64,000 nt of DNA from Lingula anatina (taxonomy: Eukaryota > Animalia > Brachiopoda): contig CM120641.1 of the NCBI GenBank assembly GCA_051362555.1, positions 47,808,401-47,872,400 of the forward strand, given 5' to 3'. The position numbers and the translations under genes were made by a program. The notes under the pieces were generated by a model. That model made no database searches and was not told the DNA's origin. It was given only the letters and a program-made list of their open reading frames with translations. Shown piece after piece: positions 1-64,000 of this stretch. Position 1 is the first letter of the stretch. Each line of letters opens with the position of its first letter.

Positions 1-103
1 ACGGTTATCTAATTTTTTATGTCGGAAGACGGTCAAAAATGTAGGATGGAGCAGCAAAGATAATTTGGAAGACTGTCAGAACATATCTCTGGATCTGCCC
101 CTG
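1..103 (-). mobile_element. Dispersed ~165-bp MITE-like repeat, family A (truncated by window edge)
   Basis: Reverse complement of the 832-996 element (shared core ...ctgacagtcttccaaattat...gtcttccga...); ends in GGATCTGCCCCTG. Confidence 0.6.
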
Positions 104-831
104 TACCACAGGCTTAGTTGTAATTGTGTTCTATCCAACAAACTTTTCTAAAGTGAACTTCTATCAGAGATGGATATCTTTACTATATTCTAAATTCAAT
201 AGTCTCTCAGGTTAGGCTATTTTATATATTTTGTCATGTGAAGTATCTTTCTGTGGCTGTTACCAGTGGAAACACCAGGGTTCAAGGCAGGTGAGCAAGA
301 ATTACCTGGTCATTTTGATCTCTAGTTATTGATTCTCTTGCTTTCCGTAACTTAAGTAATGGTTTGGATAACAAGCCGCGACCTCTGCTTGACACCCTTA
401 TTTGGATTAACAGTTACAAATATATATTAACAAGTCTTCCAAGGTTTATGTTATTCGATGTCTTGTAATTCCTTTTGCCTTCACCAATTGCTTGCTGTTA
501 CAAAAAGATGAGAAACGTGAAAAACTAAACAGAACACGAAACACCAATTATCAGGGATATGTGTTCTAAACATATTATGATTTCCACGATGACTTGGTGG
601 AAGGTTTTCTGAAGGTTCCAAGGTGTTGAACTCTGTGGTGAACCAGGCTTTCTACGGGTAGCTGGACCTGGGTGTACGTACCTTTCTCCAGTCATGACAC
701 AACGGGGACCTCATACAGGTATGGTATGGCAGGTGGGCAGCGAGCCTTTCACAACCAGGTTTTTAGGTTCTTCTGGTATCTTGTCATTGCTGGTTGTCTT
801 CTCTCTCATATTACTGGGACCACTTAATGCA

Positions 832-996
832 AGGGCAGATCCAGAGATATTTTCTGACAGTTTTCCAAATTATCTTTGTTGATCCATCCTCCATTTTTGA
901 CTGTCTTCTGAAAGAAAAAATTAGATACCCTTTGATGTAAACTTGAAAATCTTACCCTCTTCCGGAAGACCCATAAGACAGCCTCAATCTGCCCCC
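832..996 (+). mobile_element. MITE-like repeat, family A (GGGCAGAT...ATCTGCCC termini)
   Basis: Short terminal inverted repeats. Related copies at 1-103, 41768-41938 and 45782-45948. Confidence 0.65.
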
Positions 997-3900
997 GAAA
1001 TGTAACCTCTTTGTTACCCTCTACCAGGGCCTCAGAGAGTTTTTTCACAAGGTATTCTCAGATATTTCTTTGGCTAATTCTGTGCACACTTCAACACTGT
1101 GGCCAAAGAGGATTTTTGTGAAAAATGATGTCACAGCTCAGCAGTCTGTGGTAGGAAGCACCCTTATGTAATACTACAGGATAAAATATCAGCACCTCCA
1201 AAATGAGTACTTGTTTGTATCTAAAAACTCAAATAAGTACGAAGAAATTATAAGTGTGTTTGTTTAATTGTCAGTATTTAATTGTGTTATACATTTTTTT
1301 AAGAACGTGTGAAAGTCTGCAAATTAAACTGCTGTTGATGTCACTAATTTTTTATCCTCTGCAGGCCACAAATGAAGGCACGCAAATATAGCGGCACTGA
1401 CAGGAGGCCATTTTGTTTGAGCTTTTCACCTTTTTAATCTTATGTTGATTTTTTTCTTTTTCCTTTCCTGGATATCTTTAGAAGACGTCCACTTAAGGGA
1501 GCAAAAGGTAGTACTAGTCGATTTCAAGAGTCTGCCTCATTATTAGTTTTCCTACTTTTCTTTCACTGTTGTTGACCTTAAAGTGTTGAGATCTGAAATG
1601 GCACATTTTTATTTGAGACCTTTGGCCAGCGGTGGTAGAGGTGTTGTTAGGGCTTAGAACATGATCGTAACAGTAAAGCAGGAGAAATGGTCTGCTATTC
1701 TTTTCATAATCTTAAGCCAGCTGAAGGGTATATTTTTAACGTGTAGGTAAACAAAACTGGTTTCAAGTTTTCAGAAAAGTTAGAATTTCTGTAGGCCCTT
1801 CTTTGATGGTGTAGCCTTTGTATAATATCATTACACCGTAGTGCAGAAAAGGCTTCCCTTGGCTACTTGGTTGAATGCGTGCGCATGCGCATACGCCGTC
1901 TGACTTATTTTGTCTGCATATGGTATCAAAGGTGAAAGTGCACGCTGCAGTGAGCAGGCTGCAGAAGTAACGCCACCTGGGGGCTGTCAGACTGTTTTCA
2001 TGCTGGAGACATTGTCCTCCATGCTTTGATATGAAAGCCTGATAAATTTGTTGAAAGAGGTTTAGAAAAAAACTTGAGTGGTGGTCTTAAGTGATTAGTT
2101 ATGGACTTGAGAAGGGTTCTGAGTCTACACAAGTGGAATTACATAATTGCTAAGCTGCCTGTTTTAGCGTGTATTTCCGTGTGTGACTTAATCTTCATTG
2201 ACTAATAAAAAGATGATTGGTTTTTGGGATATAGAATGCTGTGCTGTAAATTGCTATAAATGAAAGTTCTTTTCCTTTGATTGATCATTGAAACAGGCAT
2301 CCCTTCATCAGAAAATATGTAGAATATATATCATGGTTTGTAAAGAATAGATTAAGATGACAGAAAAAATAGGGAAAATGTATTCATTTTAAATTTCATT
2401 TTAAAAACTTAAATTTCACACATTGAGAATGAGTTCAATTTTAATGAAATTCTTTAGGGAATAGTAATACAAATTTCATCCTAGTAAGTGACAAGATAAA
2501 TATTGTCTCCGAGTTATAACTGTGGTTCAGCAAATTCTAAGCTTAAACTGTGTCACCCTGGGAGAATTATAGGCGGTAAAATGTGGTCGTAGATTATTAT
2601 GTCACCAGGTCGTATTCTATTACATGCCTGCGTGTTGCATTAGGAATGCAGGTATAAATAGTCTGTCAAAGCTGTTCCAACACCCTCCCTCTGGCACTGT
2701 GAAGGTTTTTGAAAAAAAAAAAAACAGAATTTTGTGAAGGGAAAAAAGTTTAAAAACTTTCCGGTAAAGATGAACTCAAATAGCATGGAATGAGCATTCT
2801 AGTTTTGTAGGCTAGTCTGTTTTGTGTGCAGTGTCAAGGTTCAGCCAATATTGCTTAGGTCCCAGGCAGCTTGATTTTTAATGATTCTGTTATTCTCCTA
2901 AAATATTAATTGTCACCAGGTGGGTTGGTGTATAGAGGAATGGTATAAGCCACCAAGAATATAGCAGAGAGACTTTGCTTGATATGCTTTGGTGTGAATT
3001 TGTCATGTTGTGAGCAAAAGCCCTTTCACATTTTTCTTTTAAAGGTAGATGTTCATGTGCATCTCATAGTCGGATGATTGTACCAGCAGAGTTCAGGGCA
3101 TTGGCTATCCTTGACAAACTGTGTCAACAACATCAATAAACGGGCTCTACTTCTGATGATTGATTCATGCTGGTGTCATCATATGAATTGTGGATTTTTT
3201 TTTTTTTACATAGCCCTAAGGGAAATTGGCTTGTGTAGTATTCCATTGTCTAAATGACAACCCCAAAAACTGGTCCGTTCTCTCCTCGTATTAAGTGTAC
3301 CTCATGCACTCCAGTGCATGTCCATTTAGTTCAGCTGATAGCGGTCAGGAAATAGATAAATCACCCATTATCTGAGAAGTGTTTGATATTACTGCTCTGA
3401 TTAGCATGGCAAACCTGGCCTCGGAGACAGAAGCGAGTTTTACTGAACTATATCTGTATTAAGGTTGACATTTCATAATGAGTATGATGAGCCTTGTCCT
3501 CCCGTGTCCTGGTCAGGTGAAGTGAAGGTCAGGAAGACTTGGTCAGGTGAACGAGACCATCAGCAGTTCCAGTGAAGCGGTGAAACCAGGTCTCGGTTCA
3601 TTTGGACACGAAAGTGTTTACATATTTAGAATGGTACTATGTGCCTGGTAATTTCCTCTCGAGCCTGGCCAAAGTACAGCAATCTCAGGGCAGGTCACGT
3701 AAAGATAAATATAGGCGGGTTTGGCCATATTGTTTTTTCATGGCTGATTACAGTTTATGCTGTCAGATGGCTTTCAGGTCAGAGATGAGGGCTGTCCTGA
3801 TAGATGATTACAATGTTTCTGTGCAATTGACAGTAATGATTGTGTTTTTAAGGGGAAAAAAGAGGGATAGTTTACTCAGTTGATATGAACATTTGAAATG

Positions 3901-4879
3901 ATGCATATGCATTTAATGTGACATTAAATCACAGATATTTTAGATTCTTGGAAGTTATTATCATATTTGAGAGATTTCATAAAGTATTTATTTTTCTTCC
4001 CCTATCATGTTGTCCTTTGCATGCATTTAGTCATCCATGTACTGACATACACCTAAATTGAATGTTCTTTATGCTACATATATTTTTGTGTCTTTAAAAT
4101 CCAACTATTTTTACTTTACGTATTAATTTTGATTTTGTGTTATCGTCACATATTTCAAAGTACTTTGCCCTATCCCTTGTCTCCATTCAACTCTTTGCCC
4201 CTGCATCCCCCCCCCCCCCATCTCCATTCATCCCATAGTTTCCTCAACCCCCAACACACCCTCTTCCTCCACGTGGCCATTCAGTCCCTTGCCTGAGCCT
4301 CACCCCTTTCCTCTATCTGCATGGCCAGTCCATATCCCCTCCTCTACAAACACCACACACACATAGACCTGTGTTTTAAAAAGTCCATTATCTTAATAAT
4401 CTGACAGTTGAAAGGCCCTTTGCTGCCCCCTTGTACTTTATCTTAGCAGTATGTGTGATACTTTGTGATGGGACAAGTTGTCTCCATTATTTCTAGATGG
4501 CCATGAGTGGCATGTGATGGCAGATTCCCCACTCATGGCTGTCCTACATGAAATCCATCTCGCACTGTCTGATGGGAAGGCATAGGCAGCAGGGAGGAGC
4601 CCCTGTCTGAGGACATGGCGTGACCCGGGGCGTACCTTCAGGGTCACGGGTTCCGTGTAGAAAGGGCGTGTGGTACTGTAATTATTTTGGTCAAGTAAGC
4701 ATGACCCTCTCCCAGACCCTGACGCATAGCAGAGATGACTTCTCGTGGCGATGTGGTTCACTTACTCTGGAGAAAAGCTTTGAGAAATGATGGGCATGCA
4801 CAGACTTTTTAAAAGTTCGTGGAATCCATTAGTTTGGGATGAGGAAATTGGTAGTTGGGAGGCCCACAGTGGGGTGGCT

Positions 4880-5050
4880 GGGGTGGCACTAGCAATTTCT
4901 TTCCTTTAGCCAAATAACTAATTTTTCATCACTTTTTTGTCCAAATGGTTTAAATTTGACTAAAATAAGTCAAGTCAACCCTATTTCATTTAGCCAATTT
5001 CAGTCAGTTTTAGCATTTGGCTAAATTGGCAAGTGTTAACGCTACCCCAG
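4880..5050. mobile_element. Degenerate MITE-like dispersed repeat, family B
   Basis: The core catcacttttttgtccaaatggtttaaatttgactaaaataagtcaagtcaac recurs inverted at ~20668-20802. Confidence 0.4.
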
Positions 5051-7287
5051 GGTTGTATGTCTATAGGGAGTTCTCTAAAACAGAATAAATTCATGGTTTA
5101 GTAACATATCTCTTTTGATAAGACATAGACATATTCGAATGTTCCATCAAAGGTAAACATTTTTTAAAAGCAATATTAATTTTTTTTAAATGTTTTCCAG
5201 TATCATCACTTCTACTGTAAACCTAACATTTAGAATTCTAGACACTTGTAGATTCTGTCATCATGTCTTGCATTCACAAACCAACCTTAAAAGGTATCTT
5301 TCCAAGTAACAGCTTCCCTCAGGTATATTACATTATATATTCTTAAGGGGGAGTGGGGTGGGAGGACAGGCGATTAATTCTGAAGGGGGGGGGGGGGGTG
5401 GAAGAACTGGCAGTCCATTAGGTCAATGACCTGTCAGTTCCCTAGCTCTTCTATGATAATGTTCTGATCACTGGTCTTCAGTCTAATGAAAATGTGTGTT
5501 TGCGTGTGTGAGCACATGTAACTGTTGTTATCTGTTTGTGTGTGTGTGGGGGGGGGGGGGGGGGGGGGGCTGCATGTGACAGTCCTCTACAGATTCCCTA
5601 TGTTGTCATGTTATCCCCAAGAAATAAGATCTTTCATCCTCTCTGCCTGCACTTATTCATCAGTAAGATTGAAAGAGATCTTGTACATTTACATGTTCTT
5701 ATATTGTTCATGAAAAGTACATGTAACATCAGTGTAGGTTTTCTGATAGAAGTTGATTGTGTCACCGGAATAATTCTCACTTTGGTCATCATGTTACAAA
5801 GGTATGGTGTCAAAGAAACACTGTAGTCTCTTTCCTCTGGAAATTAATATTGTGGTGCAGCATCCATTTTGATATTTTAAATGAAGATTTAAGAATTTTG
5901 TGGTTTTATTTTTATTTTAATTGTTTTAATTAAAAAACCTTTACTAATTAAAATTAGGATAAAAAGATTGTTTTAATAGTGGTCAGTTTAATTTTCGGAT
6001 ATATATAACAGGTATCTTACATTTGGGTATCTATTTTTTAGTTTTTGACTTAAAATCATTAACATACAGATAGAGATCAAACAATATCAAACAAATGCCA
6101 CATTAATTAATCCTGGAATTGATAAGTTTATATATATTAATCTGAGATTAGTAATCATAAACTTGAACAAGTTGGTAAGTTTCAGTTGTTTCTCAAGTCC
6201 ATAATTGTCCAATGAATAACAACCTTCCTACCATCCTCTGTACAAGTTTTCACTTCAGGTCAATCACAAATCACTTTGTTCAGTGATGTCACTTCCTGCG
6301 CCAGGGTAGGCAGAGCGCAATTTTTCTAGGAAGAGATGTTATTTATTATAAGTTTTTACAAGATACAAATTATCAGTTCAAAATCAGCCAATAGAAAGCC
6401 AGTGTACAACATGTCTCCATTTCCTTGACAGTGTACAGGATTGGCGTTGTGTTTTATCTCCTATTTTCATTTTAGATAGTCGTTGCTAATGTCCAAAGAC
6501 ATGCTACATCCTTTATCTTGAATAAAAAAATTACTATCCCGTGTTCAAATATGTAAAAAAAAAAAAAATAATAATGGAAGGAATGTATGTTTCTGTACAT
6601 CTTGTTTAATCCAAGATGTAAAATATAAGTGCCCAGTTAATTCTTAGAGAATGATGGATGGTGAGTACTACAAAATATTATGGAGTCGAGGAGATTTTGT
6701 TATAGTATTTTTCTTTTTAATTTTTCTGATTGCCATAGCTATGTTTGTTGTCCATTTAAAGATGCAAGCTTTTCTCGAGAAGAAATTTCCACTTCACTGT
6801 GAATTATATCTCTCAACTTGAAGATTTGATCAAAATATTCAGCATTAACCCCACCCTCCCCTAGTGTTAAATTAAAACAGTTTCCAAAGTTAGATAATTT
6901 TCATCATCAGTATTTCTTGGATTGAAAACAAAAATTTACTAAGAATTTTCTTTGTTAAAGATGACACAGGAAAAATTTTTTAGTGTTTCAGACTATTAAA
7001 ACAGATGTTCACAACTAAAGATATGAAAGCTCCCTCTCTCCATCTCTCCAGAGCTTTCAGCCATTTTTAGAACCACAATTGCTGTAGAAAAACCATCAAA
7101 ATTTGAGATTTTGGAAGGAGGCTTCTACATGAATAATATGTTATAAAAAGATGACAATGAACTTTTGAAGGAAGAGCAAAAATATTAGAATAATCACAAC
7201 TGACAACTTGTTTTCTTTAAACAATTGAAAATAGGGAAGTTGACACTGGACATTTAAGAAAAATCATTGAAATATGCAATTGCAGTT

Positions 7288-10200
7288 TATTGTACCACCA
7301 GCGTTAGCGCTGGCGGTACACATGGTTTCGGTCCCGTCCGGATCGTTCCGCCGGCTCCGCCGGCTCCGCCGGACGGCTACCGTTACCGCTTCTCCTCCTA
7401 GACGGTAAGGGCCCCCGTGCCCATCTCATGGATTTAGGTCACCTATAATCTCAACTCATTACACGTAAAATTTGGGCTTTGTCGGTATTGGGGTCTGGGT
7501 GTGGCACTCATTACAATGCACCCTTGTCTAAAAATGGCAAAATTAAATGCTAATTATCTACCCTACAGAAGGAGTTATGGGAAAAATTTCTATAGACGGC
7601 TTTCCAAAAGTCATATGTGTAGATTTCAAATATACCCTTGGATTTGACCTTTGACCCTTACTTCAAGGTCAAATGGGCCAAAATTTTCAAAAAAATGAAA
7701 TTTTTTACGAAAAAAATTTTTTTTGCCCTGTTATTCAGACACTACACAGACTTAACCAATAATATTATTGGAAAGTGTTACCCTTCAGGTCATCTTTCAT
7801 CTCCATGAATTTGTGGTCAATCGGTGCATTTTCACGGGAGTAGCGGCCATAAGATACCGAAACTGAAAACTGTCTCTAATTCGGGAACCGTTAATGCTAG
7901 AGACCCATTCTTTTTTGCATTTTGTAGAGCATGTAAAGCCCAACACGGGGAGTGGTCTCGGTTTTTTTGTATTCCATACGGTTTTCGAGTTACGCTGTAT
8001 CAAAAAGTACATATTGGTGGTAAAAGCAAAATGTGCAGTACGGTAATGGATAATAAATTTTGAACTCTGGAAAAATAAAACATAAGGCTTGGCAAAGCAG
8101 ACAACTTGTGTTCAAAAATGACATTATTTCATCAAATTTGAACTTCTGAAACTTCAGAGCACCTCCTATTTCAAGAATTTTGACCAAAATGACATTTTCT
8201 TCATTTTAAATAATTTTTTTCTGTACGAAATTTAAGGCACATTATGTTAACTCCAAAATTATAACATTTAGTCCCTTATATCTCCAAAACTGGCAGAGAT
8301 AGGTCCATAGTTACTATTGAAGTTGAATAGGAAGTCATATACTGGCAATCTTACTGTGACCTTGAAATTGACCTTTGACCTACTTTTCACCATGAACTGA
8401 ACTTTGCAAATTTTGCTTCCCTTTTATCTCCAAAACTGGCAGAGATAGGTCCATAGTTACTATTGAACTTGAATAAGAAGTCATATACTGGCAATATAAA
8501 TGTGATCTTAAAATTGACCTTTGACCTACTTTTCACCATGAACTGAACTTTGCAAATTTTGCTTTCCTTTTATCTCCAAAACTGGCTGAGATAGGTCCAT
8601 AGTTAGTATTGAACTTGAATAGAAAGTCATATACTGGCAATCTAAATGTGACCTCGAAATTGACCTTTGACCTACTTTTCACCATGAACTGAATTTTGCA
8701 AATTTTGCTTCCCTTTTATCTCCAAAACTGGCAGAGATAGGTCCATAGTTACTATTGAACTTGAATAGGAAGTCATATACTGGCAATCTAAATGTGACCT
8801 TAAAATTGACCTTTGACCTACTTTTCACCATAAACTGAACTTTGCAAATTTTTCTTCCCTTTTATCTCCAAAACTGGCAGAGATAGGTCCGTAGTTACTA
8901 TTGAACTTGAATAGAAAGTCATATACTGGCAATCTAAATGTGACCTTGAAATTGACCTTTGACCTACTTTTCACCATGAATTGAACTTTGCAAATTTTGC
9001 TTTCCTTTTATCTCCAAAACTGGCAGAGATAGGTCCATAGTTACTATTGAACTTGAATAGGAAGTCATATACTGGCAATCTTAATGTGATCTTAAAATTG
9101 ACCTTTGACCTACTTTTCACCATGAATTGAACTTTGCAAATTTTTCTTCCCTTTTATCTCCAAAACTTGCAGAGATAGGTCCATAGTTACTATTGAACTT
9201 GAATAGGAAGTCATATACTGGCAATCTAAATGTGACCTTAAAATTGACCTTTGACCTTTTCACCATGAACTGAATTTTGCAAATTTTGCTTTCCTTTTAT
9301 CTCCAAAACTGGCTGAGATAGGTCCGTAGTTACTATTGAACTTGAATAGAAAGTCATATACTGGCAATCTAAATGTGACCTTAAAATTGACCTTTGACCT
9401 ACTTTTCACCATAAACTGAACTTTGCAAATTTTGCTTCCCTTTTATCTCCAAAACTGGCAGAGATAGGTCCATAGTTACTATTGAAGTTGAATAGGAAGT
9501 CATATACTGGCAATCTTACTGTGACCTTAAAATTGACCTTTGACCTACTTTTCACCATGAACTGAACTTTGCAAATTTTGCTTTCCTTTTATGTCCAAAA
9601 CTGGCAGAGATAGGTCCATAGTTCCTATTGAACTTGAATAAGAAGTCATATACTGGCAATATAAATGTGACATTAAAATTGACCTTTGACCTACTTTTCA
9701 CCATAAACTGAACTTTGCAAATTTTGCTTCTCTTTTATCTCCAAAACTGGCAGAGATAGGTCCATAGTTACTATTGAACTTGAATAGGAAGTCATATACT
9801 GGCAATCTAAATGTGACCTTAAAATTGACCTTTGACCTACTTTTCACCATAAACTGAACTTTGCAAATTTTGCTTCCCTTTTATCTCCAAAACTGGCAGA
9901 GATAGGTCCATAGTTACTATTGAACTTGAATAGGAAGTCATATACTGGCAATCTAAATGTGACCTTAAAATTGACTTTTGACCTACTTTTTACCATGAAC
10001 TGAACTTTGCAAATTTTGCTTCCCTTTTATCTCCAAAACTGGCAGAGATAGGTCCATAGTACCTATTGAACTTGAATAGGAAGTCATATACTGGCAATCT
10101 AAATGTGACCTTAAAATTGACCTTTGACCTACTTTTCATCATGAACTGAACTTTGCAAATTTTGCTTTCCTTTTATCTCCAAAACTGGCAGAGATAGGTC

Positions 10201-10772
10201 CATAGTTACTATTGAACTTGATAAGAAAGTCATATACTGGCAATCTAAATGTGACCTTGAAATTGACCTTTGACCTACTTTTCACCATGAACTGAATTTT
10301 GCAAATTTTGCTTCCCTTTTATCTCCAAAACTGGCAGAGATAGGTCCATAGTTACTATTGAACTTGAATAGGAAGTCCTATACTGGCAATCTAAGTGTGA
10401 CCTTGAAATTGAACTTTGACCTACTTTTTATCATGAAGTGAACTCTGCTAATTTCTTTCTCTTTTAACTTCAAACTTGACAGAGCTAGGTCCATAGTTAC
10501 TCTTGAACTTGAATAGGAAGTCATATACTGGCAATTTACTGTGACCTTGAAATTGACCCTTGACCTATCTTACGAAGAACTTAAATTTGATTGTACCATA
10601 TATATTTTTTGCAATAGTTTAAAAATTCTTGTTGATTGCATTTTTACAGCTTGTCAAGCACAAAACTGGTGGCTGTGTCCCTTTTTTTGTGTATGTGGGG
10701 GTCTATACGAATGCGCTTGCTCCAGCTGGTGGTACAATATTCGGAGGCGGTATCGCCTCTCTGATCCTCTAG
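7288..10772 (+). mobile_element. Non-autonomous Helentron/HINE-like element with central satellite array
   Basis: Perfect 15-bp subterminal inverted repeats: TATTGTACCACCAGC (7288-7302) and GCTGGTGGTACAATA (10725-10739). 5' hairpin TGTACCACCAGCG-ttag-CGCTGGCGGTACA, followed by short GGCTCCGCC repeats. 3' hairpin GAGGCG-gtat-CGCCTC (10744-10759), CTAG end, T-rich flanks. Related copy at 23278-24735. Confidence 0.8.
8275..10567. repeat. Tandem satellite, 146-bp unit, ~15.5 copies
   Basis: The motif tctccaaaactggc recurs at 8281, 8427, 8573 and onward (period 146). Units are highly similar and degenerate toward the 3' end. Confidence 0.95.
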
Positions 10773-12337
10773 TTTAAATCCAGTTTTAACACCAGTAATT
10801 TAAACTGTTTAACACACAGTAAATCAGTGGACCAGTCTAATCCATTGAGTGTAAACAAGCAGGTTCATATTTTACCTGAATGATAAGGTGAGATGAGATA
10901 AGATAAGATCAGCTAGTTGTTGTTGTTTACGATGTTCAGTTAGACCATGGCGTGTCCCTAACTGTCCTGTCCACTTGCCTACAGCAAACTGCTGAGGTCA
11001 GAAAGAGGCTGAAGGTCAAGGTTACCTTGATATTTTCTTACCTGAACATTTTGCACTAAAAAAACTGATATTTGAATTTTTTTTGGAAAAAATTCTTTTA
11101 AATTTCTTTTTTATTTAAAAAAATTGAATAGTTATTTTATATCTGGATGAAACTGATTTTTAAAACTATTTTACAGAGATCTTAATGAGATCCTAAAGAC
11201 AAAAGTTCTTCAAAAATGCTTGAAAACCATTCTGATTAATTTTTGATACTTTTTTTTAAATCTCAGCTTTACTTTTTCCCATGGAAACAATTCAGTGTAT
11301 CCTGAAACATTGTTCTAATTCTATTCAGTTTGAACTAATTCTTTTTGATTCTCTGCATCTGGCTCCATCTAGCTTCTGATTATGATCTCAAATAATGCTG
11401 TTGTTAAATTTTCAAAGAAGTTAAAATCTTTTTAACATGGCAGTTAAAGTCATTATAGTTACAGATAACAAAACTTTGTTTAAGAAAAAAATTGCAACCT
11501 CGGCCTTTTAGGACATTTTTGTGTTTTGAAGTAGGATAAAATATGATGATAGAAACACACTAAACATATGCCATATATAGCACAGTGCATGTTCTTCGAA
11601 TATTTCTTTCTGCTTTGAGCAGAATGTTATTGCTGAGGTCAAGGTCATTCTTGTCAGCTCCAAACAGCCTTGTTTACGGCGCTCTTGCAAAATGGACACC
11701 ATTTTGTGCTGTCAGCTTTGAATGAAGTGATAAAAGGACAAGGGTCTTGGTCACGAACAAGAATACATGTCTGAATATGTCTTCCGATTAAGGGAGTACA
11801 TCTTTTGTAGAAAAGATATACCATTGGGTGGAGAATGGGACCACGTGGGCAATTAAGAACTGAAAATGTAAATTTAATGCAGATATTAGGGGAGCTATTC
11901 GTGTCCATAGGCAACTAAATTCTTATTTTACCCTTTTTGAAATTTCTGTGTGTATCTTCTGTCTCAGACATCTCATTAATGATGTATTAACCTCAGTCTG
12001 TGTTCTTGATTGTGATGGTGTTTAGGATTACAATGACATGTAAAACATGTTCAACCCTGTACTTTACCTGGAAACATGAAAAATTCACAAAGATAGAGGT
12101 ATACTGCAAGTTGGTTAATACCAAAATCGCATGCTTGCAAATGTCTTTTTTTTTTCAGCTACGTAGGTAGACACCGCCATTTGACCCCACAGTGTCCTGA
12201 GCTGGTCCCCACCGCCCACTTTATTGATTATAGTTTGTAATTGTGTGTCCAGTCATATCCTAGATAGAGTATAATTTCCTGGTGGTTTGTATGGAGAACA
12301 GAAGTGGAAGGAAACTGTGCTTAAATGTGATGTTAGC

Positions 12338-12408
12338 ATGTGTGTGTGTGTGTACGTGTGTGTGTGTGTGTGTGTGTGTACGTATGTGTGTGTGTGTGTG
12401 TGTGTGTG
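12338..12408. repeat. Interrupted (TG)n microsatellite
   Basis: Directly visible. Confidence 0.9.
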
Positions 12409-14456
12409 TTAGTGCCCTTTAAGGATGACTCTTTGCTTCTGTGACCTGTTAGAACAGAATATCGGTTTTCATACCTGCATTGTGTGTCAATAGAAATAAT
12501 ATCTGATTCAGTCATTTACTGCTGGTTATTGATGCTTTAAATAAAACATGAAGCTTGTTTTTTTATTTTAAACTTTTAAAAAAAGATAAAATGACTTATT
12601 TAAATGTGCTGAGTTGTGTATGACAACTGAAAAACTGCAAAACATTCTTCGAACGGATTGATGTCCAATAAGAGACTTAACCAGAATATGGCTGCTAAAG
12701 GTGAAAGTGTCAGGTGTCTGGACTGTTGTTCCACACTGTCAGATTAGCAGTCGTAATCAAGAAAGTGAACTGGGGACAGCTTGATCCAGTGATCTCATTA
12801 CGTCTTTTGTTACATGCAGGGAGTGAGAATATCTTCTCCAAGTTATAGTTCAGCAATGTAGTTCAAAAATAGTTCAAGCAAGGTGACTGAGAAAAAGTAA
12901 CTTCTAGTGTTTTAGCAAGGTAATACTGAATGTTGACGGTTTTCATGAGTGTAATTGCGTTTATTGTTGGTTGGGGCAATTTGGTTTTCAAACAGGTGTC
13001 CGTTACACAATATTTCCACTCTCTCTCTCTGTTTAATAATTTGGAAGTTTCTTTTTAAGGGGTAAAGCTGAACTAGTTTTTGGCAGTTCATGCTAAATTT
13101 TTCTCAGAAATTTGGTTCCCAAAGAAAAACATTAATTAGCCAAGAATTATCCACATACTAGTTAATAAAGAGATGCTTTTTAACTTTTCCCACTGCTTTT
13201 TTTCAACACCATCTCTGTCTGCTTTTTGCCATGCTCTTATAGAGCTCCCCCCCCCCTCAAATCCCACACAGGCACATGTAAACTGTCCCCTCGCCATGTA
13301 GATTTTTATGCCTCACAATATATGTAGTTGTAGTTGTGACCTCCTGTGTACACTGAGTCCATGGTGAATCACTTTGTGTTAGCCTTCCATTAAGGAAATG
13401 ACCCACATGTACAAAGTGAATAAATCAGACGTCAAATGGCAGGTTGAATAAAGATCTTAAAAAGAGAGAGACGAACAGTGTAATTACCAGGATACTGAGG
13501 ACTATCAATGGCCGCCGTTCAGCAGACGACTTAAAAGATACGGTTTTACTGCGGTCTTTTTATGTCCATTTATGAAAAGTTCAGTCATTTTTAAAAAAGA
13601 ATGAAGAAACTTAAATTTCTTCTACTGAAAAACCTACAATGTTTTATATATTTAAAAGAAGTATGAAGATTAAAATCAAATCGGGTTTGAAACACTACCA
13701 TAGCCTAGAGAGTGGTTGATAACTTGATATGAAAGGGAAACAATACTGTTAACATAAAAATTAAGTTGATCATGTCCTGTATGATACTGTTAATATATCA
13801 AATTAAAGTGACCAGGTCCAATACGATACTGTTAGATATAAGAATTAAGTTGACCATCTCCCATTCATGTAGGAGGATCACTGGGTCTTTGTTAACCTGT
13901 ATTAATCTGGTTGGGTAGAGCAGTGAAGCTGAAAACCAGATCAGGGCAGATTAACTAGGACAGCATACAGTACCCTTGACCAGGGCAGGCATAATCTGAT
14001 ATGGACAGATATATGTACACAGTCATGTGGTATTGGACAAGATCAAGTGTAACCGCCATATTTTATGTTAAGTAGCTACGTCAGGACTGAGGTCAGGCCA
14101 GGCCAATGCGCTGTAAAGGCCGAGTTCAGGTAAAGCCGCGAGGTCAGTCTAGGTGATCTGGCATTAGCGGTGTGGATTAGTTCAGTTGTATCAGAGTATT
14201 CCAGCCAACAAGACCACTTTTATGCTACACTTGAACCAGCTATGGCTGGACATCTTAGGATTTGACTTAAGTAGATAATCTTATTGTGAAGACTTTGTTC
14301 ACCAAGAGGACGTCATACTTTGGTTTTGCTGACCTGTGGAGATCATTTTCTCCAGTTTTGATACGTGACCATGTGGTTAATGGATGTTAATGACAACTGT
14401 ACTGGAGTGGCTAGTCTGGCCAACTGCTTGACCAACCTGGGTAAGTAAGAGGGGGA

Positions 14457-14875
<419 letters not shown>

Positions 14876-15934
14876 GTTATAACTAACTGGTTAAAAATGT
14901 GTTTTAATAATAAGAGATTGAAAAGCGTGGGGACTTTATGATTTAAATTGTAATTGGAAATGGTTCTGACATAACAAGTTCAACTAACATACATAGAGTA
15001 AAAGGAGAAGAGATTAAATCATTATTACAAGGCATGCTTTATATTTATTTTACAAGACATATTTCTAAAGGTATCCTTTATCACTATCCTTGAAGCTAAC
15101 ATATAGCAAGGGAACCTATGAGGACAGCTGTTGTTTTTATTTATGGATGAATACTTGTACTTTTGATTTTAACTGTGGTAATTGATGGTGAAAACATAGC
15201 GGTAGTAATGGCATGTTAACACAGACCAAGAGGACCATTAACCAAACTGGCTTTACTTCCAGGCATTTTTTCTCTGCATATCTGTTAATTTGTACTGAGA
15301 GACTGGCTTCTTCTTTTGTGCAATTTTAGTAGCGTGTGTCGTGTGTATGTGCCGTTAAGACACCTGATGCGGTTATAGTAGTGAGTGTAGTAGGGCATAG
15401 TAATACATTGATTAGGAACAAAGAAAGCAAATCTAGAGAGTGGAGGGATTAGATGAAAATGAATGAAAAAACAGAAGTGATTTATATATATAGCATGTTA
15501 AGGAAAAGAGTAAAAAAGTTTGTCCTTGAAGATAGTATGACTTATTTGTGCCTAGTTCCATTTTAAACTGAGCACTGAGTGTGGAGGGCAATGTCCAGTT
15601 GGACTGGAATTGGCCCCCCCAAGGAAGAAGCCCCCGGCAATGGTTTTTATAACCCAGACACAAAGCAGAGACTGGTGCATGTTCTGAGGATTCCTAGCTC
15701 AGGTGTGTTCTCATGTATATATATGTCAACACGTCTGGTTCACTCGTCACTGTAATGTGTGACCTGTCGTGAGGGTGCTGATGAACTGAGGCTTGGATTT
15801 CATAGACTACACGTATCAAATATGTGTGAAATAGGCATATGACTGAGTGCCACTGTCATATTTATTTGTTGGGTATGATTTTTCACATTTGTAGACATGG
15901 CACTTATTTATGTACATAAATATATACTAGTATA

Positions 15935-15936
<2 letters not shown>

Positions 15937-15976
<40 letters not shown>

Positions 15977-15989
15977 GGAGAGAGAGAGA
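15937..15989. repeat. (GA)n microsatellite
   Basis: Directly visible. Confidence 0.9.
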
Positions 15990-16877
15990 TCCAAATTTGT
16001 GTTCAGAATAGCTGAACTGGATGAATAAAAAATAACAGTATATCAAAAATGAGTTTCTTATGGTCCATGTGTTTTAAACTGTTATTTATGGTTTTAAACC
16101 TATATAAATGTGCTCTCCCCAACTGCCATAAGGCTGCAGCCAGGTCTACAGCAGGGCTCTATGGTTTTGGACTGGGCAGTCTGGGCAGTAATTGGTCTAA
16201 ATAAGGGGGTGGGGAGAGGTAATGACCCGTGACAGATATCACACTGATAAGCCTGGCTTGTTATGTAACTGGACAGCCATCAACTGGACATTACAAACTG
16301 GACTTGACAGCTGATGGGGCAGATAAACCAGCAGTAGCTGTGGTCAGGCAATGCTATTGGGGGTAAATGTGGAGAGAATGCTGTGTAGAATACTGAAACA
16401 ACCAGGAAAGCACTTGTTGGTGTAACCCATGTAAAGAATAGTTGTTGTTTGATCCTATAAATATAAATTTTTTTGGTTAGAGTATGTTAAGGAAAGATGT
16501 GATATGGAATATCTATCCATCTACTAGTAGTCCTTGTGTTGAAGGAAGGGCTTTGGTTGGGTGATTTCTGAAATATTCAGTTTTTCAAAATAAATAAATA
16601 AAAACATTTGAATTTTAAAACTAAGAACTCATTTTTGATATCATTAATTACAAGAATGCTAAGATCTTATCTACTGGAGTAATCTTATTTTATAATAATA
16701 ATAATAATAATAATCTTTATTAAGCAATAAAATGTGTACAAAATGTGATTTTAGTAGTGCCGTATTTGGCATTTTAATACCTGGTGTTAGACAGTATCAA
16801 TTTGACTGATATTTTTAATATGATTATTTTATAAAGCACATTCAAGAGACTCAAAACTTCTGCTCTATCGTTTCCAG

Positions 16878-17303
16878 CGCTCCCAGACCAGGATGTTTTA
16901 GTGTGTGGGGACTGCCATGAAGAGTTCGCACTCAATGACATTTGCAAGTTTATCCAACACAAAGTGAAACGATGTAACAAAGAGAACATAGACCCCTTCT
17001 CAGAGCCCGGTCCGCCTGGGGGGGAGGATGACGACAGACTGGACCAGTGCATGTCCGTCATAAGTACGGCACGGCGGACCAGTATTTCCGCACCCATAGC
17101 GCACAAAGGCTCAATTTCTAGTGATGGAAGAGATCGGTCATCGCCCCGGCCGTCCTTGCTTAGCCAAACGTCAAAGATTGAAGAAGAGGAAGAAGACAAT
17201 GGTGAATCAGGCCCCAGGGGGGAGAGGTCGCCCTCCCTGGCGTCTTTGCAGCAACCCTTGAGGCCCAAACAAGTGGATGCCGAATCAAACACAACACATA
17301 CAG
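16878..17303 (+). CDS. BCL11A: BCL11/CTIP zinc-finger transcription factor, internal coding exon with the N-terminal CCHC finger
   Basis: Acceptor tttccag|, donor CAG|gtaaat, phase 1/1 (an in-frame alternative acceptor would start the exon at 16887). Encodes DVLVCGDCHEEFALNDICKFIQHKVKRC, like the BCL11 CCHC finger (human [28 protein letters not shown]). Splices in frame to 26482. The first coding exon (MSRRKQ...) was not found in the window. Confidence 0.88.
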
Positions 17304-20300
17304 GTAAATAGAAGGGGCGGGGAAGAAAGGGGGTGGGGGAGTAATTTTGATTTGAGTAGACAGGGCTTATACCAGCTTGCAAAAAATATTATTTAACTGA
17401 GGAAATTAATTTCAGTTAATTTCATTTGTATATCAACGATTTGACTATTAAAATGGTAAACCAGGTGAAAAAAAGTCCCAACTAGGGCCTTTGGGCTATC
17501 AGCCCCGAAATTCTCAAAGACTTTATTTGTGATGTAGAGAAAAGAAATCCATTCTAAAACATTCTAGCCAGAGGATCAACTTTGAACTGTTTGCTGTGTA
17601 TCTGAACATGAACTTCGGTGAGTCTGTCGAGGATTGTTGGGTTCAGTGTATAAGGTGAAAGTACAAGCATTCATAACAGACCACAAGTAACCTGTCAGCA
17701 GTCTGAAAACAGTGCAAACCTACCCTGAAAGTAGAGGAGCTGAAACCCCCAGTCCAGATCAGATTTCTCAACACCAGGTTAAATATTTTTAAAGTAAGAT
17801 GCAGGTGTCTGTAAAGCAGAGGCACGTGTGGGGTGGGGGTCTCTGTGATCTGGTTGTTTGGTGACATCAGGAAGACCTTGACCAGTTCAGGTTTATACAC
17901 ACCAGAGGGGTGGAGGAGGGCTCTTTCTGTAAAAATATGGTCTTTTAACCTCTCTAGCTGGCCCAACTAAGTAATGACACAAAGTCCAGATCAAATTGTG
18001 GTTCAGATCTGACCTCTTCCAGCCAAAACGGTGGTTTTACCCCCCCCCCCCCCCCCCGAACTGTGACCTTCCACATGTGTATGGCTGTTCTATACTAAAT
18101 ATGTATTACATAAACATCTGTTATGTCTGATAGTGCATCCTGGTGAATGGATGTTTTTTAAGTTGCATAATGACATGCATCTGATGCTAATGGTGATTAA
18201 CACATGTTCATTTTATTACAAGGTGCTTCACTTTATTTTACTTTGTAGATCAGTGGCTTAGGTTACAGGACGCCTCCGTAACACTTAACATTGCTTTCTT
18301 CTGATTCAGTTCAGTTGTTCCTCGCTTGTTATCTTCTTTGTAACTTTTCTGTGTTTGAATTTATAATTACAGTAGTTACTTTGAGTTTTCAAAAAAAACT
18401 CATTTAATCTAAAATTTAAAGTCACAAAAGTGAACCTTCTGAAATAAAATCATCTCACTTTTCTAACTTTTGAATCAATTTTTTTTTCTGTTTATTTAAC
18501 AAAATTATTTGAGGATATAATTTTTAAAAAATGTTTAAATTTGATTGCTGACACCAAGTACTGACATCAACCTGTGTAATAGATATCTCCCTGTAGTATG
18601 TTAGGTAATTAGTAAACCAGGTTTCAGTGTGAATAGTTGAGAAACTCTTTGAGGTGAGAGAATCAGCAGGATCTAAAACTGATACATGACCAGACATAAG
18701 ATACTTGATAGGATGCTATTTTAGAGGAGAAAAACACCTGAAATAGACCGTTATATATGATAGTTTCCCACAATGCCTTGTGAGCTTACGCTTTTTTGGA
18801 ATAGCACAAAGCACAGTAGCATATATATATAAATAAATTCTATGTATGTCTACTCCACCTTTTTTTTTTATTAATTGCTTTACCTTGTGGTGAATGATCC
18901 TCTGGTAGGTACACCTGGTGTTCAGATCAGCGAATAATTTGGTCGTAGGTGCATATTGGGCAGCTAAATATAAGATAATTAACTAGTTATTCCATAAAAA
19001 ATTAACAGCATACTGGAAGAGCTTCACTATTGAAACTTCTATTTTTTAAATAAACGTATTTGGTGGTTAAATTTTCAAGTTTTAATTATAACCTTTAATT
19101 AAAAGAAAAAAATTCCCATTTTTTTTTTCATTTTATCTTTTGGCAAAATATATTATAAGCACTGAATAATGTTGAGGTTATAAGCAAATCCAGCCTGTAG
19201 TCAGCAATTTTAAAGGTAGTTCTTTTTCTGAAAATAGAAACCTTTTTACCCCCTTAGTTTGGTTAACTTTAGTAGTGGCTCAGGACCTAGATCAAGTTTT
19301 GAGACGTTTTCCTGGCAAAATGGCAGTTTTATTCTAACTCACTGATCCCCCTTACCCCCCCCCCCCCCCCCAACTGTGAGTCAAAGGACAACTGGTGTTC
19401 TGGAATATTATTTTATCATTTATAAATTAATTATTTTGTGTCTGTGTGTGTCCATCCTGGTATTGTAAAAGCAACCAACAAAAGAGTTAAATAGTTGAGA
19501 TAGTGTCAAGGGAGGGGGGTTATAGGTGCTAGTCATCATGTTTAAACTCTCTTGTGCCCTTGTTGTCATATGTACTAGGAAAAAAATTAATAAAGTGATA
19601 GATATATTTGCAGAAAATAAAAAAAGTTACTGAGTCTTGGATTGTAACTTTATCTGTCTGCTTGCAGCAAAATCTGAGGCTTTAAGACAAGATGCATTTC
19701 CTTTCTTATATTTTGTTCTACACAGGCACTGTTCTTTGTCTTATTGTTTAAAAATAACTCTCTCCTTCTAAATACAACGCTGGCATTGTATTGACATTTT
19801 ATAGCAACTGATTCATTGTAAAACAGTATATTTATAGTGGCACTTGACTCTGTCAAAATATAAAGTGGGGCGGGGGAGGGGGGGGGAACACAGTGTTGGG
19901 TAAATTTATTATCTGGATTGGTTATATGATATTTTGATGATAGTGTATTTTTCAATTCCAGTAGAGGTTTGGAGAAACATGTGATTTATCTTTCACCAAG
20001 GATTTTGGCAATTTTGTTATTATTTATTTCTGGGGAGCCAAGTTGATACAAGAAAGTATATAAACAAAACTAAAAACAAAATTCAGAGCTCACTACTAAC
20101 TGGTTTTGTGTTTTTGTGAGCCATAAAACTTGCCAGTTCCTCTTCCTTCTTGTCTAATAAATAAAAGGGATTTATGTCCATGTCATTTTTGTAATATATT
20201 TAAAGCAAGCAATTCAGTTGTCACTGTTGTCTTGTTTTGAGACAATTATTGCTGTTTTTATGAAGTTTGGTCTGTTTGAGGAATTCATTGGTCTTTGATT

Positions 20301-20667
20301 TCTGTTCATAAAGTCAGAGACTGAGTTGATAATAAAAACTATCTTGTGAGGTCAGCACTATTTGGTCACTTAATGACTGCATCAATCAAAATCTGTCATA
20401 TACCGCCCACTAAAATCTGTACCCAAAGTCATATGGTAATTAAATATGACAATAAAAAGAACAGGGTATTTACCAATATTTAGTGAAAGAATTCTGTTGG
20501 TGAATTGAAAGAATCATATTTTTTTTTAGATTAATAGGTAGATATATATCTAAATTAGACAAAGACATTTTTTAAAAACAAGTTGTCTTACTTCATTAAC
20601 AAAGACTTCAAGAGAAACCTGGGAGAGGGACCTTCCTATTGAAATAAATTCTAAATGGATTTGCCTA

Positions 20668-20802
20668 GCAGGGATAGGGCTTGATAAAACCAACTAAAAT
20701 TAGTTGATTTGACTTGTTTTTGTCAAATTTAAACCAGTTTAACAAAAAAAAGTGATGAAAGAATTGTGATTTGGCTTTAAAAAATTGAAATGTGCTACCC
20801 CT
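20668..20802. mobile_element. Degenerate MITE-like repeat, family B (inverted relative to 4880-5050)
   Basis: Inverted similarity to 4880-5050; CAGGG...CCCTG ends. Confidence 0.4.
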
Positions 20803-23277
20803 GTCTAGGATATAGAGGTATATTTACAGTACTAGGAAGTTTGGTTCAAGTTTTATAATGTACAGAAGACTTTTATGGCAAAATTAGTCACGATAGTAAT
20901 ATTATGATATTTCTGCAGTTTTTCCTTTTTCACCAAGGTCTGTCCTGTCCAAAATAATTGAGAAACATTTGAGTTTAAAAATAAACATTTTTAACATTAC
21001 TGGTCAAAATCATCATTTTTCTCCATTATGTCAGTCACTCCAAAAATAGAATAAGAATTAAATAGAATTGAAAATAAAAATTTTGTATACAGTTTTGGAC
21101 GTGGTATTTTTTAAGGATGAAAAGTGTTGAAAATGGCTAAAAAAGGTCTACCCCTGATTGTAGGACTTCAGTGACATGGGAAACTTTGAAAACAACTCTC
21201 TCAGTTTCATTGGCGGCTGTTGGGCTCCCAAGGTCAGAGCAAGCATATATCATCTGTTGGGTTAACACAAGCCATTTTCATCTTTTCTGCAAAATAAACC
21301 ACTCTTTTGTAAACTGTCTCTGCATATCCATCATAAATTATTTTAAACCTCTCACTTAAGATACCCAGACCAATACCAGGCATGCTTTATTGCCAGACGG
21401 TAAATTAAAAGTTGTTTATTGGCAGTGGTCTGTTAATTTCTGCCGCTACTTGCCCGGTCATCATAATGGTCAACTAAGGTGACTGGGCAGGTGGCCTTAG
21501 ACAAACAAGGCAGCTGGACAGCCAACTTGATGGATCGATTAAATTGAGATGGGAGACACACTGGGATTATTTTATTTTGTTTCCATTGATATTGAAAGCA
21601 GAAACTGACCTCCAAATCTTCTTCATGCTTGGACTAGATGGTGTCATTTCACCTTTGTGTAGCTAGTAGCGTTTAATCTCAGCTATCTTCTCTGGTTTTT
21701 TGCTCATATTCAAGCTGAATTGACCAGGCCTTTGGCAGTGCGTAGAGTGGTCATATCTCCTCTTTTGAATAATGATTTATATTAAATATTGAATAAATGA
21801 GAAAGCATGATATTAAGAGTCAGCAGTACATGACAGAAGAGGTGTGAACATATTTGACGTAGAGTTCAAGGTCTGGTGGGAGGTTGTGGTTAGTGGGACG
21901 TGTATTTGACAATCTTGAGGCTGCCATGGTATTCCAACTCCATTCTGCCTTGTCAGCAGAGGTGTCAGACAATTACAAAATGAGAAGTCGAAAGTCAGGG
22001 GTGGGTAACCACAATTTTCTGTAACATGTGCTCAACAGGTTTAGGTATCTATTTTTGCACAAAGTCTGCATTTTTATTCTAAATCTTGAACTAAATAGTT
22101 TTACCTCGGGGAAATTTGTGATATAATATGATGTTGTGTCATTCTGTGCCTTATACCCACTTTTAGTAGAACATTAACTTTCAGGAGATTAACGTGAAGC
22201 TTCAAAAATCTTCTCAACTGAGGCCATTTTAATATTACTAGTAGGTATCAATGTTAGGTCAATGAACTGGTGGCCCTCTGTGGTTGAGTTAAATTAAAAA
22301 GAAATAGATTTAACATCGTGTTGTAATCAGAAAAAATATATTTTGCCTGGATGGCACAAACCTCTTGAATTCAAACAGAAATGATTTAAACTTGGAATCC
22401 TCATAACTGTATATTTAAAGCGAAGCAGTTTTTGCAAATGTCTGCAGGGGTCATGTGACATGCTCCGTAGCTCTGTCTGTACTCGTAAGTCGTGTTCCTG
22501 CTGGGCGGACATGTGTTGCGCAAGCTATTGGCGTGTGGAGAGGTAGAGGAGAGGGGAACTGAATGCCAGCATCATGGATTAGATTAGATATTAAAAACAT
22601 GCACAGAGCTATTGGTTTTGAAGTGTGGCATTTTCAAAGATGGTGGCTGCTTTCTTGCTCTCTGATGGGCTTTTGCGTTTTTTTCTGCTGTGAGGTTTAA
22701 AAGGTGCTTGTTGTTAAAGGGAACGTGATTCATGTCTATTTTTTCTGTGATAATGCATTTGGTATTAAGGTTTTTACCTATTTGTTTTAGGTTTTAGAAA
22801 ATTTAAATTCATCTTTCACTCTTACCAACCTTTAAATTAACGGTTTGGTAGGAAAATTTCTTTTTTGAAACCAAGAAGTTTTTTTAATGTATTTGTTTAA
22901 TACTTAATATCTTGCTGTGACCTCAAATTTACCTCACCACAAAAAAATCTTAATCATCCAATTGTCCATGGTTTATGTTTGATTGGCATGATCATTTTTT
23001 TTATAACCTATGTTTTTTTGAACAGACGGCCCAGCTGGGAAGTATCTCCTCACTGGCAGTATCACCCCACAAAAGCTGAAGGAAATGTTTACATTTTCTG
23101 ATGACCTGTTATACTACCCAGTAAAGTAACTTGGCTGCTGCAATGTTGCGCAGTTCCTAAAATACTTAATGTAGCATGTGGCAGTTTGCCAACCAATGGC
23201 CTGGCTAAGGTCAGCCATCAGAACATGTACTTCCCTGTTTAAGTCCTTCCATGTAATCTTTTGATTTTTAACCCTAA

Positions 23278-24735
23278 TTAGTACCACCAGCGTGTACGCT
23301 GGCGGTACTCATGGTTTTAGTCCCGACCCGTATCGTACGGCTCCGCCGGCTCCGTAAGCTCCGCCGGCTCCGTGAGCTCCGCCGGCTCCGCAGGGTGGCG
23401 TGGGATACAAGTCACCGTTACCGCTTCTCCTCCTAGACTGCATGGGCCTGTGTCCCCATCTCTTGGATTTAGGTCACATATAATCTCAACTTGAACCCCC
23501 TGGTTTTTTTGTCTCGATCGGTGCAATTGCCTGGGCATGACGCTCGTTGAAATGCACCCTTGTCAAAATTTTTGAAAATTCAATGCTATATATCTCCCAA
23601 ACTGAAGGAATTATGGGAAAAATTAATATAGAAGTCTGACCGAAAGTCACATATGAGGATTCCAAATATGCCCTTGGATTTGACCTTTCTCCTTTATTTC
23701 AAGGTCAAACAGGCCAAAATTTTCAAAAAAAGGGAATTTTTTTACGAAAAAAAAATTATTTGTGCTGATATTCAGAAACTACGCAGACCTAACCTCTAAT
23801 ATTTTTGGTAGTTGTTACCCTTCAGGTTATCTTTCATCTCTGTGCGTTTCGAGTCAATCTATGCATTTTCACGGGAGCAGTGGCCATTAGATGCTGAAAC
23901 ATAAAACTCTCTCTAATTCTGGAGTCGTTAATGCTAGAGACCTCTTGTTTTTTGCATTTGATAGAGCATGTCAAGCCCAACACTGTAGGTGGTCTCCGTT
24001 TTTTTGTTTTCCATACGGTTCACGAGTTATGCTGTATCAAAAAGTACATTCCTACTTTTCACCATTAACTGAAGTTTGAAAATTTTTAGTCTCTTATATC
24101 TCCAAAACTAGAAGAGTTGGGTCAATAGTTACTATTGAAGTTGAATAGGAAGTCATATACTGGCATTTAACTGTGACCTTGAAATTGACCTTTGACCTAC
24201 TTTTCACCATGGACTGAACTTTGCAACTTTTTTCAGTGCTTATACTTTCAAAACTGGCAAAGATATGCCCATAGTTAGTACCACCAGTGTGTAAGCTGGG
24301 GGTATTCGTGGTTTTAGTACCAACCCATATCGTACGGCTCCGCAGGGTGGCGTGGGATAAAAGGCACCATTACCAATTATCCTCCTAGATCGCAAAAAAG
24401 GGAATTTCTGCAAAAAGATATTTGTTTGTGCCAATGTTCAGAAACTAAGCAGACCTTAGCTCTCATATTATACTGAGGGGTTACAATTGCAGACTGCTTT
24501 AATGTGTGGAAGTTCGGGGTCAATCGGTGCATTTTCATGGGAAAAGCAGCCATTAGATGCCAAAACTGAAAAAAAAAAAAAAAAAAAAAAACACCTTGTT
24601 TACTACATTTCCTGCAGCTTGTCACCCACAACCATACAGGTGGGGCCCCACTTTCTTTTTCTTTCCCATACAAATGCGCTTACCCCAGCTGGTGGTACAA
24701 TATCAGGAGGCGGTATCGCCTCTCTGATCCTCTAG
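23278..24735 (+). mobile_element. Second Helentron/HINE-like copy, composite, with only ~1.5 satellite units
   Basis: 5' hairpin GTACCACCAGCG-tgta-CGCTGGCGGTAC. Collinear similarity to 7290-8010. Near-identical 3' end GCTGGTGGTACAATA...GGAGGCGGTATCGCCTCTCTGATCCTCTAG. A second 5' terminus restarts at ~24278. Confidence 0.8.
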
Positions 24736-24890
24736 TTTTACCTGCTTTTCCCCTTTTTTATCTGTATTTGATTTTTTGCTATTTCTCTCTCTCTCTCCTC
24801 ATAGAATCCTATAATGTTTTAAATATAATTGTATTAACCTCTCTTTCCCCCGTCATAGAATCCTGTAACTTATTAAATATTAGTGCACTA

Positions 24891-24891
24891 A

Positions 24892-24956
<65 letters not shown>
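24891..24956. repeat. (CT)n(CA)n compound microsatellite
   Basis: Directly visible. Confidence 0.9.
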
Positions 24957-24960
<4 letters not shown>

Positions 24961-25667
24961 GAATCCTACACCTTTTAAAAATAAGTACATTAACAGAGAG
25001 CCAAGCAACCAACAGGCCTACATTGGGTGTATACTCTCTGACTGTGACATGAACCACTTTGCACCTGAACAAATTATGCATGCTACAGGTATAACAGTCT
25101 GACCTTTTCCCCCCACAGAGCACGGCCTGGGGTTGCATTTCACACCAAGTCTTCTTACATAATATGATGCAGCTGCCTGTCATTGTTCACACCTATGGGA
25201 TGAGCCAGATGAGATGCCATTTTTCCTTTCTAAAAATTCCTCCAGTGTCTGTGTTTCCATGACTTGCATTGCTCGAGATCTAAAATAGACCTTTATGTAT
25301 GAACAATAGAAAAAAGAAACAGAAATTGTTTGGTAATATCTAATTTAGGAAGCCCTTAAGCCTGCATTCACTAATAGAGTTTAGTCTGGGTAGTCTATGG
25401 GTAAAGGTGGTGTGGGGGAGTTATGTTATAGAAGAATACCAGGGCTGCCCACACACTTTAGAAACTCATACAAGACACAACACAGATAAAAAGTAAAGTT
25501 GACTCTGGTGATGCAGAGATAATCATCAATAGCCTGGGTACAAACAACAGGCAGGATATGCTATTTATATCATAAGGGTCATAGATTTTTTTCAGCATCC
25601 TGGTCTGAACCCAGTTCACAGCCCACTTTTCTTAGGGTATTTTTACCTGAAAACTTGAGAGAAACCT

Positions 25668-25822
25668 CAGGCTCGTAGCCAGGGGGGGTTCAGGGGGGGG
25701 GGTTCGCTGGGAAAAGGTCCACTTTGGGTAAAATTTGATCTAGGTACATGAAGGTTTTATGGTAAAAGATCCACTTTTTCAAAAAAAGAACCCCCCTTTT
25801 GAAAGTGCTGGCTATGGGCCTG
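25668..25822. mobile_element. MITE with CAGGC(T)CGTAGCCAG / CTGGCTATGGGCCTG terminal inverted repeats
   Basis: Imperfect 15-bp TIRs; AACCT is present on both flanks. Confidence 0.55.
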
Positions 25823-26481
25823 AACCTACACAGAAATTTACATGTTGCAAGATGGAGTTACTCATATAGTGTGTCCATGCATACACCAGCAGGCACCCTT
25901 GCTTTATGGTAAAAACTTGAAAATTTTGTCACTTAAAAATTAATTAATATTTTAAAATGTGTCAATCCGACACACACACCCATATAAGTTGATAAAACTT
26001 TTCAATGTAATGGAAAGTCCCATTTTCAAGTTTGGTGAAAATTTTCAAAGTGAAAAAAAAATTACACTGTCAGAGAATCGTCTTCTGGAAGAATTTTTTT
26101 AAAATGACTAAATGTTCAAGTTTTTACCATAGTCATCGCAGCAGATGTGGTCAAATAGTGATCTTCCCTTTGATCATATGATGTAGCAGTTGTAGAAGAC
26201 TGATAGGGCAATACTGTAGCAGCCAGCTGGAAATGACCTGCTCTGGCAAATAGTGTGGTAGTGAGACTGGTATACAGAATGGAAAATATGAATGCATGGA
26301 AAAATACATACATAAAGTGGTATTAGAATGTTTTTCAATATTTTCAGAGCTCTGCTCTACAGCTTTGGTTTGGAATCTTACAACCCACAGGTTAACACAT
26401 TCACTTTTAAAGACATTGCTCATTTGTGATATAAAGTGAAAAACAAAGGAAGCTAAAATATTTCATGTCTTCTCTTTTCAG

Positions 26482-28889
26482 AACCCAGCAACTTTGTTTG
26501 TGGAACATGCACTACAAAGTTCACTTCGGCCTGGTTCCTTCTCCAACATGTTCAGAATGCACACGGCATGAAGATCTACCTAGAGATTGAGCCGAGGTTG
26601 TCCTTTGAACCACCTCAGGCAGCAGCGGCAGCAGAAACTAATGGCAATAAAACTGAAACAGTAAAGATGGAGAGGCCGAAGACAGAAGAAATGGACGAGG
26701 AAGAGGAAGAAGAGGAAGGAGAGGATGATGAGGAGGAAAAATCGGAAAAGTCTAATCAACCACAAACGAGCAGACCATCGTCTCACACTCCTAGGTCAAT
26801 AGGAGAGATGAATGGAACTCCCCCTAATCTTTTCCTCCCATTTAGAAGCCCGTTTTCAGAAGTGCAGCAGCGATCTCCCTTTGGAAGCCTGCATCCTGGC
26901 AATTTTCACCGTCCACCTGGGCCGGAAATGCGCCTGGAAATGATGGCAGATCCGTTTAATAAAAGGGGTTTATATCCCTGGCCGCCGGGCTTTGATCCAC
27001 AGGGGCCTTTTCCACCAATGTTAGACCGCTCCCATCTCCTCCAGCTTAGAGAGGCTAGTCTGCGCGGGGCAACTTTGTCTGAGCTTGACTACTACTCCCA
27101 GCAGCTACGACGACTTGCAGGCACAGATTATAGTCCTACACCTTCTCCAACGACAACAAGACGTCACAGCGCCAGCTCCGCAGCTCCTCCCTACTCTCCA
27201 GCTAATCCACAGCCGTCAGCATTCTCTCCCAGCTCTAGTCAACCTTCGGAACAACCCAAGGATCCGCTGTCAGCACCAACAGCACAGCGACTCAAGTCCT
27301 GTGAATTTTGTGGAAAAAGCTTTAGATTCCAGAGTAATTTGATAGTCCACCGGCGATCGCACACGGGAGAGAAACCTTTCAAGTGCCCCCTTTGCCCCCA
27401 TGCATGCACGCAGGCAAGTAAGCTGAAACGCCACATGAAGACCCATAGGAACAAATCGCCCATGTCCTCTCAAGCATCCAATTTGTCTGCCGCAGGGTCA
27501 GATAACAGTGGCCTCTCCACCGCTAGCCCGGACTCCAACCGGCTGTCTCAGAGAGGCGAGGAGTCGGAGCTGGAGGATGAAGAGGAGGAGGAGTTTGAAG
27601 AGGAATTTGAGGAGGAAGAAGAGGAAGAGGAAATGGAGGGCATGGAGTTTGCAGAAGGTGACCAACCCACAGATCTTTCACATTTTCACAAAGAGGCAGC
27701 AGCACACTTCAGCACTGAGCAGACTTTACAAGACAAGCAGACGGCGGAGGACCAGCCTAAGGACTTGACTGTGGAAAGACCCAGCGCGTTCTCTCAGAAG
27801 CTTAACACAAGGTCCCCCAGCAGCACTGCATTCCCAGAAGAGAGCCAGAATCCCAATAAGGAGGATGGCAGTTCACGTGGCAGCTCTCCCAACTCGGATC
27901 CAGAGTCTCGCTCTGTATTGAAGGAAGTGATGAAGTCCTCTTTCTTAAAGAACATTCAGCAATATGATGAAGCCTTTAAACAAGCATTAGCAGAAAGTAC
28001 TCAACAAACAATAGCCATATCATCATCATCTGCCACATCAGAGAGGAAGGAACATGGATCTGAGAACATTGTTGAAAATGGGGTAAAAGAGCCACCGGGG
28101 TCTCCGTGCAGCTCTGCGAGGAGCCCAGTGGTGAAAAGTGAGCGACGCTCTGATACAGAGCCATTACCATCACCATCTTACGAGGCTGGTGTCCCCGAGT
28201 TCATAAAGAGAAAGAAACTGGATCAGCAGCAACAGCAGCAGCTGATGGAGCAGCATCATCGAAGGGTGGCCAACTTTGAAGGATTCTACCCCTGGTTCTC
28301 TCCACATGGTATCCACCCCCGAGATGTATTTATTGGCAATCTCCCGCATCCTCCTCCTCCTCATCTTTCCCTTCAACACACAGTGAGACACTCGCAAGCC
28401 AATGGAGTGCCTGGCATCACCGCAGACAACAGCGCTTTTCGCATCCACGAGAAAGGGGCGTCCTTAATGGGCGGCTTGCCCCCATCCTCTCATCGCCCGC
28501 AGTCACTGCCCTCGCTGCCTGTCAACACGCCCCAGAAGAAGGAGCATCGTCGCAATGACACCTGTGAGTATTGTGGGAAAATATTCAAGAATTGTAGTAA
28601 TTTGACAGTCCATCGCCGCAGTCACACGGGGGAGAAGCCGTACAAATGCGCACTGTGTAATTATGCATGTGCACAATCTAGCAAGCTCACACGACACATG
28701 AAAACGCATGGGCGACTCGGCAAGGACGTCTACCGCTGCAAGTTCTGTAACATGCCCTTTTCTGTGCCAAGTACGCTGGAGAAGCACATGCGCCGTTGTG
28801 CAGATAACCAACAGAATCGTATCCTGAGCGAAAACTCCCGTGACAGCAATGCGAGCTCTGTGGTTGCTACCAGTAATGCGCTCTGTTGA
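26482..28889 (+). CDS. BCL11A: BCL11/CTIP zinc-finger transcription factor, large terminal exon (ZF1, ZF2-3, acidic tract, ZF4-6)
   Basis: Acceptor tctcttttcag|. Begins [35 protein letters not shown] (human BCL11A [35 protein letters not shown]). Also KSCEFCGKSFRFQSNLIVHRRSHTGEKPFKC..., DTCEYCGKIFKNCSNLTVHRRSHTGEKPYKCALCNYACAQSSKLTRHMKTHG and YRCKFCNMPFSVPSTLEKHM. Stop TGA at 28887-28889. Probably the single invertebrate co-orthologue of BCL11A and BCL11B. Confidence 0.96.
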
Positions 28890-29639
28890 TGGTTGGGTTT
28901 TGATTAATTAAGTACACACAAGTTTACTGTTTTTTTCTTCATGAAGCATCACTGAGTGACATAACCCATGACTAAGATTTGTAGGAACTACACTTCAGTT
29001 CTAAGTATTGGACTCCATTGTTTTTCTTCAAAGTAACTCATTATTAAGGGTAAAATTTTACCAGGAGAATATAAAATGAGACCTGTATGATGGTTTCTTT
29101 GTAGATAGATAATGCTTATTGCTAGGTCTGCTGGGCAAGGGAGATCCACACAGTTCTTGGGAATACTCTGTGTTTGTAAGAAATACATCATAAGCTGGGA
29201 GAGCAGGTACAGACTATTTTTCAAGGGCTGATTGGTACTCCCTGGTCACAGATATGATAAATCATTGTTAAGAGTGTCGGTGATTTTGCTCGTGATCCTT
29301 GTACTATACGTTTTGTTGGGCGATGACAAATATGAAGGAGCACCTGCAGAATCACTGGCCTCTCTAGATATCAGTGCCATGATTATTTTGTTGCTTTTTG
29401 GATGGTTAAATTATATTTTTAGCTTTGTTGAACACCTGTGTCATTGTCTTGCACTTGCCAAAATCTATGTTAATGATGGTTGTATAGCCATGCAATGGCT
29501 GTTGTTTTTTTTTTAATGGTTGTTATTGTGCTTACGGCTTTTTTGTAAAGTACTTTTAATGTCTACTTTTGGGGGAAGGGTTTTATCCGACCACTTATTC
29601 AGATGATTAACCACATGTACACTTACACTTACAAACATG

Positions 29640-29672
<33 letters not shown>

Positions 29673-32600
29673 TTGTGTATGTTAAGTTTGATTTTTACAG
29701 TCATTGTAACCAAATGTGTATGCATGCAGCCACCCCTGAAGGATTAGAAGGTGAGCTTACTTTCATGAAAAATTATTCTAAGCTGGGGACATGAGAGTAG
29801 GTTCACCTAAAATCTATTTTTAACTTCTTGTAAGGTATGCATGAACTTTATTTACATAGCGTTAAGACTGTATTATACACATAGTGTAATGTCATAAAGT
29901 TGCCATGGTAACTACTCCAGTTGAGGTGGATTTATATTATATAGGTTATCATGGCAAGATGGAAGTTTTTAATGAATCTCAGTGATGCTAAATGAAGAAA
30001 TGGATTCTAATTGTATTCAAGAACTTTTTAAGTATGCTTGGAGGTTGGAATTATTGTCTCAAATTCTATTCTTAATTCTTTTCTTTATTTGTTAGTTTTA
30101 TCCTTTACTTTCTGAACTTGGATACCGAAGCCAAATTCTTTCAAGTCCATCCTATTATAATACTCAGAGTGAAGGACGGCTGGTCTCTACAATTGGCAGA
30201 CAACTTGGATGTGATTGGTTGTCGCCGTGGAAACTGGCATGAATATATAACCAACTTTTTCTAGAACATTTAATCCTTCAAACTTGCAGACCATATTGCC
30301 TTTTTGAAAATCATTAGGCATGGTGAAGTAGCGTCAGCAAACTGGGAGGCATGCACCATTGATTGGAGATAGGAGACGGTTTAGAAAGATCATCCATTTT
30401 TATTTTGGATTTTGCTGATGCAGAAGGAGAATTTTGTCTTTTGCATCGTCAATGGCTCGTGATTTTTGGCCTATTGCTCACCGTGTGCCTATCATTCTTG
30501 TATTTCGTAACTGTTTGTGCTTTGAATTAAAAAAGGACGGCAATTGTTGGACAATTCAGATGACAATGTTTTCTATGGACATTCTTGGGGATGTTTATAC
30601 CGTGTACTTTTACTGCACTTATTTTTTCCAACTGGATTGGTTCAACCTCCACATGTATTATTTTAAACATGTAAACTTTTTTGTGCTAGGTATAGTTTGA
30701 TGTTTCATAATTTATATGCTTATTATTATTATTTTTGGAGTAATGAAAACTGGCTTGGAGTCAAGGGCAGTGGCAGAATGTGATAGCTGTAGCCCCCCTG
30801 CCCCCAACATATACCAGATATAAAGAGAGTTTTTGATATGGGGGGTTGGGAAAGATGGTGATAATTGTTGAAGATGAGATAATGAACTTAACAACCGGGA
30901 AAAGAGGGTTGGATATGGCAATGTGCTAAGGGGCAGGGGAAGGCAGCATTAGTCGTCCCTTTAACATGGGTTGACTTAAAACTTTGGGAGATGCACAACA
31001 CCAGATTGTTGATAGAGGATGCAAAATGCAGAGATATATTTTTTCAGAAAAAAAATTTGAGAAAAAATGTGTTGTGGTGTCCAAGCTGCCGAGCAGCACC
31101 CTGATGTGGGCGGGTCTGTTGTAAACGACCCTGTTTTTCATGGTGCTTTCCTGACAGCAGCACAGTGTTCTCTAGTTGACCTCTGACTGACGGGGTGCTG
31201 TGGCCAGGGTGCAGACTAAACAACCCGGTGTGTATACTACTGTCCTATAGCAGGAGGGAAAACTTTTCTTTACATATACCAGGGGGGAGAGCATTTCTAT
31301 GTATTATACCTGCTATTATAGTACTATTACCGTGTATCGTGAAGCCATACATATATAGCTGAGATATTTTTGAAAATTTCTTGAATGCATGATTTTTTTT
31401 CCTCTTCCTTTTCTTTCTTGTTGATGAAAGGGTGGTATGTATCGTTCAGAGGCCTGATGGGATTGTTGTCATCTCGTCTCTCGTGGAGCTATCAAGCACC
31501 AGTGTGTTGGACTTTGTAAAAGTTATGTAGGTATATGTGGTTTTAGCTATAAGCCACCATTCTTTGCATTAGGGAAAAATAAGAGAAACAGTTGGTTCAA
31601 CTGCCATATAACGATTTGATCTCAACCTATAGAGTGTAGAGTTGATTATATGTTTCTTAGAGTAAAGTAGTAGTAGTGTTATTGTCTGTCTCTAGTGAAA
31701 CTTTTATCGTCGTCTGTGTTTTGTAAAACATAACAATGGTGCACAAATTTTTGAGATTCCCTGTGAATTAAAAAACTGGTTCATTTCGGGGCCTGCATGG
31801 CACGCCACATGAAGGTTGTCAGCTGCAAACAGTGGACAGAAATAGTGTATTGGGCCCACGAATGAGCATAACTGTGATGATATGGAGTCTGCAAGGGGTG
31901 GATATTTTATCTAGAGAATTCCTACAAGTGAATAACGTGGAATGTGGGGTTTTGTAAAAAAGTCAGAACAATACTTGTGGACTTTCTGATTTGTTTTCAC
32001 AATTAATCCAGTCATTAGATGGCTGTTGTTTTTTTCCTTCTTATTTTCTAGAGGGCAGATGGCATATTTAAATAATTGAGAAAGCTATTACTACCACAAA
32101 ATAGTAGCCAGCTAAACATTATTATATTTTTGTGTTGTTTTCACATTGCTTAAAGAGATGAAAAAGGTGAAGCACAGATCAAAACTGCATCCCGGCAGTC
32201 TAAATTGTGGGGCTTTTTTTGCATAAACAAAAAAGTATGAAATGTGCAATGACTATATTTATTGCAAGTACTGTATGAATTTTTTCTATGACAGAATGGT
32301 TTGCGAGCGCAGAAGGCTCCATCATACAGATAATCACAGGGACTCGCGAGTCCATCGCCTCGACATCTCATGCCTGATTTGAAATGGGAGCTCTTAAAGA
32401 CTGCACCCATTCATGTTGTTGATCCAAGGGATACTAGTAGGCTCAAGTTTTGGGGCGTGGAATAGAAACTCACCAAGGCAGAATTATTCACATATTTCTC
32501 ACTACAGATTTCATGGCACAACACATGGCGCAGAGAGATGGCGTCAGATTTCTGTGTATCGGTGATGGTGCTATTGTTTTTTTATTTTTTCTCTGGCAGA

Positions 32601-34557
32601 TGTACTGAGTTTCTGGGGGTGGTGGGGATGAGGACCTCCGTAGTCACGAAATGCACATAAAACTGTGTTCAAAAACATACAGGGGTGCTCAGCTCTTCAC
32701 ACGGAGTTATATTTTGTGCCATAAATTTTCAAGTGGACTGATCATTTGGTGATGTCGGATTTCCCCTCCCCCCCGCCCCCTCCCAAATCCAGCCACAGGC
32801 CTGTGCCATTAGTATCCCTACTTGCACAACACTAAACCTTGTCATTGTTCACATATCACAGTAGATATGCAGTGTGGCTGTAGAGTAAGTGCATATATAT
32901 AGAAATATATATACATATACATATATAGTAATCATCTTTGTGTATAGTTACATCGTAAAAAAAGTTTGCTTTTAGATGGTTATTTTTGATGATATTTACT
33001 GTCAGATTTAGTCACGTTATTGGTAATCATGTAGATTTTGTTCATTGGTCTTCGGATGTTTCTACATAATCAAATTGGATGTAGAGTTTCTCTTTTATAC
33101 CTATAGTAGATACTAAAAAAAAGTAGCCAGCATTTTAAGCTTATATTGCTTGAGGTATGCCCAAATCAGTGTTCACAGAGGCTTCAAGGAAGATGGGGGG
33201 AGAATAACACTGGCAGCCAGTAGCTGCTGCTCTGGGAGACTTATCTTGCAGTGCCTTAGTACACATACAATGAGTGTGTTATGTTACAGCATAATACCTT
33301 TCACATACGATCTAACACTGCCAACGAGCAAACGGATCACCATGAACTGGGGACGGAGATCAGAAAAAAAAAATACGTTCTAAAACTGTGATTTCAAACA
33401 GATAGAATTGTTGCCTAGACGTGACAAGTTCTCCCCAGCGTTGCGTCGTCCTAGTTCATGTGTGCTCTGGCTATTAGCCCTGTGAAGCCTAGGTGACCAT
33501 ATTAACTGACCTTTTCATAGCGCGTTCTGCAGGGTTGCCGCTTGGAGTTGACTGGGGGTTGTTATGCACATATACAATGTTTTATTATAAAAAAAATAAT
33601 TACAAAGAATGTTTTTTCTATCAATGGACTTAACTGTCATTTTCCTTACTGTGGTTGGTCAATTTGAAGTCCTGGCTGTACAAGAGATTGAAGATATCAG
33701 GCCATTTTGAGTTTTGGAAGTCCCACATACTATGCAATCATTTGAATTTGGCATTGAAACATCTATTTCTTAAAAAAAAGAAGAAAATGGATCATTTAAT
33801 GATCATAGATGTATTTCAGAACGCGTGAGAAAAAAAGCCAGGAAAACTCTTTGACTGACTATAAGTTTTGTCTCTTCCTTCTGTTTTCATCTGTGCAACT
33901 CTGTACCTGTCTCTTCTTGACAAAGCTACTTTTCAAGAAAGCGCCACCTATCCTTGTCTCATTGAAATCAAGTTACTTTTAAGTGTCATTATCTGTAGCA
34001 TACATCAAAAGATTTTATTATGACTAATTTAGATTTATCAGAGATGCTTTAGTTTTAACTTCTTGTTATTTCAGAAGAAGAGCCTCGAGGTGCCATATTG
34101 ATTGTACAGTGTTGTTTTTGTCATATATTGCATAGGTTATACTAATGAACACGATGAGTGTTGATAAAAAAAAGATTGAAAAAATAACAGTTTTAAACTA
34201 AGCAGAGTATGATACATCTTTATTTAAATGTATTTCCTTATTATTATATTATACTGCAGTGGACATGAAGGGGACTGACCAATACTGACCAGAGGCTAGC
34301 TCAAAGCACTCGGCCAGTAATTGTTGATACTGTTTTATGCAAATTTAACGAAAAAAAGACATTGCTTTTCATCAATTTGGAGAATACTACATCTGTAAGC
34401 ACTGCTTGATCAAAAGAAATTTGTCATTTATTTATTTTGGTATGGTTGATGCGTACCGGGTTATATGGGAGTACTTCTAGTTTGGCGCCTTTTGTGTTTT
34501 GTATTTAAAATGGTGGTTACTGTATTATTATGCCTTGTACTCAGTACATGTAAAGTC

Positions 34558-34563
34558 AATAAA
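34558..34563 (+). terminator. Candidate polyadenylation signal of BCL11 (long 3' UTR)
   Basis: AATAAA with upstream TGTA motifs and a downstream GT/T-rich stretch. Sequence composition changes beyond this point. Confidence 0.45.
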
Positions 34564-35309
34564 ACGTTGTACTAGTTTGAAATTTGCGTTTGAGTCTTGG
34601 AAGATTTAAAAAACATATTAAAACAGTTCAATTTATAACCAAGAAAGTATTTTGGGGTAAAATACCGAAGCTGTAAGGTGTTTTGTTATTTTGTTAAGTG
34701 ATCTGCAAGTGTATCCCATTGACTGAATTAATGCGAAACTACATTGTGGAAAAATTGTGTGTTATGAAGAATATGTACAAGAACACACTACTGGTATCAC
34801 TTCAATTCCACAGCTGAAGTTTACCGGGAGAGCCACCAGTGACGTAAAACACAATCATGAACACATCCAACAATGCCATCTCACCTAACACAATATGACC
34901 CCCCCCCCAATTGTCTATGCTAAAGTGTATATTCTATACTAGAAGCCAGCTGAGTAATGAACGTTGTTAACTTCATTCCGTCAATAAATAAATAGATAGA
35001 TAATAAATAAATAAATAAAAAGAAATAAAACTTAGCTGGACAATACATTAATGTGCACAGAATGAGAAATCTGTACAAATATCTATTAAATCTCTGTGAC
35101 GCTAGGTGAAGGTAGCTAGTAACTGCGTATTCTAATTGTTATTTTATTGAGAACTATAATGTTTAATATAAAGGTATACTAATTTTTCAGGATTTTAACA
35201 CAATTTGTTAAACAGCACAGACACGCACGTGCTCACAAGCGCGCGCGCACGCACAGACACGCACACACGAGTGTATGTGTTCAGCCCGGGAAGACGCAGA
35301 GAGAGAGAG

Positions 35310-35348
<39 letters not shown>

Positions 35349-35609
35349 ATTAGAATACGTAATTTTTAGGGAGTAAATGCAAAATTTATTTAGAAATATA
35401 TTAATAATATTTGATCACTACTTTTGAAAAGGACACGCATACCCCCCTCCCCCCTCTCCCTCCAGTACAACTGAGTTCACGAGAAAAAAACATGATTTAA
35501 TATTGGCAAATTCTCTTATACAAGATTCCAATACATCTTTAGACATGTTGTTGTTGTTAAAACGTCAGACACCATATATGCACATACGTAAACAATGCTG
35601 ATAGTTGTT

Positions 35610-37372
35610 TTATTTTCCAAAGTTCCCTCGGATGTAATCTTCTAACTGGCCACACACGGCATTTGGAGTTGGGTCACCCGATGCACAAGCTTTACCCACT
35701 GCCCATTGACAAGCCGTAAACCACAACACAGAATCTCCTGGGATGACAGCGGTGATGGTCCCTAAAGCGGCAGCAGCTGCAGTGCAGGCGGGTTTAGAAG
35801 CTATTTTACAGGAAAATTTGAATGGGGACATCACAGCTTTGCAGGAACTTCGAAGTGCTTTGACTACGAGGTCTGTTAGGAATCCCCGTCGCTGTCTGTC
35901 AAACTGGTCAAACAGAGCATCTCGTCTGGCTTCCACTTTAAACAAACAAAAACAGATATTAGCAATTAAAAGAGAAAAGTTATGCTTCGCTTATGCACGT
36001 CCACGATACTATAGGTAACAACAATGGGACATTGGCATCAAAACTTTAACATGGCACCGATATTGTGAGCACGCTTTCCGCTTAGAATACGCATCGTATT
36101 TTGCTTTATATTCATAAATTTAGTAATACGTAACTTTAAACACATTAAAAATTATCAGGGAAGAGTACACTTAACTTCACAAAGTTGGGAAAGCACGCTG
36201 CGATCCTTAATCGGCGGTTAACCAGCGATGACATGAAATCGTTTTTCGTGAGTTACACGCCAAAAAGTGGGAACCGGAGAGAGCAAATTTAAAAGTCTCA
36301 TTTAATATTAATGTGACCGGGTCATTACTACACCAATGGAAATTTCCTCTATTTGCGCTAAGTCCCTGGGCCGAATCTGAACGGGAATCAAAAATACACG
36401 CAAGCTGTGCTTTCGCTGTCGTGCGTGTCTGAGGAAACGAAACAGGATTGGGTCATAACACCTGTGATTACACGCTCAGATTACTGGATTTCCTTACACC
36501 TTGGTGTTTTATGAAAAGCAGTGTATTTCAGGTATTTTAATCCCGAAATTGAACAATTAATTTGTATAGCTCACGTGTATAGGAGATAATACTTTGTACC
36601 GAAGTTGAAAACAGAAACGATGGTAACGCACAACAACCCGTTTTTTTTTTTTTTCAGCCATCAAAATTTGCGACGAAGTGCAAATTTTGCTTTTTCCTAG
36701 TGTGTATGCTGTAAATCATCCATGAGATGACCAAAAACATGACAATACCATTCTGAGAGCTTTCTTTTCCATAATGTTCAGCTGCAAAACAGACTAACTA
36801 GTATGTCTGTGTCCCAGATTCAAGCGCCGTTTAAGTGTCACTTTCGGCTAAGAATTAAAAAGTTTAAAATACACAGCAATGTTTGGAAACACAAAATTGT
36901 CTTAAGTAATAAGATGAATCCAACCCCTTTATATGAAATCACCCCATTGTAATCCAACGCAAAGAAATATTTGGACAGACTTTTAAAGATGATAACCCAT
37001 TGTTGTCACCCAGTATTGTGGACGTGCAGTAATTGATTTACAAGTTACAAGCAGTTAAGAACCAAGTCTTTTCTTCCTTACCCTTCATGAGCATTAAAAT
37101 ACAAATCCATACAGGTTCATAAAAAAATGAAATAGTCTTCTATTTATGGGCATGAGTGCTGGTCAAGTCAAAATACAATCACTTCTTTTAGAAAGCGCAA
37201 CACATTGTATTATAATATAACTTATGTAAAATTATGACATTAAGTGCATATGTTAAAACTTACACTCTACAAATTCGATGGTATCCTCTTCCTCAATAGG
37301 CAGCTTTTTAGCCTGTGCCGAACCCAACCACAAACAGAGAGCCAACGCAACCAAGACGATGTAGGTACGCAT
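35610..37372 (-). CDS. Secreted six-cysteine prepropeptide, paralogue 1 (144 aa; putative antimicrobial or cytolytic peptide precursor)
   Basis: Exon 1 37372-37264 encodes MRTYIVLVALALCLWLGSAQAKKLPIEEEDTIEFVE (donor gtaagt, phase 1). Exon 2 35935-35610 (acceptor tttaaag) encodes LEARRDALFDQFDRQRR|GFLTDLVVKALRSSC...CGQLEDYIRGNFGK*. Gene structure and frame are conserved in paralogue 2. Function is inferred. Confidence 0.85.
36540..37030. mobile_element. Dispersed repeat, family C, within the intron of peptide paralogue 1
   Basis: Collinear similarity to ~51735-52410 (aagttgaaaacagaaac..., ccatcaaaatttgcgacgaag..., aagcgccgttt...gtgtca...ttcggctaa). Absent from the 355-bp intron of paralogue 2. 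Confidence 0.6.
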
Positions 37373-37419
37373 CTTGTCTATGGTCAAGGAGTGTATGCTT
37401 CTGTATTTTCATCTCAGAA

Positions 37420-37443
37420 TTTATAGCTTGCGATAGCCAATCA
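37420..37443 (-). promoter_or_regulatory. TATA box (TATAAA, minus strand, 37425-37420) and CCAAT element of peptide paralogue 1
   Basis: About 50 bp upstream of the ATG; conserved in paralogue 2 (40094-40089). Confidence 0.6.
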
Positions 37444-37665
37444 ACGACCGCTAAACGGTTCGTGTAATTCGCCATCTTGTTATACGAAAATCATGCACTT
37501 ATAATCTAATCAGTGTATGGGGGCGTCTTGATAACCCGAAGGTATATTGGTCCGAAAAATGGTAACATTTTCATCAGTTTTTAAACCAAGGGTTCACTGG
37601 TCCAAAGGTTCTATAGTGACAAAAGAACTTTCGGACTATAGAACCATTGGACTATTGCTACGCCC

Positions 37666-37668
<3 letters not shown>

Positions 37669-37751
<83 letters not shown>

Positions 37752-37759
37752 ACACACAC
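37669..37759. repeat. (CT)n(CA)n compound microsatellite
   Basis: Directly visible. Confidence 0.9.
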
Positions 37760-38936
37760 TAATAAACGTCGCAATCTTTTTTTCACTCTCTTTTTTAGGC
37801 CTATCATTTTTTTGTGAGTGTGTGTTTCTTTTTATTTTTCAATGGAGGTTTAACTTTCCATCCCAGATATGTGCCTGACCAGGTGTTCCCCTGCTGCCCG
37901 TACTTACAGTTGCACGTGGGTGGGTAAGCAACTGTTTGGGCTTTGGCTCAAGCGCGCATGATGTTACCCAGTAAGTATTTCTAATTTTGGTATGTTTTAT
38001 CTATTTATATTTATCTATTGCAAGGACATTTTGTATGACCGGTAAGGACATGACCTTACCGTGACAAAGTCACAGCTGGTAAAATCTCACCATCTTCTCT
38101 CATCATTGGACATTTACTTATCCCTCGTTGTCTATTTGCTGCTGAATAAAAAAAAAATAAAACTTAGCTGGACAGCACATTAATGTGCGCAGAATTAGAA
38201 GAAATATGCTAGAAAAATCTAGTATTTATACTCAGCCATGGACAAAATTACGAAGAAGGAACACATCAACCTATACCAGCTCACCTGACACCATATGAAT
38301 CCCATCTAATACGTTTTAAATAAGTATCCTCTACGCCAGAAACCAGCTAATTGATAAACGTTATTTCTGCAGTTCTGTGAAAAAATCCGCGCTTGACAGC
38401 ACAGAAATGGAATCGGACAGAAATATTTTTCAATATCTTATGAAGAAATATCTATGTGGTCCTGGTAGAGGGTAGTTAATAACTGCGTTTTCCAATTTCG
38501 CTTTATTGAGCACTATAATGTTTTATAGATGGGGACTTAAATTTTGTACACAATCCCTTCTACACACACGAGTGCGCGGGTGCACATACACACACGCGCG
38601 CGGAAATACTAGTTCATATGTTCAGCCCAAGGAAGCGCAATGGACGCAGAGGTACTGCCTAGACTGAAAGTAATCACATGTAGGGCTACGCACTGACTAC
38701 TGGCCGATCATTGACTACACTCCACCAGATTGACCCCTGGCACAGCTTGATTTTTCAGATTGACTTTTCACTCAGACATGACGCGGGTAAATTATCTGCG
38801 CTATTCGCTATTCTCTGTTCGTTTCTGTACGGCGAGCATTTGTAAAATTGGCTCAGCACTCAGCTGGCTTCTTGTATCAAGTGACCAGCGATGAGAGGGA
38901 AAGAACTCTGCCTCAGCAAAAAAAAAGGTGCAGTTT

Positions 38937-38940
<4 letters not shown>

Positions 38941-38985
<45 letters not shown>
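38941..38985. repeat. (AG)n microsatellite
   Basis: Directly visible; an equivalent (AG/TA)n tract lies downstream of paralogue 1 at ~35298-35348. Confidence 0.9.
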
Positions 38986-38989
<4 letters not shown>

Positions 38990-39239
38990 TCTATTAATTT
39001 AATTTAAGAACAGATGCAAAATTTAGTTTCTACATAAACTGATAACATTTGATCACAAATTTTTGACAAATATAAACGAAATGCAAGCTGAGTTCACGAA
39101 AAAAGACACGGTTTAATTTTGGCATATTCTTACTGATGTTTAATCATCAAAGAGACATACAGGATAGCAATATTTCTTTAACTGTGCTGTTGTTTACGTT
39201 GTACACTATATAGCACATACGTTAACAATAATAGCTCTT

Positions 39240-39756
39240 TTATTTTCCAAAGTGCTCTCGAAAGAAATTTTCAAAGTGTTCGCATATGAGATGTGCGGTC
39301 GGATCACCCTCCGCACAAGCTTTGCCAACGGCCCATTGACACGCCCCAAACCACAACGCGGAATCTCCTGGAATGGCTGTGGTGAGAGTTCCCAAACTGG
39401 CAGCGATTACAGTGCAGGCGGGGACAGAAGATGCTTGACAGGAAAATCTAAATGGTGACACAATATATCTGCAGGACCCGCGAAGAACTCCGACGATGAT
39501 GTCTCTTATTCGTCCACGTCGCTCTCTGTTAAACTTTTCAAACAGAGCATCTCGTTTGGCTTCCACTTTAAACAAAAAAAAATTTAAAGTAAGTAGCAAA
39601 CGAAAGAAACAAATGACACATGTATATACATATTGCACGCAGTTTAATTCGACATTTGCATCATTTCGCTTTTACAGACATTAAATCGGAGATACAAAAG
39701 TTCATGAATGAATTCGCAAAAATAGATAAATAAATAAACATAAACAAACAAACAAA

Positions 39757-39792
<36 letters not shown>

Positions 39793-40041
39793 CATGATAA
39801 TAACATTTTAACTTATTGGTTTGGATGCGGGTCCAAGAGAGTACAAGAGGGTACAAGAGAGTCCAATGAAATAACTCACCATTTTGGTTGCAATTGTATA
39901 GAGTATAAACTAAAACTTACACTTCACAAAGTCGACGAGATCGTCTTCTCCAACTGCATGAAATTGCATATTCGCCTGTGCTGAGCCCAAGGTGGAGCAC
40001 AAACAGAGAGCCAACGCAACCAAGACGATGTAGGTACGCAT
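39240..40041 (-). CDS. Secreted six-cysteine prepropeptide, paralogue 2 (148 aa)
   Basis: Exon 1 40041-39921 encodes MRTYIVLVALALCLCSTLGSAQANMQFHAVGEDDLVDFVK (donor gtaagt). Exon 2 39565-39240 encodes LEAKRDALFEKFNRERR|GRIRDIIVGVLRGSC...CEHFENFFREHFGK*. Exon 2 is 326 bp, the same as in paralogue 1. Confidence 0.85.
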
Positions 40042-40088
40042 CTTGTCTATGGTCAAGGTGGGTATGCAGCTGTATTTCCATCTCAGAA

Positions 40089-40112
40089 TTTATAGCTTGC
40101 GATAGCCAATCA
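40089..40112 (-). promoter_or_regulatory. TATA box and CCAAT element of peptide paralogue 2
   Basis: Identical to the motif block at 37420-37443. Confidence 0.6.
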
Positions 40113-41767
40113 ACGACCGCTAAACGGTTCGTGTAATTTGTCATCTTCATACGAAAATCATTCACTTAGCCGTGACCAGATTATTGCTTCATTACTAACA
40201 ATCTATGTGGTAATATTCCTTGATATTGGGATATGTTTTTAGTTAATTTCACTGTGGCAGAAACTGATTGATGTAAAAAGATTAAAGTTATTTGGCGAAA
40301 ATGACTCAAAAGCGGTTCTACAATTGTTATTAAACCACTTACAGTGATAATCGATAATAAATTCAAAATTGCTTCTGAAACCATGATCATAGAACTATTT
40401 AAACATTACAGCAAATGAGGGCAATCCATGTCAGAACAGCTGATCATAAGCATGGAGAAAATTACGAATAATTATGTTATTATGTTCAAGTCATAAGCAA
40501 TGAAGTGAATATCCACTTACCTGATTACCAGCATTTTATTAAATATACGTTATTATACGTTTTTTTATTCATTATGATGTCCATGGTAAATAGATAATTT
40601 TCCCAAAATTGCTGAGCAAAAGGGTTCGGACCAAAAAAAAGTGTTACCGCTCTACCTCTCTCTGCGAGGAGAAATTGAAAACAGGGGCATTTTGAAGCTA
40701 TTGAGACCTCGGTGCGTCTTTTCTGTCCATACAAGTAAGTGTGTTGTGAAAAAGAGGCAAAATGTGGAGAAGTTTTCTGAATCATTTCGAAGTTTTATTC
40801 AATTTTTAAAACGTGTATAGAACAAAAATCCAGGACTGTCTCTATTTGACATCTACTTTTAATTTTTACCATGCTCATACATTATGCAAGGAGCCAAAAT
40901 TGTAACGTATGTTCTGGGTGCATATAATTTTAATCTTTATACCGCGTTCCGATATGTTTTGTAGTGATTCAGTCATGGCAAATTATACATGGCGTAAGGA
41001 TATTTTATAGATATTTAAACTGTAACCCAAGGGGCTTTGCGTCATGGCAAATGCTACGTAACGTATGTTCCCCAGAAAAATTGTCAAAAAGCTTTATCTT
41101 GCCCAAGTACTTGTGCAATAGGAAACAGGGTTTTCTGTTGCTGACTAACAAATATATTGTGATTCCATGATAGTTTGATACAATACTTGGACCACGAATG
41201 GCAAATAGTTTAATTAATGCTTATTTGAGTGTCAGTAGGGTGTATAGTCCCCCTTTTAATATTCAGTGACAAGCAAACTAAAGCCGCTCAAAAAATAACT
41301 GCTCAATACAGAAGATTATCATATTTTTTACAATGTTATACTTGTAAGAGATAAAGGACAAAACCAGGGATGATTGAATTTTCAAAGTGAGTAAAGCGTT
41401 TGCACAACTGGAAGTTTTGCATTTGTGACAGTAACGTACAGTATGTTCCTTTTTGGGGATAGATGATGATGAATTATTATTATTTTATTCATGTACGACC
41501 CTAAAATAATCAAACATAGCCTGCAATCTGCGCACTTAATAGTTTAAGAGAATGCCTGTGACCTCATTGTACCTCTATATTGTGTTTAGGTGATTGACCT
41601 CATGGCAATAATAGCACTAAAGGCAGAAACGAGTTTAGAATTGGACATCAATGAAGTAACAGAGGGGAATTGCCATTAACTTAACATGGCTTTTTTTCCC
41701 AATTTATACACGCACATTATACATGTACAGAGGGGCGACATAAGTATTGCACCATGTATGTGAATAG

Positions 41768-41938
41768 TGCGCAGGTCCACAGATATTTTCTGACAGTCTT
41801 CCAAATTATACGTGTTGATCCATCCTCCATTTCTGACCGTCTTCCGACAAACAAAATTAGATACCTGTCAAATTAATGTAAACTTGAAAATCTGACCGTC
41901 TTCCGGAAGACCCAGAAGACAGCCCCAATCTGCCCCTG
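41768..41938 (+). mobile_element. MITE-like repeat, family A
   Basis: Collinear with 832-996; ends AATCTGCCCCTG. Confidence 0.65.
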
Positions 41939-41944
41939 TGCAAT

Positions 41945-42294
41945 GTGATATGGGGGTACCCGTTCTTGAAAAGTGATTGGCTGGTGACACTGGAGATGCT
42001 CATAAAGTACCCGAAAGTGGCCGTTCTAAAGAAGACTTGTGCCAGAGACAACGGGTGTCTTGGCATGCTGTCAAGGCTTTGGGGAACTGAACCGTACAGC
42101 ATATTAGCTTATCCTAATTTGCAGGTTAGGATAAGCTAAAGGACTTTTCAAAGAAATTTCCATGATTCAGGAATTCTCACCAAGATTTCGAGGTGGAAAC
42201 CGCTTATCACAGACTGACATGGGCTACAAGAACCCTCAATATGGTTTCAAAACATTTTCGCAAGCGTAATTTTCGTGTATAGATTGTGCTAAAA

Positions 42295-42325
<31 letters not shown>

Positions 42326-43082
42326 ATATTGAAAGCCAAATGTGCAAAATTTTCGTAATTCATCAGTCACAAAACATAACTTATTGTCCTTTCGGAACAA
42401 TTTATACTTTCTTACCAATAGAAAAGCCTATATTGTCTGTAATGAGACTAATTTGACCTTAGCGTTTTTAAAGGGCCTGTCTTGTTTGTTTTTCCTACAG
42501 GAGTACTCGCTCGCTTTTCTTGCTTTCTTATGATAGTATCAGTCAAGGTAACAGGGGAGTAGGTTTCAATTTTACTGCTCCTATTGACTGGCTAACTTAC
42601 CACATTAATAAGAAAAGTTCCAGTCTTTATGTTCAAGTCGTGGCATATTGGCATAGAATATGAAATTAACGGACCCAAAGGTAATTCCTTTGGGATATTT
42701 GGAGTTCATAACACTCCCAATATTTGACACTCGCAAAAATCGGTATAGCATGCTATAGCATATCTAATTGTATTTTCCGGTCAGACCTTATGAGCAACAT
42801 TGCATGGACCGTAGGTCAGAACTGGCGCATTTTGTACTTTCTGACGAGTTCATCTTCACGGCGAACAAAGCGGGTGGACAGGCCAGAGCATGGAGTACAT
42901 CTTCCACTTCCTAGACCGCATTCAGAACGAGTTGATCTGCGAGTTTTATCCACTTTAAAGCGATGTTGCTAATTCCTTGATGGTCTCCCCGCCTCCACAC
43001 GCACCGCTGCTGCAGGAGGCAACCTCGGAGCCGATCTTTAATCAGTTTAATGGCGCGTGTGGACTCAGGGAGAAACCATCAG
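41945..43082 (+). pseudogene. Putative decayed three-exon gene fragment, family unidentified
   Basis: Exon-like blocks: ~41945-42124 (donor CAG|gttagg, phase 0), 42501-42547 (tttcctacag| ... AG|gtaaca, phase 0/2) and 42785-43082 (ccggtcag| ... CAG|gtaaaa). They join in consistent phase as ...PYSILAYPNLQ|EYSLAFLAFL**YQSR|PYEQHCMDRRSELAHFVLSDEFIFTANK... with in-frame stops and an apparent frameshift. Confidence 0.4.
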
Positions 43083-43286
43083 GTAAAAGGACGGCTTGCT
43101 TTTTAGTATGGTCGACCGTATTCAGTCGGCGGATCAGTTAGTACGCAGATCATCTGTTTTGTTTGCACTCTTATATGCTAGAGAATATTTGCATTTCCTC
43201 ACTGGACAGTCCACTTCAATAATGGTTTGGGGATAGATTGGGCTTTACGGAATTTGTGTGATAGGTGCCAAGCTTCCGATTAATTA

Positions 43287-43898
43287 AGTGTCAGTTGCGG
43301 TAGTTGATCTATAATTTATACGGAGCAATTGTGCCAGGAGTGATACTTCCCATAGTTCAAAGTGTCAATTGTGGTAGTTGATCTACAATTTATACGGAGC
43401 AATTGTGCCAGGAGTGATACTTCCCATAGTTCAAAGTGTCAATTGTGGTAGTTGATCTATAATTTATACGGAGCAATTGTGCCAGGAGTGATACTTCCCA
43501 TAGTTCAAAGTGTCAATTGTGGTAGTTGATCTACAATTTATACGGAGCAATTGTGCCAGGAGTGATACTTCCCATAGTTCAAAGTGTCAATTGTGGTAGT
43601 TGATCTATAATTTATACGGAGCAATTGTGCCAGGAGTGATACTTCCCATAGTTCAAAGTGTCAATTGTGGTAGTTGATCTACAATTTATACGGAGCAATT
43701 GTGCCAGGAGTGATACTTCCCATAGTTCAAAGTGTCAATTGTGGTAGTTGATCTATAATTTATACGGAGCAATTGTGACAGGAGTGATACTTCCCAAAGT
43801 TCAAAGTGTCAATTATGGTAGTTGATCTATAATTTATACGGAGCAATTGTGACAGGTGTGACACTTTCCATAGTTCAAAGTGTCAATTGTGGTAGTTG
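43287..43898. repeat. Tandem satellite, 74-bp unit, ~8.3 copies, with degenerate flanking units to ~44230
   Basis: agtgtcaattgtggtagttgatct recurs at 43361, 43435, 43509, 43583, 43657 and 43731, with a one-base variant at 43805. Confidence 0.95.
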
Positions 43899-44557
43899 GG
43901 TTGGACCGACTTGAGTAAATTACACGGAACTTCCCATATGTCAACGTATCCATTGCTGTAGTCGGCCTGGACTAACTAACGAAACGGATTAATTGCGATA
44001 GGTGTCCCAACGTTCAAAGAGTCAATACTGGAAGTGAGGATGGACCGACTTGCATAATTTATAAGGATCAGTTTAATACGATATATGCCATGCTTCCCAT
44101 AGTTCTAATTGTCAGTTGCGGTATTTGTGCTGGATTCATTTGTGTAATTGACACTATTGACAGGTGCCATCCTTCCAGTAGTTCAAATTGTCTGTTGTGG
44201 TAGTTAGGCTGGACTAAATTGTGTAATTAACAGAGACTAATAAACTAACAGACTAATAATTGGTGGCTTTTTAGTGACAGCTTTTTTCGCTTGGGGTGCG
44301 ACTTACAGGGGCAGAAGGCCAGCTGGTCAAAACTACATGTAGTTTAGGTCTGGGAGGTGAAGGAAAAGGCATAGATCTATAAAATGGTGCAAGAACTGAA
44401 AACTATGTTAAAGAGAATTTGGAGACAATGTCAGTGACAGAAGGAACAATTGATTTCTACAATTCCCTTTACGGGATCAAGAATTACCAAAACCACACAA
44501 TAAACTACAAGGGCGTACCTAGGTATACGCACGACTGCTTTTTTTTTTTTTTTTTTT

Positions 44558-44708
44558 TCCTAGGGAAGGAAGTCCGGGGTCCCATATTGGTACAGGTTAG
44601 GGTTAGTCAAAGTTTTGGTGTTAGTTTATGGGACGAATATCACCTGTACAAAGTACATGTAATAGGGAACGGACTACGGTTCCAGCGGAGTACCATTCTT
44701 GTCACAAC
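44558..44708. mobile_element. MITE, family D (partial copy)
   Basis: Shares cctagg...aagtccgggg and gcggagtaccattcttgtcaca with 47391-47555 and 60606-60764. Confidence 0.5.
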
Positions 44709-45781
44709 GCTTAGTACTAAGCGTCCTTTAGAAAACAAGGGCCGGATGATTATCGTTCTATTATTTCCATTAATATCAATCACTGGGTAATGTTCCATGA
44801 TATTGGGATGATGTAATTTAGGTAATTTGGTGCAAATGACTCAACAACTGCTGTACTGCTGTATTTTAATAACCATGTACAATGATAATCAAGAGGAAAA
44901 CCAAATGGCCCATGAAATAACCAAAGTTCTGAACTACATTCTCAAAAAGGAACTTTTCTCCCAGTCAACTTCGATAAAGGCACAGACTGGATTGGTATTG
45001 GGGAGGGGTCTGCCTGGGACTGCCTGGGGCTCAGTCTTATCAAAATAATCTTGTAACAGTTAACCCAGTCCTGCCAATGGGCTACAGTACAAGGCACTAT
45101 CTGGTAGTACAATGCTATCCCGAGTATGTCTGTCTATGTATGCCTGGAAACCGACTTTCTTTGAAAGTTTAGCCTCTTTAAAACAATTTTCAGTCTATGG
45201 CCCTTGCTTTGCTGAATGCTATGGTTCAACCAAGTTTTCGTGACGTTACCATGATTCCATCACGCTAGAGAAGGGGACGCTGGGTCAGTAGTTAGTAATA
45301 GTAGACTGTAAAAGCTGGAGACCAACCAGTATCTAACACCTGTGGACCGATACCTGGTAATTACAGCTGAAAATTGCTTCTGAAATCAACAAAATCAACC
45401 ATATTGATCATTACAGCACATAGGGGGAATACATATAGGAACAGCTGATCATAAACAATGAAGTAGATATCCACTTCCTTGAATACCGGCATATTGCGTT
45501 TTTATTTTTAATGATGTCTGTGTTAAAACATAAAGCTCCCAATGTTGCTGAACAAACAGAGTTTGAATCATAAAATGTTTTACCGCTCTTCTTGCAAAGA
45601 GAAGTTGAAAAGAAAAATATTCAATTAGTTAAAACTTTGAAGTTCCAAGCTCGCGGCGTGCCTTTTCTGCCTGTAATAATGTTCATTAAAAGTGCCCCCC
45701 CCCTTTCTGCAAAAGATGTTTTCCTATAGTAGAGGAAGTTTTTTCAAATGCTAGGACCCCCCCCCCCCCCCCCCCCCCCCC

Positions 45782-45948
45782 CAGGGGCGGCGGCTTGAGG
45801 TTGTCATCTGGGTCTTCGGGAAGACGGCCAGATGTTCAAGTTTACATTGACGGGTATCTATTTTTTTCGGTCGGGAGACTGTCAAAATTGAGATGGATCA
45901 ACTAAGATAATTTGGAAGACTGTCAGAAAACAACTTGGGATCCGCCCC
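45782..45948 (-). mobile_element. MITE-like repeat, family A (inverted)
   Basis: Reverse complement of 832-996; CAGGGGCGG...GGATCCGCCCC. Confidence 0.6.
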
Positions 45949-46282
45949 CCCCTCCCCCCCCCGTTCCAGGTCCCTTTATCGTAGAGACCCCATGCTAGCA
46001 CTTACGCAGAAACAAGTTTATATATTGGACAACAATGAGGAAACATGGGGGAAATGCCATTAACTAAACATGACTTTAAATTTTTCAATTTATACACATA
46101 CATTATACATGTACATCTGCCGACAAGTTTCACTGAAAGTTCTATAGGTCGCACAATGCAACGAGTCGATCGTATATTTCATATATACCGATTAAGGTAA
46201 TTTGCAGCGAAAATTGGACGGTTGCGTTAACGTCACATTTATTTAATTTTCTGACGGTAAATGGTAAATTGTGAGACAAGCA

Positions 46283-46371
46283 TATAAAAGACCAATAGTT
46301 CTGTTAACTGTTGCGGCTGAGGCGACGAGTTTATTTCATCGTGAAATCTGCGAAACAAACCAAAAGAACAA
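46283..46371 (+). promoter_or_regulatory. TATA box and probable non-coding first exon of the TIL gene
   Basis: TATAAAAG at 46283 and a donor A|gtaagc at 46372. The matching acceptor cctttttag lies immediately before the ATG at 47265. Confidence 0.5.
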
Positions 46372-47264
46372 GTAAGCAATCCACGTGAGTAGAAACAACG
46401 GACTCGAGCTGGTTGTGGACCAGCATTTAGATTTACTGTGGTGCTTCAATAACAGTTTGCCTCTGTCGTGTTTCACTATAGATAAATGTATAAACTAAAA
46501 TTGTTCTTGAATTTTATTTAATTTTAGTCTATTCCCCACATTTCGTCCAAAATCTCTTATCATTCTTTAAAACTAGCAAAGTCTCTGAACTGCCTTTTTG
46601 AAATAGGACTCTGTTTATGTCAAAGTGTGTGTGTGTGGGGGGGGGGGGGGAGGGGGGGAGAGAGACATGACCTGTCTCACATCTGGGACAGTGTTATAGT
46701 GAAAAGTTGTCACTAAACTGTTCACTAGACACTGCCACGTAACTTCAGTGAGACTGGTGAAGTCCCAAGTGTTGGGAAGAAAGCTCTCAGGTACGCTTTT
46801 AGCTTATTATTTGGTCGAGACTAGCGAAAAGGTACATATTTAAGTAGTTATTTCCATGAGATACGTAGTGAGAGGACATATGATTCATGGTACAGTAATG
46901 TCTCATTGCCTCAGTTTTACACCGTAAATGGAAAAATGCTGTAAGGTGGCGCATGTGTTTGACAAGTAGCTGAGAAAGACTGGTGTTCGGCTACCAGGTG
47001 GACGTACGAAAGGTGGAAGAATGGTATAACATGCTTGGGAAAGAGGATATGCCCGAGTCCTTCTCTGCTGAACACAGTGTGTGTTGCTGAGGGTGGTACA
47101 TGTATTATTTCCAACTGCTTTGGTAACCAGACAATAACTTATTAGTACCTTGGACATAAAAACGTTATTATGTCCAAGTTTGTACTATATACAGAATCTT
47201 TATCTATGGAATGATACCGTGACGTGGTATTTTGTATTCATTGTATTATTTGCACCTTTTTAGA

Positions 47265-47946
47265 ATGCGGGCCCTGTTGGTGATTTTACTAATTGCGGGT
47301 ATTGCAGCTTTCTCGGGATCGGTTCGTTACCCTCCAGCTGACAATGGAAGTATGCAAACAAGTTTTAATATTTAATATTCAAATATGCTGGTGTGACTGG
47401 AATGGTAGTCCTAGGAATGGAAGTCCGTGCTCCCATATGATTGGTACTGGTAAGGGTTAGTTGAATTATTGGGGTTAATGTATGGAACGAATAACACCTG
47501 TGCAAAGTACTGGGGAACGGACTAAGGCTCCTAGCGGACTTCATTCCTGTTACACCTGGTTCCATCCACTATTTTTGAATAAGAGACTTAAGCAGGCTGT
47601 CGATTGTAACACGCACGCACTCATTCTCGTTCAGACTTGTATCTCGTATTAGGCTAAGACCAATTTTCGGACTTAGATTCTTTTTAAACAGCGTCCATTA
47701 GTATTGCTGTGACTGTATGTGTTTGTTCATCTTACTCCGTTTTCCTTAGAGTGCCCCGGTGATCTGGTGATCCTGGAAGACCAATCAGAATGTGCCTGGA
47801 AGTGCCCGACCACGTGTACGTCACGTGACCCTCCGCCGTGCGTCAGGCTGTGCTGGCGAGGCTGCGTGTGTCCCAAGGATAAACCGATCCTACTGTCACC
47901 TGATCCCTGGACATGTGGAACCAGGGCGGATTGCAATGCTGCCTAG
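47265..47946 (+). CDS. Secreted TIL-domain (trypsin-inhibitor-like, 10-Cys) protease inhibitor, 93 aa
   Basis: Exon 47265-47349 encodes signal peptide MRALLVILLIAGIAAFSGSVRYPPADNG (donor gtatgc). Exon 47750-47946 encodes KCPGDLVILEDQSECAWKCPTTCTSRDPPPCVRLCWRGCVCPKDKPILLSPDPWTCGTRADCNAA*. It has the canonical TIL C-x3-C-x3-C...CxxxC-xxGCxC pattern. AATAAA at ~48008. Confidence 0.85.
47391..47555. mobile_element. MITE, family D, in the TIL gene intron
   Basis: TIRs GTGTGACTGGAATGGTAGTCC / GGACTTCATTCCTGTTACAC, flanked by CTG on both sides. Confidence 0.65.
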
Positions 47947-48754
47947 ACAACCGAGCCATGGTGCATAAATATGCGATAGAAGATTTTGAAAATAGAAAGG
48001 AGAAAGAAATAAAATCTAATTTGATTGAAAATAATGAAATGTCTTCAGAATTGTTTTTTGAAACTACTATATGTATATTCCCTAAAAAAACTTTCTGCTT
48101 TTTTTTTTACATTTTTATACATCCAACGGCTATAGATATAAACATTAAGTTTGTGGCGTAATATATGCTAACGAAAATGCGCATAACTTTGTTTTTTCCT
48201 GTTATTATTCCGAGAAAAATATAAAAGTGTCCTTTTAATATTAACAATTCAATTTTCCGTGTCAACAAAACGAGCAAACTGGACGAGGTCAGACGTCGTC
48301 ACAATATGGACACCGTCTATATTCGTTAGTTTATTAAGGAAGAGGCAATGAGTACAATGCAACGTTTGAACTACGCAGGCGTCATCGAGAAGGCTGTGCT
48401 GGCGGCAGGCTTCAAAAGCCTTTGTAAATGAATGTTGTACTACGCATAACAATGGAGGAGCTTTGCAACTGTCATTATTCAGTGAAGGGAGATACAGCAG
48501 TTGTCAACACTGAGAACGTACGTCTAAGTCACAAACCCCCGGTCTAGACTATGCATATAAAGTATTGTAGACAAGCATCTTAACAAATACAGCTTACAAC
48601 ATGTACACAAACAAGGAAAAGCACTTTGAGAAAACAGTAATTAGAGTCCAGTACTGTTGTAGAAAGAATCGGCTATAATTGAAGAAAACATTGTTGAAAA
48701 AACATTTCCAAATCCATCGACTTTTTTTTGAGGCTAAATCAATGTATATCGATC

Positions 48755-51700
48755 TTAGAAACCTCGCTCGCACACGAAGCCGTGAGCCACTCCACAAGCA
48801 CCTCTCGTCATTCTGAGGTTGTGTGCACCATCCAAGAAGACGCACCGACCGGTGTCAGGGTCCCCAGTGACGTCCACTTTCACAGAGTGTCCATCCCCCG
48901 CCCACATCAAAGTACCGCGTTCCATCAGGTCGTTGCCGCTGATCCACCATTTATCGATCCCTGAAAAAGAAAACCAGGCAATATTGAACTATCGTACCGA
49001 CTAGTATTTTATTTTTATGTGTATTTGTATATTTTTAGTAGAAAGATTTTCCATTTACTGTCTTACTAGACTTCATGTGTAAATATTGCATTATTTATAG
49101 AAATGTTTTTCCTTACCCAGTCAGTGAATAGCTGCAAAGCTAATGTTTCCTTTCAATTTATACCCGACATGAAATAAAATGTATTGTATTGTATTGTATT
49201 GTATTGAATTGAATTGTATTGTATTGTATTGTATTGCATTGCATTGCATTGCATTGCATTGCATTGCATTGTATTGTATTGTATCTTCAAACGTGCAGAA
49301 ACACAGCTGTGGTTTTGAATCCTCTGTTCTTAACTACTAGTAACAGTGTATTAGAAATTGGGGAATTGACCATGAGGCAGTGTACTACATACAGACTTAG
49401 TCAAAAAGGTTGCCCCACCTCTGATACTGTGCATTTTTGCTTAAAAATGATCACCTCACATTTGTAAACCAATTTGTACAGGATTTTTTTTTATTCCAGA
49501 TACCACATCTGACACGAATCATGGTACAGAATGCAAAATATCGGGGAAGATTTCCATATTTTTACCAGTTATTAAATTTAGAGCATACAACCCTTAAATC
49601 TCGGGAATCTGGTGTTCCACAATGATTTCCAGAGGTGAAAAAATGTCCATAAAATAAAAAAGACAACACCAAATGTACAAACAATGAGCATAAGCATGTG
49701 CTCGTTAAAAGCCACGTGTCTAATAGCGTGGATGTCTACTGCGTACTTCAATTATCTCCTGCGGTGCGCCATGCTTTCAGCAAGGGAAAGAATTCTGTGT
49801 TGTGGAAAATTGTCTCATTCTTCCAAAATAGCTTGGTGGGGATGGCTCAAATTTTGGGGGGATTGATTCTCCTCTGTATTGCACACATCAAGGTTCTCAG
49901 TAGGGTTAATGTAAGGGCTCAAAGATCGTTGCTTAATCCTCAGAACATTGCATATCTGCAAATCACTCACAGAAGAGAATTTTGAGCAAGTGCGTTGTCA
50001 CGATGAAGCCTGTATTATCCCTGAAGTCACCTCTTGCCAATGAGATGAACACAAACACATGGGATTTATGGTGGGAAAACCTTTTTGACCAAGTCTGTGA
50101 AGTCTTTGGTAATACTTTTAATAGGGAGTTTTAGTTATATACGCCCCCTCTAATATAAATGTCTTCAAAAGAAGCTAAACGAACTAAAGAAAAACAAAAG
50201 TTTATCAGTATTGATAATAGAATTTAGTTAAAAATATGTCCTGAACATAACAAGGATAATTCCCATGAGATGTTCATGAGATGATTACCTTGACCTCCTT
50301 TCAAAGTCAAGGTCACAATCAATTTAAGTATTTTTGAAAGAACATTCCTGCATCAGTATCAAGGTAAAATTTCAATACCTCGTGTGATTTAAGAGACAGA
50401 CACTGAAAGAAGTGCCCGCGTTAATCATCGTAAAATCTGCCTTAACCAGTGATTTTACTGTGTCTTTCCACATGTGGTCCACTTCATATGCACAGGAAGA
50501 AAGGTTTACCTGAGGAAGCGACACCACTGTCATGGAAGGGCTCGCCTTTGATGTAGTTGAATTCTTCCGCGGAATTCAGGGACGCCAGACGGGCCCCGTA
50601 AAGGCGGGCACACAGTCGGTCGGCGTCAGCCCAGCTCACTGTCTCAGCAACGAAAATGTAGCAGGATTTGAAGTCATCATTACGCACGAAACAACTGGGG
50701 CACGGGTTCACTGGAGAATAGCAGAATGGCTGATCTCTTCAATCTTGTCAAAACTTTTTACATACGGACGTACGCGCGCACGCACACGCATACACACACA
50801 CGTTTGCACACGCGTGCGCACATAAACTTGTTTGTGTACATGTTGTAGGCCTGACTGAAATCGCAATCTCGTTTACAAATAACCAAGATGGTCTGGATTA
50901 CTATAGAAATGTTCACCCTAGTATAAAAAGCCCATAATCTTTGCTGATATAATTATTTCATACCAATTATGCACAAGAAATTTATGAACATAAATCCGTT
51001 TACTATTTGGAATCATTGTGGTGCAATTTGATAAATCTAAAATGGTCACCAACTGTCAGAGAAATAGCTTTTAAATCTAAGATTGGCTTCAAAACTTAGT
51101 TTACCATTGCATCGGTGATCCAGTTCCCACAGCAGGTCCTTGGCGTTTTGTAAGTCGGCTATAGCCTCATCGATTGCCGCGTGCTGTTCTGCGAGAATCT
51201 GCATGCTCCTCTCATGAGGTGGACACTTTAAGTATTCGACTGCAACAGAAACGAAAGTTCCAAATTCGCAATAAAGTCACAAAAGAAGGGAATAATGTAA
51301 AATAATGGTGACATAAACTTGACCTCTCTTCCACTTTGAGTCTCTCAATCATTACCAGTAAAGCTAGGTGGGACGCGACGGAGAGTTTCACATGATAGAG
51401 AGTCCGGTTCCCGTTAATTTGCTCAGGTAAACCTCGTCCTACATTTTGACCCACTTACGTTTGGCTAACCCTAACCTGTATAATTAAAAGGAGTTTGGAC
51501 TGTCTGTGGCACGAACCCTCAGTTTCGACACACTTGCTTACCATTTTTACAAGCTGTCGCGATCAGTTCCTGTGTCTTGGAGATCAGATCATTGAAGTTC
51601 TTTGTGGTAAAAACGTAGCTGTCGAATGGTTCCGAGGCGATCAACTCAAGATTGTCTCTGAAACGACAATTAAATTCAACTCATTAAGGAATGATGGAAA

Positions 51701-54310
51701 GCAACGCTGCAAGTCGTACTGAAATGTAGTATTTTTGAAAAGATTTGTATTGTTCATGTGTATGGGGAATCACACACAAGTTGAAAACAGAAACAATGGT
51801 AATGAACAATAGCCCGCTTTCTTCAACCATCAAAATTTGCGACGAAGAACAGGTTTTGTATTTCTCTGGTGTGTCTGCCGAAAGTGATTCCCGGGATGAC
51901 CAAAACCATGTTAATACTAATCTGAGAGCTTTCTTTTCTATAATGGACAGCTGCAAATCAGACTGGTATGTCTGTGTTCCCGATTTAAGCGCCGTTTGAG
52001 TGTCATTTTCGGCTAATTACAAAATTTAAAATACACAGCAATGGTTGGAAAAACAAAATTGTTTCTTATTATAAGACAAATCTAGCCCTTTTCACATGAA
52101 AGCACGCCCAACACATAGGAATACTTTGACAGACTTTCAAAGATGATAACCTAATTTGTTAAGCCCCCTTTACACTGGACGGCGTCCTTTCTGCGTCCAG
52201 CAGTACGGCCCCATTTGAGAGTAAAAAAAATATAATACTTTACGTGCCGACAACTGGCCGATCATTGAGCATTCATTCTGATACAAAATCAATGCTTGCG
52301 CCTCCTTTTTAAGACCACAGCGTTGCCAAATTTCATGGTCGCAGAAAGGACGCAGAAAGGACGCCGTCCAGTGTAAAGGGGGTATTACCCATGCAGGACT
52401 GTGGACATGCAGACATAAAAGGATTTTGACTTTACCTTCGGATGGAGTTCCCGACCCCTATAGTCATGATCTGGATGCCGTCTGCCTTCAGTTTATCAGC
52501 GTTCGGAACCGTTAATTCTTTGTCAGAGTTTGGTTTTCCATCACTAATGAGAATCACCATCTTTGCGTCAGTCTCGGTTCTGGGGCTTGCATGGAAGACG
52601 CTATGAACGACTGCCAAGCCCCCCGAAGTGTTGGTTCTACCGCCCAACTCTGTCTTAAATGTTTTTTCACTCATCAGACCGATATGATCCAAAATGGCTT
52701 GCTTGTCTGTAATCGCAAAACAAAAAGACGAGTTAAATTTATACTTTTATAGAGCACATGCATTGTTTCTCTATGTTGGGTATGACAGATACTATAAGAT
52801 AAGATAAGGTAAGGGTTTAATTAAACGAACTGAAATTTCATATATAACGGAAATTTAATTGCTATTCGAGCTAAATGTATAAAGTTTCAAGATTACAATA
52901 TGGCTGCTAAAATTCGACATTTGTCGTTAAAATGAGAAACGGCAGATGTAATCGCAAAACAAAAAACAAACAAACAAAAAAAAATTTAGCCTCGCCACGA
53001 AGACTTCGGATACTTCGGATTACTGTGGTAAATATTGGACGATATCGAAGCGTACTTTTATAAAGCACATGCATTGTTTCTATGTATTGGGTATGTCAGA
53101 TACAATAAGACAAGATAAGATAAGGTAAGGATTTAATTAAACGAATTGAAAATTCATATATAACGTAAATTTAATTGATAATTGTGTTAAATGTATAAAG
53201 TTTTAAGATTACAATACGATTGCTAAAATTCGACATTTGTTGTTAAAATGAAAAACAGCGGATGTATAAAAACTCTTTAGAAAACGTTTAGTTCCTGTAT
53301 AAGTTTAAAAGTATAAATAAATAAGAAATTGTACAGACAATGAGCTGGGTGGGTACAGTCAAGCATTTTTTCTCTGATTTTTATTCTAATCTATCTGTGT
53401 AAATGACGTTTTAGTGATAAAAGTCACCAACTTTGAAACAAAATAGTAGCGAAAAAGTTTTGTTATTGTCACAAGAGCACCCTAAGTAAGGGGTCATTAA
53501 AACGTCTATAAACACAATGCACCATGGACGATGTTATTGATTACAGAACATTACATTATGTACTACATACAAACTTTTTAAAAAAAACTGCCGTGGAACA
53601 AGCTCCGATACAAACGAAGCGTTGATCAAAATCATGATTGCCAAGTTAAAATTTTGGGGGCACTCTACACATTTTCTTCATGTTATTTTAAATTTCTATT
53701 TAATTGTAACTTATAAAATACAGAATGGAACTACTTCTCACCTGAGAAGTCTGCCAAGCCCATATATTTAGTCGCCTTTACACTGAAGTAGACTAGACCA
53801 ATACGGGTGTGACCAGGCCCTATCTCGTACACATTCACAAAATCCTGAACAAAGCCGACCACCCGTCCATAGTTTTTGAAGCCCACGCTCTTGGAGGCGT
53901 CCAGCAAAAACACTAAGTCCACTGCGTCGTTTTCGCTGCAAATGACAAGTTCTCCTGGAAATGGTAGCCAAACGTGATAGGTGTGATCGAATCCAGCAAA
54001 CTCGACTTATGTTAAGTTTTAGATGAGCTGCCAAATGCTTATTCACTTTTGCATTATAAAGCCGATTGACGAAGGTCTGATAGTAATGATATAAAGTATT
54101 TCTTTTAATTGTCTCTATCAAAAAAGTCAGAATAATATGACGCATTAAAATGTCTTTTAATTCTAAAAATTAAAAAAACTTAGAACATCTTCAGCAAAGT
54201 TTGATAATTTATGAACATAATAAGTTACCTTTGACGCTTCTCGGTTCTGTTTTCTTTGCCAAAGCAAAGGCAGAGAAGAGAACTACCGTTAATACCCAGG
54301 ACATTCTCAT
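48755..54310 (-). CDS. Secreted VWA + coiled-coil + C-type lectin-like domain protein, paralogue 1 (407 aa, 7 exons)
   Basis: Exons: 54310-54229 (signal MRMSWVLTVVLFSAFALA), 53954-53742 (VDLVFLLDASKSVG, MIDAS DxSxS), 52706-52436 (TNTSGGL...ILISDGKPN...IMTIGVG), 51657-51542 (LELIASEP...TAC), 51239-51105 (helical neck), 50710-50510 (CPSCF...SCY...SWADADRLC...LASLNS), 48960-48755 (WWISGND...W...CVFLD...C...GFVCE). All introns GT-AG; total 1224 bp, open throughout. Confidence 0.9.
49180..49283. repeat. (TGTAT/TGCAT)n pentanucleotide microsatellite
   Basis: Directly visible. Confidence 0.9.
51735..52410. mobile_element. Dispersed repeat, family C (intronic), interrupted by a MITE
   Basis: Collinear with ~36540-37030. 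Confidence 0.6.
52162..52384. mobile_element. PIF/Harbinger (Tourist-like) MITE
   Basis: Perfect 35-bp inverted repeats CCCCCTTTACACTGGACGGCGTCCTTTCTGCGTCC (52164-52198 and 52348-52382). TTA duplication at 52159-52161 and 52385-52387. Confidence 0.8.
52709..53265. repeat. Local ~240-bp tandem duplication in the VWA gene intron
   Basis: gtaatcgcaaaacaaaaa...gcacatgcattgtttc...aaattcgacattt occurs twice (~52709-52948 and ~52948-53265). Confidence 0.7.
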
Positions 54311-56815
54311 GGTGAAACCGCTAGCATGAGAACCTTGCAATCGTTTGTCACTTTTCCTTGCTTTGTCGTGGTTTTAAATCACATTTCAAAGCTGCACAAA
54401 ACAACTTTAATTATTTATTGAAAGGCTTCTTCACAATTTTGATGTACGTGCGGGAATAATGGCTGTTAGATTGGCAGTTTTACGCTAAATGGATCATAAA
54501 TAATGGACTCTTTTGCTAGCAACCGTTCATCCAAAACATGTGTGAGCAAAATTATGATTAAATATTTCTGACTTCAATAAAATTGTAAATACAGAAATAT
54601 AATAAGCCAAGATGTTGCAAAAGCTAGACTTCAAGAGATACAGAGAAAACATTTAACATTATTTCAGTCCTATTCGACAGGATATATGTTTATGCTACCG
54701 TCGGAAATTAGTTCCACGCAGATTTGACATTTTTCTAGGCGAGATGCCAATTCATATTCCTATAAAACTCACGGCCAACTTCCTAACTAAAAGAATATCG
54801 TGAAAACTGTAGCTTAATCCATCTGAAAACATGAGTATAGACATGAATGACTGAAGTCGTATCACTGCTTGTTGGTTGAACGTACTTTTTCAATGTAAAA
54901 TTAAAATGGAATAAATGAACTGTTATTTAATTGGTCACTGATTTGTTTGAAAACCCTATGCTGAGATTTCCAGGGTCAGATAAACAGTCCTGGAACCAAA
55001 AGTCTAATTGTATCCCCAAATTAGCATTGGTTTCTTTATTATTATAAAATTTATATAAAAGTGTTTGTGTGCATGAATTGAGAGGAGTCTCTGAGGTTAG
55101 TTTGCTGTCAAAAATTTCGTTTTTTTTTAATACAACACAATCACAATCACATATTTGTTAGTTGAAAATGTCATTTTATTGACATTTGTACTTTGATTTA
55201 ACACACAAATTACGAATTAAAAATACATACAGTTAAATATAATTATGTGAGTGATAACCGTGTAAGGTAAATCATTTACAAGTTTAAAATATAATTTAAG
55301 TTTCAAAAAAGATGGATTGAAAATGGTTAAATCATTTTATTGTGACCAACAAATTATAGTTTTATTCACGTACTGCTATAAGTCCTTTGAGTGCCCTTCA
55401 GGAGAATTAACTAGATATACATTAAAGATATACTAGATATACATAAACCGAGAATGGAAATAAGCAGGCAAACCTAACCTAACCCTACCATGTACGCTTT
55501 ATAAGTTGGAAGTAGAAACGAATTGCATTTTCTCTCAAATTGTCCTCTCTACAAGAGCAACACAACAGTCGTTTTTCAAGAAGCAACAAAACCACGTAAC
55601 CACGTAGCTCATTAACTCCCAGACCTAGCTAAAAGAGTTTTTAAAGCTCAAAATTTACAAAATTGCCTGCAAATTTGTGTATTTTGATAAAGATATCATT
55701 AGTTGGGCATGTTTTCAGAAGAATGTATTCTGTTCAGGCCACTGTGACGGTCTGGCGATAATCCTTTTAAAAGTTTACACTATACGTGAGATTCACAAGT
55801 TCAACTTGAGGTACCCTGGAAAATCGCCCAACCCTGCATTTGAGAAGTTTCTGAAATTATTTATTATGGAAATGAGAAGCCGTTGAATATTCAGCACAGG
55901 CCAAAATCTACACTCAGTTAATTGCACTGCTATAGTTTTTTGATATAGTATACAGTGTAACACATGATTGTTTTATATTACTTCATAATTATATAATGAA
56001 CAGTGTTTTTATATAATATCTATGATATGATTGATATCTGTAATATGGTGTACACTGCACCCAGAAACACGCGGTTTATAGGATGCAATAAACTTTCTTC
56101 GCTGTATAAAGTAGGGGAAAATGTTGAAAAAGCTGAATAAAGTAAGGTAAAAATGGCGAAAAAGTTGTATTATCTCGGTGAAAATGTTGAAAAAGCATAA
56201 ATTATTCAATGTTGTGATATTCGTCTAGTTGAACTACCTCAAAGTGCTAGTTTCGGTTGCGGATGTTTCCATTATTGATGTTAAATGCTATCCTGGTTTT
56301 ATTTTGCGCAGCTGTTGTAATCGAACCGGTGCTTATTAGTCCTGGAAACTAAATGTAGGGTAATTTGCATGGCGCGACACCGGAACCACGTGTTCAGCCG
56401 TGTCACGCTAACCCTGAATCCATGTTCAGTATTAGTCATTCTTTATCTGACACGCTTGTCAATGATACCTTGAAATGTCCAAACATGTACCTGAGTTAAA
56501 TATGTGCATGTACACACAATGGACAATAGAAGTGTCACCCCTACTGAACCAATACTTTGGGGGAGATAAATGGCTGTGCTTCTGGTATCATTTTATTAAC
56601 ATCAAATTTCACAAAGAGACCAACAATACAATTCCATGGTACAGCAGTTTTATACTCATTAGTCACATTATAAGTAGACCAGGCATTATAACTTTGATAA
56701 CTCTGATTCAGGGGGTGACACTTCTATTGTCCAGTGTGTGTACACTTAGCAAAAAGCGGTTTTTATACAAGTAATATATCAGTTTCCAGTTATCGTGTCT
56801 GCAATAGGCATCAGG

Positions 56816-57250
56816 TATTACCTCGGCCAAGGGTTATGTGTATTGGTTTCGTTTGTCTGTCTACGTGTTAAAAACATTATGCAAAAAAAAAAAAAAAAAA
56901 AAAAAAAATGGAATGATTTGATGAAATTTTCAGAAACTAGCAGGAGGGGTTCAAGTAACAAACGATACGACTTTGGGTGTAATTAATAAATTAAGTCTGT
57001 TTGTCTGTTTGCAACATTTTACAAAAAGATTAGGAAGGCTTTTGATGAAACTTCAGGATGGGTTGGGAATTGGCTGAACATTGGTGTTAATTAATTGATT
57101 TATAGCTTTAACTAATTCAATTTATTAATTGCTTAATTAACTCAATTAATCATTACGCGAATTGAATTAATTAATTATTTAATTGAAGATAAATATTAAA
57201 GAGAATTGAGGTGCCTTGGCGGAGTCTGCGCCTTCTGAGTGATTTCAGTT
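56816..57250 (+). mobile_element. Second family of non-autonomous Helentron/HINE-like element
   Basis: 5' TATTACCTCGGCCAAGG followed by gtttgtctgtct microsatellite-like tracts. 3' subterminal inverted repeat CCTTGGCGGAG followed by a short tail (ctgcgccttctgagtgatttcagtt). Confidence 0.55.
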
Positions 57251-58028
57251 TCTTCGATTTTTAACTAACCACCAGGCGTTTCCAAAGCTTGGTGTTGATA
57301 GTTAGGTACTAATACTTATATCGGGAATATTTAAGGTGTATCAAATCCCTTTATTGGCGTAATTTTTTATTAGAATACACTATTTCTTGGAATGCCTGTC
57401 ACTAACTCACTATATTACTAAAAACGAGGATCGATCATCGTTGATATATTGATATCAAAAGCTTTATCATCTATTTATTAAATTCCATGGACTTTTAATT
57501 TTTTTCAACCTGAGCGAACATGCTTTCTGTTATATGTCTATTTCTACTAGTTATGTCTCTCGTCAGACAAATCTCTCTGTCTCTCCAATGGAAATGTGTT
57601 TAACTTCACCTCTAGCACAATACTGGGTCGTAACAATGTGGCAGAGACTCGAGAGACAGGATACACGCTAAAAGCAACTCTGTATTAAGGGATCTTATTT
57701 GACTGTCTTAATATCATCGGTCCGTCTCCTTGACACTCAGGGCTTAAAGATTTGTTTGTATTCCGCCGTTGCGATTACCAAGGTTACCAAAATTGGTATG
57801 ATTGAAAATAACTCCTATGTCGGTTCGCAATGGTACATGCCAGATCTGTCTATTGACGTAAGAGGGATATCAGCGCAGATATCAGACCAAGAAGTGTCAA
57901 TATATTCTTTTGATTTGAAACAAGAGACCCTTTGTCAAGAAGATGCCTTATCTAAAGAGACGAGCCCTTCACATCCCATCAGACGAGGGCCAAGTAGTTT
58001 GTTCACATATGTCGTCTCACTGAAAAAT

Positions 58029-59267
58029 ATGAAAATTTCAGCGAAATTGTTGTTTTTTATTTTTGCCATCGGATGCATATCTGCCCTTCCGGAGACTGAA
58101 ACGGAAATTCAGGAACTAAAAAGAAAAGTAGACCAGTTGTATACCGTGGTCAGCCAGTTACAAATGAAGATTATGACACAACCAGGTGAAGGTTTTAATG
58201 CTTGCTGGTAGAACTGTCATAGTTACAAAAGGATGTGTACAATAGCTAGTTTGTTTTGAAGCAAATGAAATACACATTTTCAGGCTCTCAAGGTATTTTT
58301 TCCTTAGGAAATAGTTTTATTTCAGTGAGTTGCCCAGCCGGTTACATGAAGTTTCAGGGGTCTTGCTACATGTTTGTGAGATATTTAATGAGCTGGGCCG
58401 ATGCAGAGACGAACTGCCAACATTTCCATGGCAACCTGGTGACCATCCAGAGCGCAGCTGAACAGGAGTTTCTCACCGATTATATCACCAGAAATGGCGG
58501 TAAGAAGGCGAATCGTGCATGGAAGAGGTCTTCCATGTAATGTTTTATACTCAGAATTCCACAATCCGATGTAACAAAAAGCATTTTCAGTTCTTTTGTC
58601 TTTAGAACAGAAAACTATTTATACAGTATTTGTTCTTGTCTTCAGAAACCTATTCAAAATTCGTGAGATGTCAAAAACGAGTTTACGTACTGACACTTTT
58701 AACGTTCGTAAAAACAATTGAAATGTAAACGTTCGTCGAGACTATTACATGTATAAACAATTGTTCTACATTTTATAAATAACCTGTTGATTTAATAAGA
58801 TATTATAACCAAGCAGCAATCCAAACTTTTTAATTAATTGCCAATCAAAACATACAATTTTGTACATTCAGTTCTGTATCCAGATAAGGGGTTCTGGACT
58901 GGAGCAATTGACAGAGGCGCAAACGGCATGTTTAGATGGACAAAAAACAATAAACTGATTCAAAATGAAGGAGGTGAGATTTTTGATAACTTAGACCTAA
59001 AATAGTTTTCAGAGGATAGAGGAGAGGGGTTGGACAAAAAATACGGGGGTGATGATTAAAAAAAATATTACAAATATTCACGTTTGTAGTTGTTACAAGT
59101 TCAATGTTTTATTTTTTTTTCCAGATTTTCTGGGGTGGGATTACTTTGCTAGAGATGTCAGTGAATCTGGCCAGGACTGTCTGGTGATGTGGCGTGACCG
59201 GGGTTATCTCTGGCATGACCACAGATGTTACGAGAAGATGCACTCTGTCTGTGAAATAGAGAAATGA
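58029..59267 (+). CDS. Secreted C-type lectin (perlucin-like) with short coiled-coil neck, 191 aa, 4 exons
   Basis: Exons: 58029-58185 (MKISAKLLFFIFAIGCISA + IQELKRKVDQLYTVVSQLQ), 58326-58499 (CPAGYMKFQGSCY...SWADAETNC...LVTIQSAAEQEFL), 58872-58973 (FWTGAID...FRW), 59125-59267 (W...DCLVM...WHDHRC...VCE*). All introns GT-AG, phase 1. Confidence 0.9.
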
Positions 59268-60195
59268 TTCTAAGGAAGATTAAACAATTCGCTTGATTTG
59301 GTTAATTTTTAACTACCGAGAGAAGGTGCACCCCAATATAAACATAGTAACGGTAAAAACGAAAGTCGATGAACAGTAGAAAAAAGGTAAACAAAAATCC
59401 ACCTGATTTCGTTCATTCTTTTTACTGCCGCGAGAAGGTGTGAAATATGCAACGACAAGAATTTAAGTCGATGGACTGTATAAACAATAGTAAAAAAATA
59501 ATTTGGTTGATTTGATTTTGCTTATTCACATGAATGTTGAAAGATAAATAAAATGATTTTAATTGATGACTCTTAACTTTGTGTTCTTTGTTTTAAAAAG
59601 TCTGAGTTAAATGCTTGTGTTCGTCAAAGTTTGAGACCTAAAAGTCATCGGCTTCTTTGTTAGTTAACACGTAAGTTGGAATTGAAATTAAATTTCAGCG
59701 ATTGCAAAGATGTGTATGTTACCCACTTTTGGGGATTGTCGATTATCTGTTTAAAAGATATATTGGTGCTCGCAATGATGCTGTGATCGTTCAAATGTTA
59801 ATGACATGCGTTAACACAGTCAGTTACGTGGTTACGTGGAAGAGAGACCAATTATTTACGACAGTTTTACATCATAGGATACCATTACATAACGGCAAAT
59901 ATGCAAGTAAGTGTTATTTAACAAAGTCATTATAATTACAACAGAAGATATGATTGGCAAAATTAGCACTATTTATTGTTTCAACACAGGACTGGCATCG
60001 ATAATACAAAGTTTTGAGACATATTAACTGTGAGATATAAGCTTAGAGACAATAGAAATCAGTCTTTGGAATGAAAGCCTTTGAAATATTGCAGAAATTA
60101 GCTACTATCGAAGCAACCAAATGGATAAGATATATATGACCCCGTTCAAATCAACCGCCATATTTATTCAGACACTCCAATGTTAGTGATCAGTC

Positions 60196-63100
60196 TTAGT
60201 AATTCTTCTCGCACACGAAGCCATGGGACGCGCCACAAGCGACTCTCACCAGATTTAAGTGGTTTGTACCATCCATGAGGACGCAGTGGTGAGCATGATC
60301 TCCAGTGACGGTGAGGTTGACAGAGTGACCATCTCCCGCCCACATCAAAGTACCGTGGTTGGCCAGGTCATTACCGCTCACCCACCATTTGGTGATGCCT
60401 GAAATAGAGTACCAGCGGAATTGTGAACAATTTACCTACATATAATCTTCATCGAAAGCACAGAAAAACAGCAGATAAATAGCAGATAGGAAAAATAAAA
60501 ATATTCTCTCCCAAACTTAAGTGGGTTGGGGGACATGCCTGAAACTGGTTAGTCATACTTCCGTTCTTCTTTCTGTCCGTCCGTTTAGGCCTACAACATT
60601 GTCCGGTGTGACAGGAATGGTAGTCCTAGGAATGAAAGTCCGGGGTACCTTATGATGAGTACATGTTAAGGTAAGCCGGACTATCGGAGTCAGTATATGA
60701 GACAAATGGCACTTGTTCAAAGTAATGGACAAGGGTTCCTAGTGGACTACCATTCCTGGCACACCGGCCATCTCCCATCTTCTATCAAGGTCAAGATCAA
60801 GTTTTGAAGTTTTGAAGGAAGGGAGACCTACCTGCGCCGGTTGCTTCCTCAGAGGAGAAAGTTTGGTTCTTGATGTAATGGTGTTCCTCCGCCGTGTTCA
60901 CGGACGCCAGACGTGCCCCATAGAGAACGGCGCAGAGTCTGTCTGCCTCGGGCCAGTCCACCGCCGCTGGGACGGCCTTGTAGCAGGACCGAAACTCGTC
61001 GTTCCTCGTGAAACAGCTTGGACACGGGTCAACTGGTGAATATCAAAATGACTTCGTCAAACATTAAATTTACAATTTCAATTTATTTCTGTACTGGTAC
61101 ATAAATGATCATGATCTTGCCCAATATAATAAAAACAATCGAATTTGGTGCAATACCATTCTTTTATTGGTAATTGGATTGCCAGTTTGTGAATGTACAA
61201 GTATATATCTTTATAAATATAAGGAACAGATTTACTGCTTTAGTTACTAATAAAATATATAAGCTAGGCGGTGAGATCCAGCTTCTTAGTGTGATTATAG
61301 ATTCACCATAGACACAAACAATCATTAAACTAACAACCATGAACTACGTCAAATATTTTGCTGATTGAAAGGGCTTCAAAGACAATAACGTGGACCTGGA
61401 GTCTACCTGTCGTATTACAAGTGTATACCAATCGATTAGCTCATTCTTCGTTTTGTTTGATACAATTATTAATATGGCATTCAAAATATAAATAATGTAC
61501 ATTATTTAACATTCTTTATGTAAGCATTAAATAGTTGTTATCCAACACTATGTTTGCAAACATATTGTGAATAATGAAACTCCAAATGCATTCACAGTTG
61601 TACCTTCATAAGATAGCAGATGGTTATTTGTGTAGTTGATGAAATAGAAATATGTGAAATTAGTTCTTCTGATAACATATGATTTTATGTAATTTTAGAG
61701 AGTTAAACGTAAACTTACCGTTGCATCTTTCATCTAATTCAGTCAGTACCTCGTTGGTTTCCAACAAGCTTGCAATAGCTTTCTCGATAGCCGCGTGTTG
61801 AGCGTCCACTATCCTGTCATTGCTCTCCTGTTCGGGGCACGACAGATACTCGACTGGAAAAAAAGCCAGAGAGTAGAAGCAGTTCTAGCACGTACATGTT
61901 TCACACTATCCCATAGTCTATCAGCGAACCCGAACAATTCCGTTATCTTACTGCCTAAATGGTATAAATGATAATCTTGAGAATCACATTTTACAAGTTA
62001 GGTGTTAGGTCGGTCTCACTCTCTCTCTCTCAATGAACAATTGAATACATTCGTTTTACCATTTCTGCAAGCAGTCTGTACCATGTCCTCTGTCCGAGCG
62101 ATCAAATCTTCAAAGTCTTCAGTGGTGAAGACATATCTCTCGTAAGGTTCTGAGGCAATGTCCTCCAGGTTGTCTCTGAAATATTAGAATTCTTTGTTTA
62201 GATATCTTAGAAACAGGAACTGGCAAAATAGTTTACAACCCCCCCCCCCATTAATTTTTCTCCTCATTTTTCACTGTTGTGCTAGTAAAATCAGACTTCA
62301 ATGGATCTGAATATTTTACGTACCTCCTGATGTCGTCCCCGACTCCTATAGCCATGATTTTGACGCCGTCCGCCTTCAGTGCATCGGCATTCGGGATGGT
62401 GGCTTCTTTGTCTGAGTTTGGTTTACCATCGGTTATAACAATCACCATCTTAGCGTCGGTCTCATTGCGTTGGTTTTCATTAAAGAGCTCGTGGATGACC
62501 GCCAGCCCTCCGGAGGTGTTGGTTCTCGTGCCCAGCTGATATTTGAATGAACGGTCCGCCATCTCCCCGACTTTGTCCAAGACGGCTTGCTTGTCTGTAA
62601 GCGAAAAATACGTTTATAAGATCAACATGGCAAGAAATTATTGTAAAACCAGGTTCAGTGGTAGCCGGGTTTAGCATCACGTTGACCTCATCGTTGCCCT
62701 GTCATCTCCCTCTTCCCCCCCTGATTTTGACACCAAGCTTCTACATGTGATATAAACTATAACGAGAGGAAAGGCTGAGTCCCTGTCCATTTTAGTCCTA
62801 TTCCTTTTGGGAAGGTGTTTATATAACTTCTGCACTGGTATTGAGGTGCTATTATTCGATGTTTGATTCCATTTTAATTCAATACTTTAGTTTAAATGAC
62901 TGGCCAAATAGAACGACATCTACCGTCACACACATTGCCTCGTTTTCACACAAGAGAACCTCTAAATTATATTCATTTTGGCAAGGAAAACCCGTGGACA
63001 GCATCTGTAATGAGTTAGTAAAACGCCACTACCAGACAAACTCACCTGAATATTCATCAAAGGCGAAGTATCTGGTCGCTTTGACACTGAAGTAAACGAG

Positions 63101-63667
63101 GCCGAGGCGCACACGCTCGGCACCAACGCCGAACCTGCTGATAAAATCTTGAACAAAGCCGACCACTTTCTTATAATTCATGAAGCCCACGCTCTTGGAA
63201 GCGTCCAGCAAGAACGCCATGTCGATCTTATCTTCTCTGTCGCAAGTGACGTGGTTGGCTGGAAGTATGGTCAATTTTCAAACGTTTTTTTTTTATTATT
63301 ATTCTCAAAGATTTGAACGATCCAATTCATTTCATGGGGACATTGCTGCCATATGATGAGATCATAAATAGTGAAACAGTATATCAGGTCAAATTTCACT
63401 AAATGGTCGAAAACATAAACCAAATATCGGACGCGACATATTAATTCAAACAAAACATAAAGTGCCCTTATTTGGATAGCGATTCCACATTTTGCAGCTA
63501 CATGAATGTCATTTTAAAAAGACTTTTTTTAGGTTCACATTCTGAACAAAATTACATTCCACGGCATAGGTTAAACTAATTAAGTTACCTGATGAAGCCT
63601 CCGAAGTGGAGCCCACCACTGCGATGGCGCAGTAAAGAAGTACCGCAGAGACCAACAACACTTTCAT
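60196..63667 (-). CDS. Secreted VWA + coiled-coil + C-type lectin-like domain protein, paralogue 2 (405 aa, 7 exons)
   Basis: Exons: 63667-63589 (MKVLLVSAVLLYCAIAVVG), 63258-63046 (IDMAFLLDASKSVG), 62594-62324, 62175-62060, 61853-61719, 61032-60832, 60398-60196. Internal exon sizes (213/271/116/135/201) match paralogue 1; total 1218 bp, open throughout. Confidence 0.9.
60606..60764. mobile_element. MITE, family D, in the intron of VWA-CTLD paralogue 2
   Basis: TIRs GTGTGACAGGAATGGTAGTCC / GGACTACCATTCCTGGCACAC. Confidence 0.65.
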
Positions 63668-64000
63668 GATGAAACGCTGAGATGTTGCAATCGAGTGTCA
63701 CTTCTTGTCTTTTTGTCGTGATTTTAAACAAAATTCCACACCTACGCTAGTATACCGGCTGAGGATTGATCGCTTTATTTTTTGCATTTGTGATGCACAA
63801 CCAGGATTGACGGTATTTAGATAAGTTGGCCTAATCACATTAATTTTTTATTTTGACATAAGTTGTTAAGTCGAGTGCCGCTATAATTGTACAAGTTCTA
63901 AGTGTAAGTAATCAACTTGAAAGCAATCAGCGTCAACTAAAAGCTCGGATGTGCCCAAAGATTGTACACAAAACCAATTTAAATCATTCAAAATATATTA

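Follow-up and report, generated by a model that had tools for sequence, protein, structure and literature searches.

Two neighbouring genes in a 64,000-nt stretch of Lingula anatina DNA (the window) raise the question of which class of secreted peptide they encode and what that peptide does. Genes A and B lie in tandem on the minus strand and encode precursors of 144 and 148 amino acids, respectively (Table 1). An earlier note had read them as tandem two-exon genes, and both indeed possess GT-AG splice sites, phase-1 introns, and TATA and CCAAT boxes. A and B are intact paralogous genes of Lingula, with products that are predicted, in part from models, to be secreted, cut, and folded into four helices. 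The gene A intron carries dispersed-repeat sequence, and no third copy of the gene occurs within the window. A BCL11 exon, 100% identical to a Lingula anatina protein, adjoins.

Table 1. Features of genes A and B, in window coordinates
Feature	Positions	Strand	Description
Gene A exon 1 CDS	37264..37372	-	Signal-like peptide and start of pro-region; 36 codons + 1 nt
Gene A intron	35936..37263	-	GT-AG, phase 1, 1328 nt; splicing predicted
Gene A exon 2 CDS	35610..35935	-	End of pro-region, mature region, stop
Gene A dibasic RR	35922-35927	-	In exon 2 pro-region
Gene A RQRR	35886-35897	-	Predicted convertase site
Mature peptide A, predicted	35613..35885	-	91 aa; Cys 15, 26, 34, 59, 67, 78; C-terminal Gly-Lys
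Gene A promoter-like elements	37420..37442	-	TATAAA 37425-37420, inverted CCAAT box 37442-37437; consensus match, kept in both paralogues, putative
Gene B exon 1 CDS	39921..40041	-	Signal-like peptide and start of pro-region; 40 codons + 1 nt
Gene B intron	39566..39920	-	GT-AG, phase 1, 355 nt; splicing predicted
Gene B exon 2 CDS	39240..39565	-	End of pro-region with dibasic KR, RERR (39516-39527), mature region, stop
Mature peptide B, predicted	39243..39515	-	91 aa; Cys positions as in peptide A
Gene B promoter-like elements	40089..40111	-	TATAAA 40094-40089, inverted CCAAT box 40111-40106; consensus match, putative

Our best explanation, to which we give about an even chance, is that A and B encode inducible or tissue-restricted, membrane-active secreted defence peptides built on an undescribed cysteine framework. 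Both precursors begin with a signal-like stretch, called solely from hydropathy (11-residue Kyte-Doolittle mean 3.0 and 3.3), and in both, as read earlier, RQRR (A) or RERR (B) is followed by exactly 91 residues. The pro-region contains a second dibasic site that had gone unlisted (EARR/EAKR). It had also been called acidic, which stands only in a mild form: the charge is about -3 in A and about -1 in B, by a hand count from residue composition with the signal Arg removed. Furin-type convertases cut after RxRR, carboxypeptidase removes Lys, and PAM converts Gly to an amide. Big defensins have a signal peptide and a prodomain whose last residues form a dibasic furin site, and the mature part carries six Cys and is amidated at the C-terminus (PMC7203481). 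They have been reported in brachiopods, and the Lingula pro-regions likewise end in a dibasic site (RQRR/RERR), a shared precursor layout that counts for the defence-peptide reading. In big defensins, however, the Cys are confined to a C-terminal beta-defensin domain, which follows a Cys-free hydrophobic domain, and are paired 1-5/2-4/3-6, whereas those of Lingula are spread over the peptide (15-78 of 91 residues) in an all-helical model. The precursors of neuropeptides and hormones just as typically carry dibasic sites and Gly-Lys, and the product of convertase cleavage and amidation could instead be a helical protein, made rigid by disulfides, whose target is a receptor rather than a membrane. 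We regard such signalling ligands (hormone, pheromone, or receptor/channel ligand) as unlikely; the CHH/ITP spacing, Cx15Cx2Cx12Cx3Cx8C, does not fit the Lingula peptides, for which Pfam was blank.

The cysteine layout, 14-C-10-C-7-C-24-C-7-C-10-C-13 with an F-G-K-stop end, is present in A and B as described before. When six Cys were placed at random in 91 residues 200,000 times, 0.10% of the trials gave an exact mirror spacing, and across the six frames of the window such spacing was found in these two genes only. Since A and B are paralogues, it counts as one event. Nor do we extend the symmetry to a family, as had been proposed, because the C5-C6 gap is 13 and 14 in the two remote fragments that our searches recovered.

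Those searches bear out the claim that no described family matches, within the libraries covered: Pfam, NCBIfam, PDB, Atlas, and protein searches all ended without a family hit. Pfam gave 0 families at E<=10 for all four exon products and 0 at E<=0.1 for the fragments P0003 and P0004, and NCBIfam gave 0 for the four alignment members. The best ESM Atlas scores, 0.77 and 0.81, lay within the shuffled-sequence range. A word-index protein search scored 0 of 4 candidates for gene A and 2 of 220 for the 4-row profile, both of them members of the query itself. A HMMER search of 1.84 billion representatives yielded four matches, of which two are credible, the unnamed C-terminal fragments P0003 and P0004; these retain G-D-S-x-x-W-F, the three C-terminal Cys, and a terminal Gly, a point for the defence-peptide reading. 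The other two, P0001 with pentraxin repeats and P0002 with HYR repeats, were set aside as relatives because their scores were summed over 9 and 6 repeat stretches, and two PDB rows found by sequence (BLV capsid, E 1.6-1.8) were dismissed as chance. Among DNA collections, JGI metagenome contigs gave 0 of 86 stretches in each of two scans, viral contigs 0 of 11, and plasmids a single match at E 1.0; in prokaryote genome contigs the one stretch passed tblastn (1/1), with no locus returned. The open literature covered, which did not include the main Lingula immune survey (PMID 29278680), held no description of such Lingula effector peptides. Xibalbin 8 and asilidin 8, which surfaced in a literature search on Cys spacing, have different frameworks. 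The W/F/G/D/P core conserved into the remote fragments is a point for a signalling ligand, but conserved bilaterian hormones would usually be expected to have many database relatives, and here there are two credible fragments among four matches.

Neither of the two AlphaFold models contains a strand, in line with the helical character proposed earlier, and both show four helices with breaks where a single long helical hairpin had been pictured. In the model of mature B, which is confident and so counts for the defence-peptide reading (pLDDT 83, pTM 0.73, 4-row alignment), the predicted helices span residues 2-19, 31-44, 52-69, and 74-88. By VIA-align, the mature model aligns whole-length with compact helical bundles, none at Z>=8. 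Na-SLP-1 (Z 4.9, rmsd 3.4, 78/90 aligned) and NK-lysin (Z 4.5, rmsd 2.7, 71/78 aligned) are among the best 50 of 48,161 chains, a point for the defence-peptide reading, but the likeness of the model to NK-lysin and saposins at these Z scores (4.5-4.9) is within noise. Unrelated bundles score above the two saposin-like chains, which come 14th and 29th, and the Foldseek check suggested for the models gave 0 matches at E<=0.001, both of which count against the defence-peptide reading.

With the SAPLIPs (NK-lysin, amoebapore, caenopore, Na-SLP-1) the Lingula peptides have in common a chain of about 80-90 residues with six Cys, a make-up of four or five helices (predicted in Lingula), and the weak whole-chain structural alignment; the nested 1-6/2-5/3-4 pairing known in SAPLIPs would be shared as well. 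The Cys gaps differ, 2-27-9-24-5 in NK-lysin against 10-7-24-7-10 in Lingula, and no Pfam saposin profile matches the peptides. Bridges placed near the hinge would leave a 24-residue apolar hairpin in Lingula, whereas C3 and C4 of saposins are separated by about 9 residues. Six Cys, a four-helix model of about 90 residues, and whole-chain alignment to two SAPLIPs could also describe highly diverged saposin-like proteins that bind or transfer lipid and do not lyse; given the discordant gaps, the empty Pfam result, and Z scores within noise, we find this very unlikely. The CS-alpha-beta peptides have CxxxC and CxC motifs; the smallest Cys gap in Lingula is 7, and neither model has a strand. In that fold, that of cis-defensins, macins, and mytilins, parallel disulfides tie a helix to a beta-strand (PMC7203481).

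Mu8.1, whose fold is saposin-like but whose Cys pattern is not, inhibits Cav2.3. It favours a signalling ligand and counts against the defence-peptide reading, as such a fold with different disulfides can be a receptor or channel ligand and not a lysin. Conotoxins of this class resemble A and B in their single-domain prepro gene, 89-residue helical mature region (predicted in Lingula), and non-saposin Cys pattern, as well as in a conserved signal and variable mature region, and A and B may share their saposin-like fold; they differ in having ten conserved Cys instead of six, and the Lingula peptides found no sequence match among PDB chains. Lingula is not known to be venomous.

The exon-2 products of A and B are 60% identical, and exon 2 diverges by 26% at the nucleotide level. 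The two genes agree at 42/42 nucleotides of the first 14 codons and are 93% identical across the promoter region and 72% across the mature region; for dN/dS, the C3-C5 core has 0.25 and the two N-terminal segments 0.93 and 1.39 (few codons, no significance test). Defence-peptide paralogues commonly conserve the signal while the mature region diverges, a pattern also stated for conotoxins, and its presence here counts for the defence-peptide reading. Conversely, a signal region that changes more slowly than the mature region speaks against signalling ligands. The fast-changing N-terminus and amphipathic helices would also fit gamete or reproductive-secretion proteins, that is, membrane-binding or fusogenic products of fast-diverging paralogues, of which furin-processed examples such as sea-urchin bindin exist; C-terminal amidation is atypical of such proteins, and we hold this origin to be quite unlikely.

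Spliced transcripts, which the earlier gene models implied, did not appear: no joint read was listed in any of eight same-species RNA runs, and the exon-1 bins of A and B had zero depth in all eight. These were eight of the nine listed raw-read runs, with tissues of origin unspecified. The BCL11 control was included in four of them (about 11-53x depth in two, barely covered in two), and the other four carried no such control. These results count against the defence-peptide reading. Low, cell-restricted expression of a signalling ligand would account for the missing reads, as would gonad-restricted expression of a gamete protein for the blank runs. They would also suit silent or decaying duplicates, or structural secretions of shell, chaetae, or mucus with no defence role, and the spliced proteins were not returned from a protein collection that contains the neighbouring Lingula BCL11 protein. 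We judge this last reading highly improbable, as both frames are intact despite the divergence of exon 2, the six Cys, splice sites, and TATA/CCAAT boxes are all kept, and the core dN/dS is low.

In the defence-peptide reading, expression would be induced or limited to a tissue outside the sampled runs. A furin-type convertase would cleave each precursor after RxRR, a carboxypeptidase would trim Lys, and PAM would turn Gly to the amide, giving an 89-residue peptide; the linear, unmodified masses come to 9188 and 9606 Da. Cys spacing and helix limits suggest nested pairing within the predicted four-helix bundle: C15-C78 would tie helix 1 to helix 4, C26-C67 a loop to helix 3, and C34-C59 would close the hairpin of helices 2 and 3. 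The basic amphipathic N-terminal half may then dock on anionic lipid, after which the conserved apolar hairpin would insert and permeabilise the microbial membrane, as in saposin-fold lysins. The amphipathic N-terminal helix proposed earlier is upheld by hydrophobic moments of 0.43 and 0.50, and the N-terminal half is basic (+5 and +4); these, with a 19-residue window of mean hydropathy 1.5, count for membrane activity. That same value is modest for a membrane-spanning segment, which counts against it. Side-chain charge without Gly-Lys is +3 in peptide A (weakly cationic) and 0 in peptide B (neutral, plus 3 His), the latter a point against, since a classical cationic AMP is not usually neutral. 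Features like those predicted here occur in turgencins, antimicrobial peptides of the ascidian Synoicum turgens that are helical and amidated and have six Cys in nested pairs; unlike the Lingula peptides, they are about 35 residues long, carry a strong positive charge, and have far smaller gaps between Cys.

A broader and doubtful proposal is that A and B represent a new structural class of animal lysins, in which a saposin-like two-leaf bundle would have its disulfides at the hinge, leaving a long apolar hairpin able to insert into membranes. Such a class would have members in more than one lineage, given the two remote fragments, and expression limited to challenge or to a single tissue would explain why standard annotation misses it. 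If active, A and B would equip brachiopods with an effector whose cysteine framework is undescribed, and as an 89-residue peptide with three bridges the product is amenable to direct test. The pair also bears on a question raised for Mu8.1, whether saposin-like bundles with different disulfides arise by descent or convergence. Among invertebrates, cysteine-rich peptide families confined to one lineage are common. The octocoral Eunicella singularis has a protein, U-GRTX-Esi19, that as described resembles the Lingula peptides: its mature form has 100 aa and 6 Cys, and its predicted fold is a bundle of four helices joined by three inter-helix disulfides, with loops that vary in length. The description, however, is of a knotted bundle that occurs in Malacalcyonacea only.

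The two tandem two-exon precursor genes proposed in the earlier note are borne out by the window sequence: paralogous genes A and B each carry a phase 1 intron (1328 nt in A, 355 nt in B) with a GTAAG donor and a pyrimidine-rich AG acceptor, and encode precursors of 144 and 148 aa, respectively. Their promoter regions, 93% identical, each hold an inverted CCAAT box and, ~50 nt before the ATG, a TATAAA element. A ~60-nt stretch spanning both boxes matches without mismatch and includes a short inverted repeat (ACCG-5 nt-CGGT); this identity suggests, from sequence, strong constraint or gene conversion.

Coordinates (window positions) of the peptide genes and surrounding features
Feature	Position	Strand	Basis or remark
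Gene A coding exons	37372-37264 and 35935-35610	minus	sequence
Gene B coding exons	40041-39921 and 39565-39240	minus	sequence
Promoters with ~60-nt identity	37373-37460 (A), 40042-40130 (B)	minus	
Second dibasic sites with spacer peptide	35898-35927 (A), 39528-39557 (B)	minus	
BCL11 orthologue	16835-17311 and 26457-34600	+	main exon 100% identical over 802 aa to NCBI Lingula anatina protein
Duplicated multi-exon genes	~44,550-54,000 and 60,200-63,200	minus	VWA exons (Pfam), C-type-lectin-like exons (by eye)
Lectin_C exons	57672-58540	+	
Tandem array	8270-10590		units ~146 nt, ~93% identity
Sequence kindred to array	near 24,050-24,280		
Dispersed repeats	36000-37010 and 37530-37640		in intron A; upstream of gene A
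Related repeat copy	near 51,740-52,150		

In both precursors, RQRR (A) or RERR (B) precedes 91 residues with Cys at 15, 26, 34, 59, 67, and 78 and a Phe-Gly-Lys-stop end, the layout that had been described; by established processing rules, this region would be released as the mature peptide. The pro-region is indeed acidic, but only mildly so, and contains a second dibasic site, where cutting would free a conserved eight-residue spacer peptide, DALFDQFD (A) or DALFEKFN (B). Exact mirror spacing arose in 0.10% of 200,000 random Cys placements and occurs in the six frames of the window only in genes A and B, which count as one event because they are paralogues (60% identical). The framework is a real feature, an undescribed Cys spacing in precursors of a well-known type, and its role in defence is putative. 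We found no description of these Lingula peptides in the open-licence literature; Gerdol et al. 2018, reportedly a survey of Lingula immune genes, may already mention them. We put at about even the chance that the product is secreted, activated by a convertase, amidated, and acts on membranes in defence; that it is instead a receptor ligand seems unlikely.

No usable match came from Pfam, NCBIfam, PDB sequences, or the ESM Atlas. HMMER over 1.84 billion representatives returned four matches, two of which were dropped as repeat proteins. The others, unnamed fragments P0003 and P0004 (57 and 56 aa; E about 5e-4), lack the N-terminal half and are 40-43% identical over about 40% of the query. Their alignment scores are 97-113, whereas 2000 shuffles of each, Cys-fixed shuffles included, peaked at 61. 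They retain G-D-S-x-x-W-F, C4-x7-C5, Asp-Pro, C6, and Gly90, and end in Gly, likewise an amidation donor; we infer pieces of exons from other eukaryotes. With C5-C6 gaps of 13 and 14, versus 10 in A and B, they leave mirror symmetry shown for the two genes but not for the family. Among prokaryote genome contigs, one stretch passed tblastn against the peptide alignment; either contamination or a genuine relative in bacteria may account for it. A protein collection containing the Lingula anatina BCL11 protein did not return the precursors, which therefore appear unannotated there.

AlphaFold with four-row alignments gave pLDDT 76 for peptide A with part of the pro-region. The mature B model (pLDDT 83, pTM 0.73) places helices at 2-19, 31-44, 52-69, and 74-88. 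Foldseek returned nothing at E<=0.001, and VIA-align against 48,161 chains none with Z>=8; its top match was a PBCV-1 capsid chain (Z 6.7), with the saposin-like proteins (SAPLIPs) Na-SLP-1 at rank 14 (Z 4.9, rmsd 3.4, 78 of 90 aligned) and NK-lysin at rank 29 (Z 4.5, rmsd 2.7, 71 of 78 aligned). The models thus point to a compact four-helix bundle rather than the single long hairpin first envisaged; they are compatible with a saposin-like topology, and the putative nested disulfide pairing would fit the predicted helix limits. A non-lytic saposin-like protein is very unlikely in our estimate.

Side-chain charge without Gly-Lys is +3 (A) and 0 (B, with 3 His), divided between N-terminal (+5, +4) and C-terminal (-1, -3) halves. 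The hydrophobic moment of helix 1 is 0.43 (A) and 0.50 (B), in keeping with the amphipathic N-terminus noted earlier, and the best 19-residue hydropathy (1.46, 1.49) falls over helix 2 and the tip. If the peptides do act on membranes in defence, docking on anionic lipid would fall to the basic, amphipathic N-terminal part, and insertion to the conserved apolar hairpin of helices 2 and 3. This putative action is closest to that of a SAPLIP lysin, and the precursor is of big-defensin type, yet the peptides lack the defining Cys patterns of SAPLIPs, big defensins, CS-alpha-beta peptides, saposin-like conotoxins, and CHH/ITP (PMC7203481, PMC10437998, PMC11896702, PMC11035819, PMC5577568, and PMC5793116).

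The paralogues match at 42/42 nucleotides in their first 14 codons; nucleotide identity is lower in the pro part of exon 2 (88%) and across the mature region (72%). From small counts without a significance test, dN/dS over the whole mature region is 0.55: 0.93 for its first 14 residues, 1.39 for C1-C3, 0.25 for C3-C5, and 0.51 after C5. These figures are consistent with conservation of the core and variation in the basic N-terminus; the identical signal region could alternatively reflect gene conversion at the 5' end. A reproductive protein is a distinctly unlikely product.

RNA tells against the defence-peptide reading. Across eight of nine listed same-species runs (6-30% of each sampled), spliced transcripts did not appear: no joint was listed at intron A or B, and exon-1 bins of both genes had zero depth throughout. 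Depth over gene B exon 2 was 0 to 0.05x. For gene A exon 2 it was zero in the first four runs and 0.1-2.3x in the second four, where the bin also takes in an intronic repeat. The BCL11 control, present in the second four only, was well covered in runs X6 and X9 and scantly in X2 and X3. This speaks for absence from the sampled runs, whatever their tissues, and not for silence. A silent or structural gene is the least probable reading. The dispersed repeats in intron A and upstream of gene A draw divergent RNA reads from other genomic places, and a related copy lies near 51,740-52,150.

The upstream neighbour, BCL11, lies tail to tail with gene A, ~1 kb away, and the perfect protein identity of its main exon assigns the window to Lingula anatina. 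Its RNA depth persists ~5.7 kb beyond the stop codon, to ~34,600 (X6, X9), indicating a very long 3' UTR. On the other side lie VWA and C-type lectin exons, and self-comparison found matching blocks for the duplicated genes. The Lectin_C exons, which follow a signal-like and coiled-coil-like stretch, encode a probable small secreted C-type lectin.
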